From the NCBI GenBank assembly GCA_965223295.1, contig CBDCWC010000002.1:1600001-1664000 (forward strand): DNA of 64,000 nucleotides. The letters run 5' to 3'. A program made the translations under genes and the position numbers. The stretch is from Nitrospirales bacterium. GTDB lineage: Bacteria; Nitrospirota; Nitrospiria; Nitrospirales; UBA8639. Below, piece by piece: positions 1 to 64,000 of this stretch. Numbering within the stretch: position 1 is the stretch's first letter; each line of letters opens with the position of its first letter. The notes under the pieces were generated by a model that saw nothing but the letters and a program-made list of their open reading frames with translations, had not been told where the DNA came from and searched no databases.

Positions 1-79
1 CCGTTCCCGCAATCCTGCATAGAGCGCATACAGAACAAACACGGCCAGAATGGCCCAATCAAGAACTTCCATATTCAAC

Positions 80-505
80 TCATTTCCAGAAATCAGGAAA
101 TAACGTTGTCACCAGATACCACCCCCATAAGGGAAGGAGCAGCCCAACAGCCGCAAGAATTCCTCCCAATCCTATCGCCGTCCACCCCATGAGATCCGTT
201 CGGGAACCTAACACGATTGGTGCTTGTGCACGAAATCCCATGCCAGCAGGCGGCCATTGCCCTGTCGCGCGAATTCTTGAGCCAATATACATCACATAGG
301 CTCCCATCCCGACTGCAGGGAAACCCGCCATGATCGCGACCACTAACAGCATCAATCCGACTTGATAGATGGTCTCTGAACTTTGAGACGCCTCTCCCTG
401 CGGTACCAATGAAAGATATTCCATGGTGAAATACAGCAGCGCACCCCCGAATACAGCTAGAATGACTAACAGGCTTAAGATTAATGGCTTTTGTGAGGAG
501 TTCAT
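80..505 (-). CDS. Hypothetical membrane protein (about 3 TM helices)
   Basis: ORF with hydrophobic segments (LILSLLVILAVFGGALLYF; VGLMLLVVAIMAG; LGGILAAVGLLLPLW). ATG at 505 preferred over the track start at 544. Confidence 0.65.
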   Translation of the reverse strand: MNSSQKPLILSLLVILAVFGGALLYFTMEYLSLVPQGEASQSSETIYQVGLMLLVVAIMAGFPAVGMGAYVMYIGSRIRATGQWPPAGMGFRAQAPIVLGSRTDLMGWTAIGLGGILAAVGLLLPLWGWYLVTTLFPDFWK

Positions 506-618
506 ACGATTCGAAATTACCCTAAGATAACACTCGCATAGCAAGTCCTTCCGCTCTCCCCAAGGGGGCGAGGGAAATCCAAGATATTTTTTGGAGATCT
601 CGCAATACCCAACATCAC

Positions 619-1905
619 TTATGCCTGATTCCGACGAATGCGTTCATGCCGCCGGCCTACCCACAGTCCTGTCGCTAACCAGAGCGCGGCAATGGGCATG
701 GCCGTAAAGGCCATAGCGGGCAACCCCATTCCCCAGGTATGCAACAGAGAGACAATTCCCGTTCCGGTTGCATCGGCCCCTCGATGCACAACCGTATCAA
801 TCACATTTTTCGCTTGATATTTTTCTTCGCGGGGCACCACGGTAAACAATGTTTCTCGTGTGGGTTTGGTAATAGAAAATTCTCCCGCCCGCCGTACAAC
901 ACCAAACCCAATCAACACTGGCAACACGGTCCACATGCCAAACACGCCAAACCCAAGAAATGACACGAGCGGCATGACGGCTAACATGATCACCACACCA
1001 AAGCGCGACAGCAACCATCCTATTGCAAAAAATTGTAGCGTGAACGCTAACACATTAATCCCAAGATCCACAGACGCAAACAGTTGTATCCGATCTTCTG
1101 AATTCGGCATCACTTCAGGAATCAAAATCGTTTGCTGCGAATAGAGAAAGGTTGAAAGAATCGAATAACACATGAGATACAGGGCAATGCCTCTCAAATA
1201 GGGAGAACGAAGAATACGTACAGCCCCAACCCATAGGCTAGGTGGTACGGCATCAGAGTCCTTCATTGAGGACAAATGTGCTTCACCCAGGTCAACCCCA
1301 TGATGTGCGTGATACCATTGCAAGATTGCCAGAATGCAACCAACGGCAAATACTAAAAACGTTCCTGACACCAACAAGAGACCCTGAATCCCCACGCCTT
1401 TTACCGCCAACGCGGTAATGAATGGCCCGGTCATCGCACCAAGACTGCCTCCAGCCGAAATACACCCAAACAATCGACGAGCCGCATTCGTCGGAAACAC
1501 ATCGGCCATAAAACTCCAAAAGACTGATACCACAAAGAGATTAAAGACACTCAGCCATACAAAAAAAATCGGCCCAATGACTGCCAACTCAAACCCACTC
1601 TGTAAGGCCATAAAAAATCCAAAGAGATTCAGCACGAAAAACCCATAGACTGTTGGGAGTAAACGACGGATAGGGAAGCGACCGGCCACCCACCCAAACA
1701 ACGGAATCACCGCAAGCATAGTGAGAAACACGGCTCCAAATAACCAAGGAAGCGAATGTGCCCCTGACAATACCCCCATTTCATCTCGCACTGGCCGCAG
1801 AATATAGTACGCCGCCAAGACACAAAAAAAATACAAAAAGGACCAGAACAGGGCTGGCAGTTCTTCACGTTCAACCGGGACAACTCGTCGGATTAGCTCA
1901 TACAT
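619..1905 (-). CDS. NTP/NDP exchange (ATP:ADP antiporter-like) MFS transporter
   Basis: About 12 TM segments with family motifs YYILRPVRDEMG, FWSFMADVF, KPTRETLFT, KYQAKNVIDTVVHRGAD. Confidence 0.85.
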   Translation of the reverse strand: MYELIRRVVPVEREELPALFWSFLYFFCVLAAYYILRPVRDEMGVLSGAHSLPWLFGAVFLTMLAVIPLFGWVAGRFPIRRLLPTVYGFFVLNLFGFFMALQSGFELAVIGPIFFVWLSVFNLFVVSVFWSFMADVFPTNAARRLFGCISAGGSLGAMTGPFITALAVKGVGIQGLLLVSGTFLVFAVGCILAILQWYHAHHGVDLGEAHLSSMKDSDAVPPSLWVGAVRILRSPYLRGIALYLMCYSILSTFLYSQQTILIPEVMPNSEDRIQLFASVDLGINVLAFTLQFFAIGWLLSRFGVVIMLAVMPLVSFLGFGVFGMWTVLPVLIGFGVVRRAGEFSITKPTRETLFTVVPREEKYQAKNVIDTVVHRGADATGTGIVSLLHTWGMGLPAMAFTAMPIAALWLATGLWVGRRHERIRRNQA

Positions 1906-1990
1906 AGAAATCAGGCCCTATTCGGTTTTTGCCAGCATCTACATTCTGTACACACACTTGTTGTTTCTATGGAAATGCAGCTGGAGTGCC

Positions 1991-2788
1991 TTAGGAGATT
2001 TCGAAGACTCGAGAAATGCAGGGAGCGCCATAATCAGCAGACCCGGTGAGCACCTGAAGATTAGGAAGCATCTGGGCTGTTCCCTCATGATGCGTATGCC
2101 CGCAGAGAACGGTCACCTGACAGTTAGGTCTCGCTTGCGTGACGTCCAGTAACATTGAGCCAACAGCGTGGCAGGTAAAGTACGGCAACCAATCATCATT
2201 GCCCGGTTGACCTTCATACCAGCAGGCCTCTTTAAAGGGTGGCACATGAATCAAACAATAAACCCGTTCATAGGAGTCCATGGCATTGTTGAGCACATCT
2301 CGCAGATAAGCAGCAGATTCATCGCCCAAGGCCTGAAGCTTTCGTAGAATGGCATCCCGATCCAGCCCATGAAAATCCCGGATCAACTCTTGGTCACTCA
2401 ATCTCACTGGAGTCTGATGGTAATGGCCTAACCGGCCATCCCCCCACCCATCATGCCCAACTAAGACCGTCCTTGCTGTCAATTCAATTGGTCCCAAAAC
2501 AGAAAGATACTGGAGGCCTGATTGAGTGAGACACCAATTTTGAATTTCACATCGGCCTGATTCAATGGACCCATGGTAAAAATCATGATTCCCCAAGACA
2601 AAATAGATTGGCGCATTCACCGCTTGCTGCATTTCCTGCAGAAGCTCTTGCAGACAAGGAGCTTCTGCAATGTCACCCGTGATCAAAACGATATCAGGGC
2701 TCCTTTCACGAACAGCCAAATAAAATTTACCCCGCTCAGAAGGACGGAGAAAATTCAAATGAATGTCTGTTACCCATAACACGCGCAT
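1991..2788 (-). CDS. Calcineurin-like metallophosphoesterase (Icc/CpdA-like)
   Basis: Motifs TDIH, ITGDI, LGNHD, HVPP, CGHTH. Confidence 0.85.
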   Translation of the reverse strand: MRVLWVTDIHLNFLRPSERGKFYLAVRERSPDIVLITGDIAEAPCLQELLQEMQQAVNAPIYFVLGNHDFYHGSIESGRCEIQNWCLTQSGLQYLSVLGPIELTARTVLVGHDGWGDGRLGHYHQTPVRLSDQELIRDFHGLDRDAILRKLQALGDESAAYLRDVLNNAMDSYERVYCLIHVPPFKEACWYEGQPGNDDWLPYFTCHAVGSMLLDVTQARPNCQVTVLCGHTHHEGTAQMLPNLQVLTGSADYGAPCISRVFEIS

Positions 2789-2957
2789 GTCCCGCACACC
2801 TTAACAAAAAACGAGGAAGATACAGTACGTTAACATTCAGGAGAGAACGTATGCCTCCCTTGGGCTTTAGTAGCCCAAAAAACTTTCCCATGGTATAACT
2901 CTTCGGATCCTGCAAAACTTTGAAAGCGCCACATAAAAGATACATTTTGAGTAGACC

Positions 2958-3521
2958 ATGGCTGATACATCTCAACCTTCATCAACAGAAAGCGACCTTG
3001 CCACAGTCGCGGGCGGGTGTTTTTGGTGTTTAGAAGCCGTATTTGATCAGGTCAAAGGCGTGGAATCTGTGGTCTCAGGGTATATGGGTGGTGGGCGACC
3101 TCATCCAACGTATGATGCAGTCTGTACGGGGACCACGGGGCATGCTGAGGTCGTTCAAATTCAATATAAACCTGCCTTCATCTCCTTTCGTGAACTGTTA
3201 GAAATCTTTTTCGGCATCCACGATCCAACCACACTCAACCGGCAAGGCAACGATGTTGGAACTCAATATCGCTCAGCCATTTTTTTTCACTCACCTGAAC
3301 AAGAGGCTACGGCCAAAACCGTCATAGAACAATTAACCAAAGACCAGCTTTTCAATGCTCCGATTGTGACCGAAGTTGTTCCAGCTTCCACATTTTATAT
3401 GGCCGAAGACTATCATCAAGAATATTTTTCGCAGAATCCGTCCCAGCTGTATTGCGCGTATCTGATCGGCCCCAAAGTCGCCAAATTTCGCCAGCAATTT
3501 GCGGAGAAATTGAAAGCCTAA
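2958..3521 (+). CDS. msrA: Peptide methionine sulfoxide reductase A
   Basis: GGCFWC active site, GHAEVVQ, HDPTTLNRQGNDVGTQYRS, AEDYHQEY. Confidence 0.97.
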   Translation: MADTSQPSSTESDLATVAGGCFWCLEAVFDQVKGVESVVSGYMGGGRPHPTYDAVCTGTTGHAEVVQIQYKPAFISFRELLEIFFGIHDPTTLNRQGNDVGTQYRSAIFFHSPEQEATAKTVIEQLTKDQLFNAPIVTEVVPASTFYMAEDYHQEYFSQNPSQLYCAYLIGPKVAKFRQQFAEKLKA

Positions 3522-3542
3522 TTTCTGTTATTTTCTTTCTTG

Positions 3543-3986
3543 CTACTCTCCAGAAACGACATGCAAGAGCGAATCACGTAACCCGCCCCAAAGGTCGGCT
3601 TTTAATGTGACTTGATAAACATGCAGAATAACTGGTGTTCGAGAAGGACAATACGGCATATCAATGCTCTCGACACCTACAGGCTCTGCCACCATAGACC
3701 CTGTTGAAGGGATATCTATTTTCTGCACGACTAACTGCACTCGAGATTCAAGAATGCAAAAATCTCGGTAGCCCTGTTGCGCCAGAATAGTAGGGTCGAC
3801 GAATTTCACACGATGCTGGTCGGTAGAAAACACCACATCTCCAACTTTGATTGGCCCTTCCGGGCCAACGGAATAAAGAAACACCGGAACCATCAGCACA
3901 GCAAAAATCGCCAACCCAATCGAAATAAGGGGCGTACGAGACGAGTCTGAAAGATTTTCATCTGATTGATGATGGTGATTCATCAT
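3543..3986 (-). CDS. Hypothetical protein with a single N-terminal TM helix
   Basis: 147-aa ORF filling the gap between genes; hydrophobic LISIGLAIFAVLMVPVFLY. Confidence 0.6.
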   Translation of the reverse strand: MMNHHHQSDENLSDSSRTPLISIGLAIFAVLMVPVFLYSVGPEGPIKVGDVVFSTDQHRVKFVDPTILAQQGYRDFCILESRVQLVVQKIDIPSTGSMVAEPVGVESIDMPYCPSRTPVILHVYQVTLKADLWGGLRDSLLHVVSGE

Positions 3987-4071
3987 TGCTACTTTAAGAA
4001 GTATAGGCCCTGATTCGTTCTATTCTTTCGTCAGAGGATAGAGATGATTCACAATCTTTAATACGTCGATA

Positions 4072-4407
4072 GTGCAACAAAAGGCCGCCTTGGTGAGAAC
4101 AACATTCGATGAGCTGTGGGATCACTGGACATGGCGACCTATTCGAAATTGTCCTGGACGATTTGTGATACCCAGAACGGACCATCTTATTTCTTTTGAG
4201 ATTCTACTTGGCTATTCCTGCTTTCCCCAAACATACAAGAGTCCTATGGCAAAGGATCCTGTGTCAGTCATACCATTAGAAAACGGCGGACTGATTTCTT
4301 ATCAACAACCGGATGGTCGTTTGATTCATACACTGAATACGCCAGAAGGATTTGCCCGTAAACTCCGGCAATTGCAAATCCCACTGCCGACAACAACGGG
4401 AGTGTAG
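4072..4407 (+). CDS. Hypothetical protein
   Basis: 111-aa ORF with protein-like motifs (WRPIRNCPGRF, GGLISY, HTLNTPEGF). Its stop codon lies inside the adjacent MITE end. Confidence 0.6.
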   Translation: MQQKAALVRTTFDELWDHWTWRPIRNCPGRFVIPRTDHLISFEILLGYSCFPQTYKSPMAKDPVSVIPLENGGLISYQQPDGRLIHTLNTPEGFARKLRQLQIPLPTTTGV

Positions 4408-4588
4408 ACTCATGAAGATATCAAAGGTCGTATTTCGTCAGGAAGCCTTTGGCGATCAACAGCATCGGGTCCGTTCAAAAAAGTCCGTCCAGCAAGGCCG
4501 CAGCCATTTTTGCGCGCGGAACGTACTGGCACTACGTGAGCACGGAAAAATGGCGAGAACGCCGCTAGCGGCTTTTTTCAACGGACCC
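4398..4588 (+). mobile_element. MITE-like element, copy 1
   Basis: Core 4467-4588 bounded by inverted repeats GGGTCCGTTCAAAAAAG / CTTTTTTCAACGGACCC, plus a degenerate ~69-bp left arm. Flanks ACAAC / ACAAA (near-TSD). Confidence 0.8.
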
Positions 4589-4617
4589 ACAAATACAAAA
4601 AAGCAAGAAATCCGCGT

Positions 4618-5439
4618 TTATCGACGAGACGATGCAAGCGAGGAAAAATCAAAGAGGTGTTGGTCAAGAAGGTGGCTGGGCACAACATTGGTGAGCGCGG
4701 CAAAGACACTATCGCCGGAACTTGGATAGCGATTCTCCCAATCCTTAAGCAGGGCTTTCACTTCTTGTCGTTTTAAGTTTTCTTGCGAGCCACAGAGGTC
4801 GCATGGGATGAGAGGAAATTTTCGTAAATCGGCATACCTGGCCAATTCTGTTTCCCGCACATAGACCAATGGGCGAATCACCACATGTTTCCCATCATCA
4901 GAACGCAATTTTGGCGGCATCGCTTTCAGAGTACCATTGAACAACATGTTCAGCACCATCGTCTCCACCATGTCATCACGATGGTGACCTAACGCGATCT
5001 TCGTAGCTCCAAGTTTTTCAGCAACACTGTAGAGAATACCGCGGCGCAACCGGGAACAGAGGGAGCAGGTCGTCTTCCCTTCTGGAATCATTTCTTTGAC
5101 AACAGAATAGGTATCCTGCTCTTCAATGTGAAACGGCACACCTAGCTTTCGCAAATAATCAGGAAGAATATGCTCAGGAAATCCTGGCTGCTTCTGATCC
5201 AAATTGACGGCGATCAGTGAATACGGCACAGGTGAACGGGACTGTATAGACAACAATACATCCAGCAGACCATAGCTGTCTTTTCCGCCTGACAGACAGA
5301 CCATAACGGTATCGCCAGCTTCGATCATCTGAAAATCAGCGATAGCTTGCCCGACTAACCGGCACAACCGCATATGTAATTTTTGTGTGGGTCCGGTGAA
5401 GTTGACTTTTACGAGTGATTCTTGTGCGTGTGGCAACAT
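4618..5439 (-). CDS. ttcA: tRNA 2-thiocytidine(32) synthetase
   Basis: PP-loop [36 protein letters not shown]. Confidence 0.95.
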
Positions 5440-5688
5440 ACGCTGTCTTAGCTTTCAAGAGACAAGGGAATTAAGAATACTCAAAATTGACCGTCAGCAC
5501 TCCATGGTGAGGCACGGTAATCTCTCGTTCCATGCTACCTAACGTTTCATCCCAATCCACCACGGGTTCGGGTATGCACTTGCACCCTCGACAGTTGAGC
5601 GACATTTCCACATACACTGGCATCAATCTGAATAACCCTCGTTTCCGCCCTGGGAATCTTTCCAGAAAATCATACAGTACCCTTCACA

Positions 5689-5703
5689 TGGGAATCATTC
5701 TCA
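5689..5703. promoter_or_regulatory. Putative Fur-family box
   Basis: TGGGAATCATTCTCA is one mismatch from the 7-1-7 palindrome TGAGAATnATTCTCA; it lies in the divergent ttcA / kinase intergenic region. Confidence 0.35.
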
Positions 5704-5875
5704 ATTGAAAATCCAACTCCCGCCGGCCATAAGAAAAGAACACTACAGGTCGCCATCTTCAAGAGGAAACTAAACATCCTTGCAGTCTATTCCTCTCCAT
5801 GTAGGCGGTCAAGATTCGAATGACTTAACTCCTCATGTTTACTTACTTCTAGATCTCCTTTATCCTTTCTTAGAC

Positions 5876-8368
5876 ATGGCCGTAACCGACGACTCCCGTT
5901 CGCACCTGCCCCTCTTTTCCCGCCTACGTGAAAAATGGCTCGGGAACCTGAGATTTCGTCATACCATATACCTTTCAGCCACTATCCTCGCCATTATGGT
6001 CTTTCTGGCGGGCATTATGCTCTCCAAACAACGCGCCATGCTCTATCATGCCGCAGAAACCAAGAGTCTCGCATTTACTCAAGCGTTTACCATTGGCGGA
6101 TGGGCAGCCCTGCAAAACAATCTCTTCCGGATTCAAGAGGCTCTCATGAACTATCCCTCAGATCCGGATATCCTCGGGCTTGAAGTGATTGACCATGACA
6201 ATATGGTCATGGCTTCGCAAATTCCTAGTCGCATCGGACTTGTGCTAAACGATCCTCTTTGGCTGGAGATGAAGCACCAAACAAACACCATACTCCGTTA
6301 TACACAAGCTGATGATGGGGACATACACCTGATCAGCGTGGCACCGTTGACAAGACCACAGGAAACGGATGCATGGATTCGCGTGACCTTTTCCCTCGCA
6401 GAAGTACAGCGTCAAGACCTACAATTGATCCTCAATATGATCTTAATGACAGTCTTGCTGATCGGAGCAGGTATACTGAGCCTCCATTGGTCGAAAAGCC
6501 ATATCTCGTCAATTCTACAATCTGTGATTGCACAACTTCAAAGCGCATTGGCTAAAGGTAGCGATAGAGATCTGGCAGATTCCACTCAAAGTTTCTCTAA
6601 GACAGACACCTTTCAGCACAAAGGGGACCTGGAACATTTAGAACATACCGTCACCACAACTGTCTCCCTCTTAAAAACCCAATCCGAAGCCCTGCAACAT
6701 TCGGCGTCTGTCCTTGAACAGACTGTCAAAACACGTACGAATGACCTCCTTAAGACCAAACAATCGCTAGAAAAGGAAATTCAAGAACGGCGATTCGCCT
6801 CGGAACAATTGGAAAAAATGAGCCGACAGAATCAACTCATTTTAGATTCTGCGGGAGAAGGCATCTATGGATTGGATGTCCAAGGACGAGTCACCTTTAT
6901 CAACCCTGCCGGGGCACAACTCTTGGGATACAGAACTGAAGAGCTGCTTGGCAAACCCATGCATGAAACCATGCATCACACCCAGGAAGACGGGACCTTC
7001 TACCCACGAAACCTCTGTCCACTACACGGTGATTTTCTACGAGGCCAATCCCATAGCGGTGAGGATGAACTCCTTTGGCGAAAAGATGGCACATCGTTCC
7101 CGGTGGAATATATTAGCACTCCCATTCAAGAACAGGAGAAAATCGTTGGAGCTGTGGTGAGTTTCTTGGATATCACCTTACGACGGCAGGCGGAAGCCAA
7201 AATTCGAAAGAGTGAAACCTCGCTTCGTCAAGCACAGAAAATGGAAGCCATGGGAACGCTGGCCGGAGGAATTGCCCATGATTTTAATAATATTCTGACA
7301 GCGATGCTTGGGTTTGGGCAGTTAGCCCAAATGAAGGTGGCTCCCGAGAATCAGGCGCATGAGTATCTGAATCAAGTTCTGACAGCAGGCACACGAGCCA
7401 AAGAACTCATCAAACAAATTCTGACGTTTAGCCGTCAAACCGATCCCGAACACCAGCCCATAGAACTACGCGGTCTTCTTGAAGAAGTGCTCTCACTTAT
7501 GCAAGCGACTCTTCCAAAGACCATTGAAGTCGACAAACGGATCTCCAACGAAGAAGGCATGGTGCTAGCCGCCCCCATCCAATTACATCAAGTCTTTATT
7601 AACCTGTTCACCAATGCTGAATATGCAATGCGAGGCAAGTCAGGACGCATGACCATCACACTGAAACGTTTGCATGTGGATAGGGACAATCAAAGCAAAT
7701 TCTCTGAACTGACACCAGGCTCGTATTTTAAGGTGACACTTAGTGATACAGGAACAGGCATCCCTCCCCAAACAGTCGCGCGCATTTTCGATCCATTTTT
7801 TACGACAAAAGAAGTGGGGGAAGGCACCGGCATGGGGCTTTCGGTAGCTCATGGAATCATTGTTGCCCATGGCGGAACCATTACAGTGGAAAGTCACATA
7901 GATGTCGGCACCACATTTCACATTTTTCTTCCGGAAATCGAAGCCACCTCAACGCACTCTTCAAACGTAACGGACCCTGCCCGTTATCAAAAACAGCAAG
8001 GGCATATCCTTTTTGTGGATGATGAAGAGCCTTTATCCAATATGGGTCAACATTTTCTCGAGCACTTGGGATATTCCGTGACAGTGTGTACGAGCGGCCT
8101 TGCCGCATTGGAAATCTTCAAATCCCACCCTCACAAATTCGATGCCGTCATCACAGATCAAACCATGCCGAAAATCACCGGCGAGAAGCTGGCGACCGAA
8201 TTACTTCGCATCAATCCAGACATACCGATCATCTTGTACACGGGATTTAGTTATACCATGACTCCTGAAAAGGCCGAGCAACTTGGTATCCGCCGATTAC
8301 TTCACAAGCCATTACTCATTCAAGAACTCGCTTCAGCCCTTGAAGGAATCTTGGAGCAAAAGGTGTAA
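5876..8368 (+). CDS. Membrane hybrid sensor histidine kinase (periplasmic sensor-PAS-HisKA-HATPase-REC)
   Basis: Two TM helices, PAS (ILDSAGEGIYGLD...RKDGTSFPVE), H-box AGGIAHDFNN, DPFFTTK...GTGMGL, C-terminal receiver (FVDDE, ITDQTMP, KP). Confidence 0.93.
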   Translation: MAVTDDSRSHLPLFSRLREKWLGNLRFRHTIYLSATILAIMVFLAGIMLSKQRAMLYHAAETKSLAFTQAFTIGGWAALQNNLFRIQEALMNYPSDPDILGLEVIDHDNMVMASQIPSRIGLVLNDPLWLEMKHQTNTILRYTQADDGDIHLISVAPLTRPQETDAWIRVTFSLAEVQRQDLQLILNMILMTVLLIGAGILSLHWSKSHISSILQSVIAQLQSALAKGSDRDLADSTQSFSKTDTFQHKGDLEHLEHTVTTTVSLLKTQSEALQHSASVLEQTVKTRTNDLLKTKQSLEKEIQERRFASEQLEKMSRQNQLILDSAGEGIYGLDVQGRVTFINPAGAQLLGYRTEELLGKPMHETMHHTQEDGTFYPRNLCPLHGDFLRGQSHSGEDELLWRKDGTSFPVEYISTPIQEQEKIVGAVVSFLDITLRRQAEAKIRKSETSLRQAQKMEAMGTLAGGIAHDFNNILTAMLGFGQLAQMKVAPENQAHEYLNQVLTAGTRAKELIKQILTFSRQTDPEHQPIELRGLLEEVLSLMQATLPKTIEVDKRISNEEGMVLAAPIQLHQVFINLFTNAEYAMRGKSGRMTITLKRLHVDRDNQSKFSELTPGSYFKVTLSDTGTGIPPQTVARIFDPFFTTKEVGEGTGMGLSVAHGIIVAHGGTITVESHIDVGTTFHIFLPEIEATSTHSSNVTDPARYQKQQGHILFVDDEEPLSNMGQHFLEHLGYSVTVCTSGLAALEIFKSHPHKFDAVITDQTMPKITGEKLATELLRINPDIPIILYTGFSYTMTPEKAEQLGIRRLLHKPLLIQELASALEGILEQKV

Positions 8369-8438
8369 TCCCACTTCATCAGTGGCCTCAATTCTCTCTC
8401 ACTGAGCACGGATAACGTATCAGCCACCGTATTCTTAT

Positions 8439-8629
8439 GGTCCTATTGAAAAAAGCCGCCAACGGCGTTCTCGCCCTTGTTCCGTGCTCACGGAGTGCCA
8501 GTACGCTCCGCGCGCAAAAATGGCTGCGGCCTTGCTGGACGGACTGTTTTGAACAGACCCGCGGCCTCTGACATATGACGTCGCAGAGACGAAATTTGGC
8601 TGTTGATATCATCATTATTCAACAGTCTC
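8439..8629 (-). mobile_element. MITE-like element, copy 2
   Basis: Homologous to the other copies; flanked by the direct repeat CTTAT (8434-8438 and 8630-8634). Confidence 0.85.
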
Positions 8630-8668
8630 CTTATGGACAGCTGGTCTCCAGCAAATTGAGGTGGCCCG

Positions 8669-9205
8669 TTATCGAGAAACAAGCGTGTGAGACTGAAGTG
8701 GCTCTGCAACGAAGGAAGAGGAAGACGTATCTTGTTTTCTTTGAACCTGGTTATGGAGCAGGATTAAGGATGGACAATGCTCAACAATAGCAGCCAAAAA
8801 TCTTGCCTTGTCTTCTGGAGAAATCATCATGTTTTGTCCTGACAGACCATACACAACATTCAATCGATCTAAAGAACATGCGGGGCTGGACCAAGGGCTT
8901 TGGGTTGGAGTGATGGAATCAATATCTTGCAAGGCTATGCGAAATGAAAATGGACCACATCGAATACAGAGTTGTTCAGATTTCACCGTATAGCCTGTGC
9001 CGTATAATACCCATAGCATTAACCCATCCATCACAAAGAGTAGGCTCCCCACGAAAATCAGCGTGAGCCAGGAAGCTCCGGTCAGGACCAGAGGCAGAAT
9101 CCCACCAGCCACACTCACTGTGACTCCCAACCATATCAATCCAACAATCCACCCATCCCGCTTGGAGGGAAAATACAAGTCTTGGCCGAAATAGCTTGAT
9201 GACAT
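8669..9205 (-). CDS. Bacterial PH-domain membrane protein
   Basis: FPSKRDGW, two TM helices, TGYTV...LCIRCGP, SSPACSLDRL, ISPEDK, typical of the bPH family. Confidence 0.75.
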   Translation of the reverse strand: MSSSYFGQDLYFPSKRDGWIVGLIWLGVTVSVAGGILPLVLTGASWLTLIFVGSLLFVMDGLMLWVLYGTGYTVKSEQLCIRCGPFSFRIALQDIDSITPTQSPWSSPACSLDRLNVVYGLSGQNMMISPEDKARFLAAIVEHCPSLILLHNQVQRKQDTSSSSFVAEPLQSHTLVSR

Positions 9206-9492
9206 GAAGCACCTTTTTCCCAAATATCTCCAAGAAATCAGACGTCCACCTTAATCTTCGGCAAATTCAGGGTTGGTCTAAAGTCTTTCTCACAAACCTC
9301 TGTTTTGTCCTGAATGCACCTTGGAGCGTTCGCCTATGAGGTCAAACAGCCGACGACAGCTTTCAAGAAAGAGACAAAGTCCCTAGAGGACCAACACGAC
9401 GGAGGAAAAAATTGAACGGTCAGCAAAGAAGGGAGAGTCGAACCAACACAAATAATTTGCGAGTAAACTTGTCTTGTTAATTAGACACGTTC

Positions 9493-9819
9493 TTACAGCC
9501 GAAGGATTTTTGTTACTTTGGATTTGAGTAATTGAATTAGTTCCGGTTGCATATATTCATAATGATCGGGGATATCCAGCACCATAAGTCTTTTCTCTTT
9601 CAACAATGCTCGAAATTTTTGAGATATTTTTTTCTTATGTATCTTTTCCATGACCAAAATGATGTCAGCCCATTCAACAAGATCGCCACTGATTGGCGTT
9701 GCAGCATCGGTATTCGTTCCAACCCCAATAGCCTCAATGGCTCGGTGGTCGGAAAAGACTGCTTCTGCCGTGGGACTGCGAAACCGATTTTCAGAACATA
9801 CAAACAATAGCTTCTTCAT
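9493..9819 (-). CDS. Low-molecular-weight protein-tyrosine-phosphatase family protein
   Basis: P-loop LFVCSENRFRSPTAE (CX5R), EWADIILVME, LDIPD. Confidence 0.88.
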   Translation of the reverse strand: MKKLLFVCSENRFRSPTAEAVFSDHRAIEAIGVGTNTDAATPISGDLVEWADIILVMEKIHKKKISQKFRALLKEKRLMVLDIPDHYEYMQPELIQLLKSKVTKILRL

Positions 9820-9842
9820 GCAGTTGTCAAAAACTTTCCGGG

Positions 9843-10625
9843 TTAGTAGGTGGACATGCGCTGGAGGATAACTTCTTTTTTCTTTTCTAAAAATGTCGTG
9901 AGTTCGTTTGGTTTATGTCGAAGCGGGCTAGGAATGATGGCTGCCAAGCTAGCACTTTCTGTCCTTGTCAGTTGTGCAGCGGACTTATGAAAAAAGCGTT
10001 GAGCTGCAGCTTCAATTCCAAATATTCCTTGTCCCCATTCAATAATGTTGAGATATAGCTCGAGAATTCGTTTTTTGTTTAACGTGGCCTCCAACATCCA
10101 CGCAACGATCAGTTCTCGCAACTTGCGAATCGGATCGCGTGCAGTAGAAAGATAGAGATTCTTTGCCAATTGTTGCGTAATCGTTGAGCCTCCTCTCACA
10201 ATCCTTCCCTGTTCCCAGTTCGCCGCAAAAGACTCCCTGACTTCATGCCAATCGATACCGGCATGCTCGTAAAACCTCGCATCTTCTGCAATCAAGACCG
10301 CACGTTGCAAATGTCTGGAAATGTTGGACAACGGAATCCATTGATACTCTATCGTCAATTTCTGGCCATTGTTCCGAGCCTCTTCTATCCGTTGCCGCAT
10401 CAAGGCTGTCTCTTTTGGATTTTCCCTATCAAGACTGAAAAGAGAAAGAAAAGGAAGCGTGCCAATTTCGAATAGAAGAAACAGAACAAAAATACTCAAG
10501 AACAATTTATAGGGGATGGCCCGAATCCATTGAAATCGATGACGACGAGATTTCGCGCGGTGACCAAGATTCCAAAGGTGTCGATTCGATCGTATCCGCT
10601 TATTTTGTCGATGAGGTTTGCTCAT
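9843..10625 (-). CDS. mtgA: Monofunctional peptidoglycan transglycosylase
   Basis: GT51 motifs AEDARFYEHAGID, RGGSTITQQLAKNLYL, RKLRE, KKRILELYLN; no transpeptidase domain. Confidence 0.9.
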   Translation of the reverse strand: MSKPHRQNKRIRSNRHLWNLGHRAKSRRHRFQWIRAIPYKLFLSIFVLFLLFEIGTLPFLSLFSLDRENPKETALMRQRIEEARNNGQKLTIEYQWIPLSNISRHLQRAVLIAEDARFYEHAGIDWHEVRESFAANWEQGRIVRGGSTITQQLAKNLYLSTARDPIRKLRELIVAWMLEATLNKKRILELYLNIIEWGQGIFGIEAAAQRFFHKSAAQLTRTESASLAAIIPSPLRHKPNELTTFLEKKKEVILQRMSTY

Positions 10626-10790
10626 TCAATTTCACATGAGACAACGCGCCCCATTTTTCCCAGACGTTGTCATCCTATTGAATAGGTAAAACGTTAGCAT
10701 ACAAAAGACCAGCCCTTCTTGAACATTCACTTCGGATGTGACAGCCCAAGAATCGTAAGACGACACTCATTCCCTCGACAAACACAGGCT

Positions 10791-10805
10791 TGATGTTATT
10801 TATCA
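10791..10805. promoter_or_regulatory. Putative Fur box upstream of a TonB-dependent receptor
   Basis: TGATGTTATTTATCA resembles TGATAATnATTATCA, and the context (upstream of a TBDR) fits. Confidence 0.4.
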
Positions 10806-10905
10806 TTTTGGGTACAAAAGGATCTCTCTCCTTCAACCAAGAGTGCTTCCTTTTTCAAGCACTCAATCCCCGCCAGTTTTTTGGCAGCGAGGACGAGGGA
10901 TAAGC

Positions 10906-12963
10906 ATGCAACAGCACTTCTCATGGAGTATCTCTCAAGGCCCATATCTCCGGCTCATGAGCGCCATAGCCGCTTTTACATGTATCATGAGCCTTTGTCT
11001 TGGGACGTCAAACTCCACGGCTTCATCGGATATACCGTCACCCGCAATCAATGAATTGACTTCCGGCATTCTTTCAGAAGACCTCCGTCAAGAACTTCAG
11101 TACCTTCAAGAAGAGGAAGTCATTACCGGAACATGGACATTACATCCTCTGAAAAACTCCCCGGTTCAAGTCAATATCATCACTGACCGAATGATGGAAC
11201 AAGCTGGAGCTACTCACATTCGGCAGACCCTGCAAGATGTTCCTGCCATTCAAATTCGACCGTTCGCCTCAGGCTTCGATTCTTTCCAACTCCAAGGGAT
11301 TCCAGATTCCCAAACCTTATTTATGGTGAATGGACAAGAATTAATTGGGAGCGTCGGAGGGCAACTCTTTACGCGAGGCTTGCTCGCCACTCCAGCATGG
11401 GAATCAATAGAAATTGTGAAAGGCGGCACGTCAGTCCAGTACGGCAGTAATGCAATTTCCGGCGTGATCAATCTCCGCACCAAGTCTGGCGTCGAAAACC
11501 TAGGAGGAACGGTTTTTGGTCAGTATGGGCGACATCAATCTCTCACAGTCTTTGGGGCTCCTGAATTTTCGGTGGGAAAGCTCAGCGGGTACTTTTCATT
11601 CGGCGCAACCAGATCAGACGGGTTCGATCTGACATCCAATCCCCGCACCGATGGGTCTCCTGAATTTTTAACCGCTTTGGCTAGCGGACAAGTCGAGTAT
11701 CGGCTCACCGACCATGTCAAACTGTCTGCGTTTTTGTTGTATACCAACGATACCCGCACAAGCCAACAAAACCCGACGTTGGCAATCCCCAGCAATCGAG
11801 AAAGTGAAACCGCAAACCGTCGTTTGCAAGCCGTGGTACGCATGGATTGGAACCTAGATACGGCATCAACGCTGACCCTCTGGGGACACTATCAAAACTT
11901 TTTTGATGGCGCGGAGGGTATACGACGAGATACGAATGCCATCATCAGGACCACCAGTCGCACCGAAGAACTCTGGGAGCCCCAATTTCAATATACCCGC
12001 TCCATCGGCTCCAGTCATTTGTTCACCCTCGGTGGAGAATATGATTTCCGCCGTGCCCGAGGAGATGCACAGCGGGGAGGCAACGCCTCCGTTGAAGAAG
12101 GAGCACTGTGGATTCAAGATGAAATAACCCTGACTCCATGGCTTCATATGCTGTTAGGAGGACGCTATACCTCCAATACTGATTCTGGAGGATTTTTTAG
12201 TCCACAAGCCAGCGTACTCGTGACTCCAGGGCAATGGCGTGGTCGCTTTAGTTATAGTCGCGGTTTTCGTAGCCCTGACTTGGCCGAAACTGATTTCCTC
12301 TTTGTTGAAACAGGAGGCTTCGGCGTCGTGGGCAATTCCAACTTGCGTCCCACGAAATCACACAGCTTTTTATTGAATCTTGAACGTGAATTTACAAGAG
12401 GCCAAATAGGCCTGACCCTTTTTCGTCACAAAGTCACGAACATCATAGACATTGTTAGCAATCAATGTTCGGCAGAGGAGATCGCAGCCCTAGGAATACC
12501 CTCCTTCCTCTGCTTCAAAGCCAGTAATGAGCAGGATATACGAAGTCAGGGCCTGGAAATTAATAGCACCGTCACACCCTGGTCATGGCTTTCAATGACG
12601 GCCGGCTATATGTATGTTGACGCGGTGGATCTTGATTCAGGCGCACAATTATTTGCCGTCTCACCCCATTCTTTCAAAACACGGGTTCGTTTCCACTGGC
12701 AACAATGGGACGCAACTATTCGCCTGAGGTACTTTTCCTCGTTTGGCCGATTCGACGCCAATGGAAATGGACGGGTCAATCAGAACGAGAAAGCACCTTC
12801 TAATACGCAGCTTGATCTCCGTCTTGCTCGCATGTTGAACCATCAATTCGAAATTTATGGTGGAGCAGAAAATCTGACCGGCGCCCGCATTAATGTCCGA
12901 AGTGTTGTGGTCCCTCCTGAAAGCGACCCCTTTTGGTTTTTTGGGATGCGCGCCCATTTCTAG
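10906..12963 (+). CDS. TonB-dependent outer-membrane receptor
   Basis: Plug motif ESIEIVKGGTSVQYGSNAISGVINL, barrel motifs YSRGFRSPDL and GNSNLRP, C-terminal Phe. Start uncertain (10843, 10906 or 10957). Confidence 0.9.
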   Translation: MQQHFSWSISQGPYLRLMSAIAAFTCIMSLCLGTSNSTASSDIPSPAINELTSGILSEDLRQELQYLQEEEVITGTWTLHPLKNSPVQVNIITDRMMEQAGATHIRQTLQDVPAIQIRPFASGFDSFQLQGIPDSQTLFMVNGQELIGSVGGQLFTRGLLATPAWESIEIVKGGTSVQYGSNAISGVINLRTKSGVENLGGTVFGQYGRHQSLTVFGAPEFSVGKLSGYFSFGATRSDGFDLTSNPRTDGSPEFLTALASGQVEYRLTDHVKLSAFLLYTNDTRTSQQNPTLAIPSNRESETANRRLQAVVRMDWNLDTASTLTLWGHYQNFFDGAEGIRRDTNAIIRTTSRTEELWEPQFQYTRSIGSSHLFTLGGEYDFRRARGDAQRGGNASVEEGALWIQDEITLTPWLHMLLGGRYTSNTDSGGFFSPQASVLVTPGQWRGRFSYSRGFRSPDLAETDFLFVETGGFGVVGNSNLRPTKSHSFLLNLEREFTRGQIGLTLFRHKVTNIIDIVSNQCSAEEIAALGIPSFLCFKASNEQDIRSQGLEINSTVTPWSWLSMTAGYMYVDAVDLDSGAQLFAVSPHSFKTRVRFHWQQWDATIRLRYFSSFGRFDANGNGRVNQNEKAPSNTQLDLRLARMLNHQFEIYGGAENLTGARINVRSVVVPPESDPFWFFGMRAHF

Positions 12964-13058
12964 CAAGCCTCCTTTTCCGTCTGATTCTGGGCTGCTTTCC
13001 GTATAATGTAGACCGAGACCTTCGTGAAATGTTATCGACCGTTTAGTTATAATATCCC

Positions 13059-14021
13059 ATGGCTAACACAACTCGAGACTTTTACCGCATTTTAGGTGTC
13101 TCTAAGACGACTGATCAAAAAGAACTCAAGAAAGCCTATCGACGGCTGGCAAGAAAGTACCATCCGGATTTACATCCCGGAGACAAAAAGGCCGCGATGG
13201 AAAAGAAATTTCAAGAACTCAACGAAGCTTATGAAGTCTTGGGCGATGAGGAGACGCGAAAGAAATACGATCAGTACGGGCCAAATTGGAAAGAAGCCGA
13301 AGCCTATGAACGAGCCCGACAACAAGCAGGCAGCGCCTATCCTGGCGCACAACCTCACTCGGGGTTTTCTCAAGGCGGAGCTGATTTTGGTGATATTTTT
13401 GAAAACATGTTCGGGGGTGGAACACACCGACAAGGCTCTTCGTTCCGAGGCTTTGCCATGGCCGGAGCGGACCTGGAAACTGATCTGCCCATTTCCCTGA
13501 GAGAAGCCTATACCGGAACCAGTCGCACAGTGTCTTTACCTGATTCCACAGGAGGATCTCGACAAATTGAGGTTCGGATTCCTGGTGGGGTGCGAGACGG
13601 CGAACGTCTCCGTGTGAAAGGCAAGGGCGCGCCGGGCCGGGGTGGTGGACCATCCGGGAATCTCTTTTTCCGTGTACATATTGCCCCTCATCCAGTGTTT
13701 CAACGAAAAGATGCCGACATTGTCGTGTCTCTCCCTCTCTGGCCATGGGAAGCCATGTTGGGAACAGAAGTGCAGGTGCCCACATTGTCCGGACCAGTAC
13801 GCTTGAAAATTCCTCCAGGCAGTCAACCACAACAACGTATGCGATTAAAAGGAAAAGGGCTTCCGAAACGAAAAAACGGACATGGTGACCAATTTGTCGT
13901 GTTGAATATCGTTATACCACAAACGATTTCTCCTGAAGAACAACAACTCTATGAGCAATTAGCCAAGCATAATCATCCGGACCCCCGTTCATCCTTGCTT
14001 CATGAGGCCACCCATGACTGA
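13059..14021 (+). CDS. cbpA: Curved DNA-binding DnaJ-class chaperone CbpA
   Basis: J domain with HPD, G/F region and DnaJ C-terminal domain without a zinc finger; followed by a CbpM-like gene. Confidence 0.85.
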
Positions 14022-14361
14022 CAAATCTCAACCAATCTTGGAAGAAGTCACGGCGGAAATTGTCACCCACGGTTTGTTGCGCCGGGAAGAAGTCTGCGCT
14101 CGACTAGGTATAGGAGATGATTTATTAGAAGTGTGTTTACGATGGGAAATTGTTCGTGTACCTGAGCCAAACGCTCAAGGTACCATTCTGTTTTCTCTTG
14201 ATGCGTTTGATCGACTGCAACGCGGTCTTCGCTTGCACCATGACCTGGGGATTAACTGGCAAGGCGTCAGTGTGGCATTGGAGTTACTGGAACGCATTGA
14301 AGAACTGGAACAACAAGTTCATCATCTCTCAACTCAACATGCCAAGCCTCTCGATATTTAA
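14014..14361 (+). CDS. cbpM: Chaperone modulator CbpM (MerR-like HTH)
   Basis: [27 protein letters not shown] motif; start overlaps the cbpA stop (ATGACTGA). Confidence 0.85.
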
Positions 14362-14385
14362 CAACAACCCGCAACAGAACATTAT

Positions 14386-14574
14386 GGGTCTGTTGAAAAA
14401 ACCGCCAGCGGCATTCTCGTCATTGTTTCGTGTTCACGTACTGCCAGTACGCTCCGCGCGCAAGAATGGCTGCGGCATTGCTGGACGGACTTTTTTGAAC
14501 AGCCCCGAGCCTCTGACATGTGACGTCGCAGAGACGAAATGTGGCCGTTGATATCATCATTATTCAACAGGCCC
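14386..14574 (-). mobile_element. MITE-like element, copy 3
   Basis: Ends GGGTCTGTTGAA / TTCAACAGGCCC; flanked by the direct repeat ATTAT (14381-14385 and 14575-14579). Confidence 0.88.
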
Positions 14575-14703
14575 ATTATCGCTGACGAGGCAATAACCGT
14601 TATAATTTTATATCAGGGGCCTCAAGACACTTACAAAGATAGTAGAGAGCAAACGACAGGAAAAATCTATTGGAACCGAAAAAGAGCGATCCGGGAAGAA
14701 ATT

Positions 14704-15408
14704 TTAGGGGCCAGCTCTTAATTGATGCCCCGTCAAACCATGATAGGCCTCATCAATCGTACTGACTGGAGACACATGCATCAGAAAAGGTGTACGCCAA
14801 TCACCATCTTGCTCATCATAGGCACTAGGGACAAAGACTCGTTGGAAATTGTGGTGATAAGCCGCTAAAAGCTTGAGTTGAATGCCACTGACCGGCCCAA
14901 TAACTCCATGGTCCGTTACCGTTCCAGTTAAGGTTCGCCCTTCAAGCACCTGATCGCCTTTGAGCATCGCCACGACACTCAACCCGACCATGGCCGACAA
15001 GCTTTCTCCATACATCGTCATCCCCGGATAAGGGAACCCTAATAAAATGGTCAATGATTTCCCGGAAAGATTTGCCCCACGTAACGAGCTGACAATGGCT
15101 TGATGAACGGATTTTCTGGCTAGTAGAGAAAAATTTCCAGGTTCCGTATGAAATTGAATTTGCAGCCCGTTCTGATCTTGCCGTTTGTATATATCAATTA
15201 TAATGTTCGAGACTCGACCCACTGGTTCGCGCTGTTTATTGAGAGAGACGCCTAAAATTGGAATGGTCAAATGAGGGATTTGCCGTGTTGATGGCTTCGC
15301 CCACAGACCTCCACTCAGACCGCATATCAAGACGAAAATGACACCACTCACAAGACACCAATAACGACCCTTCACACATCCTCCTATCTCAGGCTGTTCC
15401 ACACTCAT
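14704..15408 (-). CDS. Stand-alone S16 (Lon protease C-terminal) domain protein with N-terminal signal/TM
   Basis: GESLSAMVGL (corresponds to GPSAG), TLTGTV...GVIGPVSGIQLKLLAA (catalytic Lys region), VFVP. Confidence 0.7.
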   Translation of the reverse strand: MSVEQPEIGGCVKGRYWCLVSGVIFVLICGLSGGLWAKPSTRQIPHLTIPILGVSLNKQREPVGRVSNIIIDIYKRQDQNGLQIQFHTEPGNFSLLARKSVHQAIVSSLRGANLSGKSLTILLGFPYPGMTMYGESLSAMVGLSVVAMLKGDQVLEGRTLTGTVTDHGVIGPVSGIQLKLLAAYHHNFQRVFVPSAYDEQDGDWRTPFLMHVSPVSTIDEAYHGLTGHQLRAGP

Positions 15409-16212
15409 CCATTCGTCTATCTTTCATCATACCCCATTTTGTCTCAAATGTCGTAGGCATCCACAACGCCAATAAATAATATATGCCTCATCTTGCTACC
15501 GCACAGCAGAGCCCGGTAAGCCTCTCAAACACCTATTTCTCACCAAGCATCTCTCACCAAATAAAGGGCACTTATAAAAACCGGTGAGGTTGTGAGGGCA
15601 AGGAAGCCACGCGTGGAAAAACGCCGTGGACAGGCGAATACATGAGGGCGCACGGTGCGAAGAGCACCACGTTTGCCCATGCCGAAGTCGTGAGTACGCC
15701 ACTGACGCCACCATCAGGGAAAAGGATAGTTTTTAAAAGTGCCCTAAAGATCATTGGCGACCAACTATTGGTTCTGTCCAGACGTGGCAGAACAACATGA
15801 GACTCAAAAAATTAAGGAGGGTCCCTCAGAAAGTTTTCTCAAAAAACCCCCTTAATTTTCGTCTACTCGACACCCTCCCCATCAGACTCTCGAATAGCCT
15901 AAGTTCATACTCTTCATACCTTTTTTTCTGCCTCGTCTTATCCAAGTCACCTCAAACCCATGCCTTTTTCTTGCCCAGAATAAACGCTATCTTTTGTTTT
16001 TTCCATGTGCTAGGCTTTATCCTTCAAAGCTAGGGGCTTGGCTTTGAGCGAGCCGATCACTGAAGCCCGTAACCGGTGTTGTTTTGCCCGAGAGTTTCCT
16101 GGAAAGTGCCTGACCTCAGTCGCCTCAATCTCGCGTCCGCGGCCGCTCCCTTCCCATTGGTTGATGAATCTCGAGCCAAAAGCAATATCATTTTTTCAAA
16201 AGGAGGAACCCC

Positions 16213-16542
16213 ATGGGTTCAAAATTGTACGTAGGGGGATTGCCGTATTCCGCAACTCAGGACGAGTTAACGGAGTTGTTTGCGGCGCATGGGACCGTTC
16301 AATCAGCCAACATTATTAGCGACAAATTTACCGGACAATCTCGCGGATTTGGTTTCGTGGAAATGTCTTCGCAAGAAGAAGCCACAGCGGCCATAGAAGC
16401 GTTAAACTCCACAGAATTTGGTGGTCGAACATTAACAGTCAACGAAGCTCGCCCCCAAGCCCCACGAACCGGCGGCGGAGGACGCGGCGGATTTGGCGGC
16501 GGTGGAGGAGGGTTTGGCGACAAACGCCGCAGCCGCTTCTAA
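16213..16542 (+). CDS. RRM (RNP-1) RNA-binding protein with Gly-rich tail
   Basis: RNP2 KLYVGGL, RNP1 RGFGFVEM, Gly-rich C-terminus; strong SD AAGGAGG. Confidence 0.95.
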   Translation: MGSKLYVGGLPYSATQDELTELFAAHGTVQSANIISDKFTGQSRGFGFVEMSSQEEATAAIEALNSTEFGGRTLTVNEARPQAPRTGGGGRGGFGGGGGGFGDKRRSRF

Positions 16543-16565
16543 CGAACCTTGCAATATCGCTTACC

Positions 16566-16607
16566 ACAAAGAGGAGAGGTCATAAAGACCTCTCCTCTTT
16601 GTTTTTA
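16566..16607. terminator. Rho-independent, probably bidirectional terminator
   Basis: Perfect 16-bp stem ACAAAGAGGAGAGGTC-ATAAA-GACCTCTCCTCTTTGT followed by a T run, between convergent genes. Confidence 0.85.
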
Positions 16608-16629
16608 ATATGCTCATTGCCTTTTCAGA

Positions 16630-17760
16630 TTATTGAGGTTGCTCTAAGCCTGTAGAACGAGCAAGTGTGTTGGTACCTGCGACTTCCTCCTCAGAGTCTA
16701 AGGGAGCCATCCCCTTAAAAACAGCATCACTTAATTTCCGCTTTTTGACAAATTCGTTAGCAGCTCGACCCGTCGCAAAAAATTGCACATGTCGAGACCT
16801 ACTCGTATCAGGTGTAGCAAAGCTGTTATCGTTGTCCAAGGAAGCAAAGAAAGAAGGCACTTTCACTTCATACCAAGGGTTAAATGGTATTGGTTTCTTA
16901 TTTATATCGAGTTTAGGCGTACCATCCTCGTTCGCCAAAACCCGTTCCTCATTTTCGTTTAACACCACTTTCGTGTGCTTCCCATCTTCATCTACTTTAG
17001 GTTCCCCTTCTTCATCGGCTAAAACAAAATGACCACTATCGTTAAAAACTACCCTAGGTTGTCGTGGATTTTGATCCTGACATCCTTCCTTCGTCATTAC
17101 CGGTGGAATAGCTGACTCTTTTCGATTGTACCCAAGCTTCAAGTTCGTTGGGTACGGACCACCTGTACCATCCCATCCCACCTTAATTCCCACTGTCGTA
17201 TCCGTTGCGAAATAAAAGGCCCTTGTATTTTCGTCACCTTCTCCGAATAGCCAATGCCAAAACTTTTTCAGGGGAGGACGCGAGTCGGGTTTCTTGTCTA
17301 GACAAATCTCAGAATAAAGGCTGTCATCGTCTTCTGTTGAGGTCTCATCATTCTGAACAGGATCACTTCCTGAACCAACTGAACCTGTCGTAATGGCCTT
17401 ACTCGATAGACTCTCATCATCTGTTGTCGACTTTTCGCTTGACTCATTTTTTTTAGCTAGAAATACTGCCGCATCACCCCCTGCAAATAATGAGTTTAGG
17501 CCAGGGCTAAACAATCCTCCTGTTCGACCGAATGAAGCAATCAGCGGGGGCGTTTTCTCTTTTCCTACATTGTCTCTAAAAGCTGGCGCAATAGCCAACT
17601 CTCTTCTAGCGACGGTTATTTCTGCTGTTGGAGGTTTGTTTTCGACATCAAGACCCACATTGGTTTTTGTAACAAAAAGAATTCGGTCATATCCAAAGCA
17701 ACCGCTTAACAATGTCGAGCATAGAAGCATTGTCATACTCAATTTCAAGAAAGTAGTCAT
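16630..17760 (-). CDS. Hypothetical lipoprotein with internal repeats
   Basis: Lipobox LLSGC; twofold beta-rich motif; 28-aa tandem repeat; start overlaps the stop of the upstream gene. Confidence 0.8.
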   Translation of the reverse strand: MTTFLKLSMTMLLCSTLLSGCFGYDRILFVTKTNVGLDVENKPPTAEITVARRELAIAPAFRDNVGKEKTPPLIASFGRTGGLFSPGLNSLFAGGDAAVFLAKKNESSEKSTTDDESLSSKAITTGSVGSGSDPVQNDETSTEDDDSLYSEICLDKKPDSRPPLKKFWHWLFGEGDENTRAFYFATDTTVGIKVGWDGTGGPYPTNLKLGYNRKESAIPPVMTKEGCQDQNPRQPRVVFNDSGHFVLADEEGEPKVDEDGKHTKVVLNENEERVLANEDGTPKLDINKKPIPFNPWYEVKVPSFFASLDNDNSFATPDTSRSRHVQFFATGRAANEFVKKRKLSDAVFKGMAPLDSEEEVAGTNTLARSTGLEQPQ

Positions 17761-18173
17761 GGATGATCCTCCTTGTATTCAAGTGAATCTTTCAGTGCTG
17801 TATCGACAGAAGTTTTTGCCGGATAGGATCCTATCTTAAATTCAAAAAAGTCATTGCTTGGTGGTCGATCAATAGTTAGCGCAGTACTATCATCATAAAT
17901 AAGAATATGTTCACGTTGTGCCCACCCAATACTTATGCCCAATTCGCCATTATCTAAACCTAAAGCAAGCCCAGGTAAGGTTGTCCTCTGAATCAGTGCT
18001 TGCTTTTCATTTGAAGTAGGTGCCACCTTCATCGCAAGGTGACCAATACCCCAGATATGTTCAGCACCCGACTCACGGTCACGGTAATAAACTGCACACC
18101 CGCAGACATGCAAACTTACAATCAGTAGAATAAAAATTCTTAATGTCAGGCTGAACAGGAATGAGAGAACCAT
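17757..18173 (-). CDS. Hypothetical lipoprotein
   Basis: From ATG 18173: hydrophobic signal ending VCGC; translationally coupled to 16630..17760. Confidence 0.7.
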   Translation of the reverse strand: MVLSFLFSLTLRIFILLIVSLHVCGCAVYYRDRESGAEHIWGIGHLAMKVAPTSNEKQALIQRTTLPGLALGLDNGELGISIGWAQREHILIYDDSTALTIDRPPSNDFFEFKIGSYPAKTSVDTALKDSLEYKEDHP

Positions 18174-18215
18174 ATGGTACCGATCCGAAGTAGAGCCTTT
18201 GCTAAAAATAAAGCC

Positions 18216-18402
18216 TGCAAAAGTGAGACCCGGACATTGAATATCAGAAAGAGTGCTTAAAAAAGGAATTCCCCCCAGCAATAAACCCATAAGGTTATCG
18301 TGAATATCTCTTCTTAATCCAAATGATCACTGAAAATTTGTATCTAAAAAGATAAGTCCTGTATCTATTTGGATAATTTTTCGTGATTTTTAATGGAACG
18401 TA
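18216..18402 (-). promoter_or_regulatory. sigma54-like promoter (GG-N10-GC, 18230-18217) with two upstream TATC-N6-GATA boxes (18341-18354, 18362-18375)
   Basis: Minus strand reads GGTCTCACTTTTGCA; boxes are 21 bp apart; the whole arrangement recurs at 23441-23622. Confidence 0.6.
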
Positions 18403-18535
18403 TTCTGAACAGACCAATTGCTTGGCCTAATTTGAAAAAATAGGGGAGGTTTTAGTCTTAGAAAGGAATTAGGAGCAGAGCATTAGGACAGCGACTAATT
18501 TTGGGAAGAGACTGCTAAACGAACCTTCTATAAAA

Positions 18536-18658
18536 GCCATAGAGGCATTCAACTCCTCAGAATTTGGTTGACGTACCTTGACAATCAACGAGACCCACCC
18601 CTAAGCCCCACGCACCGGGGGCGGAAGGTTCGGACACAACGGTGGTAGCAGCTTCTGA
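18536..18658 (+). pseudogene. Decayed 3' fragment of an RRM RNA-binding protein gene
   Basis: Translates AIEAFNSSEFG*RTLTINETHP*APRTGGGRFG..SSF* versus intact AIEALNSTEFGGRTLTVNEARPQAPRTGGG...SRF* at 16390-16542. Confidence 0.9.
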
Positions 18659-18678
18659 TACACATTCCATTCACAGAA

Positions 18679-18709
18679 AAGAGGAGAAGCCTTTTTGACC
18701 TCTCCTCTT
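18679..18709. terminator. Terminator homologous to that of the intact RRM gene
   Basis: AAGAGGAGA...GACCTCTCCTCTT hairpin matching 16569-16599. Confidence 0.75.
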
Positions 18710-18744
18710 GTGTTGTGTCAATTCTATTTTTGATGCCTATGGGC

Positions 18745-19920
18745 TTAGGGCAATTCTTTCAACAATGAAAAAATGTTCTTATAGAGCGTCTTCTGGGCTC
18801 CGATTAGACTGGGATCCGTGAAACACCCGAATCCAATATCCAGATGATCGAAGCTTCTGCCAGTGCTCTCTTTCACTTTTTCATAATACCACTTTCCTGG
18901 CTCAATTGGATTTCTTGTAAATATTCCCTCCCCTCCGACCGGGTGCTCTTTTCCCGTAAAGGGATAGCGTTGCGAGATGGAACTCACTGCTCCATCATTT
19001 TCTCGCCACTTCTCAATCACAAGATCGCCAGATCCCCAACTAGGAATTGGTGGATGATCAAAGTCCACGACAACTCCTTGATAAGCAGCCGTGGCTGCCA
19101 AGGAAGGATTCATTAACGGATCTGGATAATGATTAGAGGTCAGCCAACCTTTCGTGGTTTGTTCCGTGATAAAAGAGAGGTAGTAGGTCTGAGGGTCAGT
19201 TTGAAATCGTTGATTGGCTTCGTATCCCCCTTGAAGGGTGAGATCAAATGCTAAGTTATCCTTTCCTTTCGCATAGTTGCTGCGATCTATCTCAGCGACA
19301 ATATTTTTGAAATTCCCGCCTTTCCCTTTTCCAATCCATTGATCCAGGTCAAAATCAAAAATATTCTCAATGGACCCTCCACCGGCCATCGCAAAAAACT
19401 GAATGGCTTTCCCCAGAACAGGACCCAAAGAACCGACTAACAAGCCAGATTGTTTATCACAGCCCAACATATAGGGGAGCGTCGACCCATTCAAGACCGC
19501 AGACAAACACACCACCGCTTCGATCCATTGGGCGTTGGAACCCCATCCCCAGAAATCATCAGCCAACAACTGCTGCAATCGCAACGCGGTATGGCCTCCA
19601 GCACTATGTCCAATAATGATGACTGGGTTATCTTCTGACCAATCTGGAATCAACCCTTTCCCTGTATAATCATCAGAAAATCGGCTATGTTTTTCGGCTT
19701 CACCATGCGAGGCACCATAGTCAATATGCGTACCTTTGATTTGGGCACCCACTTCACAAGCGCGATCATGAAAGGAACTGACCGGTCCGCAACTCGCCTC
19801 ATGTACCGTAAAACCTTGGTGATCGACCTCGCCAGCATACCCCCAGTACGGCAAACCGCCTAACTCCTTTTTGCCCCAACCAAATAAACCGTGGATTAAG
19901 ACAGTATGCTGTGATTTCAT
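18745..19920 (-). CDS. Lipase (alpha/beta hydrolase, family I.5/I.6-like), no signal peptide
   Basis: IHGLFGWG oxyanion loop, GPVSSFHDRACE, nucleophile motif GHSAGG, WRENDGAVS (Asp), FDHL (His). Confidence 0.88.
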   Translation of the reverse strand: MKSQHTVLIHGLFGWGKKELGGLPYWGYAGEVDHQGFTVHEASCGPVSSFHDRACEVGAQIKGTHIDYGASHGEAEKHSRFSDDYTGKGLIPDWSEDNPVIIIGHSAGGHTALRLQQLLADDFWGWGSNAQWIEAVVCLSAVLNGSTLPYMLGCDKQSGLLVGSLGPVLGKAIQFFAMAGGGSIENIFDFDLDQWIGKGKGGNFKNIVAEIDRSNYAKGKDNLAFDLTLQGGYEANQRFQTDPQTYYLSFITEQTTKGWLTSNHYPDPLMNPSLAATAAYQGVVVDFDHPPIPSWGSGDLVIEKWRENDGAVSSISQRYPFTGKEHPVGGEGIFTRNPIEPGKWYYEKVKESTGRSFDHLDIGFGCFTDPSLIGAQKTLYKNIFSLLKELP

Positions 19921-20078
19921 AACTTGCTTCCTAGATCAGACCTATCCTGCTTCATCTTCACGACAATCTATTTTCCAACAGCACACGGGCTCCCATCCCG
20001 ATTCTTACTGTTTTCAACAAATTCAACTAAATAACGGCACACTAGACGAGCTCACCCTTCACTCACTCCCAAAACTCA

Positions 20079-20402
20079 CTAAACAATTACTTTGGCAACT
20101 TTTTCAGCAATGGCAATCACGCGAGCACCTCGATGTATAATGACAGATACATTTTTCAGTTTCTTCTTTTCACCTTTCAGTTCTTTCGTGATATCTGCAA
20201 GGGCTTTTCTCGCGTCAGTAATTTCAGTATTAGTCTGCCCCGCGCGTATGTCATCAATCTTTCTCCACCATTTGGTCATAGCCTTAATTTGACTATTGAT
20301 TGCCGCGCGATCGATCGAATCAGTAATTTTTTCTCGAATCGCGCCTAAATCTAAGATAATTGTCGCAAGTTCGTCTAAAAATTCCTCAGGGGTAGTCACC
20401 AT
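20079..20402 (-). CDS. Small alpha-helical hypothetical protein
   Basis: ATG 20402 with SD GGAG; 107 aa with amphipathic helical pattern; immediately downstream of the lipoprotein gene. Confidence 0.7.
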   Translation of the reverse strand: MVTTPEEFLDELATIILDLGAIREKITDSIDRAAINSQIKAMTKWWRKIDDIRAGQTNTEITDARKALADITKELKGEKKKLKNVSVIIHRGARVIAIAEKVAKVIV

Positions 20403-20451
20403 TGTTTTCTCCTTTGCTGCTAAACGCTTCGCGGGAAGCACCTGTTTTCAT

Positions 20452-21375
20452 TTAATGAGTAATCTGATTCAAGGTTGATAAAAGATTTCGCGCATCACCG
20501 ACAAACTTAGCGATCGTATCGGAGTTGCCTCTCAAATCTGACTGTCGAATCGCCTCATGAGCCTTGACACAACTTTCTACGGTTGATTCAAACTTCTTAA
20601 TAAATAAGCGTGACGGCTCCACCGTAAGGATATCCCGCAATTCGTTTTTCACCAATTGACTAGCAAGTAAATCAAAGGTGGCTTTTTCAGCTGGAGTCAC
20701 GTCTGGATCCTTATAGTTGGCTCGAAAACCATTGAACCATGTTTCACGTGTCGCTTGCGCATTGAGTCTTGTAATTTTGCTCCGAGTCTGCATACCCTTA
20801 ATATCTTTTCGAATGACATCGGTGATAACTTTGATCTGCGGGTGCGCCAATTGGACTTTCTCATAAATGACATCCCTTACCTTCAGATCTACAAACACCT
20901 TCGCCAGAGAAGAAATCGCAGTGGCCAGAACTTGGTCTTTCTGATTCACCGAACCGTCTAACGTCTTTGAAAGATCTCCGAGATTGCCACTCAGCTCCTT
21001 TGAGGCTTTCCCAATATTTTTGTCGTCATTAAATGTGGCAATTTCATGGAGTCCCCTAGCATATTCGGCTAACGATGAAATCGCCGCGCGATTACGGCGA
21101 GCTTCAGCCATGAGGTTTTCACCTTTCACCGCACAATCCCAAGGAGTTCCAGCGCAATCAGAGCTGTCTTCGGGAGCTCCCAAATCCACCGTCATCGCAG
21201 CTAGTTGACGATCGGTTTCTAGTTCCATTTCGTAAAATTTTCCAGAAGCTTCCGACAGAGCTTCTGCGCCATCCGCAAATTTACCAACCGCTTCTAGATT
21301 CACACATCCATTGAGCATGCCAACCAGAAAGAAAAATCCTAGTAACAGACTATTCCGACGTCTGATTTCTGCCAT
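20452..21375 (-). CDS. Hypothetical alpha-helical lipoprotein
   Basis: Basic N-terminus, hydrophobic core and lipobox LNGC; SD AGGAGG; helical/coiled-coil-like body. Confidence 0.8.
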   Translation of the reverse strand: MAEIRRRNSLLLGFFFLVGMLNGCVNLEAVGKFADGAEALSEASGKFYEMELETDRQLAAMTVDLGAPEDSSDCAGTPWDCAVKGENLMAEARRNRAAISSLAEYARGLHEIATFNDDKNIGKASKELSGNLGDLSKTLDGSVNQKDQVLATAISSLAKVFVDLKVRDVIYEKVQLAHPQIKVITDVIRKDIKGMQTRSKITRLNAQATRETWFNGFRANYKDPDVTPAEKATFDLLASQLVKNELRDILTVEPSRLFIKKFESTVESCVKAHEAIRQSDLRGNSDTIAKFVGDARNLLSTLNQITH

Positions 21376-21525
21376 GTTTGTTCCTCCTATTATGATTGTT
21401 AAATCTTCAAAAGAACGGGGCTATAGCAGCATTTACAGTGTTGTAAAACGATCTATCATTGATATTCCTCGTGTCTACACGACTTCGATTGAGCAACCAA
21501 CTATAAAACCTTCATGTCTAAAGAT

Positions 21526-21716
21526 GGGTCTGTTGAAAAAAGCCGCCAGCGGCGTCCTCACCCTTTTTCCTTGCTCAGGTCATACCAGTACGCACCGCGC
21601 ACAAAAATGGCCGCGGCCTTGCTGAACGGACTTTTTTGAACAGACCCGAGGTCTCTGACATGTAACGTCGCAGAGACGAAATGTGGCCATTGACATCATC
21701 ATTATTCAACAGCCCC
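21526..21716 (-). mobile_element. MITE-like element, copy 4
   Basis: Ends GGGTCTGTTGAA / TTCAACAGCCCC; flanked by the direct repeat AAAGAT (21520-21525 and 21717-21722). Confidence 0.88.
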
Positions 21717-21837
21717 AAAGATGATTTCTTGCATTTCTCTATATGAAATACTCAATAAGAACCACATCCACGTTTGAAAGAGCGCTGAACAATACCATTG
21801 CTGACACATCTAACAAAACACGCTTCCCTCATGCCAA

Positions 21838-23241
21838 TCAAAATTTATGGGTGTTTTTCTCTAAACGCTTTGCTTTTTTTCGAGCAATGATTTCTACGTC
21901 GATTCCAGTTGGGCGAACAGCGACTTTCGTAAAATTATCGTCAGAAATCACTTTGCTGGGGTTGGCTAACCGAAATAGGCCAGCCTCTCCACCATCGATA
22001 AACCCTTTTGTTTGAAAATGCCGTGCGGATGGATGCGGGTACGGCCAAAAAAATGCAGAAGACACGACGGAAATAATTTTCAAATTTGATTCCGATACGA
22101 GCTCTACCGACAGTGAAGCATGAACATCTCCAGAGAAAAAGACTACCTTTTGAACTTTATTCTCCTCAATATGAGTAAGAATTTCCTTTCTTTGGTGTTG
22201 AAATCCTGCCCATTTATCACATGATTCTTCAGAACCTGAATCTGGGGCAAATGGAACAGACGTGACAATTATCTTGACCTGCCCCGACCCATCATTCAGC
22301 CACCGTTTAAGTGCCCGCATCTGGTCAATACTCAACATTTCGGACTTCCCGTCTGGATCCAACAGCCGCTCGGTTCTGGAATCAGTCACAAAAATATCAC
22401 AACATCCATCTGAGTATTTGTACCAAAGTTTGTTGGGTGTCCCATGCAATCTTCCTTGCTTGATAGGAATGAGCGGGCTATGGCTGAGTTGATAGGTTTG
22501 GTAAGCATGAATGGCATTGGGAAACAGAGTTTTCCAATCCTTGCCGCTAGATTTGGCTGGCCAATTATCTTCAATCTCGTGATCATCAAGCGTCATATAA
22601 GTGGGAACTTGACTCATCAATGTTCGAATATGTTTCTGAGAAAAGGCATCTCGATAGCGTTGGTAAAACTGACTTACAGATTTGTCTGGATTGAACACAT
22701 TGAGATCATCCGCATAAATTTGGTCGCCCATCATGATCAACTGGTGAACTTCGATGCCTTCATCCTGAATGAGATCCTTCACAATTGATTCGAACATTTT
22801 ATCTCCACGATCATCAAAGAAATCACCAAGGAATGTTTTCAGAAGATATCGACAGGACCCTATAACAAGAGTCCGAGATTTTTTCTTATTGGCCGATGCA
22901 GTCAGAAACTCCCCACCACTTACTCCTTCCCAGTCAATATCCTCAAAAATTTCATCCATTAACTCGGAATCCGAAAAGTAGTACCCCATTTGATATTCAT
23001 AACGCTCCTCGGGTCTTAACCTGTCTAATATGGCGATCCCTGTTAAATCAAAATTGGGATTCATCTTAAAGGTGAGGGGCTTGCTCCAGTTTTCGGTTTC
23101 CTTTTTACGAAAGCGAAGAGCACCAAAACATCGTCGTGGTTGGCCTTCAATGATATGAGCCATACCACGTCCCCAAATACGTGCCCGAGTCGGGGTCGTT
23201 TCTCCGACAATCGGACCAACTGTTAACGGATGAAGTTTCAT
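21838..23241 (-). CDS. PhoD-family (alkaline phosphatase D / phosphodiesterase) metalloenzyme, no export signal
   Basis: GSCRY, MGDQIYAD, LDDHEIEDNW, DSRTER, DKWAGF, FSGDVH; N-terminus begins directly with GPIVG. Confidence 0.9.
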   Translation of the reverse strand: MKLHPLTVGPIVGETTPTRARIWGRGMAHIIEGQPRRCFGALRFRKKETENWSKPLTFKMNPNFDLTGIAILDRLRPEERYEYQMGYYFSDSELMDEIFEDIDWEGVSGGEFLTASANKKKSRTLVIGSCRYLLKTFLGDFFDDRGDKMFESIVKDLIQDEGIEVHQLIMMGDQIYADDLNVFNPDKSVSQFYQRYRDAFSQKHIRTLMSQVPTYMTLDDHEIEDNWPAKSSGKDWKTLFPNAIHAYQTYQLSHSPLIPIKQGRLHGTPNKLWYKYSDGCCDIFVTDSRTERLLDPDGKSEMLSIDQMRALKRWLNDGSGQVKIIVTSVPFAPDSGSEESCDKWAGFQHQRKEILTHIEENKVQKVVFFSGDVHASLSVELVSESNLKIISVVSSAFFWPYPHPSARHFQTKGFIDGGEAGLFRLANPSKVISDDNFTKVAVRPTGIDVEIIARKKAKRLEKNTHKF

Positions 23242-23440
23242 AAATCCTCCATAAATCTGAAAATATCACCAAAGATCATATAGATAAGAACGAAAACAAA
23301 ATATCTTTGACCGGATATCAGATCGTCGTACCTTACTTTTCATTGTTAACTACTAGTCGCAGGGGGGTTAGATACTAGATCTTCGATCAACTCTCAACCA
23401 TGTTTCCTCTGACTCTCCAAAGAAGCACCTACCTTATATC

Positions 23441-23622
23441 TGCAAAGACGAGACCTAGGCAGTGGAAAGCAATCAGATTTTTCTACGGAGAAATTTCCTG
23501 GAAAAATGAAGAAATTATCGTAAATGCTTCTCTATTATCCAGTCAGCTTCTTCAAGTTTGTATCTAAAATGATAAAATATGTATCTATTCAGATAAATTT
23601 CTGGAATAGAAAAGGGAACGTA
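23441..23622 (-). promoter_or_regulatory. sigma54-like promoter (GG-N10-GC, 23455-23442) with two upstream TATC-N6-GATA boxes (23561-23574, 23582-23595)
   Basis: Minus strand reads GGTCTCGTCTTTGCA; boxes and a GGAACGTA motif sit at the same relative offsets as in the 18341-18402 copy. Confidence 0.6.
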
Positions 23623-23684
23623 GTTAAGCAACAGCTGAGAGGTTCAATTAATGAAAACATTGAATTCCGAGAGGATAGCGGGAA

Positions 23685-24176
23685 TTAGGAACGCACCATA
23701 AAGGCAGCGGCAAGAAGAATGGCTAGACCGATCAACATAGTAAGCCGACTGATGAGGGGAGAGAGTCGCAGAAAAATTTTTTCAAGAGGAGTCAATGCCG
23801 ACACGGGTTTATGTTTGATGACTCGGACTTTTGGGCCAATGAATCGATCATGAGCCAGAGAGGCAATGACAAGAAAGAGAACAAGAGTTAATTTGATGAA
23901 CACTGGAAGTGGCCAATCTCCAAAGGATGTGGAGAAATCCACTTGATTGGGAAGAAGAATTCCTCCCGTTACGACGAGTAAAAGCAGGGCGACCCACACG
24001 AGCATCCGAAACCGACGCGCCAGGTTGATAAACTCGCGCTGGGCAATAGCGGGGTCGGGGGCCTTCTTAAGACGAGGGACCGCGACAAGGGAGAGAAAGA
24101 GCATACCGCCAACCCAGAAGGTCGCCGCAACCAGATGAATCCAGACTAAAATAATCTCAAATAACGTCACCTCCAA
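23685..24176 (-). CDS. CopD / DUF4149-like four-TM protein
   Basis: WIHLVAATFWVGGMLFL, LLLVVTG, IKLTLV, HDRFIGP. Confidence 0.75.
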   Translation of the reverse strand: MEVTLFEIILVWIHLVAATFWVGGMLFLSLVAVPRLKKAPDPAIAQREFINLARRFRMLVWVALLLLVVTGGILLPNQVDFSTSFGDWPLPVFIKLTLVLFLVIASLAHDRFIGPKVRVIKHKPVSALTPLEKIFLRLSPLISRLTMLIGLAILLAAAFMVRS

Positions 24177-24365
24177 GATTGTAACGAGATCAATAGTAGG
24201 TTAACTACTCAATATCTCCAAAAAGTTTTTGTCCCCTTAGGTCTCCTTTCACATCTCTTGCTTTCCTACCTCACGCGAACTTCCCTCTGCAACGGAAATG
24301 AACTAATCGGGCATATGACATGTAACCGACACAAACGAAGGGTATTCAGACTGCCAATACAGAGT

Positions 24366-24588
24366 AAGAGTGTTGAATAACACAAAGCATCAGAGGCAAA
24401 TTTCCTCATGATCATGTCAAATACCAAAAACTTCGGGGCGGCTCAAAAAAGTTCATCCAGCAAGGCCGCAGCCATTTTTGCGCGCAGAGCGTACTGGCCC
24501 TGTGAGCATAGAAAAAGGTCCACCTGCCTGCGCGAAGCCGCTCCGGCGAAGGCAGGTACCGCCGCTGGTGGGTTTTTTCAACAGCCAC
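24366..24588 (+). mobile_element. MITE-like element, copy 5, with nested hairpin insert
   Basis: TGTTGAATAA left arm, core CAGCAAGGCCGCAGCCATTTTTGCGCGC, right end TTTTTTCAACAGCC; insert at 24523-24556. Confidence 0.8.
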
Positions 24589-24592
24589 AAGG

Positions 24593-25345
24593 TTAGAAGG
24601 CAATGCCTAAATAGGCACCTGTTGTCCCAAAATTATTTGTGGTGTCGGTTTGCCCAGTGGCCAAATGAAACCGTCCATCAACACCCAAATGAAGGGCTTT
24701 CCATACTCGAACTTGAGCTCCCACCGCAAACTGCACCCCAATATCTAATACCGTTGTATCGTTGGACGGAGGACTAATAACATGAAAATCTAACCCGACA
24801 GGGATGATCCAAGGCCGGAAACGGCTGCCTTCCATGAACATAATTTTCGGAGCCACATCCACCGTTAACATCGTGATCTGTACCCGTTCTTTTCTAGCTT
24901 TGCAAGTGGTCACACCAGCAAGCGCACAAGTACTGGGGACGGCTTGCTGTACCTTTTTTGAGTTAAATCGTTTAAATTCTACTCCGATTTCCCCTAAAAC
25001 CCAGGTTCCAGGCAACAAATCCCAGACATTTCGTGAGAGTAGGAGATCGACGCCAGCCCCAACATAATAGCCAGTATCACCATCGTTGCTCCCATCGAAA
25101 CCAAAGGCATCCGTTTCCACCTCATTCGATCGATCACTCGTCGCCCAAGCCCCACCACCGCGAAAGAAAACCATGTTCCCGGTTTCTTGCTCAGCTCCTG
25201 GTGAGGAAGAGAGCGTTTTTTGTTCTAATCGCTCCAACCGTTCTTCAACAGTCGCAGCTTGCGCCATACTCGCAACCCCCAACATCGCACATACTATCAA
25301 ACCACATACACTACTCCGCACTATGGACCGACCTCTTCTCATCAT
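24593..25345 (-). CDS. Outer-membrane beta-barrel protein
   Basis: Signal peptide (SMAQA), short coiled coil VEERLERLEQK, alternating amphipathic strands, C-terminal YLGIAF; SD AAGGAGG. Confidence 0.7.
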   Translation of the reverse strand: MMRRGRSIVRSSVCGLIVCAMLGVASMAQAATVEERLERLEQKTLSSSPGAEQETGNMVFFRGGGAWATSDRSNEVETDAFGFDGSNDGDTGYYVGAGVDLLLSRNVWDLLPGTWVLGEIGVEFKRFNSKKVQQAVPSTCALAGVTTCKARKERVQITMLTVDVAPKIMFMEGSRFRPWIIPVGLDFHVISPPSNDTTVLDIGVQFAVGAQVRVWKALHLGVDGRFHLATGQTDTTNNFGTTGAYLGIAF

Positions 25346-25661
25346 CACGCCACCTCCTTTATGACATAGTTGTAACATTTCCCTTGAACAGTCATATCTC
25401 ACACTCGACTCAAACCCCTTACATTCAATATCTAGAAAGCCACAAATTTATTTTCATGCGATTCATCCTAGACAAAACCCTCCGCCTCGTCATTGTGGAA
25501 TAACAAGGGGGATAACGATTGTGGTCAAGTTTTTCGATAGGGCGAAAGGCCTAGAAACCGCATGTAGACTTCGCACAGCCAGGAATGCGTTCGGGCTGGA
25601 AATACAGAAGAAAAGCTGTCTTTTGAAAAGGGGAAAAATCGAGAGAGCAGAGAAAAATTAG

Positions 25662-26429
25662 TTACCTTGAAGACGAGACACTTGCTATGTTGGTGAGACG
25701 ATCAACATTGAGTAGAGTGAGATTACGGCCTTCCACTGCAACCAATTCCGCTCCCTGAAAATCTCGGAGAAGACGCACAACAGTTTCAACGGTCACTGCC
25801 GCCATTTGAGCCAAATCTTCCCGTTTAAGTTGAAGGGTGATCCGGCTCCCCTTCTCTACAGGTTCCCCAAACCGCTCGCTCAGATCTACTAGCAAGCGCG
25901 CGAGCCGTTCTCGAGCTGGCGTAAAGGCAAATTGGTCAGCCGTATTTACGACATCGGTCATTTCTTTGCTGAGTACTTGTATCAATTTCACAGCCGCCTC
26001 CCCGTGGTCTTTCAAAAAATTAAGAAAGCTGCCTTGGTCTACAAGAGAAATTTGTGACGGCTCCAGCACCTCACAGGTCACCTGATGAACCGGTTGCTCT
26101 TGAAAGGCCTGCTTTTCTAAGAGTTGGCCTCCGCTTAAAATACCCACTAACCGTTGCTGCCCCTTGCGATTCAACCGCGTGAGTTTTACACGTCCCTGAC
26201 AGAGGATATACAAACCCAAAGCCACATGGCCTTCATAAAACACATGTTGGCCAGGTTGATAGATGACCTGCCGTTTGACCAGACTGAAAGCATCTCCATC
26301 TTGAGGGAGAATTTCACAAATTTCCGAGCATTCTCGATTCGGACAAAGCTCACAATCTGGAATGGCGGGAGATGGAATGGTTTTCATCACCACATCACTT
26401 TCTTCTTTAGCCTGACAATTATACCTCAT
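25662..26429 (-). CDS. Crp/Fnr-family transcriptional regulator with N-terminal Cys cluster
   Basis: CELCPNRECSEIC, cNMP-binding fold (GRVKL), HTH REDLAQMAAVTVETVVRLL. Start 26429 or 26387. Confidence 0.9.
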   Translation of the reverse strand: MRYNCQAKEESDVVMKTIPSPAIPDCELCPNRECSEICEILPQDGDAFSLVKRQVIYQPGQHVFYEGHVALGLYILCQGRVKLTRLNRKGQQRLVGILSGGQLLEKQAFQEQPVHQVTCEVLEPSQISLVDQGSFLNFLKDHGEAAVKLIQVLSKEMTDVVNTADQFAFTPARERLARLLVDLSERFGEPVEKGSRITLQLKREDLAQMAAVTVETVVRLLRDFQGAELVAVEGRNLTLLNVDRLTNIASVSSSR

Positions 26430-26459
26430 TACCCATTCACGAACCAAATGTTCTATTCT

Positions 26460-26605
26460 GGAAGCGTTCAATAATGAAGAGTTCAAAGGCCGTATTTCGC
26501 TAGGAAGCCCTTGTCGATCAGCAGCGTCGGGTCAGCCTGCTCGCCAGTACGAAGCCGCTCCAGCGAAGGCAGAGAACGCCGCTGACGGCTTTTTTCAACG
26601 GACCC
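26460..26605 (+). mobile_element. MITE-like element, copy 6 (internally deleted, with hairpin insert)
   Basis: Left arm matches copy 1; right end CTTTTTTCAACGGACCC; flanked by the direct repeat ATTCT (26455-26459 and 26606-26610). Confidence 0.8.
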
Positions 26606-26759
26606 ATTCTTTATGACTCACAACCTCTCACACTCTCATTGACCCTCGTCCCTTCTATGTAAATAGGGTTTCCGCATGTGCCATAAAATGGTTTCCATTC
26701 AGTTACGTGAAGCTTTATACTCTCCTAACTCCCTCCTTTCACAATTCGTCTTATCGTTC

Positions 26760-27605
26760 ATGGCAGATTCTACTCAACCACTTTCTGAATTACAGACGAC
26801 ATCAGCTTACAAACGAGCAGATTCTGATTCAGCGTTTCTGCAGCGTGATGAATTGCGTGCAGCTCGCTTACAACTGGAATGGTTAAAAGCAGAACTTCTC
26901 CAACAGGATGAAGGTATCCAATCTACCATTGTCGTCTTCGGGAGTGCCCGTCTGTTAGATATGGAAGCTGCACAAGCAAAGGTGGCTGAAGCGGAGCAGG
27001 CACTGGCCCAAGCTCCCAATGATCCTGAAAAGCAACAAGCCATCAAGATTGCTCACAATCAATTGACCTTAGCACCCTATTATCAAGAAGCACGCGAGTT
27101 TGGCCGTTTGGTCTCTTCTGCCTGTCAATTGAAAGGCCGCTGTGAATACGTTGTCGTGACAGGAGGCGGCCCCGGGATCATGGAGGCTGGCAACCGGGGA
27201 GCATCTGATGTGGGAGCAAAATCCATCGGCCTGAATATTGACCTCCCGTTTGAACAAGCGCCTAATCCTTTCATCACCCCAGGCCTGTGCTTTCAATTCC
27301 GCTACTTTGCCATTCGCAAAATGCATTTCCTCCATCGAGCAAAAGCACTTGTCGTCTTTCCTGGAGGATTTGGCACGATGGATGAACTTTTTGACACGTT
27401 GACTCTTATCCAAACGGGAAAAGTGAACGATCTTTCTGTCGTATTAATCGGAAAAGCCTATTGGGAAGACCTGATTAATTGGAGGAAGTTTGTGGAATTT
27501 GGCCTGATTAGCCCTCAAGACTTAGACTTATTTCACTATGCCGAATCGGCAGCAGAGGCCTGGGAAATCATCGCCACCGAACATGAGGAAGGAACCTCGT
27601 CATGA
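26760..27605 (+). CDS. LOG-family (TIGR00730) nucleotide phosphoribohydrolase
   Basis: VFGSAR, TGGGPGIMEAGNRGA, FAIRKMHF, PGGFGTMDE. Confidence 0.9.
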   Translation: MADSTQPLSELQTTSAYKRADSDSAFLQRDELRAARLQLEWLKAELLQQDEGIQSTIVVFGSARLLDMEAAQAKVAEAEQALAQAPNDPEKQQAIKIAHNQLTLAPYYQEAREFGRLVSSACQLKGRCEYVVVTGGGPGIMEAGNRGASDVGAKSIGLNIDLPFEQAPNPFITPGLCFQFRYFAIRKMHFLHRAKALVVFPGGFGTMDELFDTLTLIQTGKVNDLSVVLIGKAYWEDLINWRKFVEFGLISPQDLDLFHYAESAAEAWEIIATEHEEGTSS

Positions 27606-28999
27606 AAGTCTCGTTTCATGGTGCAGCACGATCAGTCACAGGCAGCCGGCATATCGTTGATGCGGGGAAGACCAGAGTGCTCCTCGATTGTGGATTGTTT
27701 CAGGGCCGTCGAGACCAGACACGGGAACGCAATAAGCATCTGGGCTTTGATCCAAAATCTCTTGACGCCGTCTGCCTATCTCATGCACACATTGATCATT
27801 CAGGCGCTCTCCCCGTCTTGGCGAAAAATGGATTTCGAGGTGCCGTGCATATGACCGATGCCACAGCTGATTTAACAGAAATTCTCTTGGCTGACTCCGC
27901 CCGTATTCAAGAGAATGATTGCCGATACGTGAACAAGCTGGAACGCCGTCGCGGGAAAAAATGCGTGAGCCCAATCTACTCCAGAGACCATGCACAACAG
28001 ATCGTCAAACAGTTTCAAGGGTCAGGCTACAAACAATCTGTCTCGTTGGCCGCCAATGTGACGGCGCGCTTTCACGATGCAGGGCATATCATTGGATCAT
28101 CTGCCATGTGGCTTCAACACCGCAATCGAGGGAATACGACTTCACTATTGTTTTCTGGCGATTTAGGCCGTGCGAATATGCCAATCCTTCGAGACCCGTC
28201 TCCCCCACCGCCATGTGATGCCTTGATCATCGAATCCACCTATGGCGACCGCTTACATCGTGATGAAGAAAAGCGACGAAAGAATATCGCGAAAGAACTG
28301 GTGGAACATGCCATTCAACACAAGAGTAAGATTATTGTTCCCGCATTTTCGGTAGGCCGCACACAAGATATCATTATGCGGATTAAAGCCTTAGTCAACA
28401 ATGGTGAAGTTGATCCCATTCCAATTTATATTGATTCGCCTCTGGCATCCAAGGCTACGAAGGTCTTTCGACGACATCCGGAATGTTACGACGAAGATAC
28501 CTATCGTACCTTTACCGCCTCCGGCGACGTCTTCGCGGCCAAATACATTAAGTTTATTTCGACAGCGAAAGACAGCAAACGGTTAAATCACAAGAAAGGG
28601 CCCTGTGTGATTGTCTCGGCGTCAGGAATGTGCGAAGGCGGGCGGGTGGTTCATCATTTGAAACATGCGATTCAGGATGAAGCCAATGTTATCGTCATCG
28701 TCGGATTTCAAGCTGAACATACCCTTGGACGAAAACTTGTCGAGGAATGGGATACCGTGACGATTTTTGGCGCACCAACAAAACGACGGGCACAAGTGGT
28801 GCGGCTCAATGGATTTTCGGCTCATGCCGATCGGAACGACCTACTGTCATACGTTCGAAGCATTACCCCACATCCACGGAAAGTTTTTGTGGTTCATGGT
28901 GAGGAACGTCAATCCTTGGCTTTTGCCATGACGCTTCGAGATGAATTTCCGGGGATAGAAGTGGAAGTGCCCAAACCGAATTCAACGTACGACGTGTAA
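27602..28999 (+). CDS. MBL-fold beta-CASP metallo-hydrolase (RNase-like)
   Basis: SHAHIDHSG, AGHIIGS, FSGDLG, ESTYG, SGMCEGGR, FSAHAD, VHGE. Confidence 0.92.
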   Translation: MKVSFHGAARSVTGSRHIVDAGKTRVLLDCGLFQGRRDQTRERNKHLGFDPKSLDAVCLSHAHIDHSGALPVLAKNGFRGAVHMTDATADLTEILLADSARIQENDCRYVNKLERRRGKKCVSPIYSRDHAQQIVKQFQGSGYKQSVSLAANVTARFHDAGHIIGSSAMWLQHRNRGNTTSLLFSGDLGRANMPILRDPSPPPPCDALIIESTYGDRLHRDEEKRRKNIAKELVEHAIQHKSKIIVPAFSVGRTQDIIMRIKALVNNGEVDPIPIYIDSPLASKATKVFRRHPECYDEDTYRTFTASGDVFAAKYIKFISTAKDSKRLNHKKGPCVIVSASGMCEGGRVVHHLKHAIQDEANVIVIVGFQAEHTLGRKLVEEWDTVTIFGAPTKRRAQVVRLNGFSAHADRNDLLSYVRSITPHPRKVFVVHGEERQSLAFAMTLRDEFPGIEVEVPKPNSTYDV

Positions 29000-29077
29000 A
29001 TACCTCTCTTCTTCAACGACTACGCACCCCAGTTTCCTCCAGGTCAAAGAACGAGCAATAGTATCTGGAAGAACTGT

Positions 29078-29458
29078 TTATTCTAGAATAATCTGAGAAT
29101 CAACATTTCGAATGAAAATGGCACGGCCAGATTCGTTGACATAGGCATCAATCCAGTCACCTTTATGCGCTGGGCGATCAATGCTGGTATTTTCATCAAC
29201 TGGCAGACGAACTTCCTCATGCCCATTAGTATGAACGACATAGGCTGCACCTTCAAGATGATGGACTTGGCCCCGAACTTTTCGGACCGCTCCATTTCTC
29301 ATCATCGGATCTTCATGGAGTTGCTGATACCCTTTGGTGCCTTCAACAATACCCTGTCCCAGAGCCGATTGATGAGAGGTAGGTTCAGACATGTGATTTG
29401 CACATCCCAGCAATCCACAGACACTCAATATGAAAACTATTGTTTTTAACCAGATCAT
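29078..29458 (-). CDS. Hypothetical lipoprotein
   Basis: Lipobox LLGC; SD AGGAG; small beta-rich (OB-like) C-terminal domain. Confidence 0.7.
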   Translation of the reverse strand: MIWLKTIVFILSVCGLLGCANHMSEPTSHQSALGQGIVEGTKGYQQLHEDPMMRNGAVRKVRGQVHHLEGAAYVVHTNGHEEVRLPVDENTSIDRPAHKGDWIDAYVNESGRAIFIRNVDSQIILE

Positions 29459-29831
29459 ATTTCCGCTCCTTTAGTTTTGAAAGTGACGGCCATAAAATTA
29501 TCCTATCACACTCTTTCTAGGTGTCCAGAAGATGCCACCGGTTCTATTCAACTTTCAGAATAATCGTCGCCAAGACCGCAATGTCCTCGTTGAAAAAGGC
29601 TATGGGAATCTTGTTTTGGCATTCTGGGATACTTACATTCATGGTATTTGACGTATAGAACAAGATCTTTTACTCTTTCTTTGTCCTCATTCTTCCAGCT
29701 ACATTGTTTTCTCGAAAGCGTTCTTTTGACATTCACTCACATCACATCCCCTCATGCACATGTGAATGAAGCACCTTATGCTTCATTCAATTCGTGCAGG
29801 CCCTACACTTATTCATCTCAAGGAGGTTTTC

Positions 29832-30038
29832 ATGGCAACAATCGCTCGTGTCACCGAAATTATTGCGAGTTCACCCAAAAGCTTTGATGATGCTATGGCC
29901 GCGGGAGTTAAACGTGCCCATAAGACGTTAAAGAATGTATCCGGCGCCTGGATTAAGGACCAATCGGTCAAAATTGAAAAAGGCAAAATCGTACAGTACC
30001 GAGTCACCTTGAAAATCACGTTTATTCTCACAAATTAA
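29832..30038 (+). CDS. Dodecin-family flavin-binding protein
   Basis: 68 aa from ATG 29832 after SD AAGGAGG; EIIASSPKSFDDA...KTLKNV...YRVTLKITF. Confidence 0.9.
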   Translation: MATIARVTEIIASSPKSFDDAMAAGVKRAHKTLKNVSGAWIKDQSVKIEKGKIVQYRVTLKITFILTN

Positions 30039-30045
30039 GGCACGG

Positions 30046-30081
30046 TGAAGGAGGCCAGAGGAAGACTTCTGTCCTCCTTCA
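30046..30081 (+). terminator. Hairpin downstream of the dodecin gene
   Basis: TGAAGGAGG...CCTCCTTCA inverted repeat. Confidence 0.5.
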
Positions 30082-30102
30082 TCAGTTTCTGCTTGAGTCT
30101 CT

Positions 30103-30966
30103 ATGTTCAATGCTCTTTCGCATCCTTATCTCGTGCTGCCTAATCATTCTTTTCGGCATGCACAGGCGTCGACTCAACCTCCTAAGTCTGCTCCCAGCAA
30201 AAAAATCTGCGAAAAACGGCTAGAAAAATATATTGAGCACTGTGACGAACTACAGCGTCGACTCTATGCCCATGATCGCTATTCTCTTTTGCTCATCTTT
30301 CAAGCCATGGATGCCGCTGGAAAAGATGGCACCATTCGAGCGGTCATGCGCGGTATAAATCCAGCAGGCTGCCAAGTTTTTTCGTTCAAACAGCCATCAC
30401 ATCGTGAATTAGATCATGATTTTTTATGGCGCACCACTTCTCGCCTACCAGAACGGGGACGCATCGGCATTTTCAACCGCAGCTATTACGAAGAGGTCTT
30501 AGTTGTCCGCGTTCATCCTGAATATCTCAAGAATCAGAAACTCCCCGCACCTACCAAGTCAGCTATCTGGGAAGAACGGCTCGAATCAATTCAACATCAC
30601 GAGTTGCACCTGGCTCGAAATGGAACCATTGTTCTAAAATTTTGGCTCCATGTCTCCAAAGACGAACAACGACGGCGCCTTCTGGCACGGCTGAACGAAC
30701 CCGAGAAACATTGGAAATTCTCTCAACAGGATTTAGAAGAACGAAAACTCTGGAAACAGTACATGACAGCTTATGAGGCTGCAGTGAACGCCACCTCACA
30801 ACCATGGGCCCCTTGGTATGTGATCCCTGCCGACGATAAGCCCTATATGCGCATGTGCGTAGCCGAAATCATCACGCAGACGTTAGAAAGTCTCAATCTT
30901 CAGTATCCCAAGGTGAGCAAAGTTCAGCGTCAAAAATTTGAAAAGTTTCGCAAACAGCTCAATTGA
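30103..30966 (+). CDS. ppk2: Polyphosphate kinase 2 (class III-like)
   Basis: FQAMDAAGKDGTI, FKQPS, FNRSYYEEVL, KFWLHVSKDEQ, APWYVIPADDK. Confidence 0.92.
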   Translation: MFNALSHPYLVLPNHSFRHAQASTQPPKSAPSKKICEKRLEKYIEHCDELQRRLYAHDRYSLLLIFQAMDAAGKDGTIRAVMRGINPAGCQVFSFKQPSHRELDHDFLWRTTSRLPERGRIGIFNRSYYEEVLVVRVHPEYLKNQKLPAPTKSAIWEERLESIQHHELHLARNGTIVLKFWLHVSKDEQRRRLLARLNEPEKHWKFSQQDLEERKLWKQYMTAYEAAVNATSQPWAPWYVIPADDKPYMRMCVAEIITQTLESLNLQYPKVSKVQRQKFEKFRKQLN

Positions 30967-31073
30967 GCTTCCTCATACGACTGAACCGTCTTCAAAAAGT
31001 TGATTGATCACTAAGTTGTATTAGTAAGTACCGCTCTCAACCAAACTATTTCGCAACAAGGAACAAATCATCA

Positions 31074-32222
31074 ATGATTGAGGGTTTTTGGCAAGAAGTG
31101 CAGCAAGTCTGGCATGAAGGGATTTTGGGGACGAACCTAAGCGACATTATCCTGGCCATTGGAATTTTTCTGCTGTTCTTATTCGCCCGACGACTGTTTT
31201 TTAGAACCACCGTCAAATCAATCAAACTACTTGTTCGAAGAACCCAAACCACTCTCGATGATGAGATTCTTGCTGCAATCGAACAGCCCCTTGAATTTGC
31301 CTTTGTTGTCATAGGCCTCTACGTTGCCGGACAATTCGTATCCCTGTCTGATACCCTCGCCCACATTCTCGCTCAACTCGTCCGTTCCATGATTGCTATC
31401 ACGATTTTTTGGGCCATCTTTCGGGTCATTGATCCGCTCTCCAGTTTGTTTGACCGCGCCGTCGGGCTCTTTGGCAGTGAAAGTATGCACGAAACCATCA
31501 AAGGGTTTTTCGTCAAAGTCGCGAAAGCTATTGTTGTGTGCTTAGGGATTGCAGCCGTTTTTCAGGAATGGGGTTTTAATATTGCAGCCGTGCTGGGCAG
31601 TCTGGGACTAGTCGGGATGGCCGTAGCGCTGGGGGCCCAAGATTTTATCAAAAACATGTTTGCCGGATTGACGATTTTTTTGGATCGGATGTTTGAGAAA
31701 GGCAATTGGATTAAAACACCAGACGTGGAAGGCAACATTGAAGAAATTGGGTTTCGTGCCACAAAAATCCGGCAGTTTGACAAAGCACTCGTCACCATTC
31801 CTAATTCCAAGCTTGCGAGTGAAGCCCTCGTGAATTATTCCCGCATGACGCAACGACGAATCTATTGGAGCATCGGCGTGGAATATCGAAGTTCACATGA
31901 GCAAATACGCTCGATTATCCAAGATATTCGAGACTACCTTTATAGTAATTCCGACTTTGAAACCGATCCTCAAAAGACTAAAACTTTTGTCTTTTTGAAC
32001 GCATTCGGAGGATCCAGCATTGATATCATGTTGTATTGCTTCACCAAGACAACCGTCTGGGGAGAGTGGTTAACGGTTAAAGAAGCCTTGGGCTATAAGA
32101 TCAAGGAAATTGTCGAACAGCATGGCGCTTCGTTCGCATTTCCTTCAACATCAATCTATGTAGAAACTCTGCCTTTTGGCAGACCAGACCCTTTTCCGCT
32201 TCCTTCGTCAGAGGAAAACTAA
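31074..32222 (+). CDS. Small-conductance mechanosensitive channel (MscS family)
   Basis: TM helices; LGLVGMAVALGAQD, IGFRATKIR, VTIPNS, FAFPS. Confidence 0.9.
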   Translation: MIEGFWQEVQQVWHEGILGTNLSDIILAIGIFLLFLFARRLFFRTTVKSIKLLVRRTQTTLDDEILAAIEQPLEFAFVVIGLYVAGQFVSLSDTLAHILAQLVRSMIAITIFWAIFRVIDPLSSLFDRAVGLFGSESMHETIKGFFVKVAKAIVVCLGIAAVFQEWGFNIAAVLGSLGLVGMAVALGAQDFIKNMFAGLTIFLDRMFEKGNWIKTPDVEGNIEEIGFRATKIRQFDKALVTIPNSKLASEALVNYSRMTQRRIYWSIGVEYRSSHEQIRSIIQDIRDYLYSNSDFETDPQKTKTFVFLNAFGGSSIDIMLYCFTKTTVWGEWLTVKEALGYKIKEIVEQHGASFAFPSTSIYVETLPFGRPDPFPLPSSEEN

Positions 32223-32241
32223 GCAACGGCGATCTACTCTT

Positions 32242-33054
32242 TTAACACATTCTGATGCAATCCTCTCGAGCCGCTGCCTGGACAACATGCGTACGACTCT
32301 CCAAAAGCTGCTGAGTTAGATCGTTTCGTAATTGTGCAATTTCCTCATTCAAATCCTCTAAAACCGTTGACCTGGAAATGTAATAAGGCGCTCGTTTGCC
32401 CCTAAAATCAATGACCGGGCCAATTTGAGTAAACCGTATTCCATGCCATCGTAACTTCCGCGCGAGACGAGGCTCCATCATCGCCACGCCATAATCCAAT
32501 GAAGAAAGGACAAGCATCGAAAGACTACAAACAAAAAGTCCCAGGGGAATCAAGGGATACGAGCTTCTCTGCTCATGGTCGTCAGCCTCTACCTCACTAT
32601 CCGGCAAACTGATGGGGCGCCGCTCATCATTCTTCCGACGTCTGAATTTTGCAAGAACAGCGAGCCGGGAAAATTCCCCTATAACAGTTTTCGGAACTTT
32701 TTTGAGATCAAACTGTTGTGCATCAAGTCCTTCCGAACAATGTTGCTCAAATGGAAAGCAACCAGAGGGAGGACATCCTCGAGATCCAATGAGACGACTA
32801 CAACCAATTGCTTCTCCAGTTGGAAGATGAATTAACAGAGCCTGGTCAGCAATAGCATCCATCTCATCTCGTTCGCATTGATCTTTATATTCGGTAGAGT
32901 TTTCAAAGCCAAACTCTTCACAATACACTTGGTACCGTATACGATAGGCCAATGTCTGTAATTCAGGCGAATCGGCATATGCCACCCTGAAATACTGCAG
33001 GAATGTTTCACTCAGTGTTTTTTGGCTCATAATAGGGAAAAACAATCGGTTCAT
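32242..33054 (-). CDS. PEP-CTERM/exosortase-associated GNAT acyltransferase (FeeM-like N-acyl amino acid synthase)
   Basis: AYRIRYQVYCEE, ERDEMD, EFSRLAV..FRRR, AMMEPRLAR, IGPVIDFRGKRAPY. Confidence 0.8.
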   Translation of the reverse strand: MNRLFFPIMSQKTLSETFLQYFRVAYADSPELQTLAYRIRYQVYCEEFGFENSTEYKDQCERDEMDAIADQALLIHLPTGEAIGCSRLIGSRGCPPSGCFPFEQHCSEGLDAQQFDLKKVPKTVIGEFSRLAVLAKFRRRKNDERRPISLPDSEVEADDHEQRSSYPLIPLGLFVCSLSMLVLSSLDYGVAMMEPRLARKLRWHGIRFTQIGPVIDFRGKRAPYYISRSTVLEDLNEEIAQLRNDLTQQLLESRTHVVQAAAREDCIRMC

Positions 33055-33336
33055 TTTCCATTCTCTTGAGACAAGTCTCACTGACCAACTCCAAAGCCAC
33101 TAAACATAGCCTATGGTTTTTAGAAACTGCTCGCTATTGCTGGGTTTTCTATCACTTTTCGCCATTCTTTCTTGATAATTTTCTCATAGCTCAAGCTTTG
33201 CAGTGTTCGACCGATAACTCTTTCGTGCGAGATTCCTTTCTTAGTGACAAGTCGAAATCTTCCACACAATCTGTCTCGGTTCGCGGAATACAACTTGAGT
33301 AACGCGACTTTTACTACACGATCATTCACTCCAGAC

Positions 33337-34146
33337 ATGCTGATCACTCCTTCAATACCTGCTCAGCCAGAATTTGGATACGTCAATCCTGAATACCTGC
33401 AGATTGCCTCAAATCTTTTCGCTCCAGTGAAACAGCGAAGTTATGAGCGCCTTCGGGCCAAGCCAGGCTTAAACTTTCTAGATGTGGGATGTGGGGCCGG
33501 CATTGATACATGTGCATTAGCAAGATACGTTCAATCAAATGGAACGATAGCTGGAGTCGATGCTGACCTGGAAATGGTGCAACAGGCAAATACTCGAATC
33601 AAACAACGAGGTCGGCACTCCTCTCCCTTTCACATTCACGCTCGGGGCTCGGCTCTCCCTTTTTCTAATGGAGCGTTCGATGGCACACGGAGCGAACGAC
33701 TCTTTATGCATCTCTCCGATGGCCTCTCTGTCTTGTCAGAAATGAGCCGTGTGACAAAACCTCAGGGATGGATAGTTGTTGCAGAAACCGACTGGAATAG
33801 CCTCTCCATGGCCACATCCGAACCGACAATATTCCACATGCTGTCTCAGCTGCGGGTGCAAGGTTTTCTGACAAATGGATATTCAGCGCAACAGCTATAC
33901 GGCCAATTTTCAATCATGAAGCTGCAATCTATTCTCATAGACATTATTCCTATTTTCACGACCGACATTGGGCTTTTTCGGTTCTTAACAAAAATGGACG
34001 AGCTGGAAGAATTGGCGATACAACAACACGTCTTGACAGCGGAGGAAGCGGCCGTTTGGGATGCAGATCAAAATGTATTCAAACAAGGACAACCATTTTG
34101 GGGAAGCGTGAATGTCCTACTCATATCTGGGCAAGCTCCATCATAA
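33337..34146 (+). CDS. Class I SAM-dependent methyltransferase
   Basis: LDVGCGAG, LPFSNGAFD, RVTKPQGWIVVAETDW. Confidence 0.88.
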   Translation: MLITPSIPAQPEFGYVNPEYLQIASNLFAPVKQRSYERLRAKPGLNFLDVGCGAGIDTCALARYVQSNGTIAGVDADLEMVQQANTRIKQRGRHSSPFHIHARGSALPFSNGAFDGTRSERLFMHLSDGLSVLSEMSRVTKPQGWIVVAETDWNSLSMATSEPTIFHMLSQLRVQGFLTNGYSAQQLYGQFSIMKLQSILIDIIPIFTTDIGLFRFLTKMDELEELAIQQHVLTAEEAAVWDADQNVFKQGQPFWGSVNVLLISGQAPS

Positions 34147-34305
34147 CTAAGAATCCGTGTCATTCCATCTTAATACGGTTCTCCATTCCGCCATACCCAT
34201 TTCTTGACTCCCAGAATTTTAAAACCTGAAGACTTCAGGAGCGATATTCGCCTTATCAACTATTTCTACCTCTAGGAGACAAGAGAGATATACGATAGGG
34301 GCAAT

Positions 34306-36300
34306 CTAAAACGTCCAAGTGATGCGGCCCACAAAACTCCGTTGCATGCCAGTTCGCTGTGTTCCAAGTATAGTATCTGAAAACTCATCGTGGTGAGAAT
34401 GAAGCAAATTTTGTCCAATGAGGGAAATGTCTAAATTAGGCATTGGTTTCCACCCCAACCGAAGATCAAGTTCAACATAATCATCCACATTCAATGAGGG
34501 CAGTTCGTCGGTATAGCGAAGCCAGGAATCAAACTCGATATGATAGGGCAAAGATATTTGCGACCGTATTGACGCATGGTGGATGGGGCTTGCTTCTTCT
34601 GAGAATTGTGCTGCATCTTCATTTTTAATGTCCATTTTTAAATACGTATAAGCTCCTTGGACTTTCCACCATTCCCATAGTTGAACAATCGTACTCACTT
34701 CCACGCCATAGTTTTTCGCTTCGTGGTTATTGGTTCGAATGAGGGTGGGCAACGTCGTGGCTGGCGGGACAGACTGTAGTTGATTGCCGACAAGCCGGTC
34801 ATAGTCCATGAAAAATCCCGTCACATCGAAAGAAAGCTGTTTCAATGGCTGAGATCGAACACCCAGTTCGAAGGCATGGAGCACTTCCGGTTTGGCCTGC
34901 TGATTATCTTCTACAGCCACAGGGCCTAACGCCGTCGACAAGGTAATGACTCCATCATCAAGCAAACGTGGCGGAAGCACCACAGCCCGGGATGCTGCTC
35001 CCCAGAAAGAGAGATCCGAACGTGGCTTCCAGAGAAACCGGCCGCTTGGTTGATATTCAAAACCTGTAAAATCATTATGGGAAAGCTTGGTTCCCACCGT
35101 CACCACCAGCTCCTCAGGAATCAGACGTATTTCGTCTTGAATAAATCCGCTTACTAAGTTAAAGGAACGAGATTCCTCAGAGGGTTGAATCGTCAAACTT
35201 CCCTCAAAATTATCAAGCCAATAGCGATACTCTCCACCCCAGGTGATTTCCTGCCCCAACACAAAAGGAAAGCGATGCTGAAAATCAATGTCAAAGGTAT
35301 CTAACGTGTAATCTTGAATGGTTTCATCTCGCTCGACTCGATCATAGAAAAATTTCAAGGAAAAATCAGAATCGGCGCTAATTTCATGAGTCCATCGTGC
35401 GAGAACATGAGCCCCCTTTAGATCAACATCTTCTGAAAAGGTATCGGAAAAAGGTGGGGTTAATGTGGCGACCGTTAGCTCTTGTCCAGCAGCTCCTTTA
35501 TATAAGCCCCCTTCAACCATCACGGAATTGTGATCATCGGCCTTCCAATCCACGCGAAAACCGCCCCGTCCCATCCGCCAATCATCAGAACTGCCATTTT
35601 TGTTAAACTGCGTATCGCGATTAAAATACTTCCCAAAAATTCGATAGCTTAACGTTTTGCCAACTGTTCCTCCATACCGAAGTTCTCCAATTCCTTCTTC
35701 CGTGCCTCCCCATCCCACAACTAAACCCTGTTGGGTCTCAAATGCCGATTTCGTAATGATATTAATGACACCATTGACTGCATTGACACCCCAAAGCGTT
35801 CCTCCTGGCCCACGAATGACTTCAATCCGGTCGATGTCGGACAGCACCGTATCCACCGTTTCCCAATTCACCCCGGCAAATAGCGGATTGTAAATATTCC
35901 GTCCATCAATGAGGACTAACAATTTATTCGTAAAACGATCATTAAAACCTCGAGAGGTGATCGCCCATTTATTTCCATCAATTCTCGCTACTTCAAGTCC
36001 AGGAACCATTCGCAATGCTTCCGGAATCGAAGACACACCAGAGCGGCGAATATCTTCCTGGGTCACGACAAAAATGGCCGCCGCCGATTCTGAAAGTTTT
36101 TGCTTTTTTTTGGCCACAGACGTGACTTCAATGTTCATCAACTCTTCAAGACTTAATTGCGTTAAATCTTCGCCAGGGCTCAGACGTGCGGCAAGAACGA
36201 GCGAGGACCACAGGCAATCCCCAACGAGAAAGAGCCAGAACACAAAGCTAAGCCAGGTTAGCGTCTTCCGCCTCATATTCATCCTTCTATTTTCCAACAT
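34306..36300 (-). CDS. TonB-dependent receptor
   Basis: LSLEELMNIEVTSV, IDRIEVIRGPGGTLWGVNAVNGVINIITK, C-terminal WTF. Confidence 0.93.
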   Translation of the reverse strand: MLENRRMNMRRKTLTWLSFVFWLFLVGDCLWSSLVLAARLSPGEDLTQLSLEELMNIEVTSVAKKKQKLSESAAAIFVVTQEDIRRSGVSSIPEALRMVPGLEVARIDGNKWAITSRGFNDRFTNKLLVLIDGRNIYNPLFAGVNWETVDTVLSDIDRIEVIRGPGGTLWGVNAVNGVINIITKSAFETQQGLVVGWGGTEEGIGELRYGGTVGKTLSYRIFGKYFNRDTQFNKNGSSDDWRMGRGGFRVDWKADDHNSVMVEGGLYKGAAGQELTVATLTPPFSDTFSEDVDLKGAHVLARWTHEISADSDFSLKFFYDRVERDETIQDYTLDTFDIDFQHRFPFVLGQEITWGGEYRYWLDNFEGSLTIQPSEESRSFNLVSGFIQDEIRLIPEELVVTVGTKLSHNDFTGFEYQPSGRFLWKPRSDLSFWGAASRAVVLPPRLLDDGVITLSTALGPVAVEDNQQAKPEVLHAFELGVRSQPLKQLSFDVTGFFMDYDRLVGNQLQSVPPATTLPTLIRTNNHEAKNYGVEVSTIVQLWEWWKVQGAYTYLKMDIKNEDAAQFSEEASPIHHASIRSQISLPYHIEFDSWLRYTDELPSLNVDDYVELDLRLGWKPMPNLDISLIGQNLLHSHHDEFSDTILGTQRTGMQRSFVGRITWTF

Positions 36301-36608
36301 CGCAACAGCAAGGTTTCAGACCCATCTTCATTGAGGATGACAAGACTTTTGCAGATGGGCTTGGTCGAGCACTTCAACGATGGAGACATCACTCGTTCCA
36401 GCCCTTCATGGATTTCTTATTCCTTTAGTTATGCACCCCCTTACATTGCATCGGTTTGCTAACCGTTAAAATTAAACTTCCCTGTCCTGGGCTTGCGTTT
36501 TCAAGAATAAGGAAGCCGTACCTTTTTTAGAATTACTCTTTGACGCTACAATTTTATGAAATGATCATTTTCCAGATAGGCAAATGTTTCCTATTTCTTT
36601 TCTACCTA

Positions 36609-36891
36609 GAGCCTGTTGAATAATAATGATATCAACGGCCACATGTAGTCTTTGCGACTCAACATGTCAGAGGCCTCGGGTCTGTTCAAAAAAGTCGGTT
36701 CAGCAAGGCTACAGCCATTTTTTCGCGCGGAGCGTACTGGCACGATGTGAACGCGGAAGAATAGCGGCCTGCTTGCGCGGTGAGGCGCTACGGCGCGTAA
36801 ACGCGAAACCGCGTTCAGCCTTCGTAGCCACTGCGGCGAAGGAGCCCGGCGAAGGCAAGGAACGCTACTGGCAGCTTTTTTCAACAGACCC
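36609..36891 (+). mobile_element. MITE-like element, copy 7, with multiply nested hairpin inserts
   Basis: Ends GAGCCTGTTGAATAA / TTTTTTCAACAGACCC; ~90-bp insert at 36768-36860. Confidence 0.82.
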
Positions 36892-37067
36892 GTGTTAGCA
36901 CGTTCTCATGAAGAACATTCTGTTATACGCCAAACGAGGCGTGTCATTGTGGACCTAACTTCCAGTAAAAGGGAGTCACAGGACAACCCATCAAGCAGGT
37001 GACACCATTTTTCACTTGGTTATCTAAAAATGTGAATTGAGTAAGGAAGAGGATGGGAGACGGTTCG

Positions 37068-37643
37068 TTAGGGAGACACCTGCTGGAGCTGCTGAATAAT
37101 GTAACTTCGCTTGGCAAACGATAGGCCATCAAGACGTTTTTGAAACTGACTTTGCTGCTGTGAAGGCGCGACTCTGTCCAATCCTAACTGACGTTCCATG
37201 GCCATTCGTTTTTCTATCGGCAAGGATTGCAGACGGCTCCACAACGTATCAACATCTTGATATTGGGCACGCTTTCTCCTTTTACTCATCAATGACTCAC
37301 GAGGTTTTTTCATTTTATTTATTTGATCTTCATACTGAGAATTCAGTTGTTGCTGTTGATCCAGAAATTTCTTTCTGGCTGTTTCCAGCTTTTCTAGAAC
37401 CTTTTCCTGTTCTTCCGGAGTCATGGTTTTCCATCGAGGAGATTGGCGTAATCGCTCTTCATAACCAGAAAATGGAACGATGTTTCGGCTTGCACGAGAT
37501 TCATTGGCCTTCTTGGATTCCGAGGGTGAGGTCGTCGGCTTGGGTTGCGCTGCTGACTCGTTTCGCAGACCGGAATATCCCAAGAAAGTCCCATAGATCA
37601 AAAAGAAGACCAGCGTTACTTTCCACCAATGAAAACCGCTCAT
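37068..37643 (-). CDS. Hypothetical exported helical protein
   Basis: N-terminal hydrophobic segment followed by K/Q/R-rich helical sequence (WKTMTPEEQ, LQSLPIEKR). Confidence 0.65.
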   Translation of the reverse strand: MSGFHWWKVTLVFFLIYGTFLGYSGLRNESAAQPKPTTSPSESKKANESRASRNIVPFSGYEERLRQSPRWKTMTPEEQEKVLEKLETARKKFLDQQQQLNSQYEDQINKMKKPRESLMSKRRKRAQYQDVDTLWSRLQSLPIEKRMAMERQLGLDRVAPSQQQSQFQKRLDGLSFAKRSYIIQQLQQVSP

Positions 37644-37993
37644 TGCTCACCCCTTTGATTCAAAAAATATAACAACCCGAATTTCGTCCTTCCACACTGT
37701 CCCCACAGCACGGCTGTCATCAACAGCATATCCTCCAGCAAGTTCCATCTTGAAAAATTTAGAGCCTCAATTCTATGAACAGAAATAAAAATCTTTAATT
37801 CTGCGCTTAATGTTCAATAATAGCAACCCCCTCACAACATGACCTCTTTCTGTTATTTTCGCAATCCGGTAGACTTTACCGAAAGCTTCACGCACATACA
37901 AACGTCTGCATATTTATGTGTACATGGAGCCGGAATTATTCATTCGGTCTCGTTCCCAACATTTCGTTGGGTAACACACGAAGGAGGTGCCTT

Positions 37994-38425
37994 ATGTCTG
38001 AAGCCACTGCAGGCATGTTCAGCGGACACAAAACAAATGGCCGCGTCTTGATTGTCGACGATGAACCCGATGTCCGCAAAGTTGTTCGCATGACATTATC
38101 GAAGGCTGGCTACGATGTGATCGAAGCCGAAGATGGGGAAAAGGCCATGGCCGCAATCAAGGAAGGGGAAAACCCTTTGCTGTTGGATGTTATCATTTCA
38201 GATATTCGAATGCCAAAGGTCAATGGAGTCGAGGCGATTAACTACTTTCAGCAACAATGGCCTAACGTTCCTTTAATTGTCCTGACCGGCTTTCCAGATA
38301 TGGAAATGGCAACAGGATTTCTCAAGAAAGGTGTCGTGGACTATTTGGTGAAACCTGTTGAAAAAGAAAAGCTGACAGCAGCCGTGGAGAAAGCTATAGC
38401 ACAACGAGAAATTCACCATCTCTAA
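37994..38425 (+). CDS. Single-domain response regulator (CheY-like receiver)
   Basis: LIVDDE, ISDIRMP, LTG, YLVKP; SD AAGGAGG before ATG 37994. Confidence 0.92.
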   Translation: MSEATAGMFSGHKTNGRVLIVDDEPDVRKVVRMTLSKAGYDVIEAEDGEKAMAAIKEGENPLLLDVIISDIRMPKVNGVEAINYFQQQWPNVPLIVLTGFPDMEMATGFLKKGVVDYLVKPVEKEKLTAAVEKAIAQREIHHL

Positions 38426-38505
38426 AACATGGCTTTGCCATTCTTAAATTCTGATTTCCCATGGCTTCGAAGGAACGACATCTCATGGGAAGATCTCTCC
38501 GGATT

Positions 38506-38539
38506 CATAAAGCCCTATCATTATTGGTAGGGCTTTATG
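38506..38539 (+). terminator. Hairpin terminator after the response regulator gene
   Basis: CATAAAGCCCTA...TAGGGCTTTATG inverted repeat. Confidence 0.65.
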
Positions 38540-38619
38540 CGTTACGACCTTTCAAATATGGGGATACAATCTTCAACGAAACAATCACGCCTGCGGTAAT
38601 ACTTTAACCTAGGAAACCC

Positions 38620-39696
38620 ATGAAATATTCTCAAGGAGAACATCCTACGGTGCCAGACATTCCAACGGAAAAAGAATCGTGCATCAATGTCGTCATTCTA
38701 GGAGCAGGAAAAGGAGGAACGGCATTATTAGAATCGTTTCTGAATTTACCTCGCATACATCTTGTTGGTATCGCAGACAAAGAGATTGATGCACCGGGCC
38801 TGAACCTTGCTCGCCGCCATCACATTCCCGCGGCACAAGATCCACTTTATCTGATTCAACAACCCAACATTCATTTAATCATAGATGTCACTGGCGATCC
38901 ATCCTTCACAGAAACTGTTCATCACCACAAGCATGCCGACGCAGAAGTATTGGGCGGCGCTGCATCCAAAGTGCTCTGGGACATTATCCAACACGAATCT
39001 CTCATGCAAGCTCAATTGTTCCAGGCTGAAAAGTTGGCAGGAATGGGGACTTTTGCATCCGGCATAGCCCATGATATCAACAACCCATTGTATGTCATTC
39101 TTGCCATGGCTGAAGCTATTCAGGACGAAACAGCCATGTCGGCCATCCAGGAATACGCTACCAGCATCCAAGAAGCTGCGAAACGGATTCAAGCCATTGC
39201 CAAAGATATTACGCAATATGCCCGTGCGTCAAAGTCTCAGGGGACCATTCCGGTCAATATTCAGGAAACCCTGGATGAAGCCCTGAAAATTGCCAAGTTT
39301 GCAACCAAACTTCATGAAATTACTGTGGTCAAAAACTATCAAGATCAGATCATCATCGATGCGAAACCCGAAGAACTCCTCCAGGTCTTCGTAAATCTCA
39401 TGACCAATGCCATTCATGCCATGGATGGCCAAGGCCTTCTAACACTCACAGCAGAACAACGCCAGGACGCTATTCGCATTTCTATTTCAGATACAGGAAG
39501 CGGAATTCCAAAGGAATATCTCTCAAAAATCTTTGATCCTTTCTTTACAACCAAGGCTGCCGGAAAAGGCACAGGATTGGGCCTTTATAATGTCCGCACG
39601 ATTGCCAACAAATATGAAGGCGAATTGACGATCGACACGGAAATGGGAAAAGGCACGACCATTGCTCTCGTCTTTCCGCAACCCACAACCGTGTAA
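38620..39696 (+). CDS. Cytoplasmic histidine kinase with N-terminal Rossmann-like domain
   Basis: [10 protein letters not shown]...IIDVTG N-domain; H-box [34 protein letters not shown]. Confidence 0.88.
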
Positions 39697-39707
39697 ACCA
39701 TCTTGCC

Positions 39708-42179
39708 ATGGACGCAATTCACCAAAACGCTACGACGTCTTCACGAAAAACGGGTCTCACGAAAAAACTGGTGTTGTCCATGTTGCTCGTTGGCGCTCTG
39801 CCTTTGCTGATCGGACTGCTCTTGGCCTTTTACCAAGGCACTCAAAAAATTCGTGAAGTCAACGGCGCAAGTTTTGAGGCACTTGGCAGTGAAACTGCCA
39901 GAAAATTGGATCTAGTCGTCGGAGACGAACTCTCTCGTACCGCAAACCTCACCACCAATATACAGATTATTGAAGAACTCGAAGCTCGGCGCGATGCGTT
40001 AGCTGAACTGGATGTCGAACAACGTTCCGCGCTACTCGAACAGGAACGCCGCCGGTGGAAAGAACAGGACCCTGATTTTTTGGCGCGTCTCACGTCGGGA
40101 CCGATCGTTGACATCTTACAACAGCATATGGGCGGGTCGTATATTGATCCGGGACATCCCGTCCCCATCATTTCCCGATCGGCCACGCGCGCGCTGTACA
40201 TTACAGATCTTGCTGGACGAATTGTGGCCGGTCTCGATACACAGATGCCCTACGTCCAACGCGACGCTTCTTGGTGGACAGGTGCCTTTCACAACGGAGT
40301 GGGTCAGCCCTACCTCAGCCCAATCAGTTTCAACGAACAATTCAAGACATTTACCTTTACGCTTGCCCTACCCATTATGGATAGCTTGCGATACGAAGCA
40401 ATCGGCATCATACGCCGCGTGTATGAGGCCAAGGAATTTTTTGCTCCTTCTATCGACACTGTTCGTTTTGGAGAAACCGGGCATGTCATGCTCATTGACA
40501 GTCAGGGCTTCGTCCTCAGCTGTCCCATTCTCCCAACCGGAACGAAGATCAGCAATGAACACCTTATCGCATCTGTCACCCCCATCCAGGCTGGCTGGAT
40601 ACAAGCCGAGACTGACGGGCATGGTGGCAACCAAACCTCTATTATTGGGTTTGCTCCTTTGACCAATACCAGCCGCATCACCCACGATTCCACTGAGACA
40701 AGCTGGCATATGTTTGTGTGGCAGTCATCAGAGGAATTGTTTGGCCCAATCGAACAGTTCTTTACATGGACGGCAGCGTTCGGGTTGTTAGGCGTTGCAC
40801 TGCTCGTCACGCTAGGCTATCTGGCCGCTCATCGCATTGCGGCACCTATTCGTCAACTGCAAGAAGCGACACGACGCATTGGACGGGGAGAATTCCAAGA
40901 ACCCATCATCATTTCCACCGGTGATGAAATTCAAGAACTTGCAGAAGAAATCAACCGGATGAACAAACAGCTAGCTTCTCAATTTGCTGGCTTAGAAAGT
41001 CAAGTGGAGTTAAAAACTCAAGAAGTCAAATATATCCAGGAATCTACCTCTCAAATTTTAGACAGTGTGCCTGACCCCATCATCATGCTTACACCCCAAA
41101 CCACGATTGAATACCTAAATGAGGCATCGAAAGAAGCTCTTGCACCATCAGTGAATGGTACCGCAATTGGAACACCACTATTCCAAATATTAAACATTGA
41201 TTCGGGAACCCAGGCCAAACTCGAGGAAGAATTTCAGAACCTTCACGCCTCATCCCATGAGCCTGCCTCATCTTCACACCTTGCCGAAGAGCTGAGAGAT
41301 CCTCTCGCCCAAACCGGATGGGACACCCCGGAAGCGAAACGCCAGGAGATTCGTCTGCATCACCGAATATTCCGCTATCGATGGTTTACCGTGAAAGGGG
41401 CACCGGGAAGAGAAGCAGGCATTGGCCTTGTCCTTCGAGATACCACTGAAGAAAGCCTGCTACAAGACAAACTGATCCAAGGGGAAAAATTAGCAAGCCT
41501 CGGCGTCTTGAGCGCCGGCATCGGACATGAACTCAACAATCCCTTGGTGGGAGTCATTGGGTTAGGTGAGGCCATTCAGGATGAAGGCGATATCGACAAT
41601 ATGAAAGGATACGCCAAAGATATCGTGCAACATGGCAAACGCATGGCCTCCATTATCCGGGACTTGACCGGACAATTGGGCAATCAATTTGCCGAAGCAA
41701 AAAATCCCGTCAATATCAATGATCAGCTAACGCATGCTGTGAACGTTGTCCAGGCCCAATTCCCAGCAGCGGCTGTGACGGTCAACACCAACTTTGAACC
41801 ATTGCCATCTTTTCCGGCTAAGCCCCACGAACTGTCTCAAGCGTTTACGAATATCCTGACCAACGCCTTTCAAGCTATAGAAGGCACTGGAACCATCGAC
41901 ATCAGCACAATGGTTCATGAGGACGCAATCCGTATTCACATTACCGATACGGGATCCGGCATCAGCCCAGCACATCTCCCCAAAGTGTTCGATCCATTTT
42001 TCACAACCAAAGCTCAAGGGGAAGGGTCTGGTCTTGGCCTGACTGTCGCTTATCGAATTGTGACAAAATTAGGTGGGCAGATTCACTTGGAAACGCATAC
42101 TGGAGCAGGCATCACCTGTCATATCAGTTTCCCCATCATGGCCAAACAACCAGTACAACCAAAGGAACACGGATCATGA
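39708..42179 (+). CDS. Membrane sensor histidine kinase (Cache-HAMP-PAS-HisKA-HATPase)
   Basis: Two TM helices flanking a Cache-like domain, HAMP (PIRQL..GDEIQELA), GIGHELNNP, GSGLGL. Confidence 0.9.
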   Translation: MDAIHQNATTSSRKTGLTKKLVLSMLLVGALPLLIGLLLAFYQGTQKIREVNGASFEALGSETARKLDLVVGDELSRTANLTTNIQIIEELEARRDALAELDVEQRSALLEQERRRWKEQDPDFLARLTSGPIVDILQQHMGGSYIDPGHPVPIISRSATRALYITDLAGRIVAGLDTQMPYVQRDASWWTGAFHNGVGQPYLSPISFNEQFKTFTFTLALPIMDSLRYEAIGIIRRVYEAKEFFAPSIDTVRFGETGHVMLIDSQGFVLSCPILPTGTKISNEHLIASVTPIQAGWIQAETDGHGGNQTSIIGFAPLTNTSRITHDSTETSWHMFVWQSSEELFGPIEQFFTWTAAFGLLGVALLVTLGYLAAHRIAAPIRQLQEATRRIGRGEFQEPIIISTGDEIQELAEEINRMNKQLASQFAGLESQVELKTQEVKYIQESTSQILDSVPDPIIMLTPQTTIEYLNEASKEALAPSVNGTAIGTPLFQILNIDSGTQAKLEEEFQNLHASSHEPASSSHLAEELRDPLAQTGWDTPEAKRQEIRLHHRIFRYRWFTVKGAPGREAGIGLVLRDTTEESLLQDKLIQGEKLASLGVLSAGIGHELNNPLVGVIGLGEAIQDEGDIDNMKGYAKDIVQHGKRMASIIRDLTGQLGNQFAEAKNPVNINDQLTHAVNVVQAQFPAAAVTVNTNFEPLPSFPAKPHELSQAFTNILTNAFQAIEGTGTIDISTMVHEDAIRIHITDTGSGISPAHLPKVFDPFFTTKAQGEGSGLGLTVAYRIVTKLGGQIHLETHTGAGITCHISFPIMAKQPVQPKEHGS

Positions 42180-42772
42180 AACAACACAGCCTGAATCGTT
42201 GTCTGCTAACACTCATGTTCTTGACCTGTCTAGACATCGGCCTCACTCAAGGGATGCAGGGTTCCGATCACTCGCCCTCTCCAGGACTGTCTCCCGAGAA
42301 AGTAGCGGATTACGTGCATTCCATTGTCGAAGCCGATCGAAAGATCTACAGCACCTATGTGGTCAAACGCATGCAAGAAAAAGGAATCGTTTTGGCTCGA
42401 GAGGATTGGGAAAGTAAGAACGGCATACCGCTACCGGCCCAATTTCTTCATTATTCCAGCAAACTTGTGGCTGAATCTGGACATGGCATCAGATTCCGCC
42501 TCATCAGTCTCTGGCCCATTCAACAACGCAACGGCCCTGCCACGGAATTTGAGCGAAAGGGTCTTGAACAGCTACAAGATTCACCGAACGTTCCACAACG
42601 AAACATCGTCACCAGTGGAAAAAAGAAATTCTTTCAAGCTATTTATGCCGATACAGCCATCTCCACAGCTTGCATATCCTGCCACAACACCCATCCTCTC
42701 AGTCCCAAACGAGACTTTCAAATTGGAGACCTCATGGGAGGGGTGGTCATTACAATTCCATTAGAACCATGA
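42176..42772 (+). CDS. Periplasmic Tll0287/DUF3365-like c-type heme protein
   Basis: Signal-like N-terminus, PLPAQF, FRLISLWPI, CISCH heme motif, GDLMGGVVITIP; start overlaps the kinase stop. Confidence 0.82.
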   Translation: MKQHSLNRCLLTLMFLTCLDIGLTQGMQGSDHSPSPGLSPEKVADYVHSIVEADRKIYSTYVVKRMQEKGIVLAREDWESKNGIPLPAQFLHYSSKLVAESGHGIRFRLISLWPIQQRNGPATEFERKGLEQLQDSPNVPQRNIVTSGKKKFFQAIYADTAISTACISCHNTHPLSPKRDFQIGDLMGGVVITIPLEP

Positions 42773-42805
42773 AACGTATGGCTCTGAAAGTCTCATTCCT
42801 TCGTC

Positions 42806-43174
42806 TTACCCCATACTATAGAAAAACTCTTCCCGGACAATTTTGTCGTTCTCTACGGCATATAAGCCCATTTCTTCCATCGCCATTCGCTTTCCCGTAT
42901 GCTTGGGTGTGACATCGAACTTAAAATAGACAATAAAACGATTCTCATGAGGGAAGGGACCCTGAACATCTCCACCATGCACTTCATGATTATCGACCCA
43001 CCATTGGTTTTTCCCTTTGATGGCTTCTATTCCTTTCTGTGTTTGATCCATCCCTGGCATCGCAGAAGCTTCAACACTCACAACATCCGCAGAATAAAAT
43101 TTTTCGATGGCTTCAAGATTTTTCCCTTGCTTGCATAGGGCCACAAGTTCTGTTCCGAGTTCTTTGGTATCCAT
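42806..43174 (-). CDS. SnoaL/NTF2-like protein
   Basis: FYSADVVSVE, MEEMGLYAVENDKIVREEFFY. Confidence 0.82.
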   Translation of the reverse strand: MDTKELGTELVALCKQGKNLEAIEKFYSADVVSVEASAMPGMDQTQKGIEAIKGKNQWWVDNHEVHGGDVQGPFPHENRFIVYFKFDVTPKHTGKRMAMEEMGLYAVENDKIVREEFFYSMG

Positions 43175-43370
43175 GATTGCTCCTTTCGAAAAAATGGATG
43201 AAGGAATGAGAATATCTTCTTTCTTTATATATTCTTTCTCTTCGACCTTTTCAAAGAAAGAGTACCGATTCTATACTTGGAAGCCAAGCCCTTCCCCACG
43301 TCATAATTTTAATGGTCAGTCATCGTAGTTTTCTTTGCACCTCTAGGGCTCAGTATGGAATAGTCCAAAT

Positions 43371-44879
43371 ATGTCCCACGTCATCTGCCTGCTCCTTCTT
43401 GCAATTTTTGGGAATCTTTCACCTGCAATCGGGAAGGAAGCATCTTTCGCCGATAAGAAAAAAACTCTCGATTCCATTGCACGTATTCTGCATCATATTC
43501 AAGACTTAAGCCACCCGTCTCATCAAGGGCGCCAAGCTGGAACAAGAGGAGGAGAACAATCAGCTCGTTACGTCGCAAAGAAGTTTCAAGACTTGAACCT
43601 GGTCCCCACAACTCATGGTAGACACCCCCACTCTGACAACAATATCTTTCAATATGATCCACGTTTGACCGCAATACAAATTCTTGAACCCACTACCGTT
43701 CAACTGTTTCCCCTTCCAAGTCAGGCATCCTCAACATCTTCGTCTCTACAGATTGGTCGGGATTACCTGCCGATCCTCGACTCTCCTTCAGTCAACCTCA
43801 CCGCTCCTTTGATCTTTGTTGGTTACGGAATCGATGACCCTGCTAGAGGCCTCGATGAGTACAACAATGTTGATGTTAACAATCGAGTCGTCCTCTTTCT
43901 TCGAGGAAAACCTCCAAGATACCCTCAATGGGTCACACTGGAAGAAAAAGTACAGACGGCTCAGGAGAGAGGTGCCGCAGCGTATTTAACTGTGACCGGT
44001 CCTGTGCTGAACCCCTACCAAGCTCGAAAAGGGCTGAAACAAAAACCTCTGGCGATTTATCCATCGACACCTGAAACTCGTCCCATACCAGGTGCGTGGA
44101 TCCGCGGGAAGACATTCGATGATGTCTTGGACTCCATTCATGAATCCTTAGAGTCGTGGCAACAACAAGCGAATAAAGTGCCCGGACAAGTGAGTCGCCC
44201 CGTACCTCTTGTGGCACACCTCTCCTGGGACATCCTCCAAAAACCCGGTGCACTCATCAATGTCTTAGGTCTCATGTTGGGAAACGATCCTGACTTACGT
44301 AATGAACTCATCCTCATAGGCGCCCATCGCGATCACTTTGGAGAACAAGCTGGGCTGAAATTTCTAGGAGCGGATGATAATGCCTCTGGAACCGCAGTAA
44401 TGTTAGAGCTTGCCAGGCAGTTGACAGAACGTAGAATCAAACCCAAACGAAGTCTTCTTTTTGTCTCTTTTGATGGGGAAGAACGAGGATTGCTCGGATC
44501 CAAGCATTATGTCCAAAACCCACTCTGGCCGTTAGAAAAAACTGTGGCCATGATCAATCTCGATCACGTGGGAGTGGGAAACGGAAAACTCACGGTTGGA
44601 ATAACACAGCTAGACAAATCTCTAGCCAAACAAGCCGAGAAACGGGCAGGGCTAGCAGAAAAAACCAATATCTACGGATATTTTCCTGGCGGAGACCATG
44701 TGCCATTTTACAAAGCGGGTGTCCCAACCATCACAATCGTCAGTGCGGGTGTGCATCCGCACTTCCATCAATCCTCCGACACCGCCAAAACCATCAATCC
44801 AGAAATTTTAAAAACAGCCACATTATTCACTATGCATCTTATCGAAATCCTCGCAAATCCCTCGTCACCAGTTCAATAA
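43371..44879 (+). CDS. Secreted M28 metallopeptidase with PA domain
   Basis: Signal peptide; GRQAGT, FVGYGI (PA domain), GAHRDH, GADDNASG, GEERGLLGS, INLD, GDHVPF. Confidence 0.9.
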   Translation: MSHVICLLLLAIFGNLSPAIGKEASFADKKKTLDSIARILHHIQDLSHPSHQGRQAGTRGGEQSARYVAKKFQDLNLVPTTHGRHPHSDNNIFQYDPRLTAIQILEPTTVQLFPLPSQASSTSSSLQIGRDYLPILDSPSVNLTAPLIFVGYGIDDPARGLDEYNNVDVNNRVVLFLRGKPPRYPQWVTLEEKVQTAQERGAAAYLTVTGPVLNPYQARKGLKQKPLAIYPSTPETRPIPGAWIRGKTFDDVLDSIHESLESWQQQANKVPGQVSRPVPLVAHLSWDILQKPGALINVLGLMLGNDPDLRNELILIGAHRDHFGEQAGLKFLGADDNASGTAVMLELARQLTERRIKPKRSLLFVSFDGEERGLLGSKHYVQNPLWPLEKTVAMINLDHVGVGNGKLTVGITQLDKSLAKQAEKRAGLAEKTNIYGYFPGGDHVPFYKAGVPTITIVSAGVHPHFHQSSDTAKTINPEILKTATLFTMHLIEILANPSSPVQ

Positions 44880-45241
44880 AAGGACTCATCGAGTCATAAA
44901 ATTTTCGCTTTCCCTCCTCTTCCCCATCATTTTCAATTTTGGGGCAGACCTTAGATCCTTTTTCGGAAACAACTGTTGCATCCTTCGGGACGCGCCATAC
45001 AACAAGCTCGCTTTCCAAGAAGAACCCTGAAAGAAAACTTGGGGTTCTGACTGACATCCCCCAGATTCCAGTTTGATAAATAACACAAAGATCAAGTAAT
45101 GAAATCTAACAGATAATCTGACCTATCTTTTCCTTGAAATACCCTAGATGTAACCGACAAGGGATTGAAAGAAAAAAGTCTTGAGTAAGAATCAAGGTTC
45201 GTTTCTTCTATTAAATTGAACTATTCAATATCATTAATCTT

Positions 45242-46284
45242 ATGACCAACACCCCTCCGCAACCCATTACCCTCGACGCCAACACATTAAATGAGGATTT
45301 CGTTCAAGAAACGATGAGCTGGCTATCATCGAAAACCACCGAAGACTTGAAGCGCATCTTAACCGAAGAAACCAACCAGCCAGAAACCTATGCCCCTGAA
45401 ATCATTGAAGCCGCTCAACGCATCTTGGCCACTCGCCATGAATTGAACTACACTTCCACCTTAGGGAAATACTTCCCCCATTTTTTTGGACAAGAGGTAG
45501 AAGCCAAACTACCAGGAGGAGGAATACACAACTTCACATCACATAACGAGTTACGAAACGCTATTCTTGAGGGCAGAATCCCAAAAGATACATTCGTTCG
45601 CCCAATAGGACAAAAACCGGAAAAGTCATTCACAAAAGAGGCCCATTCGGAATCGGAATGGACACCTCTTCAAATATATAACAATTTTTCCGCTCTTTAT
45701 ACCCCAATTTTGTTTTCCATTAAATGGGGAGTATTTTGGGTATATATCTTGCGTTCGGAATAGTAAGCGGACAGCTCAACCTCTTTCCTTTCCTTCATAC
45801 TTTTAATAACTATTCATTTGTCCTGATAGATGAATTTCTTTTTTCTCTCTTCCTTCTCTTTGGCTTAATGGCCTGGTTGTTTTGGGATCCAAGTCAAAAA
45901 AAAGAATGGATTTCTTCTATTAAATTCCCTGTCAGCGCATTGATCCTCATTAGCGTTTTTAACCTTGGAGAATTTTATTTCGGGATCAACACCTGGGAAG
46001 GATGGGAATTCAGAAATTTTATGTGGGAAGTCTTTTGGATAATTGCATTGTTAATCCATAGCGCGATCTTTGGTGGGCCTCTTGGAGCTATACTTGGAAC
46101 GGGTGTTGGCTACGTGCGATCTAAAAATTTTCCTAAGGCTCCCAATGCCGAAGCAGAAGGCATTAGGCCCTATCGAATTGGCTTATTGTATCCTGTTATC
46201 TTCATGCTCATAGCGTGGCCAATTACTTACTTCTGGCTTTATCCCTGGCTTCTGACTTCCTTCCCAAATCCCATCGGGCAATAA
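45242..46284 (+). pseudogene. Membrane protein gene apparently split by a frameshift (ORFs 45242..45763 and 45724..46284)
   Basis: The ORFs overlap; one extra G in the GGGG run at 45726-45729 gives a continuous ...SIKWGSILGIYLAF... frame. Could also be two genes or a sequencing error. Confidence 0.5.
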
Positions 46285-46484
46285 CTTTTCTACAATTGGC
46301 TTAGGATGGATTCCCACTACAAACTGCGTGAATAACGACGATGAATGAGTAGGGATTCTCACCTTTCATACCCAGCCTTGCACACTTTTCCCTATACATT
46401 TCCCCAACATTTATTAGGAAAATACATTTTTAATGATAACGCATTAGATATGATGCTGTCCCTTTTACCTTGAATGACTCGCCT

Positions 46485-46664
46485 GCAGATTGGCTCCCCG
46501 GACTGACGCTCAATTTAAGAGGCGAACCTTGTTTGAGCCCTGCGAGTTGGGTCGCCCCACGAAGCTTGCGTCAACAGGAATATCTGTGGCCAAACTGGGC
46601 GAGAATGGTTTTGGGCCCTTTTGCCGAAACAAAAGGGCCTCGGCTGCCGGGCCGAAACCCGGCA
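46485..46664. repeat. Structured palindromic intergenic element
   Basis: Nested pairings TGACGC/GCGTCA and GGCGA/TCGCC, plus two hairpins with identical CCGAAA loops (46614-46639, 46645-46664). Confidence 0.55.
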
Positions 46665-46728
46665 ACACTCAAAAATGCCAATAAAGTCAGATTAAGAGAA
46701 TACGAAGTGGAAATTGGGGAGAATATAT

Positions 46729-47358
46729 TTAATGTTTTACTTTCTCCACCTTCTTTTCTTTAATCACTTCAATTTCTAATTTGAGATTAACTTCGTCACC
46801 CACCATCAATCCACCGTTGTCTAATAATTTGCTGAATTTCATTCCAAAGTCTTTTCGATTGAGTTTCCCCTCTGCCGTAAATCCAGCCCGGGTATTGCCC
46901 CAAGGATCTTCCGCTACGCCATTAAAGGTTCCTACCAGCGTAATTTCCTTGGTGACGCCTAATAGAGTAAAGTCACCAATCGCCGTATATTGATCACCAG
47001 ACTTGGTATAACTTTTCATTTTGTAGGTCATGGTTGGAAAGGTCTTAACATCGAAAAAATCGGCGCTCTGCAAATGATCATCACGCTTTTGATGATCGGT
47101 GGTAACTGACGCCGTTTGGATCACCGCTTCAATTGTCTTAAATTCCTGCTTTTCCGCATCCATCTCGACTTTCCCTGTGTACTCTGTAAATTTTCCCTTG
47201 GTCTTTGATACCACCATGTGAACGACGTCAAACCCTAGGGTCGTGTGGTCTTTATCCAACTTCCATGTAGCCATTTCCGCTGCAGCCGTTGCCACAACAC
47301 CTCCAAACAGACAAACGGCCAACCCCACAGACAAGGTCATACTCCTCATGATTTGCAT
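46729..47358 (-). CDS. YceI-family lipid/polyisoprenoid-binding periplasmic protein
   Basis: Signal peptide; WKLDKDHT, RDDHLQSADFFD, DPWGNTRAGF, LNRKDFG. Confidence 0.93.
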   Translation of the reverse strand: MQIMRSMTLSVGLAVCLFGGVVATAAAEMATWKLDKDHTTLGFDVVHMVVSKTKGKFTEYTGKVEMDAEKQEFKTIEAVIQTASVTTDHQKRDDHLQSADFFDVKTFPTMTYKMKSYTKSGDQYTAIGDFTLLGVTKEITLVGTFNGVAEDPWGNTRAGFTAEGKLNRKDFGMKFSKLLDNGGLMVGDEVNLKLEIEVIKEKKVEKVKH

Positions 47359-47446
47359 TGCAAGTCCTCCTTTGAATTTTTAAGAACACCAGCCGACTCG
47401 TGATTATTTCCTATTTACCATCTTCCCGCGTTGAACTGGACTCGTT

Positions 47447-48070
47447 CTACTCCATTTGAAGAAATTGATCTATCGCGAGGGTCAGATCTTCAGCAGCTTG
47501 ATAGCCATGCATAACTGTGGAGACAGCATCATCCCGACGACCAAGTAAGGTGGGGAAACCATTTACTCCTAATTGCCGGACTTGATCAAATTCTTCCCAG
47601 ACCAGGCGTTTCGTCTGTGGGTCTTGAAAGACTTGACGAAACTGATCACCTTCCAGGCCTAGCTTCAATGCCACATCTTCTAACACCTCTAATTTTGTTA
47701 CATCCACATTCCTCACGTAAAAAGCTTCTTGAATATGTTTCAAGAAAGCCCATTCTTTTGAATAGGCAAGTTGTCGCATGACAAAAACAGCCCGGGATGC
47801 TGGCTCGGTATCATAGGTAAACGTTTGTCCCATCTGAAATTCAAAGTTAAAGGGCTGGCTGGTCCGTTCATGCACAGCATGCCAATGTTGCAAGATATAA
47901 GCACGCCTGGATTCATCAAAACGTTCCGTATTGCCTGGTCGCAAGCCCCCTAGCATCAAATAAAAGGGCACCTGATCTTCATAGCGACGTCGAATCTGTT
48001 CCAGAACTGGCGAAAACCCCCAGCACCAAGAACACATTGGATCCGCAATGTAGATGAGCGCCATCGACAT
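47447..48070 (-). CDS. DsbA-family (FrnE-like) thioredoxin-fold protein
   Basis: DPMCSWCWGF and GVNGFPTL. Confidence 0.88.
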   Translation of the reverse strand: MSMALIYIADPMCSWCWGFSPVLEQIRRRYEDQVPFYLMLGGLRPGNTERFDESRRAYILQHWHAVHERTSQPFNFEFQMGQTFTYDTEPASRAVFVMRQLAYSKEWAFLKHIQEAFYVRNVDVTKLEVLEDVALKLGLEGDQFRQVFQDPQTKRLVWEEFDQVRQLGVNGFPTLLGRRDDAVSTVMHGYQAAEDLTLAIDQFLQME

Positions 48071-48146
48071 AATTGAGCACACGTCCTTAGTTCTGACATA
48101 TCATCCCAATTTTTTTTAAAAAGAACAATGAAACAACCTTTTGCGC

Positions 48147-48746
48147 TTACCACACTCGAAAGACTTGCCCATTCAAACGACCTTCAACGCTTTTGCTATA
48201 AGCTTTGGCAACCTTCCACCCAGGAACCGGAACATGTCCACGAAAGAATGTCCCGATTCTTTCCATTGATTCTTCCAACACACCTGGACTCACAGCATTT
48301 ATGCGTAATCCTCTGGGCATCTCAATGGACGCACCTAGAACAAATCCTTCAACTGCTGAATTAATAGGGGTGACGGCCGCGCCACCTGGAATGGGATCCT
48401 GACTCAAAATTCCACTCGTCAATGTAAACGACCCACCATCATGCAGCCACTCGATCCCAAGCTGAACGAGATTAACCTGTCCCATGAACTTACTATTCAA
48501 GCCAATATCAAACTCTTTCCTTGTCAACGAAGCTAATGGACCAAAATGCGCATGGCCAGCAGTAGCAACCACAGCATCCACTTTCCCTATTGTCTGATAC
48601 ATCTTTTGAATAGAATCTTGTACTGCCATATCTACCTGCACGTCGCCTCGATTACCGCCAACCTTCACGATTTCATGCCGCCCTTCTAACTCATTCGTTA
48701 CGGCACTCCCAATTGTCCCTGTTGCTCCTACAACAATAATTTTCAT
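48147..48746 (-). CDS. Short-chain dehydrogenase/reductase
   Basis: GATGTIG, SKFMGQVNLV, RINAVSPG. Confidence 0.9.
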   Translation of the reverse strand: MKIIVVGATGTIGSAVTNELEGRHEIVKVGGNRGDVQVDMAVQDSIQKMYQTIGKVDAVVATAGHAHFGPLASLTRKEFDIGLNSKFMGQVNLVQLGIEWLHDGGSFTLTSGILSQDPIPGGAAVTPINSAVEGFVLGASIEMPRGLRINAVSPGVLEESMERIGTFFRGHVPVPGWKVAKAYSKSVEGRLNGQVFRVW

Positions 48747-48911
48747 GTTGACGTCTCCAGAAATTTAATGACTGACCCGATTTATTTGGTGCATTGCCAA
48801 TCAAGCGCATTCTTCCCCTTCATGCCAACCTTCGTCCCTCTTCGCAACGAAGTCCTCAATTGCAAGGAGCTCTGAAATTTCGTTTGACGGGTCAATACGA
48901 TACTCATCGTT

Positions 48912-49370
48912 TCACGAAGAAGTTTGTCGCCGGCAACTATCACGGAGCCGAATCAAGAGGTCTTGCATGACCCGTACCTCTTGTTTGGTGATAGCCCGTT
49001 CAAAGTAGGGACGCATGACATCTGCATGTGCAGGAAACACATTTCGGTAGAGACTCTCTCCCTTTCGTGTCAAACAAACATGCGTCGCACGTCGATCATG
49101 AGGCACTGCTTGCCGCTCAAGCAATCCTTTCGCCTCTAATCGATCAATGATGCCCGTCAAACTGGCTTTGGCCAGCAAGGTCGATTGTGATAATTCCATA
49201 CATGTCATCCCATTGGTGCCACCGAGTTCAGCCAGGACGTCAAATTGAGGTGGTGTCAATCCTAGCGTACGGATATGCCGGTCACCTACCTGAAAAATCG
49301 CTTGATAAGCCTCCACAAGTGGTCGAAGAAGCTTTAAATAGGGATCGTCTTTCAAATCAAACACGTCCAT
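48912..49370 (-). CDS. MarR-family transcriptional regulator
   Basis: GLTPPQFDVL, LTGIIDRLEAKGLLER, DRRATHVCLTRKG. Confidence 0.92.
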   Translation of the reverse strand: MDVFDLKDDPYLKLLRPLVEAYQAIFQVGDRHIRTLGLTPPQFDVLAELGGTNGMTCMELSQSTLLAKASLTGIIDRLEAKGLLERQAVPHDRRATHVCLTRKGESLYRNVFPAHADVMRPYFERAITKQEVRVMQDLLIRLRDSCRRQTSS

Positions 49371-49385
49371 AATGTTTTTACATAT

Positions 49386-49405
49386 ATAGTTTAAATATGA
49401 ACTAT
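49386..49405. promoter_or_regulatory. Putative MarR operator
   Basis: Palindrome ATAGTT-N8-AACTAT 16-35 bp upstream of the MarR ATG. Confidence 0.55.
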
Positions 49406-49729
49406 TTTCAACAAATCTGACCCAGTCCATATCTGTCCGCCTTCTTCATCACTCAGATGATCTTCTTAAGATTCCACTATCCAAGGCCGTGGCGCCCATG
49501 CCCTAACAGACAATCCCAAGGCCACGGTACCTCGGCTTCGGAAAATCTGGGAGAGAACAAACGCTGGAGAGAGCACCAGAGAAATTTGTCTTGTTGAAAG
49601 AAGAACTCAATCAGGTCGATGGAGTGGCTCGATCCGAAGTCTTTTCTGCCGCTCAATAAAGTCAGCAATCTCTGGCACTTTATCTTTTTTCGGAAACACT
49701 GGGTTTACTTTCAGCAAATGTAGGTAGCA

Positions 49730-50068
49730 TCAAGTCTTCCAAAACACGGTGAGCCAGATTGTCTCTTCATCCGGAACAGTCCAGGCAACTCGATGTTTGG
49801 TATGTGCTGGCAAGTGACAGGGATCCCCTGGACCTAAGGTCACGAACTGCTCTTGTCCCTTAATTTGAAGTTGTGCTTTCCCAGCAAGAACAACCACCCA
49901 TTCATGTTCCTCCTGGTCATACCAAAAATCAGGTGGAGATACATGCCCCTTGGAAACAATACGCTCTATCCGAACGGAAGATGATACGACCAACTGCTCA
50001 ATCAATTCCTCTGGACAACGCTCAGGAATATTCTGAAAAATATTTGTGAGGGTTTTCTTCGTTTCCAT
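49730..50068 (-). CDS. Cupin-domain protein
   Basis: VRIERIVSKGH, WYDQEEHEWV, PAHTKHRVAWT. Confidence 0.85.
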   Translation of the reverse strand: METKKTLTNIFQNIPERCPEELIEQLVVSSSVRIERIVSKGHVSPPDFWYDQEEHEWVVVLAGKAQLQIKGQEQFVTLGPGDPCHLPAHTKHRVAWTVPDEETIWLTVFWKT

Positions 50069-50107
50069 TTTCAAGGCTTATTCAGACATGTCCCGGTCAT
50101 TCACATA

Positions 50108-50638
50108 TTACATACCTTCACGCTGGTAACATAACAAAGCATCTAAAAAAGCATGATTCGCAAGATTGGCAGCAGTGGAAGTAAGATATTGGTCTATCGC
50201 TTCGCAATAACTACTTTTCTGTCCACGCCGACAAGGCTTCAGCGGCAGAGTAGAATCAGGGAGTCCTTCTCGAGCCACTTTTTCTGCATGTATCCGTTCT
50301 TGCTCCTGCCGAATTATTTCACTCTTCAGAAATGCAATTTGCCGTGGCAGCCCGTCTGCCAGGACAATAGCCTCGGGGATAGACGCCTGCAGTGAAGCCA
50401 GCATTACGTTTCTGAACGAAGCGGACTTTACATACCGGAGCGCCTTATCCATGTCGGCCTGAAGAAAGGAGAGATTGGTTGGACAAGCGACTTGAGCCGC
50501 CTTTAAATTACTTGGTGATTCAGTTTCAACATTTTCCTCTTGGTCCTCAGCCTCCACTCGTGGATGTAAAAGAACCCCCACAACTAGGGTAACCACAACC
50601 AAGGCTGCCAAGCATCGCTTTGAAAGTTTGATCATCAT
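50108..50638 (-). CDS. Hypothetical exported protein
   Basis: Signal peptide (…VEA); four Cys in the mature part. Confidence 0.6.
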   Translation of the reverse strand: MMIKLSKRCLAALVVVTLVVGVLLHPRVEAEDQEENVETESPSNLKAAQVACPTNLSFLQADMDKALRYVKSASFRNVMLASLQASIPEAIVLADGLPRQIAFLKSEIIRQEQERIHAEKVAREGLPDSTLPLKPCRRGQKSSYCEAIDQYLTSTAANLANHAFLDALLCYQREGM

Positions 50639-50644
50639 TCGTTC

Positions 50645-51562
50645 TCACATGATCAATTCACCAAGACCATACACCCGATACTCTTCCCCATTATACTGGA
50701 GAACTCCAACAACTACGCCCATTCCAAATCCCCCAATGCCCCAATTGCCCATAGATTTCAAATCATAAATCTGCAATCGGGTATGGCCTGCTCCCGCCTG
50801 ACTGACCCAGTTAACACTCCACGCACTTGGCCATCGAAATAGGCCCCACGCTTGGGTACTGTCCAAGAGCGTTAGTTGCAAGGCTTGAAAAGGTTCTGTT
50901 TTCCCATGAATAGCTAAAAATCCCTCCAAGGTTCCAACTAACGGTGCAAGCTGATCGCTTTCTTGTGAATGAACATACAGGTCACCAAGTCCCTCAACCA
51001 CTAAATACAGTCCCTGAAAATGTTTCCACAGACCCCAGTAGGTTCGCGTTAGGCGATTAAAATCGGGCATCATAAAATATTCATAAATCACCCGCCCTTG
51101 CACTGTTCTGCCATTCCAAGTCAAGACGGCTGCAGAGGATCCTAACCAATAACGTCCTCCCTCATGTTCCCGGTCCAGGCGAGTTGGAATAGGGTCAATT
51201 GATAGGGTCAAATCATTTGAGGCACTCACGATAGAAAGTCCCCCTTGAGCCGTCCCCGTAATCTGGAAGAAATCTGATGATGGAATGGTTTCTAATTCTT
51301 TGTTGATGTTTTCATAGGCCCCATTCCCTTGAAGAGGAATCCACCCCTTATGTTCATCATGGAGAACAACGAAATGTTCCGCTTGCCAGAACTCCCTGTC
51401 TCGACCACGATTATTGTCTAATGCCAGAGATACATGTCCCTGAGCATCTTCACCTACAAAGGAAACGTAATCGGAAACGTACAGAAGGGAAGTTGGAGGA
51501 AGAGCAGGCTCAGAAGACGAAAGAATGGATGCATCGCTCCTAAAGCCAAGAGCTGGGAACAA
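50645..51562 (-). CDS. Hypothetical beta-rich protein (start uncertain)
   Basis: 305-aa ORF co-oriented with its neighbours; Trp/Gly-rich beta-strand pattern. Confidence 0.6.
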   Translation of the reverse strand: MFPALGFRSDASILSSSEPALPPTSLLYVSDYVSFVGEDAQGHVSLALDNNRGRDREFWQAEHFVVLHDEHKGWIPLQGNGAYENINKELETIPSSDFFQITGTAQGGLSIVSASNDLTLSIDPIPTRLDREHEGGRYWLGSSAAVLTWNGRTVQGRVIYEYFMMPDFNRLTRTYWGLWKHFQGLYLVVEGLGDLYVHSQESDQLAPLVGTLEGFLAIHGKTEPFQALQLTLLDSTQAWGLFRWPSAWSVNWVSQAGAGHTRLQIYDLKSMGNWGIGGFGMGVVVGVLQYNGEEYRVYGLGELIM

Positions 51563-51719
51563 GACCCCACTCCCTACCCACGCAATAACAGAAAAAACCC
51601 AAGACCAATTAGATGGTTGGTACAGAACAATCCCTTAGAAACGGAATGGGGAAATACCAATGCACGCAACATTCTCGCATCAGAGTATAGGTATATTGTA
51701 GAAGCGAATCGAGGAAATA

Positions 51720-52733
51720 CTATTCTTTAACGACAAAATGCCCCCGACGATTTTCTTGCCAACAGGCTTCCGTCTGTTCCATGCAAAACGGTTTCTCTTT
51801 TCCGAAACTCACGATTTGAAGGTTCTCCTCTGGAATACCAAGATCTTTGAGAAACCCTTGTACAGCCTTCGCTCGTCGCTCGCCCAACACGATATTGTAG
51901 CTTTGAGTTCCTCGTTGATCGCAATGTCCCTCGATGATAATTTCCTGACCAGCAAATTTTTCCGTTAAGATCTTGGCATTTACTTCTAACAGGGACACGG
52001 CATCCTCTCGAATAGCAAACTGGTCATAATCAAAGAATACGTCACTGAGCATGACTTCCAGATCTTCAGTGGTTATTTCACGATCCAGGGCTTCTTGTGG
52101 CATGACTTTCGCCATTTGAATGGGTTCATCTTCAACAGACGACTTCGGCGTACCCGCATCATCGCCTGAGTTCACTTCGGCTTTCGCCACAATTTGTGGC
52201 TCTTCAATCAACATCTCTGCAGCCCCTCCTTCTTTACCTAGGTTGGGTAACGCCGGCAATTCTGGCTCAATCGAAATGGAAGGAATACCTACATCAGAGA
52301 TGTGTTCTCTTCCCGGTTCTTGAGCTTGAGCTGAAGAGACAGCGGCCTGCTCCCCTTGCTTGGAAAAATTGGATTCAGGCGCGAGGTCTGAGTGAGGAAT
52401 GTTATCACCAGGATCTGAAGAGGCTTTAGATTTTGCAAGAATTTCTGATTCCGTGTTTGGACGAATCATAGGCCTTGCTGGTTCTTCAACGGGAATATCC
52501 AAGGCCGGCACAGTTCGAATGTTATCTTCTTCAATAGGCTGAGGCTGCACTGTTTCATCAATCAGTTGTTCTGGTTGCAACTCAGCCACTTTCATCTTTG
52601 GACCATCAATCCCTGTCACAGTAGTCGTCCGCAATTGAGCACTACACCCCGTTAGCAATGCCATAATACAAACTTTGGACACCAGCACTTTAACGCTGTT
52701 TTTTATTTGAGTGTTCATTCTTTGTTGTATCAT
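51720..52733 (-). CDS. OmpA/Pal-like peptidoglycan-associated lipoprotein with long acidic linker
   Basis: Lipobox LTGC; C-terminal DVFFDYD, IEGHCDQRGT..YNIVLGERRA, VSFGKEKP, NRRGHF. Confidence 0.85.
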   Translation of the reverse strand: MIQQRMNTQIKNSVKVLVSKVCIMALLTGCSAQLRTTTVTGIDGPKMKVAELQPEQLIDETVQPQPIEEDNIRTVPALDIPVEEPARPMIRPNTESEILAKSKASSDPGDNIPHSDLAPESNFSKQGEQAAVSSAQAQEPGREHISDVGIPSISIEPELPALPNLGKEGGAAEMLIEEPQIVAKAEVNSGDDAGTPKSSVEDEPIQMAKVMPQEALDREITTEDLEVMLSDVFFDYDQFAIREDAVSLLEVNAKILTEKFAGQEIIIEGHCDQRGTQSYNIVLGERRAKAVQGFLKDLGIPEENLQIVSFGKEKPFCMEQTEACWQENRRGHFVVKE

Positions 52734-53073
52734 ACTGAACCTCCCGATCTACACGCACTCAAACCAATAACATCCAGAAATCCCACTAAATCAAATCCCC
52801 TCTTCCTTACATCAACTCTAAAAAGTCTTATCACAATGAGTCAAGGATGTCGTTCCAAATCTTTTCGGGGTTTTCTTACTCACTACGACAAGAGTTTCGA
52901 CAACAGGCTCACGACTTTCTCAAAACTGGGGCAAATCTTCTCTCCTTGAATAGTGAAAAAAAACCCCCTGACCTGTCATCGTGACCTGCCAGGAGGTTAT
53001 CTAGGAAAATTTGAGGGATCTTAGAGACCACCCCAAGACATAAATCATGCCAATCAACAATAACCCGAACCTC

Positions 53074-53349
53074 TTATTCAGCTCCTGCTTTCAGTTCATT
53101 GACTTTTCCTTTTACTCGTTCAAAGGCCGCCTTGGTTTTTCCTTTGGCCCGCTCCATAGTGGCACTCATGTCATTGCCTTTAGCCTCTTCCATCTGAGCT
53201 TTGATTTCGCCTTTCATCTCTTCATTTTTAGCTTTAGCCTCGCCCTTTATGGCTTCAGCTTTGGCCTTGATTTCTCCTGCTATACCAACCCCAAGGAACC
53301 CTCCTAAGGAAAACATGACCACAGTTAACACAATGATAATTTTTTTCAT
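53074..53349 (-). CDS. Small secreted Lys/Ala/Glu-rich protein
   Basis: MKKIII signal peptide; repeated KGE.KA units. Confidence 0.65.
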   Translation of the reverse strand: MKKIIIVLTVVMFSLGGFLGVGIAGEIKAKAEAIKGEAKAKNEEMKGEIKAQMEEAKGNDMSATMERAKGKTKAAFERVKGKVNELKAGAE

Positions 53350-53618
53350 GATACTCACCCTTTCTAAGAGGGGGTAAAGTAAATGATGTGTCCGTATTCC
53401 TAGTATACGGCACAAATGAATTGTCTCAGTAACCCAAAAGACAAGTCAAATCTTTCGTATTGAGAGATACATTGAGACTACACTGCAGTTATTTATACAC
53501 GAAAATAGAATTGTCGATGCCCGGCTAAACTCTCTCCCACGAATTCACAGAATTCATTTTAGTTAACTATCCAAATCCCTTTGAAGATCATATTCTAAGC
53601 GAATAACAGACACAGGCA

Positions 53619-54687
53619 ATAAACCATAGACGGCCAGGATTTTCTCTTGGAGTCATCATCAGTCTCCTTTTCGGATTGAGTCTTAGTTTTACATTCATCT
53701 CCTGGGCAGCCCTGCCAGGTGAAAAAGAGTGGGAAGTCCCATTGGGATTATTGGGATTATTGGGATTAGATGAGAATGTCCTTGTCATCCCCGAAGATAA
53801 CCCCTTGACACACGAAAAAGGTCAAACTCGGGAAACTTCTATTTTTTGACAAAGGCCTTTCTAAAAATGACACCATCCCCTGCGGAAGTTATCATCTACC
53901 ACACTTAGCTTTTACAGATGGAAACCTTTCTCAGAAAGTATCTATGGCCTACGAGGAGCTCGAAACGCGCCAGCTTCGATTAATCGACTATTTAGTTCGG
54001 CTCAATTCTGGGATGGACGTTCAACCAGCTTGGAGGAGTAAGCGAGCGACCCTTTGGTCAATTGAGTTGAACATGGCTTTGCCTATCACGAAGAGTATGT
54101 GACCAAAATCAAAACGATCAAGAGATACCAGAGACTTTTCCAGAAAACATTTCGTGGACCCATTACAAAAGAACGGATCGCACAAGCTTTAGCGAGCTTT
54201 CAGCGAACCATTCTTTCCTGGAACAGTCCCTATAATCAGTACGACTATGGAGGAGACGACAACGCTCTTTCTCTCAGCGCTCTACGCGGATTGAATCTAT
54301 TCTTAGAAAAGCCGTGATGTGCCCATTGCCATTTTGGTTCTAATTTCACTGACGAAAAATTTCATAACCTAGGAGTTGATTGGGACACTGCACATATTGA
54401 TTTGGGACGATTTACCGTGACCAACGATCAACAAGACATCTGGGCATTTAAGACACTGGCCTTGCGAGAAATCTCTCGCACAGCCCCATACATACACAAT
54501 ACGATTCGCCACGCTACGCCAAGTCATAGATTTTTATGATCAAGGAGATATTCAGAATCTCCACCAAGACAAGACAATTATTTTGCTCAATTTAGCAGAT
54601 CGAGAAAAAAAGGATATCATTAAATTTTTACAGTATTTAAATTGCGAAGGCTGGCAAATAGACCCACCAACAAAATTTCCGCAATAA
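53619..54687 (+). pseudogene. Di-heme cytochrome c peroxidase (CCP/MauG family) pseudogene
   Basis: Across frames: PEDNPLT, LGKLLFFDKGLS, CGSYH (decayed CxxCH), RNAP, QFWDGR..SLEE*, CAHCH, FTDEKFHNLG, TAPYIHN; several frameshifts and stops. Confidence 0.9.
53742..53768 (+). repeat. Tandem repeat (TTGGGATTA)x3
   Basis: Three exact 9-mers within the CCP pseudogene. Confidence 0.9.
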
Positions 54688-54739
54688 GAAAATTCGCGAG
54701 TTTGGATGATCCAAAAAATTTTCGAAGTGCACACCCAAT

Positions 54740-56392
54740 TTAGGGATTTTTAAGCTGTATAAGACCTGAGGTTTTTTGAGTATCGAGATCGGCGTAGAAG
54801 TCTTTGCCTTCATGGTTGACGACGACAAAGGCGGGGAAATCCTCGACTTCGATTTTCCAGACGGCTTCCATACCAAGATCTTGATATTCCAGAACTTCCA
54901 CTTTTTTAATACTATGTTCCGCTAAGCGTGCAGCGGGCCCCCCGATAGAGCCTAGATAAAATCCACCATATTTCCCACAGGCCTCACGAACCTGTTTAGA
55001 CCGATTTCCTTTGGCCAGCATGACCATGCTTCCACCAACAGCCTGAAACTGATCCACATAAGAATCCATACGGCCTGCCGTGGTCGGGCCAAACGAGCCT
55101 GAGGGCAACCCGTCAGGTTTTTTCGCAGGACCGGCATAATAAATGGCATGATCTTTCATGTATTGCGGAAGCTTTTCTCCTGAATCCAACCGCTCTTTGA
55201 GTTTGGCATGGGCAATATCTCGTGCGACGACAAGAGGCCCGGTCAGGGATAGCCTCGTAGCCACTGGATGTCTGCGCAGTTCAGCCAAGATTTCCGGCAT
55301 GGGCCGATTCAAGTCAACCTTGACCACGTGTCCATCGAGGTCTTCCTCGGTTACATCCGGAAGGTATTGCGCAGGATTGGTTTCAAGCTGTTCAAGGAAG
55401 ACACCCTCTTTCGTAATCTTGCCTAACACTTGCCGGTCGGCTGAGCAGGATACACCCAGTCCAACGGGACAAGACGCACCATGCCGCGGCAAGCGAATGA
55501 CTCGGACGTCATGAGCAAAATATTTCCCGCCGAATTGCGCACCAATACCCGTTTCAGCGCAGAGCTGGAAGATTTGTTGTTCTAGCTCCAGATCTCGAAA
55601 GGCTCGACCTTGTGCATTGCCTGTTGTAGGCAAATCATCCAGGTAGTGACAACTGGCTAGCTTCACGGTTTTCAGCGTGAATTCTGCTGACATACCACCC
55701 ACAACCAGCGCCAAATGATAGGGAGGACATGCTGAAGTTCCTAACGTGCGAATCTTTTCAGCCACGAAGGTCAGCAGCGATTTTGGATTAAGAAGCGCTT
55801 TGGTCTCTTGATAGAGAAAGGTTTTGTTGGCAGACCCTCCACCCTTGGCGATGAACAGAAAGCGGTATTCTTGGCCGGGTTCAGCGTAGAGATCTACCTG
55901 AGCCGGGAGATTATTACCGGTATTTTTCTCCTTGTACATATCGAGTGGTGCCATCTGCGAGTAACGCAAGTTGCGTTGATCATAGGCTTCATAGATACCA
56001 CGAGACAGGGCTTCTGCATCGTTTCCGGTCGTGAAGACCTGCTGCCCCTTGTACCCCAGTGTGATTGCCGTTCCAGTGTCCTGACATCCTGGGAGCACAC
56101 GCCCTGCCGCAATATTGGCATTTTTGAGTAGTTCTAAAGCCACGAAGCGATCATTATCGGAAGCTTCAGGGTCGTCCAAAATCCTTGCTAACTGTGCGAG
56201 GTGACTCGGTCGCAATAAATGGGTCACATCATCCATTGCCTCACGTGCCAACAACGTGAGTGCTTCCTGAGAAACTTTGAGAATTTCTTGTTCTTCGAAA
56301 ATAGTCGTAGAAACATAATCTGCCGTTAGTTTCCGATACGGCGTGGTATCCCTCATATGTTCAAAGATCTCTTGGTACTGAAAATCGGCCAT
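54740..56392 (-). CDS. fumA: Class I (Fe-S) fumarate hydratase
   Basis: [50 protein letters not shown]. Confidence 0.93.
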
Positions 56393-56498
56393 GCCTGTGC
56401 TCCTTGATTCTTCTACTTTACTATATATGATTGTGCCTTTGTTGCAGGCCCTACGGTAATCATTGCTCACCATTCTTTGCAAGAGATGTTTCCGCAAG

Positions 56499-56618
56499 GA
56501 GTTTGTTGAAAAAATCCACCAGCGGCGTTCTCACCATTTTTCCGTGCTCACGTACGACATATACGCTCCGCGCGTAAAAATGGCTGCGGCCTTGCTGGAT
56601 GAATTTTTTGAACAACTC
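56499..56618 (-). mobile_element. MITE-like element, copy 8 (core only)
   Basis: Ends GAGTTTGTTGAAAAAA / TTTTTTGAACAACTC around the conserved core AAAAATGGCTGCGGCCTTGCTGGA. Confidence 0.8.
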
Positions 56619-56745
56619 ACAAGCTCCGAGCCCCCAAGTCCGCCTGAGCAAATTTGTCTGTGGCACTCAGTAATATCTCTCACTCTCTCTAAAAGCTCCA
56701 TCAGATAATCACTCAGTTGCCTGAATCGCATCTTAGGTTTAGACT

Positions 56746-57099
56746 ATGAGCATGCCAAACAAGAGAACGGTGGGAACAATCAGTCTCGTACTAATCTGTG
56801 CGAGCGTTCTATTAATCTGCGGCAGTTTGAGTCTTTTGTGTCCTATGACCAGTCCTGCCGCTGAAGCTTCTTCTTTGCCGGCCCATCACACGACATTTGG
56901 AGACAATGATTGCTTTGAAGCGTTGACCTCTTTTTCTGAGCCATTAGAACAATTATCGGGACACACCTATTTATTCGAATCCCTATCTTCTCACAGACAT
57001 GAAAAGCAGTGTAGTCAGCCGATTCCTCACTGTGTTCGAGCTTTTCCTGATAGCGATAGTCCTCCTCGATATCTCTTCCTCTCCACATTTCTGATTTGA
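56746..57099 (+). CDS. Small Cys/His-rich exported protein upstream of the copper oxidase
   Basis: Hydrophobic N-terminus, HH and Cys residues, C-terminal SPPRYLFLSTFLI resembling small proteins ahead of metal-resistance operons. Confidence 0.55.
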   Translation: MSMPNKRTVGTISLVLICASVLLICGSLSLLCPMTSPAAEASSLPAHHTTFGDNDCFEALTSFSEPLEQLSGHTYLFESLSSHRHEKQCSQPIPHCVRAFPDSDSPPRYLFLSTFLI

Positions 57100-57201
57100 T
57101 TCATCTCCTCGTTGGGCCTTCGTCCTACCCTTTCGAGGGTAACGTCTCCCTATTTACAGGGTGCGCAACTTTTTTGTATTCCCAGACACGAAAGGCAAAA
57201 T

Positions 57202-58464
57202 ATGCTGAAGCGCAGTTTATCTCAATTTCGACTATCGTTTGTGTTGGTTCTCGTCAGTACATTTCATACACCGGTCTATGCTGAAACCATGAAAGAGCAC
57301 CTTCCCGGTACAACAACTCACCAAGATCACCAGATCTTTCCATCAAAAAAAATGGAAATGCGCGATTCCTTGGGGAGAATTAAGGCTCCCCGTATCGAGG
57401 AAGGGAAAACCTACTCTCTCCCGCCGCAGCTCATGGGTATACAGATGGGTAAAGTAAATACGGTGAACGTCCCACCGCTCGGTTATGATTTAGACGGAAC
57501 CGTCAAGGTTTTCACGCTTATCGCCCAACCATTCATGCACGAGTTCACCAATGGTAGACCCATGGACCAATCGCTTATTCCCATGATGAATCGTTTTTCT
57601 GGTGAGATGACCAGTCAGATGACTCACACGTCACAAAAAGGTCTGGTGTGGGGATATAACGGCTCAGTCCCTGGTCCTACCATCGAAGTGACCGAAGGTG
57701 ATCGCATTCGAGTGATCCTCATCAATGAATTACCTGAACCAACTTCGATTCACTGGCATGGGTTGGAAGTTCCCAACACACAAGATGGCGCCGGCGGGGT
57801 GACCGAACCTCCGACACCACCAGGAGGGAAGCATGTGTATGAATTCACCCTCTACCAGCATGGCACCTTCATGTATCACACCGGATTTAATGTCATGAAA
57901 CAAGATGCTTTAGGGTTAGGGGGTCTGTTGGTCGTCCATCCCCAACAGCCCAAGTCTAAGCTAGACAAAGAATTTGCGATCATGTTGCAAGAATGGACGT
58001 TTGCTCCAGGAAACCCCAACCCTAACATCAGCTCAATGGACTTCAACTGGTTTACGTTTAACGGAAAGGCTGCTCCAAGCATCGACTCTCTCCACTTGCA
58101 ACAGGGTGAACGCGTACGAATTCGGTTCGGGAATTTGAGCATGCAAAGCCACCCTATCCATATTCATGGTTACTCTTGGCGAGTCGTCGGGACGGAAGGT
58201 GGGCCTATTCCAAAGGCCGCACAATGGCGAGGCTCGACGATTAACGTTCCGCCAGGCACGACCAGAGACGTGGAGTTTGTAGCCTGGAATCCTGGAACTT
58301 GGCGAATGCACTGCCATCGTCTCCATCATGTCATGAATGCCATGGCCGATGCCCCCATGGGCATCATGCCCCATGGCGGGATGTTTACCCTCGTCCATGT
58401 GAACCCATCGGATCCGCGCGCCAAATGGCAACATCCCAATCAATCTCAGGAGGGTACGCCATGA
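57202..58464 (+). CDS. Two-domain multicopper oxidase (CopA-like)
   Basis: Signal peptide, Met-rich region, WGYNGSVPGP, SIHWHG, HPIHIHG, HCHRLHH. Confidence 0.88.
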   Translation: MLKRSLSQFRLSFVLVLVSTFHTPVYAETMKEHLPGTTTHQDHQIFPSKKMEMRDSLGRIKAPRIEEGKTYSLPPQLMGIQMGKVNTVNVPPLGYDLDGTVKVFTLIAQPFMHEFTNGRPMDQSLIPMMNRFSGEMTSQMTHTSQKGLVWGYNGSVPGPTIEVTEGDRIRVILINELPEPTSIHWHGLEVPNTQDGAGGVTEPPTPPGGKHVYEFTLYQHGTFMYHTGFNVMKQDALGLGGLLVVHPQQPKSKLDKEFAIMLQEWTFAPGNPNPNISSMDFNWFTFNGKAAPSIDSLHLQQGERVRIRFGNLSMQSHPIHIHGYSWRVVGTEGGPIPKAAQWRGSTINVPPGTTRDVEFVAWNPGTWRMHCHRLHHVMNAMADAPMGIMPHGGMFTLVHVNPSDPRAKWQHPNQSQEGTP

Positions 58465-59816
58465 AGAGGCACATATTCCCTACCCTCCTCATCATCCTTA
58501 CGTTGCATGGATGTGCCAGTGTGAACGTCGAGCAAGACCACGGACGAATGCAACAGGAAAGTCTGCATCGCGTTGGCCAGCCTGTCGTATGGCAGCACAC
58601 CGCTGAAGATCGCATTCAAACCCAGAAGATAGTGGAAGAATTGTTGAAAGATGGACTGACTCGTAAAGAAGCGATCCGCGTCAGCTTGTTAAACAATCCA
58701 CAGCTGCAAGCCCATTTTCAGACGTTGGGTATTGCCCGTGCCGATGTGGTGCAGGCCGGATTGTACACGAATCCTTCCCTCGGAGCCTTGTTTCGTTTTC
58801 CAACTTCCGGCGGAAGTGGAACAGGGATGGAACTCGATCTGCTATTGAGAATTTCCGACTTGTGGAACGTCCCTCTCCGACGCAACGTCGCGGAAATCGA
58901 GGCCCTACGCATCAGCCAACTCGTCATACAGGAAATTCTTCGGACAGCCGCTGCCGCACGAGATACCTTTGATGACCTCCTCCTGCAACGGGCGCTGTAT
59001 CGTTTCATGGAAGGCAATGTGTCTCTTTTTCAAACGACTGTCCAGGAACTCCAAGTCCGGTTTCATGCCGGCCTCGTCAATGATCTGGATATTTATTTAG
59101 CAGAAAATGTGTTATTCGAAGGCCAGGTCGACTTAGCCCGCATTAAATCCAGTTTGATTACCGCGCGTGCGCGGCTCCTTGAGACACTGGGACTGGACCC
59201 TCTCGGGCATGACACCTTCAGGATAACCGGCAATCTCGAAAAGATGCCCTTACGGAAACTTTCAGCTGAGAAGGGTTGGCAATTTGCCCAACGTCACCGA
59301 GTCGATTTGCAACTCACTCGTTTGCAAATTTCTCAGACCCGCCGTCTACTGGACTGGCAGAAGGCTCGCATCTTCGGGGACGTTGGACTCGGGGGTAATT
59401 ACACACGAGAGCTCGATCAGCTCAACAGTGTCGGACCGCTGCTGGTCCTCCAAATTCCCATCTTCAATCAAAATCAAGGGGGCATTGCACGAGCAGAATT
59501 TCAGTACCAGCAAGCCCACCATCAATTAGAAGCCACAGAGCTTGCGACCAAACAAGATATTCAACAGCTGTTAGGTGAGCTCGCGTTTCATGAAACCCAT
59601 GCGCAATTATTTCGGGATAAGATGCTCGTGGCGCAAGAAAAGGCCCTTGACTATGTGGAGCGTTTTTATTCGACCATGCAACTCAATAGCATCTTTCTCA
59701 TCGAAGCCCGTCGTCGCATCTTAAGCACACAACGAGGTTATTTTCAGGCCTTGCGGGCTTACCGCCGAACCGAGTCCATGCTGCAGGTCGCTCTCGGTGG
59801 ACAATACCCACAGTAA
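58461..59816 (+). CDS. TolC-family outer-membrane factor (copper-resistance type) lipoprotein
   Basis: Lipobox LHGC, LLNNPQLQA..LGIARADVVQAGLYTNP, QIPIFNQNQG; start overlaps the oxidase stop. Confidence 0.88.
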   Translation: MKRHIFPTLLIILTLHGCASVNVEQDHGRMQQESLHRVGQPVVWQHTAEDRIQTQKIVEELLKDGLTRKEAIRVSLLNNPQLQAHFQTLGIARADVVQAGLYTNPSLGALFRFPTSGGSGTGMELDLLLRISDLWNVPLRRNVAEIEALRISQLVIQEILRTAAAARDTFDDLLLQRALYRFMEGNVSLFQTTVQELQVRFHAGLVNDLDIYLAENVLFEGQVDLARIKSSLITARARLLETLGLDPLGHDTFRITGNLEKMPLRKLSAEKGWQFAQRHRVDLQLTRLQISQTRRLLDWQKARIFGDVGLGGNYTRELDQLNSVGPLLVLQIPIFNQNQGGIARAEFQYQQAHHQLEATELATKQDIQQLLGELAFHETHAQLFRDKMLVAQEKALDYVERFYSTMQLNSIFLIEARRRILSTQRGYFQALRAYRRTESMLQVALGGQYPQ

Positions 59817-59845
59817 CCTTTTGTGACGCAGACCGTTTGCGGGAT

Positions 59846-60757
59846 TTAGAATTGTTCTCGTAAAGGGAGCGGCAATTCTTTGGGGAGTGGTTTCTTTTCA
59901 GGTTTTCTGACAAGATCAGGCCTCGCCTTTAAAATCCAGGAGATAGCTTGCTCGTTATAGCTTCTGAGTTGGCCGTAGACAATTGGGCGCATGCTATGTA
60001 CGGTCTCAATGTAATCATCAAAATTTTTTTGGGTAATTTCTTCTGGGGCCACCCGCAACAACGTAGGGAGCAAACAACTCTCACAGCCCGAGGCTTGTTC
60101 CTGGTAGGCCGGATACACACAATATTCCGCCAAATCCGGCCGATGGCATAAGATTCGCGCAAGTTGCTCGTAATTACGTTCTTTGTTCTTTTTCCCACTC
60201 ACGCTACAGATATCTTCGCCATAGAGATGAACCTTTTCCCACGTAATAGCGTAAGGAGCCTGTTGAAGGAGCGTATCTAGCAATGCCGTTTTGGCCCCCA
60301 ACAATTGTTCTTCAAACGCTGGCCCCACCACATACCTGGCCATGTCCGGACAGGCCCCTAGCAACTCTATCATCCAGTTAAAGCAGGCTTCTTGGGTATG
60401 CGGATCCAAGTAATCGAGGATGGTTTCAATCACGTTCATCTCTTCGCCCGTAATGAGAGTTTTCTCGCGTTGCATAATTTCTCGCGCTTTTCTGACACGC
60501 CGCCGCACGAGTTCAATGCTTGAACCACCATTCAGCATATGCGCGTTATCGTAGTCCCCACGTTTTTCTTCGTGGCTCAACACGGCATAGGCTTCATTGA
60601 TGCGAACCATGCGTTCTTTTGCGGCCTGCCGTTCATGTGGAGCAACCACATCCTCATGATTGCTTTTGACAAAGGTGCGCCACGCCGTCTGAATTTCCTT
60701 CAGCAGCGCATCTTCTGGCACACCTAAAATTTGGTAATAGTTGATGCCATCAATCAT
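59846..60757 (-). CDS. J-domain-like protein (HPD replaced by HED) with C-terminal repeats
   Basis: NYYQILGV..EIQTAWR..HED..INEAYAVLS..KRGDYD. Confidence 0.8.
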   Translation of the reverse strand: MIDGINYYQILGVPEDALLKEIQTAWRTFVKSNHEDVVAPHERQAAKERMVRINEAYAVLSHEEKRGDYDNAHMLNGGSSIELVRRRVRKAREIMQREKTLITGEEMNVIETILDYLDPHTQEACFNWMIELLGACPDMARYVVGPAFEEQLLGAKTALLDTLLQQAPYAITWEKVHLYGEDICSVSGKKNKERNYEQLARILCHRPDLAEYCVYPAYQEQASGCESCLLPTLLRVAPEEITQKNFDDYIETVHSMRPIVYGQLRSYNEQAISWILKARPDLVRKPEKKPLPKELPLPLREQF

Positions 60758-61044
60758 TCATTGAAACCTAGAAAAACAGATAAGTTATGAGCACATAACT
60801 ATCACAAATATATACTCGTTTCTCGTTTAGAAAAAATGCTGAATATACACACTCTACAGAACCCCGAACAAGACTGAAAAGGACATCACGCCGATATTAC
60901 GTTTTGGCAAGGAAATGCAAACGCTCTTCTGGCAATCACATGAAATAATCATTAGACTTGCACCTGCAAGGCCATGTTCTCTGATGAATAAAATTTTGAA
61001 TGTTAAGAAATCCACCGTATTATTCTGCTAACAAGGAGGAGAGA

Positions 61045-61575
61045 ATGGTTAACACACTGTGTGTCCGCAAGATGCTTGGGCTTATCACATGTTGTTCGGC
61101 TTTATTGATCACCAACGCAGCAACGGCTACTGAATTACCGAAAGAATCGGTGTTGCCGCTGGCTTTAGCAACAAAGGCCGCACAGACTGCAGTCGATCAG
61201 TGTTTGGCTGATGGGTACCGAGTGAGCGCAACCGTCGTCGATCAAGGAGGAAATATCCGTGCCCTGTTGCGGCAGGACGGCGCCGGACCACATACACCGG
61301 ACAGTAGCCGAAAGAAAGCCTATACGTCAGCCAGCCTGAGACAACCCACGGCCCAATTAGCCGAGCTAGTGGCGAAGATGCCAGCGGTTCAAGGCCTTCA
61401 GCATATGAACGAGAATATTCTCTTACTCGGTGGCGGGTTACCCATCAAGATGGGCAAAGAGGTTGTTGGTGGCATTGGCGTGGGCGGTGCACCAGGTGGA
61501 CATCTTGATGCGGCTTGCGCACAAGCTGGACTCACTAGCATTGGCGCCGTCCCACAGTTCGAAGCCAAAAAATAA
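61045..61575 (+). CDS. GlcG/HbpS-family heme-binding protein
   Basis: Signal peptide; VVDQGG, KKAYTSAS, GGGLPI, GGIGVGGAPGG..D; SD AAGGAGG. Confidence 0.9.
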   Translation: MVNTLCVRKMLGLITCCSALLITNAATATELPKESVLPLALATKAAQTAVDQCLADGYRVSATVVDQGGNIRALLRQDGAGPHTPDSSRKKAYTSASLRQPTAQLAELVAKMPAVQGLQHMNENILLLGGGLPIKMGKEVVGGIGVGGAPGGHLDAACAQAGLTSIGAVPQFEAKK

Positions 61576-61602
61576 TACACGCCTAGCACACAAATCCCTG
61601 TG

Positions 61603-62625
61603 CTACTTTTGCGTAATAATCACTCGTTGATTGGAACTGGGTACATCGACCATTTCACTTTGGCCAAATCCTGCATTCTGAAACATACGCTCGTAGTCGG
61701 GGAAGATATACGCATCGCCCGCCGGAGTGGTGGTTAACATGATTAAGCCAAACTCGGCCATTTCCGGCGGCGAAATCCGATCTTCATTCGGAACGAATTC
61801 CAATGTGATCATCTTGCCACCATCTGACAATGCTATATGAATGTTATTCAATAAGGCTTCACACGTTGCCACATCAAAGTGATGCAAGAAATTGGTAAGA
61901 AGCACCAGATCGTAGCCTCGCCCCAAGTCCACATCAAAGGCACTGCCTGGTAACGTTCTGAAGCGATCGCCGACCCCAGCGACGTCAGCTGTCTCTTGTG
62001 CCACTGCCAACACATTGGCCCAATCTTGGGCGGTGATCTCTACTTGAGCAATCTTCTTGGCAATCTCTACACCGAACAAACCATGGCCTGCTGCAATATC
62101 CAGAACTTTTTGAGTATGAGGCGCATGTTGACTCACCCAATTTGCAATCCACTCGGCAGGTCCCTTCATCAATGGCCCCATGGAACGCGCAAATGTGACC
62201 CACTCAGGATGCTCTCGAGCCGTCGTGCCTTCTTCACTCACCACGGTGCCACCTTTACGAACAGCACCGGTTAGGTTCTTCGCCCCCTCAACTAAAGGAG
62301 AAGACAACATAAATTCAAGCGCACCTCCTAAATAGGCAGGAGATTGTTTCGTGAGAAAGACCTCAGAGTCTGGCGTTAACGCATACGATTCCGATTGCTT
62401 CGTCAGAAAACCAGCAATCGTCAAATAATCAAGGAGCATCCTCATGCCACGAGGGGCGACTCCACATCGTGTCGCTAGCGATTCAGGCGTTCCCTTCCCT
62501 TCTCCAATACCGCTAAACACATCCAGCTCGATGGCCGACTTGAGCGCGGCCGTTCGCATATGGGCATTTGCCGTTTGAAAAAATAAGGCTGGTGAGGGAC
62601 TCTCAGATGGTGGTTGCGTCGTCAT
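61603..62625 (-). CDS. O-methyltransferase (dimerisation domain + SAM domain)
   Basis: ALKSAIELDVF, LDIAAGHG, LTNFLHHF. Confidence 0.9.
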   Translation of the reverse strand: MTTQPPSESPSPALFFQTANAHMRTAALKSAIELDVFSGIGEGKGTPESLATRCGVAPRGMRMLLDYLTIAGFLTKQSESYALTPDSEVFLTKQSPAYLGGALEFMLSSPLVEGAKNLTGAVRKGGTVVSEEGTTAREHPEWVTFARSMGPLMKGPAEWIANWVSQHAPHTQKVLDIAAGHGLFGVEIAKKIAQVEITAQDWANVLAVAQETADVAGVGDRFRTLPGSAFDVDLGRGYDLVLLTNFLHHFDVATCEALLNNIHIALSDGGKMITLEFVPNEDRISPPEMAEFGLIMLTTTPAGDAYIFPDYERMFQNAGFGQSEMVDVPSSNQRVIITQK

Positions 62626-62739
62626 CTTTGCAGTTCCTTTCTAGGATTAATAGTCATGCGCTACAGATACCACGACGAATAGGGTCGAAATAGACAACCG
62701 ACACGTTGACGACAAAAAAACTTCGGAAAGTCTTGATTC

Positions 62740-63087
62740 TTATCCATGGTAAAAATCTTCGCGAACGATTTGGTCACCTTTCCAGGTCTGCACGGCTACT
62801 TGCTTCATCTGCACTCGATTTCCATCTTTAAATGTCAGGTCAAAAGACCATTCCACTGCAGCATGACCGCCTTCTACGATGACTCGGCCAACCTTTGCGC
62901 CATGAAACTCCAGCACGTTGTCTAGATATTTGATTTCATATTCTCGATTGGTCGCCTTCCCGACTCGCGCATCTTCTCCATTTTCTGACATCACCACATC
63001 GTCGGCATAGTATCGCTCAAAGGTTTCTAAAATTCTTCCCGAGAGAACTCCATCAATAACCGCTTGAACCTGTGTGTGAATGCTCAT
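62740..63087 (-). CDS. SnoaL/NTF2-like protein
   Basis: RYYADDVVMSEN, QVAVQTWKGDQIVREDFY. Confidence 0.82.
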   Translation of the reverse strand: MSIHTQVQAVIDGVLSGRILETFERYYADDVVMSENGEDARVGKATNREYEIKYLDNVLEFHGAKVGRVIVEGGHAAVEWSFDLTFKDGNRVQMKQVAVQTWKGDQIVREDFYHG

Positions 63088-63139
63088 CGCTTCAATCCTT
63101 TCAGTCCAATTGGTGACAAAAAAGATAATGTGGTAGGGC

Positions 63140-64000
63140 TCATAACGCTTCTCGACCATGAAAGGCGAGTAGGTCCTGCTCAGGTCCCAGGGGGACAATG
63201 CCTGTGGGATTAATATCATCATGCGTCACATAATAATGGCGCTTGATGTGATCAAAGTTGACCGTGTCTGCAATGCCTCCCTGCTGATAGAGATCCTTGA
63301 GGTAGGCAAAGAGATTGGGATAATCCACAAGCCGCCTAATATTGCATTTAAAATGTCCATGATAGACAGCATCAAATCGGATAAGAGTTACGAAGAATCG
63401 CCAATCCGTTTCAACGATTCGTTCTCCAAATAAATACCGCTGAATCGATAGTCGTTTTTCCATTTTGTCTAGTGCGGCAAAAACCTGCTTTACAGCCTGC
63501 TCATACGCCTTTTGCGACGTGGAAAATCCCGCTCGATAGACCCCATTGTTAACATGTTCATAAATAAAGTCATTCAATTCATCAATCTCTTGACGCAAAG
63601 TCAGCGGATACAAGGCGAGCTGACTTTCCGTGAATTGATCAAATGATTGATTAAACATCCGCATGATATCGTCATCAGAGTTACTGACTATTCGCCTGGT
63701 TTCAGTATCCCAAAGCACGGGGACGGTTACACGGGATCGAAAATCTGGATCGGTGGCACTGTAAGCCTCGCTCAGAAACGTGAATCCATTAACTGGGTCT
63801 TCGGTATGTCCAGACCCGTTTCGAAATGCCCAGCCGTGATCGTCACGAATAGGATCCACCACGGACATCCCCACGACATTCTCCAACCGCTTCAGCTTGC
63901 GAACAATAATCGTCCGATGGGCCCAGGGACAGGCCCATGAGACATACAGATGATAACGTCCTGTGGCCGCAGGGTAGTCTGAGCTGCCATCATTCGTCAC
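63140..64000 (-). CDS. Glutathionyl-hydroquinone reductase (omega/Xi-class GST, YqjG-like), 5' end outside the window
   Basis: GRYHLYVSWACPWAHR, TVPVLWD, NNGVYRAGF, RFDAVYHGHFKCN, HIKRHYY. Confidence 0.92.
   Translation of the reverse strand: MTNDGSSDYPAATGRYHLYVSWACPWAHRTIIVRKLKRLENVVGMSVVDPIRDDHGWAFRNGSGHTEDPVNGFTFLSEAYSATDPDFRSRVTVPVLWDTETRRIVSNSDDDIMRMFNQSFDQFTESQLALYPLTLRQEIDELNDFIYEHVNNGVYRAGFSTSQKAYEQAVKQVFAALDKMEKRLSIQRYLFGERIVETDWRFFVTLIRFDAVYHGHFKCNIRRLVDYPNLFAYLKDLYQQGGIADTVNFDHIKRHYYVTHDDINPTGIVPLGPEQDLLAFHGREAL

Follow-up and report, generated by a model that had tools for sequence, protein, structure and literature searches.

The interval between an RRM gene and a CopD-like gene in a Nitrospirales bacterium is a recombination hotspot of a known kind, not a dedicated cassette system. 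In the window, the whole 64,000-nt stretch of DNA that was analysed, this slot holds two stacked transcription units with related borders and unrelated cargo. The new part is a regulon, to which the slot promoters belong, together with its candidate NtrC-type activator; the swapping of cargo is already known. We give a probability of about 0.6 to the account as a whole, which combines an integrase-free hotspot, a regulated promoter, an activator, cargo turnover anchored in the flanking genes and an additive origin of the two units.

Two units in the RRM-CopD interval

The left flank of the slot is an intact gene for an RRM RNA-binding protein (16213..16542, plus strand; Pfam RRM_1, 5.6e-25), a putative recombination anchor which borders the slot on the left in 37 loci. 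The right flank and second putative anchor is an intact gene for a CopD/DUF4149-like membrane protein (23685..24176, minus strand) with weak, below-cut-off family matches; its orthologue is present in 43 of 50 genomes of the genus. The RRM gene is followed by an intrinsic terminator with a 16-bp stem (16566..16602), found on the plus strand in a consensus terminator scan. The A/T runs on both sides suggest that it is bidirectional and probably serves the RRM gene as well as the cargo convergent with it.

Decayed copies of both flanks stand where the two units meet. The remains of a CopD-like 3' end (18469..18523, minus strand, left limit approximate) are followed by a junction (18523..18535) and by the decayed 3' half of an RRM gene (18536..18658, plus strand). 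The RRM remnant shows the left-border homology, is interrupted by two in-frame stops and has lost about 30 nt from the Gly-rich tail. Next comes a terminator hairpin (18678..18709), identified by alignment as a homologue of the first and absent from the consensus scan list.

Local alignment against shuffled sequences confirms two parallel units in the window, as the first-pass annotation had proposed. At the left border, 16390-16479 and 18536-18625 are 81% identical over 90 nt, and the alignment of 16390-16603 with 18536-18714 extends through the terminator (score 131, shuffle maximum 41). At the right border, 18215-18493 and 23440-23709 share 173 of 288 positions (score 103, shuffle maximum 43), and the homology runs on into the decayed CopD-like end. 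The repeat therefore contains a CopD-like remnant, and the junction is a CopD 3' end joined to an RRM 3' end. The cargo DNA of the two units is unrelated, its score of 33 lying below the shuffle maximum of 61. A contig from another run (X1-3) covers 15643-21553 unbroken with 76 differences and two gaps; it spans the junction in one piece, thus the two-unit layout is no assembly artefact.

The absence of an integrase from the window was also upheld. A genome search found no tyrosine recombinase near the slot, the closest PF00589 match being about 755 kb away. There were no Rfam matches in 14000-27000, and predicted sigma-70 promoters numbered 10, against 12.5 in shuffled sequences.

Cargo genes

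Unit 1 carries two predicted lipoproteins on the minus strand. The first, lp1 (16630..17760), has 376 amino acids, 170 homologues and a GC3 in the lowest 1% of long ORFs. The second, lp2 (17757..18176), has 139 amino acids and is directly upstream of lp1 in all four relatives in which it was found (G030, G033, G067 and G012); no lp2 was seen beside lp1 in G014 or G017. The pair is the sole slot cargo in G030. The start of lp2 is probably at 18176, because the proteins of relatives have 138-139 amino acids. A longer ORF from 18290 would overlap the promoter.

Unit 2 also lies on the minus strand. It includes a PhoD-like phosphatase (21838..23241; Pfam PhoD, 9.9e-28) and a lipase, an alpha/beta-hydrolase with a GHSAG motif (18745..19920; Pfam Lip_C, 1.5e-25), so both names given in the first annotation stand. 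Orthologues of the slot lipase occur in G016 and G073, and remnants in G021 and G015. phoD and the lipase gene are contiguous in G016, G073 and G072, and in the window an insertion separates them. This insertion includes lp3 (20452..21375), a 307-amino acid, all-helical predicted lipoprotein with 93 homologues (model pLDDT 85.7), and a 107-amino acid helical protein (20079..20402). A dispersed, MITE-like 190-nt repeat (21524..21721) also lies inside unit 2; 208 of its 347 genome hits are at least 100 nt long, and it belongs to no slot design.

No Pfam family was found for lp1, lp2, lp3 or the 107-amino acid protein. For lp1 there was likewise no NCBIfam family and no PDB sequence match; its predicted structure had no Foldseek match at E<=0.001 and a best VIA Z score of 3.7. 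For the lp3 model Foldseek likewise gave nothing at E<=0.001; ClyA came up at E 0.1 with an rmsd of 15.8. The best VIA Z score of lp3, 13.2, was to a designed helical bundle and indicates no specific fold. Atlas hits of both lp1 and lp3 were hypothetical proteins only. Homology of lp3 and the 107-amino acid protein to similar-looking pairs in G021 and G072 found no support: BLASTP gave E values of 0.14 and 0.28, and hhalign gave probabilities of 15% and 46%, confined to the N-terminal part. No signal peptide was seen in the PhoD-like phosphatase or the lipase, so the term exported does not cover all of the cargo.

A sigma-54 promoter and its regulon

The promoter block at the right border of each unit is a predicted sigma-54 promoter, whose two TATC-N6-GATA boxes lie some 105 nt upstream of the -24/-12 element. 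In unit 1 the -24/-12 element, GG-N10-GC, is at 18216..18231 (minus strand) and the tandem enhancer boxes are at 18341..18375 (18341-18354 and 18362-18375). In unit 2 the element is at 23441..23456 (minus strand) and the boxes are at 23561..23595 (23561-23574 and 23582-23595). The elements align across slot promoters, and the -24 GG and -12 GC are found in both window units and in nine of the 12 filled loci of the genus. The distance from box to element is 102-108 nt in 14 slot promoters. Each stacked unit keeps its own promoter, which corrects the earlier picture of one conserved promoter.

The spacers between boxes and -24 are homologous to each other among slot promoters, with a median z of 5.0 and 77% of the 91 pairs scoring above 3, in contrast to their comparison with 12 other regulon promoters (median z -0.2; 1% of 168 pairs above 3). 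It had been considered that the promoter block might be a dispersed repeat with no link to the RRM locus; the boxes are indeed dispersed, but spacer homology is confined to the slot. The IHF consensus was found in none of 15 spacers. The genome encodes RpoN, with its RpoN box, and has 29 matches to the activator domain PF00158, 21 of them strong.

The box pair occurs at 20 sites in the genome, with none in five shuffles, and was found in 36 of 36 genomes of the genus; it therefore marks a regulon. A -24/-12 motif stands 95-125 nt from the pair at 14 of the 20 sites, against 2.1% of control positions, this distance range having been picked after the 20 sites had been viewed. In other genomes the strict motif is present at only seven of 22 box pairs, and at none of those in G278, G237 and G074. 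Box pairs stand before conserved signalling operons.

The activator is most likely the NtrC-type protein encoded at C3:1036890 of this genome (G000), with the helix-turn-helix LGLQRTYLSR. In G278 the operon of this candidate is preceded by a box pair at a distance of about 110 nt, and in G074 and G237 a box pair adjoins its gene. The candidate is also found where the exact box pair is absent, in 14 of 18 genomes of genus g12 and in 21 of 23 box-negative genomes of family f2; presence/absence profiling gave no discrimination within the order. The activator would bind the boxes and turn on the slot cargo together with an EPS operon, a RiPP cluster, a tyrosinase and an adhesin locus, which along with exported enzymes appear to be among the regulon targets.

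Carriage of the box pair by phages was considered and rejected: 15 viral stretches match, the 10 of them that were checked are without a -24/-12 motif, and several are direct repeats. No sigma-54 regulon of nitrite oxidisers or comammox bacteria was found in the literature, where motif tables in paper supplements could hold the site. The gene-control network behind the slot promoter is apparently undescribed.

The slot across the genus

The RRM and CopD-like genes bound the interval in 37 of 42 CopD loci examined, and these 37 loci with both flanks were counted. The slot is empty in 24, a relic in one and filled in 12. Filled slots hold 2-10 kb of cargo, and the 12 loci have 12 differing gene sets, which bears out the view of a hypervariable slot. 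Comparison shows that the cargo consists mainly of predicted lipoproteins and hydrolases and differs in each filled genome.

The same comparison of the RRM-CopD interval in relatives agrees with the claim that the promoter is kept while the cargo changes: boxes with a -24/-12 element adjoin CopD in nine of the 12 filled loci. No box was found in the interval of the 24 empty slots. Part of the genus thus has a resident predicted sigma-54 promoter just behind the CopD-like stop, pointing into the interval. Adjacent intervals are also variable, so the slot belongs to a larger region of variability. Both lp2-lp1 and phoD occur at other loci as well.

Origin of the two units

Signs of homologous exchange are found at both kinds of right-hand anchor. 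Between this genome and G016, unit 1 is 74% identical outside the boxes, 83% in the boxes and 55% inside, with 85% and 80% for the unit-2 control; homology switches on at the unit-1 boxes (18341..18375). G006 and G034 are 93% identical in CopD and 73-76% in dnaJ, cbpM, lonC and log, and the tract is confined to CopD. An extra CopD end in G072 is nearer to G021 and G012 (62/78 and 61/77) than to its own CopD (50/77). These CopD cases amount to one clear exchange and one foreign end. ComEC is present in the genome. The copies of lp2 in relatives are only 65-66% identical in DNA and so point to no direct donor.

We propose that the hotspot sits between the convergent core genes RRM and CopD-like without an integrase. 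Sequence affinities suggest that cargo would turn over through recombination with chromosomal DNA of a relative, the left-hand crossover falling in RRM and the right-hand one in either CopD or the box pair. The borders thus keep the role of anchors that they had been given; the promoter alone does not, the right anchor being the CopD-like gene plus the box pair. The CopD-RRM junction is common to two genomes only, and the two units would have arisen once, in or before the common ancestor of G000 and G016. A foreign allele made up of an RRM end, terminator, cargo, promoter and CopD 3' piece may have come in with RRM as its anchor and with an illegitimate join to the middle of the resident copy of that gene. 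The resident lipase-phoD allele would thereby have been pushed downstream, leaving two remnants, which then decayed. Unit 1 would later have been replaced at least once by a crossover at the boxes, and IS elements may afterwards have deleted or scattered units in G073 and G072.

An unlikely alternative, though the strongest, is a local tandem duplication from mid-RRM to the CopD 3' end, with decay of the remnants and separate replacement of cargo in the first copy; the regulation would be unchanged. It needs no donor and fits the junction shared with G016. The RRM remnant matches best the RRM genes of its own clade (G072 and the intact gene of this genome) and not paralogues, a match equally expected under additive integration. 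The CopD remnant is too short to be placed by score (24/33 to its own CopD, at best 30/42 to G034), but its codons, short and decayed as it is, fit the LAVLF-type ends of G012, G034 and G006 better than the CopD end of this genome. The stretch behind it best matches G033 (54/79), and the unit-1 spacer is closest to G030 (z 8.0), with only z 4.9 to unit 2, which also argues against duplication.

Somewhat less probable again is a safe landing site between convergent genes, where modules of promoter plus cargo move mainly via IS elements and flank homology is minor. IS genes lie inside the slots of G035, G033 and G072, MITE copies in G000, G007 and G028, and an IS-end-like scar, presumably of IS3, between terminator and lipase in G073. 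Slot-type promoters with cargo also occur elsewhere, with lp2-lp1 at a non-slot locus in G067 and with phoD and lipase 290 kb from CopD in G072. Against this, slot promoters share common ancestry and a fixed place behind the CopD stop, the window's own slot has no transposase, and the CopD exchange of G006 and G034 and the crossover at the boxes are left unexplained.

It is highly improbable that the box pair, with its two 14-nt arms at a spacing of 6-8 nt, serves as the recombinase site of a dedicated cassette system with its enzyme encoded elsewhere: tyrosine-recombinase sites have such an arm-spacer-arm geometry, one crossover maps to the boxes and the genome has six tyrosine recombinases, but the inter-arm spacer is not conserved, the pairs lie at a fixed distance upstream of sigma-54 motifs, precede signalling operons and mark only one end of each unit, and no annotated locus has a slot-linked recombinase.

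Possible role

There is a wider reading, which we regard as possible if doubtful. The box pair may be an undescribed Nitrospirales switch for the outside of the cell, whose promoters double as recombination anchors, the RRM-CopD interval being one of several promoter-capture slots. Such a switch would probably sense density or contact via a TonB receptor, a periplasmic binding protein, a kinase and the NtrC-type activator. If so, incoming genes for exported proteins would be wired into the switch on arrival, and the slots would be integron-like in outcome without an integrase. Family f2 has a candidate second slot behind hemL.

Nitrite oxidisers and comammox bacteria live in EPS-embedded microcolonies. 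How they control their surface and exported proteins can be tested directly, given a sharp motif, a named candidate activator and some 20 targets in one genome. As the cargo changes, the slot promoter either remains or moves along in register, and newly acquired genes could fall under host control at once. Cargo swapping is itself a textbook process; any novelty could rest with the regulon.

Comparison with known systems

The PrsK/PrsR PEP-CTERM regulon (Haft et al. 2006, PMC1569441) is also sigma-54-dependent, with a sometimes repeated upstream motif plus -24/-12, exported-protein targets and a link to EPS. Its motif ends TTTACA with a spacer of about 63 nt, unlike the TATC-N6-GATA pairs here at 97-120 nt. 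This genome carries PrsR as a separate gene, and none of its seven PEP-CTERM genes has a box within 600 nt; PrsR was rejected as the regulator on motif, spacing and targets. One PEP-CTERM gene is the second gene behind a box pair. RhpR belongs to the OmpR family and so would not activate sigma-54. The Pseudomonas syringae RhpR site, GTATC-N6-GATAC (PMC4191427), has the same letters as a single palindrome here, and this inverted repeat form is present at the boxes. As described in that source, RhpR sites are single inverted repeats; those here come as tandem pairs, spaced by two helical turns and placed upstream of sigma-54 elements.

In the Vibrio cholerae T6SS arrays (Kirchberger et al. 2017, PMC5361080), effector-immunity modules are displaced by homology-facilitated illegitimate recombination (HFIR). 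The slot is alike in its conserved anchor with a new module in front, in a displaced module with a remnant at an illegitimate junction, and in that replacement is commoner than stacking. It differs in that whole transcription units are stacked, each with its own promoter. A T6SS context was rejected: the genome, rated 100% complete, has no VipB match (an E. coli control was positive), and the label of effector modules given to the cargo found no support.

In an integron, promoterless cassettes are placed under one promoter, whereas each stacked unit here bears its own. The slot has no linked integron integrase, and the window's repeat listing holds no short repeat family between cargo genes. 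The suggestion of an undescribed system is not supported in the sense of dedicated machinery.

By definition, replacement flexible genomic islands (Lopez-Perez et al. 2014, PMC4033161) occur in every strain of a species, where they carry different genes that serve similar functions, and their borders show peaks of synonymous SNPs. The slot resembles them in its constant place, in its broad function at the cell exterior, in its differing genes and in probable exchange by homologous recombination. Unlike the islands described in that paper, it spans only 2-10 kb, is empty in 24 of 37 loci compared across species and is sometimes additive.

The closest features are those of integrase-free hotspots, as outlined in a 2017 study (PMC5635113). 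These too are variable intervals between core genes with rapid gene turnover, no integrase and ComEC present. They have a recombination signal in a flanking gene, for which the CopD exchange may be a counterpart here. Our comparison is across the species of one genus, not within a species. Set against the hotspots described there, the slot has a resident promoter, predicted to be regulated, which persists while cargo comes and goes, and one crossover lies at the activator boxes.

Architecture of the locus

The first-pass annotation described two parallel units, each with its own border and cargo, between the RRM gene (16213..16542, forward strand) and the CopD-like gene (23685..24176, reverse strand), and both are present where it placed them. 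The repeats are clear: the RRM tail and terminator at 16390-16603 align with 18536-18714 (score 131, shuffle maximum 41), and the promoter block at 18215-18493 aligns with 23440-23709 (173/288 identical, score 103, shuffle maximum 43). The cargos, lp2-lp1 in unit 1 and phoD, lp3, a 107-aa gene and a lipase in unit 2, are unrelated as had been claimed, aligning no better than shuffles. Homology at the right border extends into a decayed CopD-like 3' end, so at the junction, about 18523-18535, a CopD remnant meets an RRM remnant. Read from the left, the elements are RRM, terminator, cargo 1, promoter, CopD remnant, RRM remnant, terminator, cargo 2, promoter, CopD. A single contig of sequencing run X1 covers 15643-21553 with 76 differences. 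Run X3 has long stretches that match the window exactly and may be where it came from, whereas X1 and X2 are from a different study. The strain of runs X1 and X2 differs from the window at 62 letters in 1650 over 19905-21553 and at only 6 in 1833 over unit 1. Divergence within the species is mosaic around lp3.

Both PhoD and the lipase can be recognised as hydrolases, with no signal peptide visible in either. The N-termini of lp1, lp2 and lp3 are lipobox-like as judged by eye, and neither homology searches nor predicted folds suggested a function for lp1 or lp3. The description of the cargo as effectors found no support, VipB having no match. Among 1383 long ORFs ranked by GC content, lp1, lp2, the 107-aa gene and phoD fall in the lowest 5%, the lipase outside it. 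lp1 is present in 7 of the 50 genus genomes, in the slot for three of them; in G067 lp2-lp1 lies outside the slot, behind a slot-type promoter.

A MITE-like repeat of 190 nt lies at 21524-21721, with other window copies at 4462-4590, 8437-8634, 14384-14579, 24430-24590, 26543-26607, 36609-36890 and 56497-56621. The family has 208 genome matches of at least 100 nt, and in G007 and G028 copies lie inside the RRM-CopD gap as well. Together with this repeat, lp3 and the 107-aa gene are a later insertion between phoD and the lipase. A second dispersed family, with dozens of genome copies and a variable middle flanked by two conserved blocks, is found upstream of the RRM gene at 15560-15750.

Occupancy of the slot across the genus

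A CopD-like orthologue is present in 43 of the 50 genus genomes, at 44 places. We examined 42 of these, including the window and leaving out G013 and G031, where the gene is at a contig end. The length count covers the 37 loci left after five others are set aside: the second copy in G067, G009 and G014 (stretch lacking RRM), G033 (left border not reached) and G072 (locus fragmented). The gap is at most 350 nt, that is empty, in 24 loci, 1.0 kb with a degenerate promoter in G024, and filled with 2.0-10.2 kb in 12. The slot is hypervariable, as had been proposed: the gene set differs in each of the 12 filled loci, and individual genes do recur. Cargo types include S8, trypsin and C92 peptidases, patatins, lipases, an endonuclease/phosphatase, Ig- and FG-GAP-repeat proteins, a LuxR-type regulator with a PatG-like protease, IS genes and many lipoprotein-like proteins that belong to no family. 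Neighbouring intervals are variable as well: cbpM-lonC changes by up to 4.7 kb and, in G030, lonC-RRM by 10 kb, and many genomes lack omp-crp.

In the CopD tree one starred clade consists of 20 loci lacking a slot promoter (19 empty loci and G026, all among the 24). G068, G001, G005 and G004 have empty slots yet are placed among filled genomes.

In G015 the slot (L039:4034-9326) encodes a PatG-like subtilisin, an aminotransferase and a LuxR-type regulator, a set that looks like part of a cyanobactin-type cluster. In G021 and G015 (L034:5469-6530, L039:9821-10470) the slot RRM has lost its 5' end and promoter and is a pseudogene; RRM paralogues persist elsewhere in these genomes. On contig C127 of G067 (L086:1984-10303) a second, divergent CopD-like gene (54%) occurs with three TATC-N6-GATA boxes and a 2383-aa lipoprotein-like ORF that matches no Pfam family; this locus is either an additional complete allele of the slot or contamination of the bin.

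The slot promoter

Each window block contains two tandem TATC-N6-GATA boxes 21 nt apart (a box pair) and, about 105 nt beyond them, a GG-N10-GC (-24/-12) element oriented into the cargo. This arrangement lies immediately behind the CopD stop in 9 of the 12 filled loci, one box being imperfect in G034 and G015; it is lacking in G021, G027 and G035, and no box occurs in any of the 24 empty gaps. We infer that the slot promoters are sigma-54 promoters.

The spacers between boxes and -24/-12 element are homologous among slot promoters (z has a median of 5.0 and exceeds 3 in 77% of 91 pairs), apart from unit B of G072, which is counted among them and lacks the common spacer. They show no homology to 12 other promoters of the regulon described below (median z -0.2, 1% of 168 above 3), which argues that the block is a single inherited element of the slot locus. 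The possibility that the block is a dispersed repeat therefore holds for the boxes, which are scattered in the genome, but not for the block with its spacer, which is slot-specific.

The box-pair regulon and its candidate activator

Scanning with a weight matrix built from 16 boxes of relatives gave 20 box pairs in the window's genome (G000) and 0 in five shuffles. The -24/-12 motif is enriched beside them: 14 of the 20, including both window sites, have one 95-125 nt away, a range picked after first viewing the genome box-pair results, compared with 2.1% of 5000 AT-rich control positions. The exact pair occurs in 36/36 genus genomes and 52/61 genomes searched (reversed control, 0), and in 46/251 phylum genomes, mostly within the order, but in 0/18 of the genus g12.

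Among the genes behind the G000 pairs are a polysaccharide operon, a RiPP radical-SAM cluster, a tyrosinase, a filamentous-haemagglutinin locus, a di-haem protein, a PEP-CTERM-terminated operon, a Tle1-like hydrolase and two-component genes. Such targets agree with the broad association described between sigma-54 and the cell exterior (PMC3162934). At G000:C3:387742-392190 (L066:3743-8191) a 176-aa repeat-rich precursor-like ORF is followed by two B12 radical-SAM genes scoring above the TIGR03975 cut-off; these directly follow a box pair and -24/-12 motif and are a RiPP cluster belonging to the regulon. At G000:C3:1718000-1738000 (L060) three box pairs surround genes for an autotransporter barrel, a cytochrome c protein, a caspase-like protein, a PEP-CTERM protein and an FHA-like sigma-54 activator. 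In family f2 a box pair lies downstream of hemL (L179, L180, L181, L191) with differing genes behind it in G049, G052, G056 and G054, and G000:C3:1359493 is counted with these sites; this may be a second promoter-capture slot. In the distant genome G054 (L190:3410-5561) three lipoprotein-like genes behind a box pair have N-terminal motifs reminiscent of lp2 and lp1. No description of the regulon was found in the main texts of the open-access papers searched.

The best candidate regulator of the box pairs is an NtrC-type activator at G000 C3:1036890, present in 35/36 genus genomes. It adjoins a TonB receptor and an operon for a binding protein, kinase and receiver that carries two box pairs. 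The wider region (G000:C3:1034000-1049000, L061) encodes the activator, the TonB receptor, a receiver-PAS protein, a HAMP-GAF kinase and an ABC-type binding protein and contains the two pairs, and this signalling cluster is a candidate regulon controller. G029 retains the activator along with the receiver, the kinase and the binding protein. In G278 the homologous operon is preceded by a box pair at about 110 nt; in G074 a pair is found just beyond the end of the activator gene, in G237 one is near that gene, and in G038 and G033 one falls within 4 kb of it. Among 19 hand-picked genomes outside the order, with the pair-positive G097, G108 and G265 left out, the activator occurs in 3/3 with a box pair and 1/16 without. 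Against this candidate, it is also present in 14/18 g12 genomes and 21/23 pair-negative f2 genomes, a strict sigma-54 motif accompanies only 7/22 box pairs in other genomes, and three further activator genes lie near box pairs in G000.

A search of the literature for the box motif found one context, the RhpR site of P. syringae, which is identical to the single palindrome of the box pair (PMC4191427). The PrsR box does not match (PMC1569441).

Origin of the two units

The dnaJ and RRM trees each unite G000, G072, G016 and G073 in a starred group; the CopD tree supports it more weakly, and the lonC tree does not recover it. The junction and lipase-phoD unit of G016 are as in G000, and its unit-1 cargo is different. 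Between the two, unit 1 is 74% identical outside the boxes, 83% within them and 55% in the spacer. These values, set against 80% for the unit-2 spacer, indicate that one lineage swapped unit-1 spacer and cargo by a crossover at the boxes.

We infer that the units were stacked when a foreign slot allele integrated additively ahead of the resident lipase-phoD unit. The spacer closest to that of window unit 1 is in G030 (z 8.0), whose sole slot cargo is lp2-lp1; for the stretch behind the CopD remnant the nearest genome is G033, where the lp2-lp1 genes also occur; and the RRM remnant is closest to RRM of its own clade. These affinities are those that additive integration of a foreign allele would predict. 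Local duplication is a possible alternative source of the two units, because the window CopD remnant is too short for placement by score.

The flanks are mosaic. CopD is 93% identical between G006 and G034, four neighbouring genes being 73-76% identical, and the exchanged tract is confined to CopD. G072 has an extra CopD end and promoter with greater similarity to G021/G012 than to the CopD gene of G072 itself, and its phoD is 88-89% identical to G016/G073 and 84% to G000. All three cases are independent signs of flank exchange. The locus of G072 is split by IS elements, with promoter-phoD-lipase 290 kb away from CopD; the sequence just upstream of this displaced unit (L090:8100-8300) resembles a group II intron 3' end. 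G073 has a single-looking unit with an IS-end-like scar between terminator and lipase, and therefore probably lost unit 1. In G021 and G015 a nearly whole decayed RRM adjoins lipase remnants. Joints in run X3 (RRM stop to unit-2 terminator) and run X5 (phoD and CopD 3.5 kb apart) hint weakly at further slot alleles in relatives. ComEC is encoded in the genome, and the reported absence of an integrase extends to tyrosine recombinases within about 755 kb.

Comparison with known systems

The locus is neither an integron, nor a T6SS array, nor a PrsR target. In its behaviour it matches the integrase-free hotspots that Oliveira et al. described (PMC5635113) and replacement islands (PMC4033161). One displacement event here is of the type proposed for T6SS arrays. 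Additive integration has been modelled for the arrays of V. cholerae, and the model predicts the affinities seen in the window units (PMC5361080). This locus differs from these hotspots, islands and arrays in its resident, putatively enhancer-dependent promoter, which has outlasted changes of cargo and has itself acted as a crossover point.
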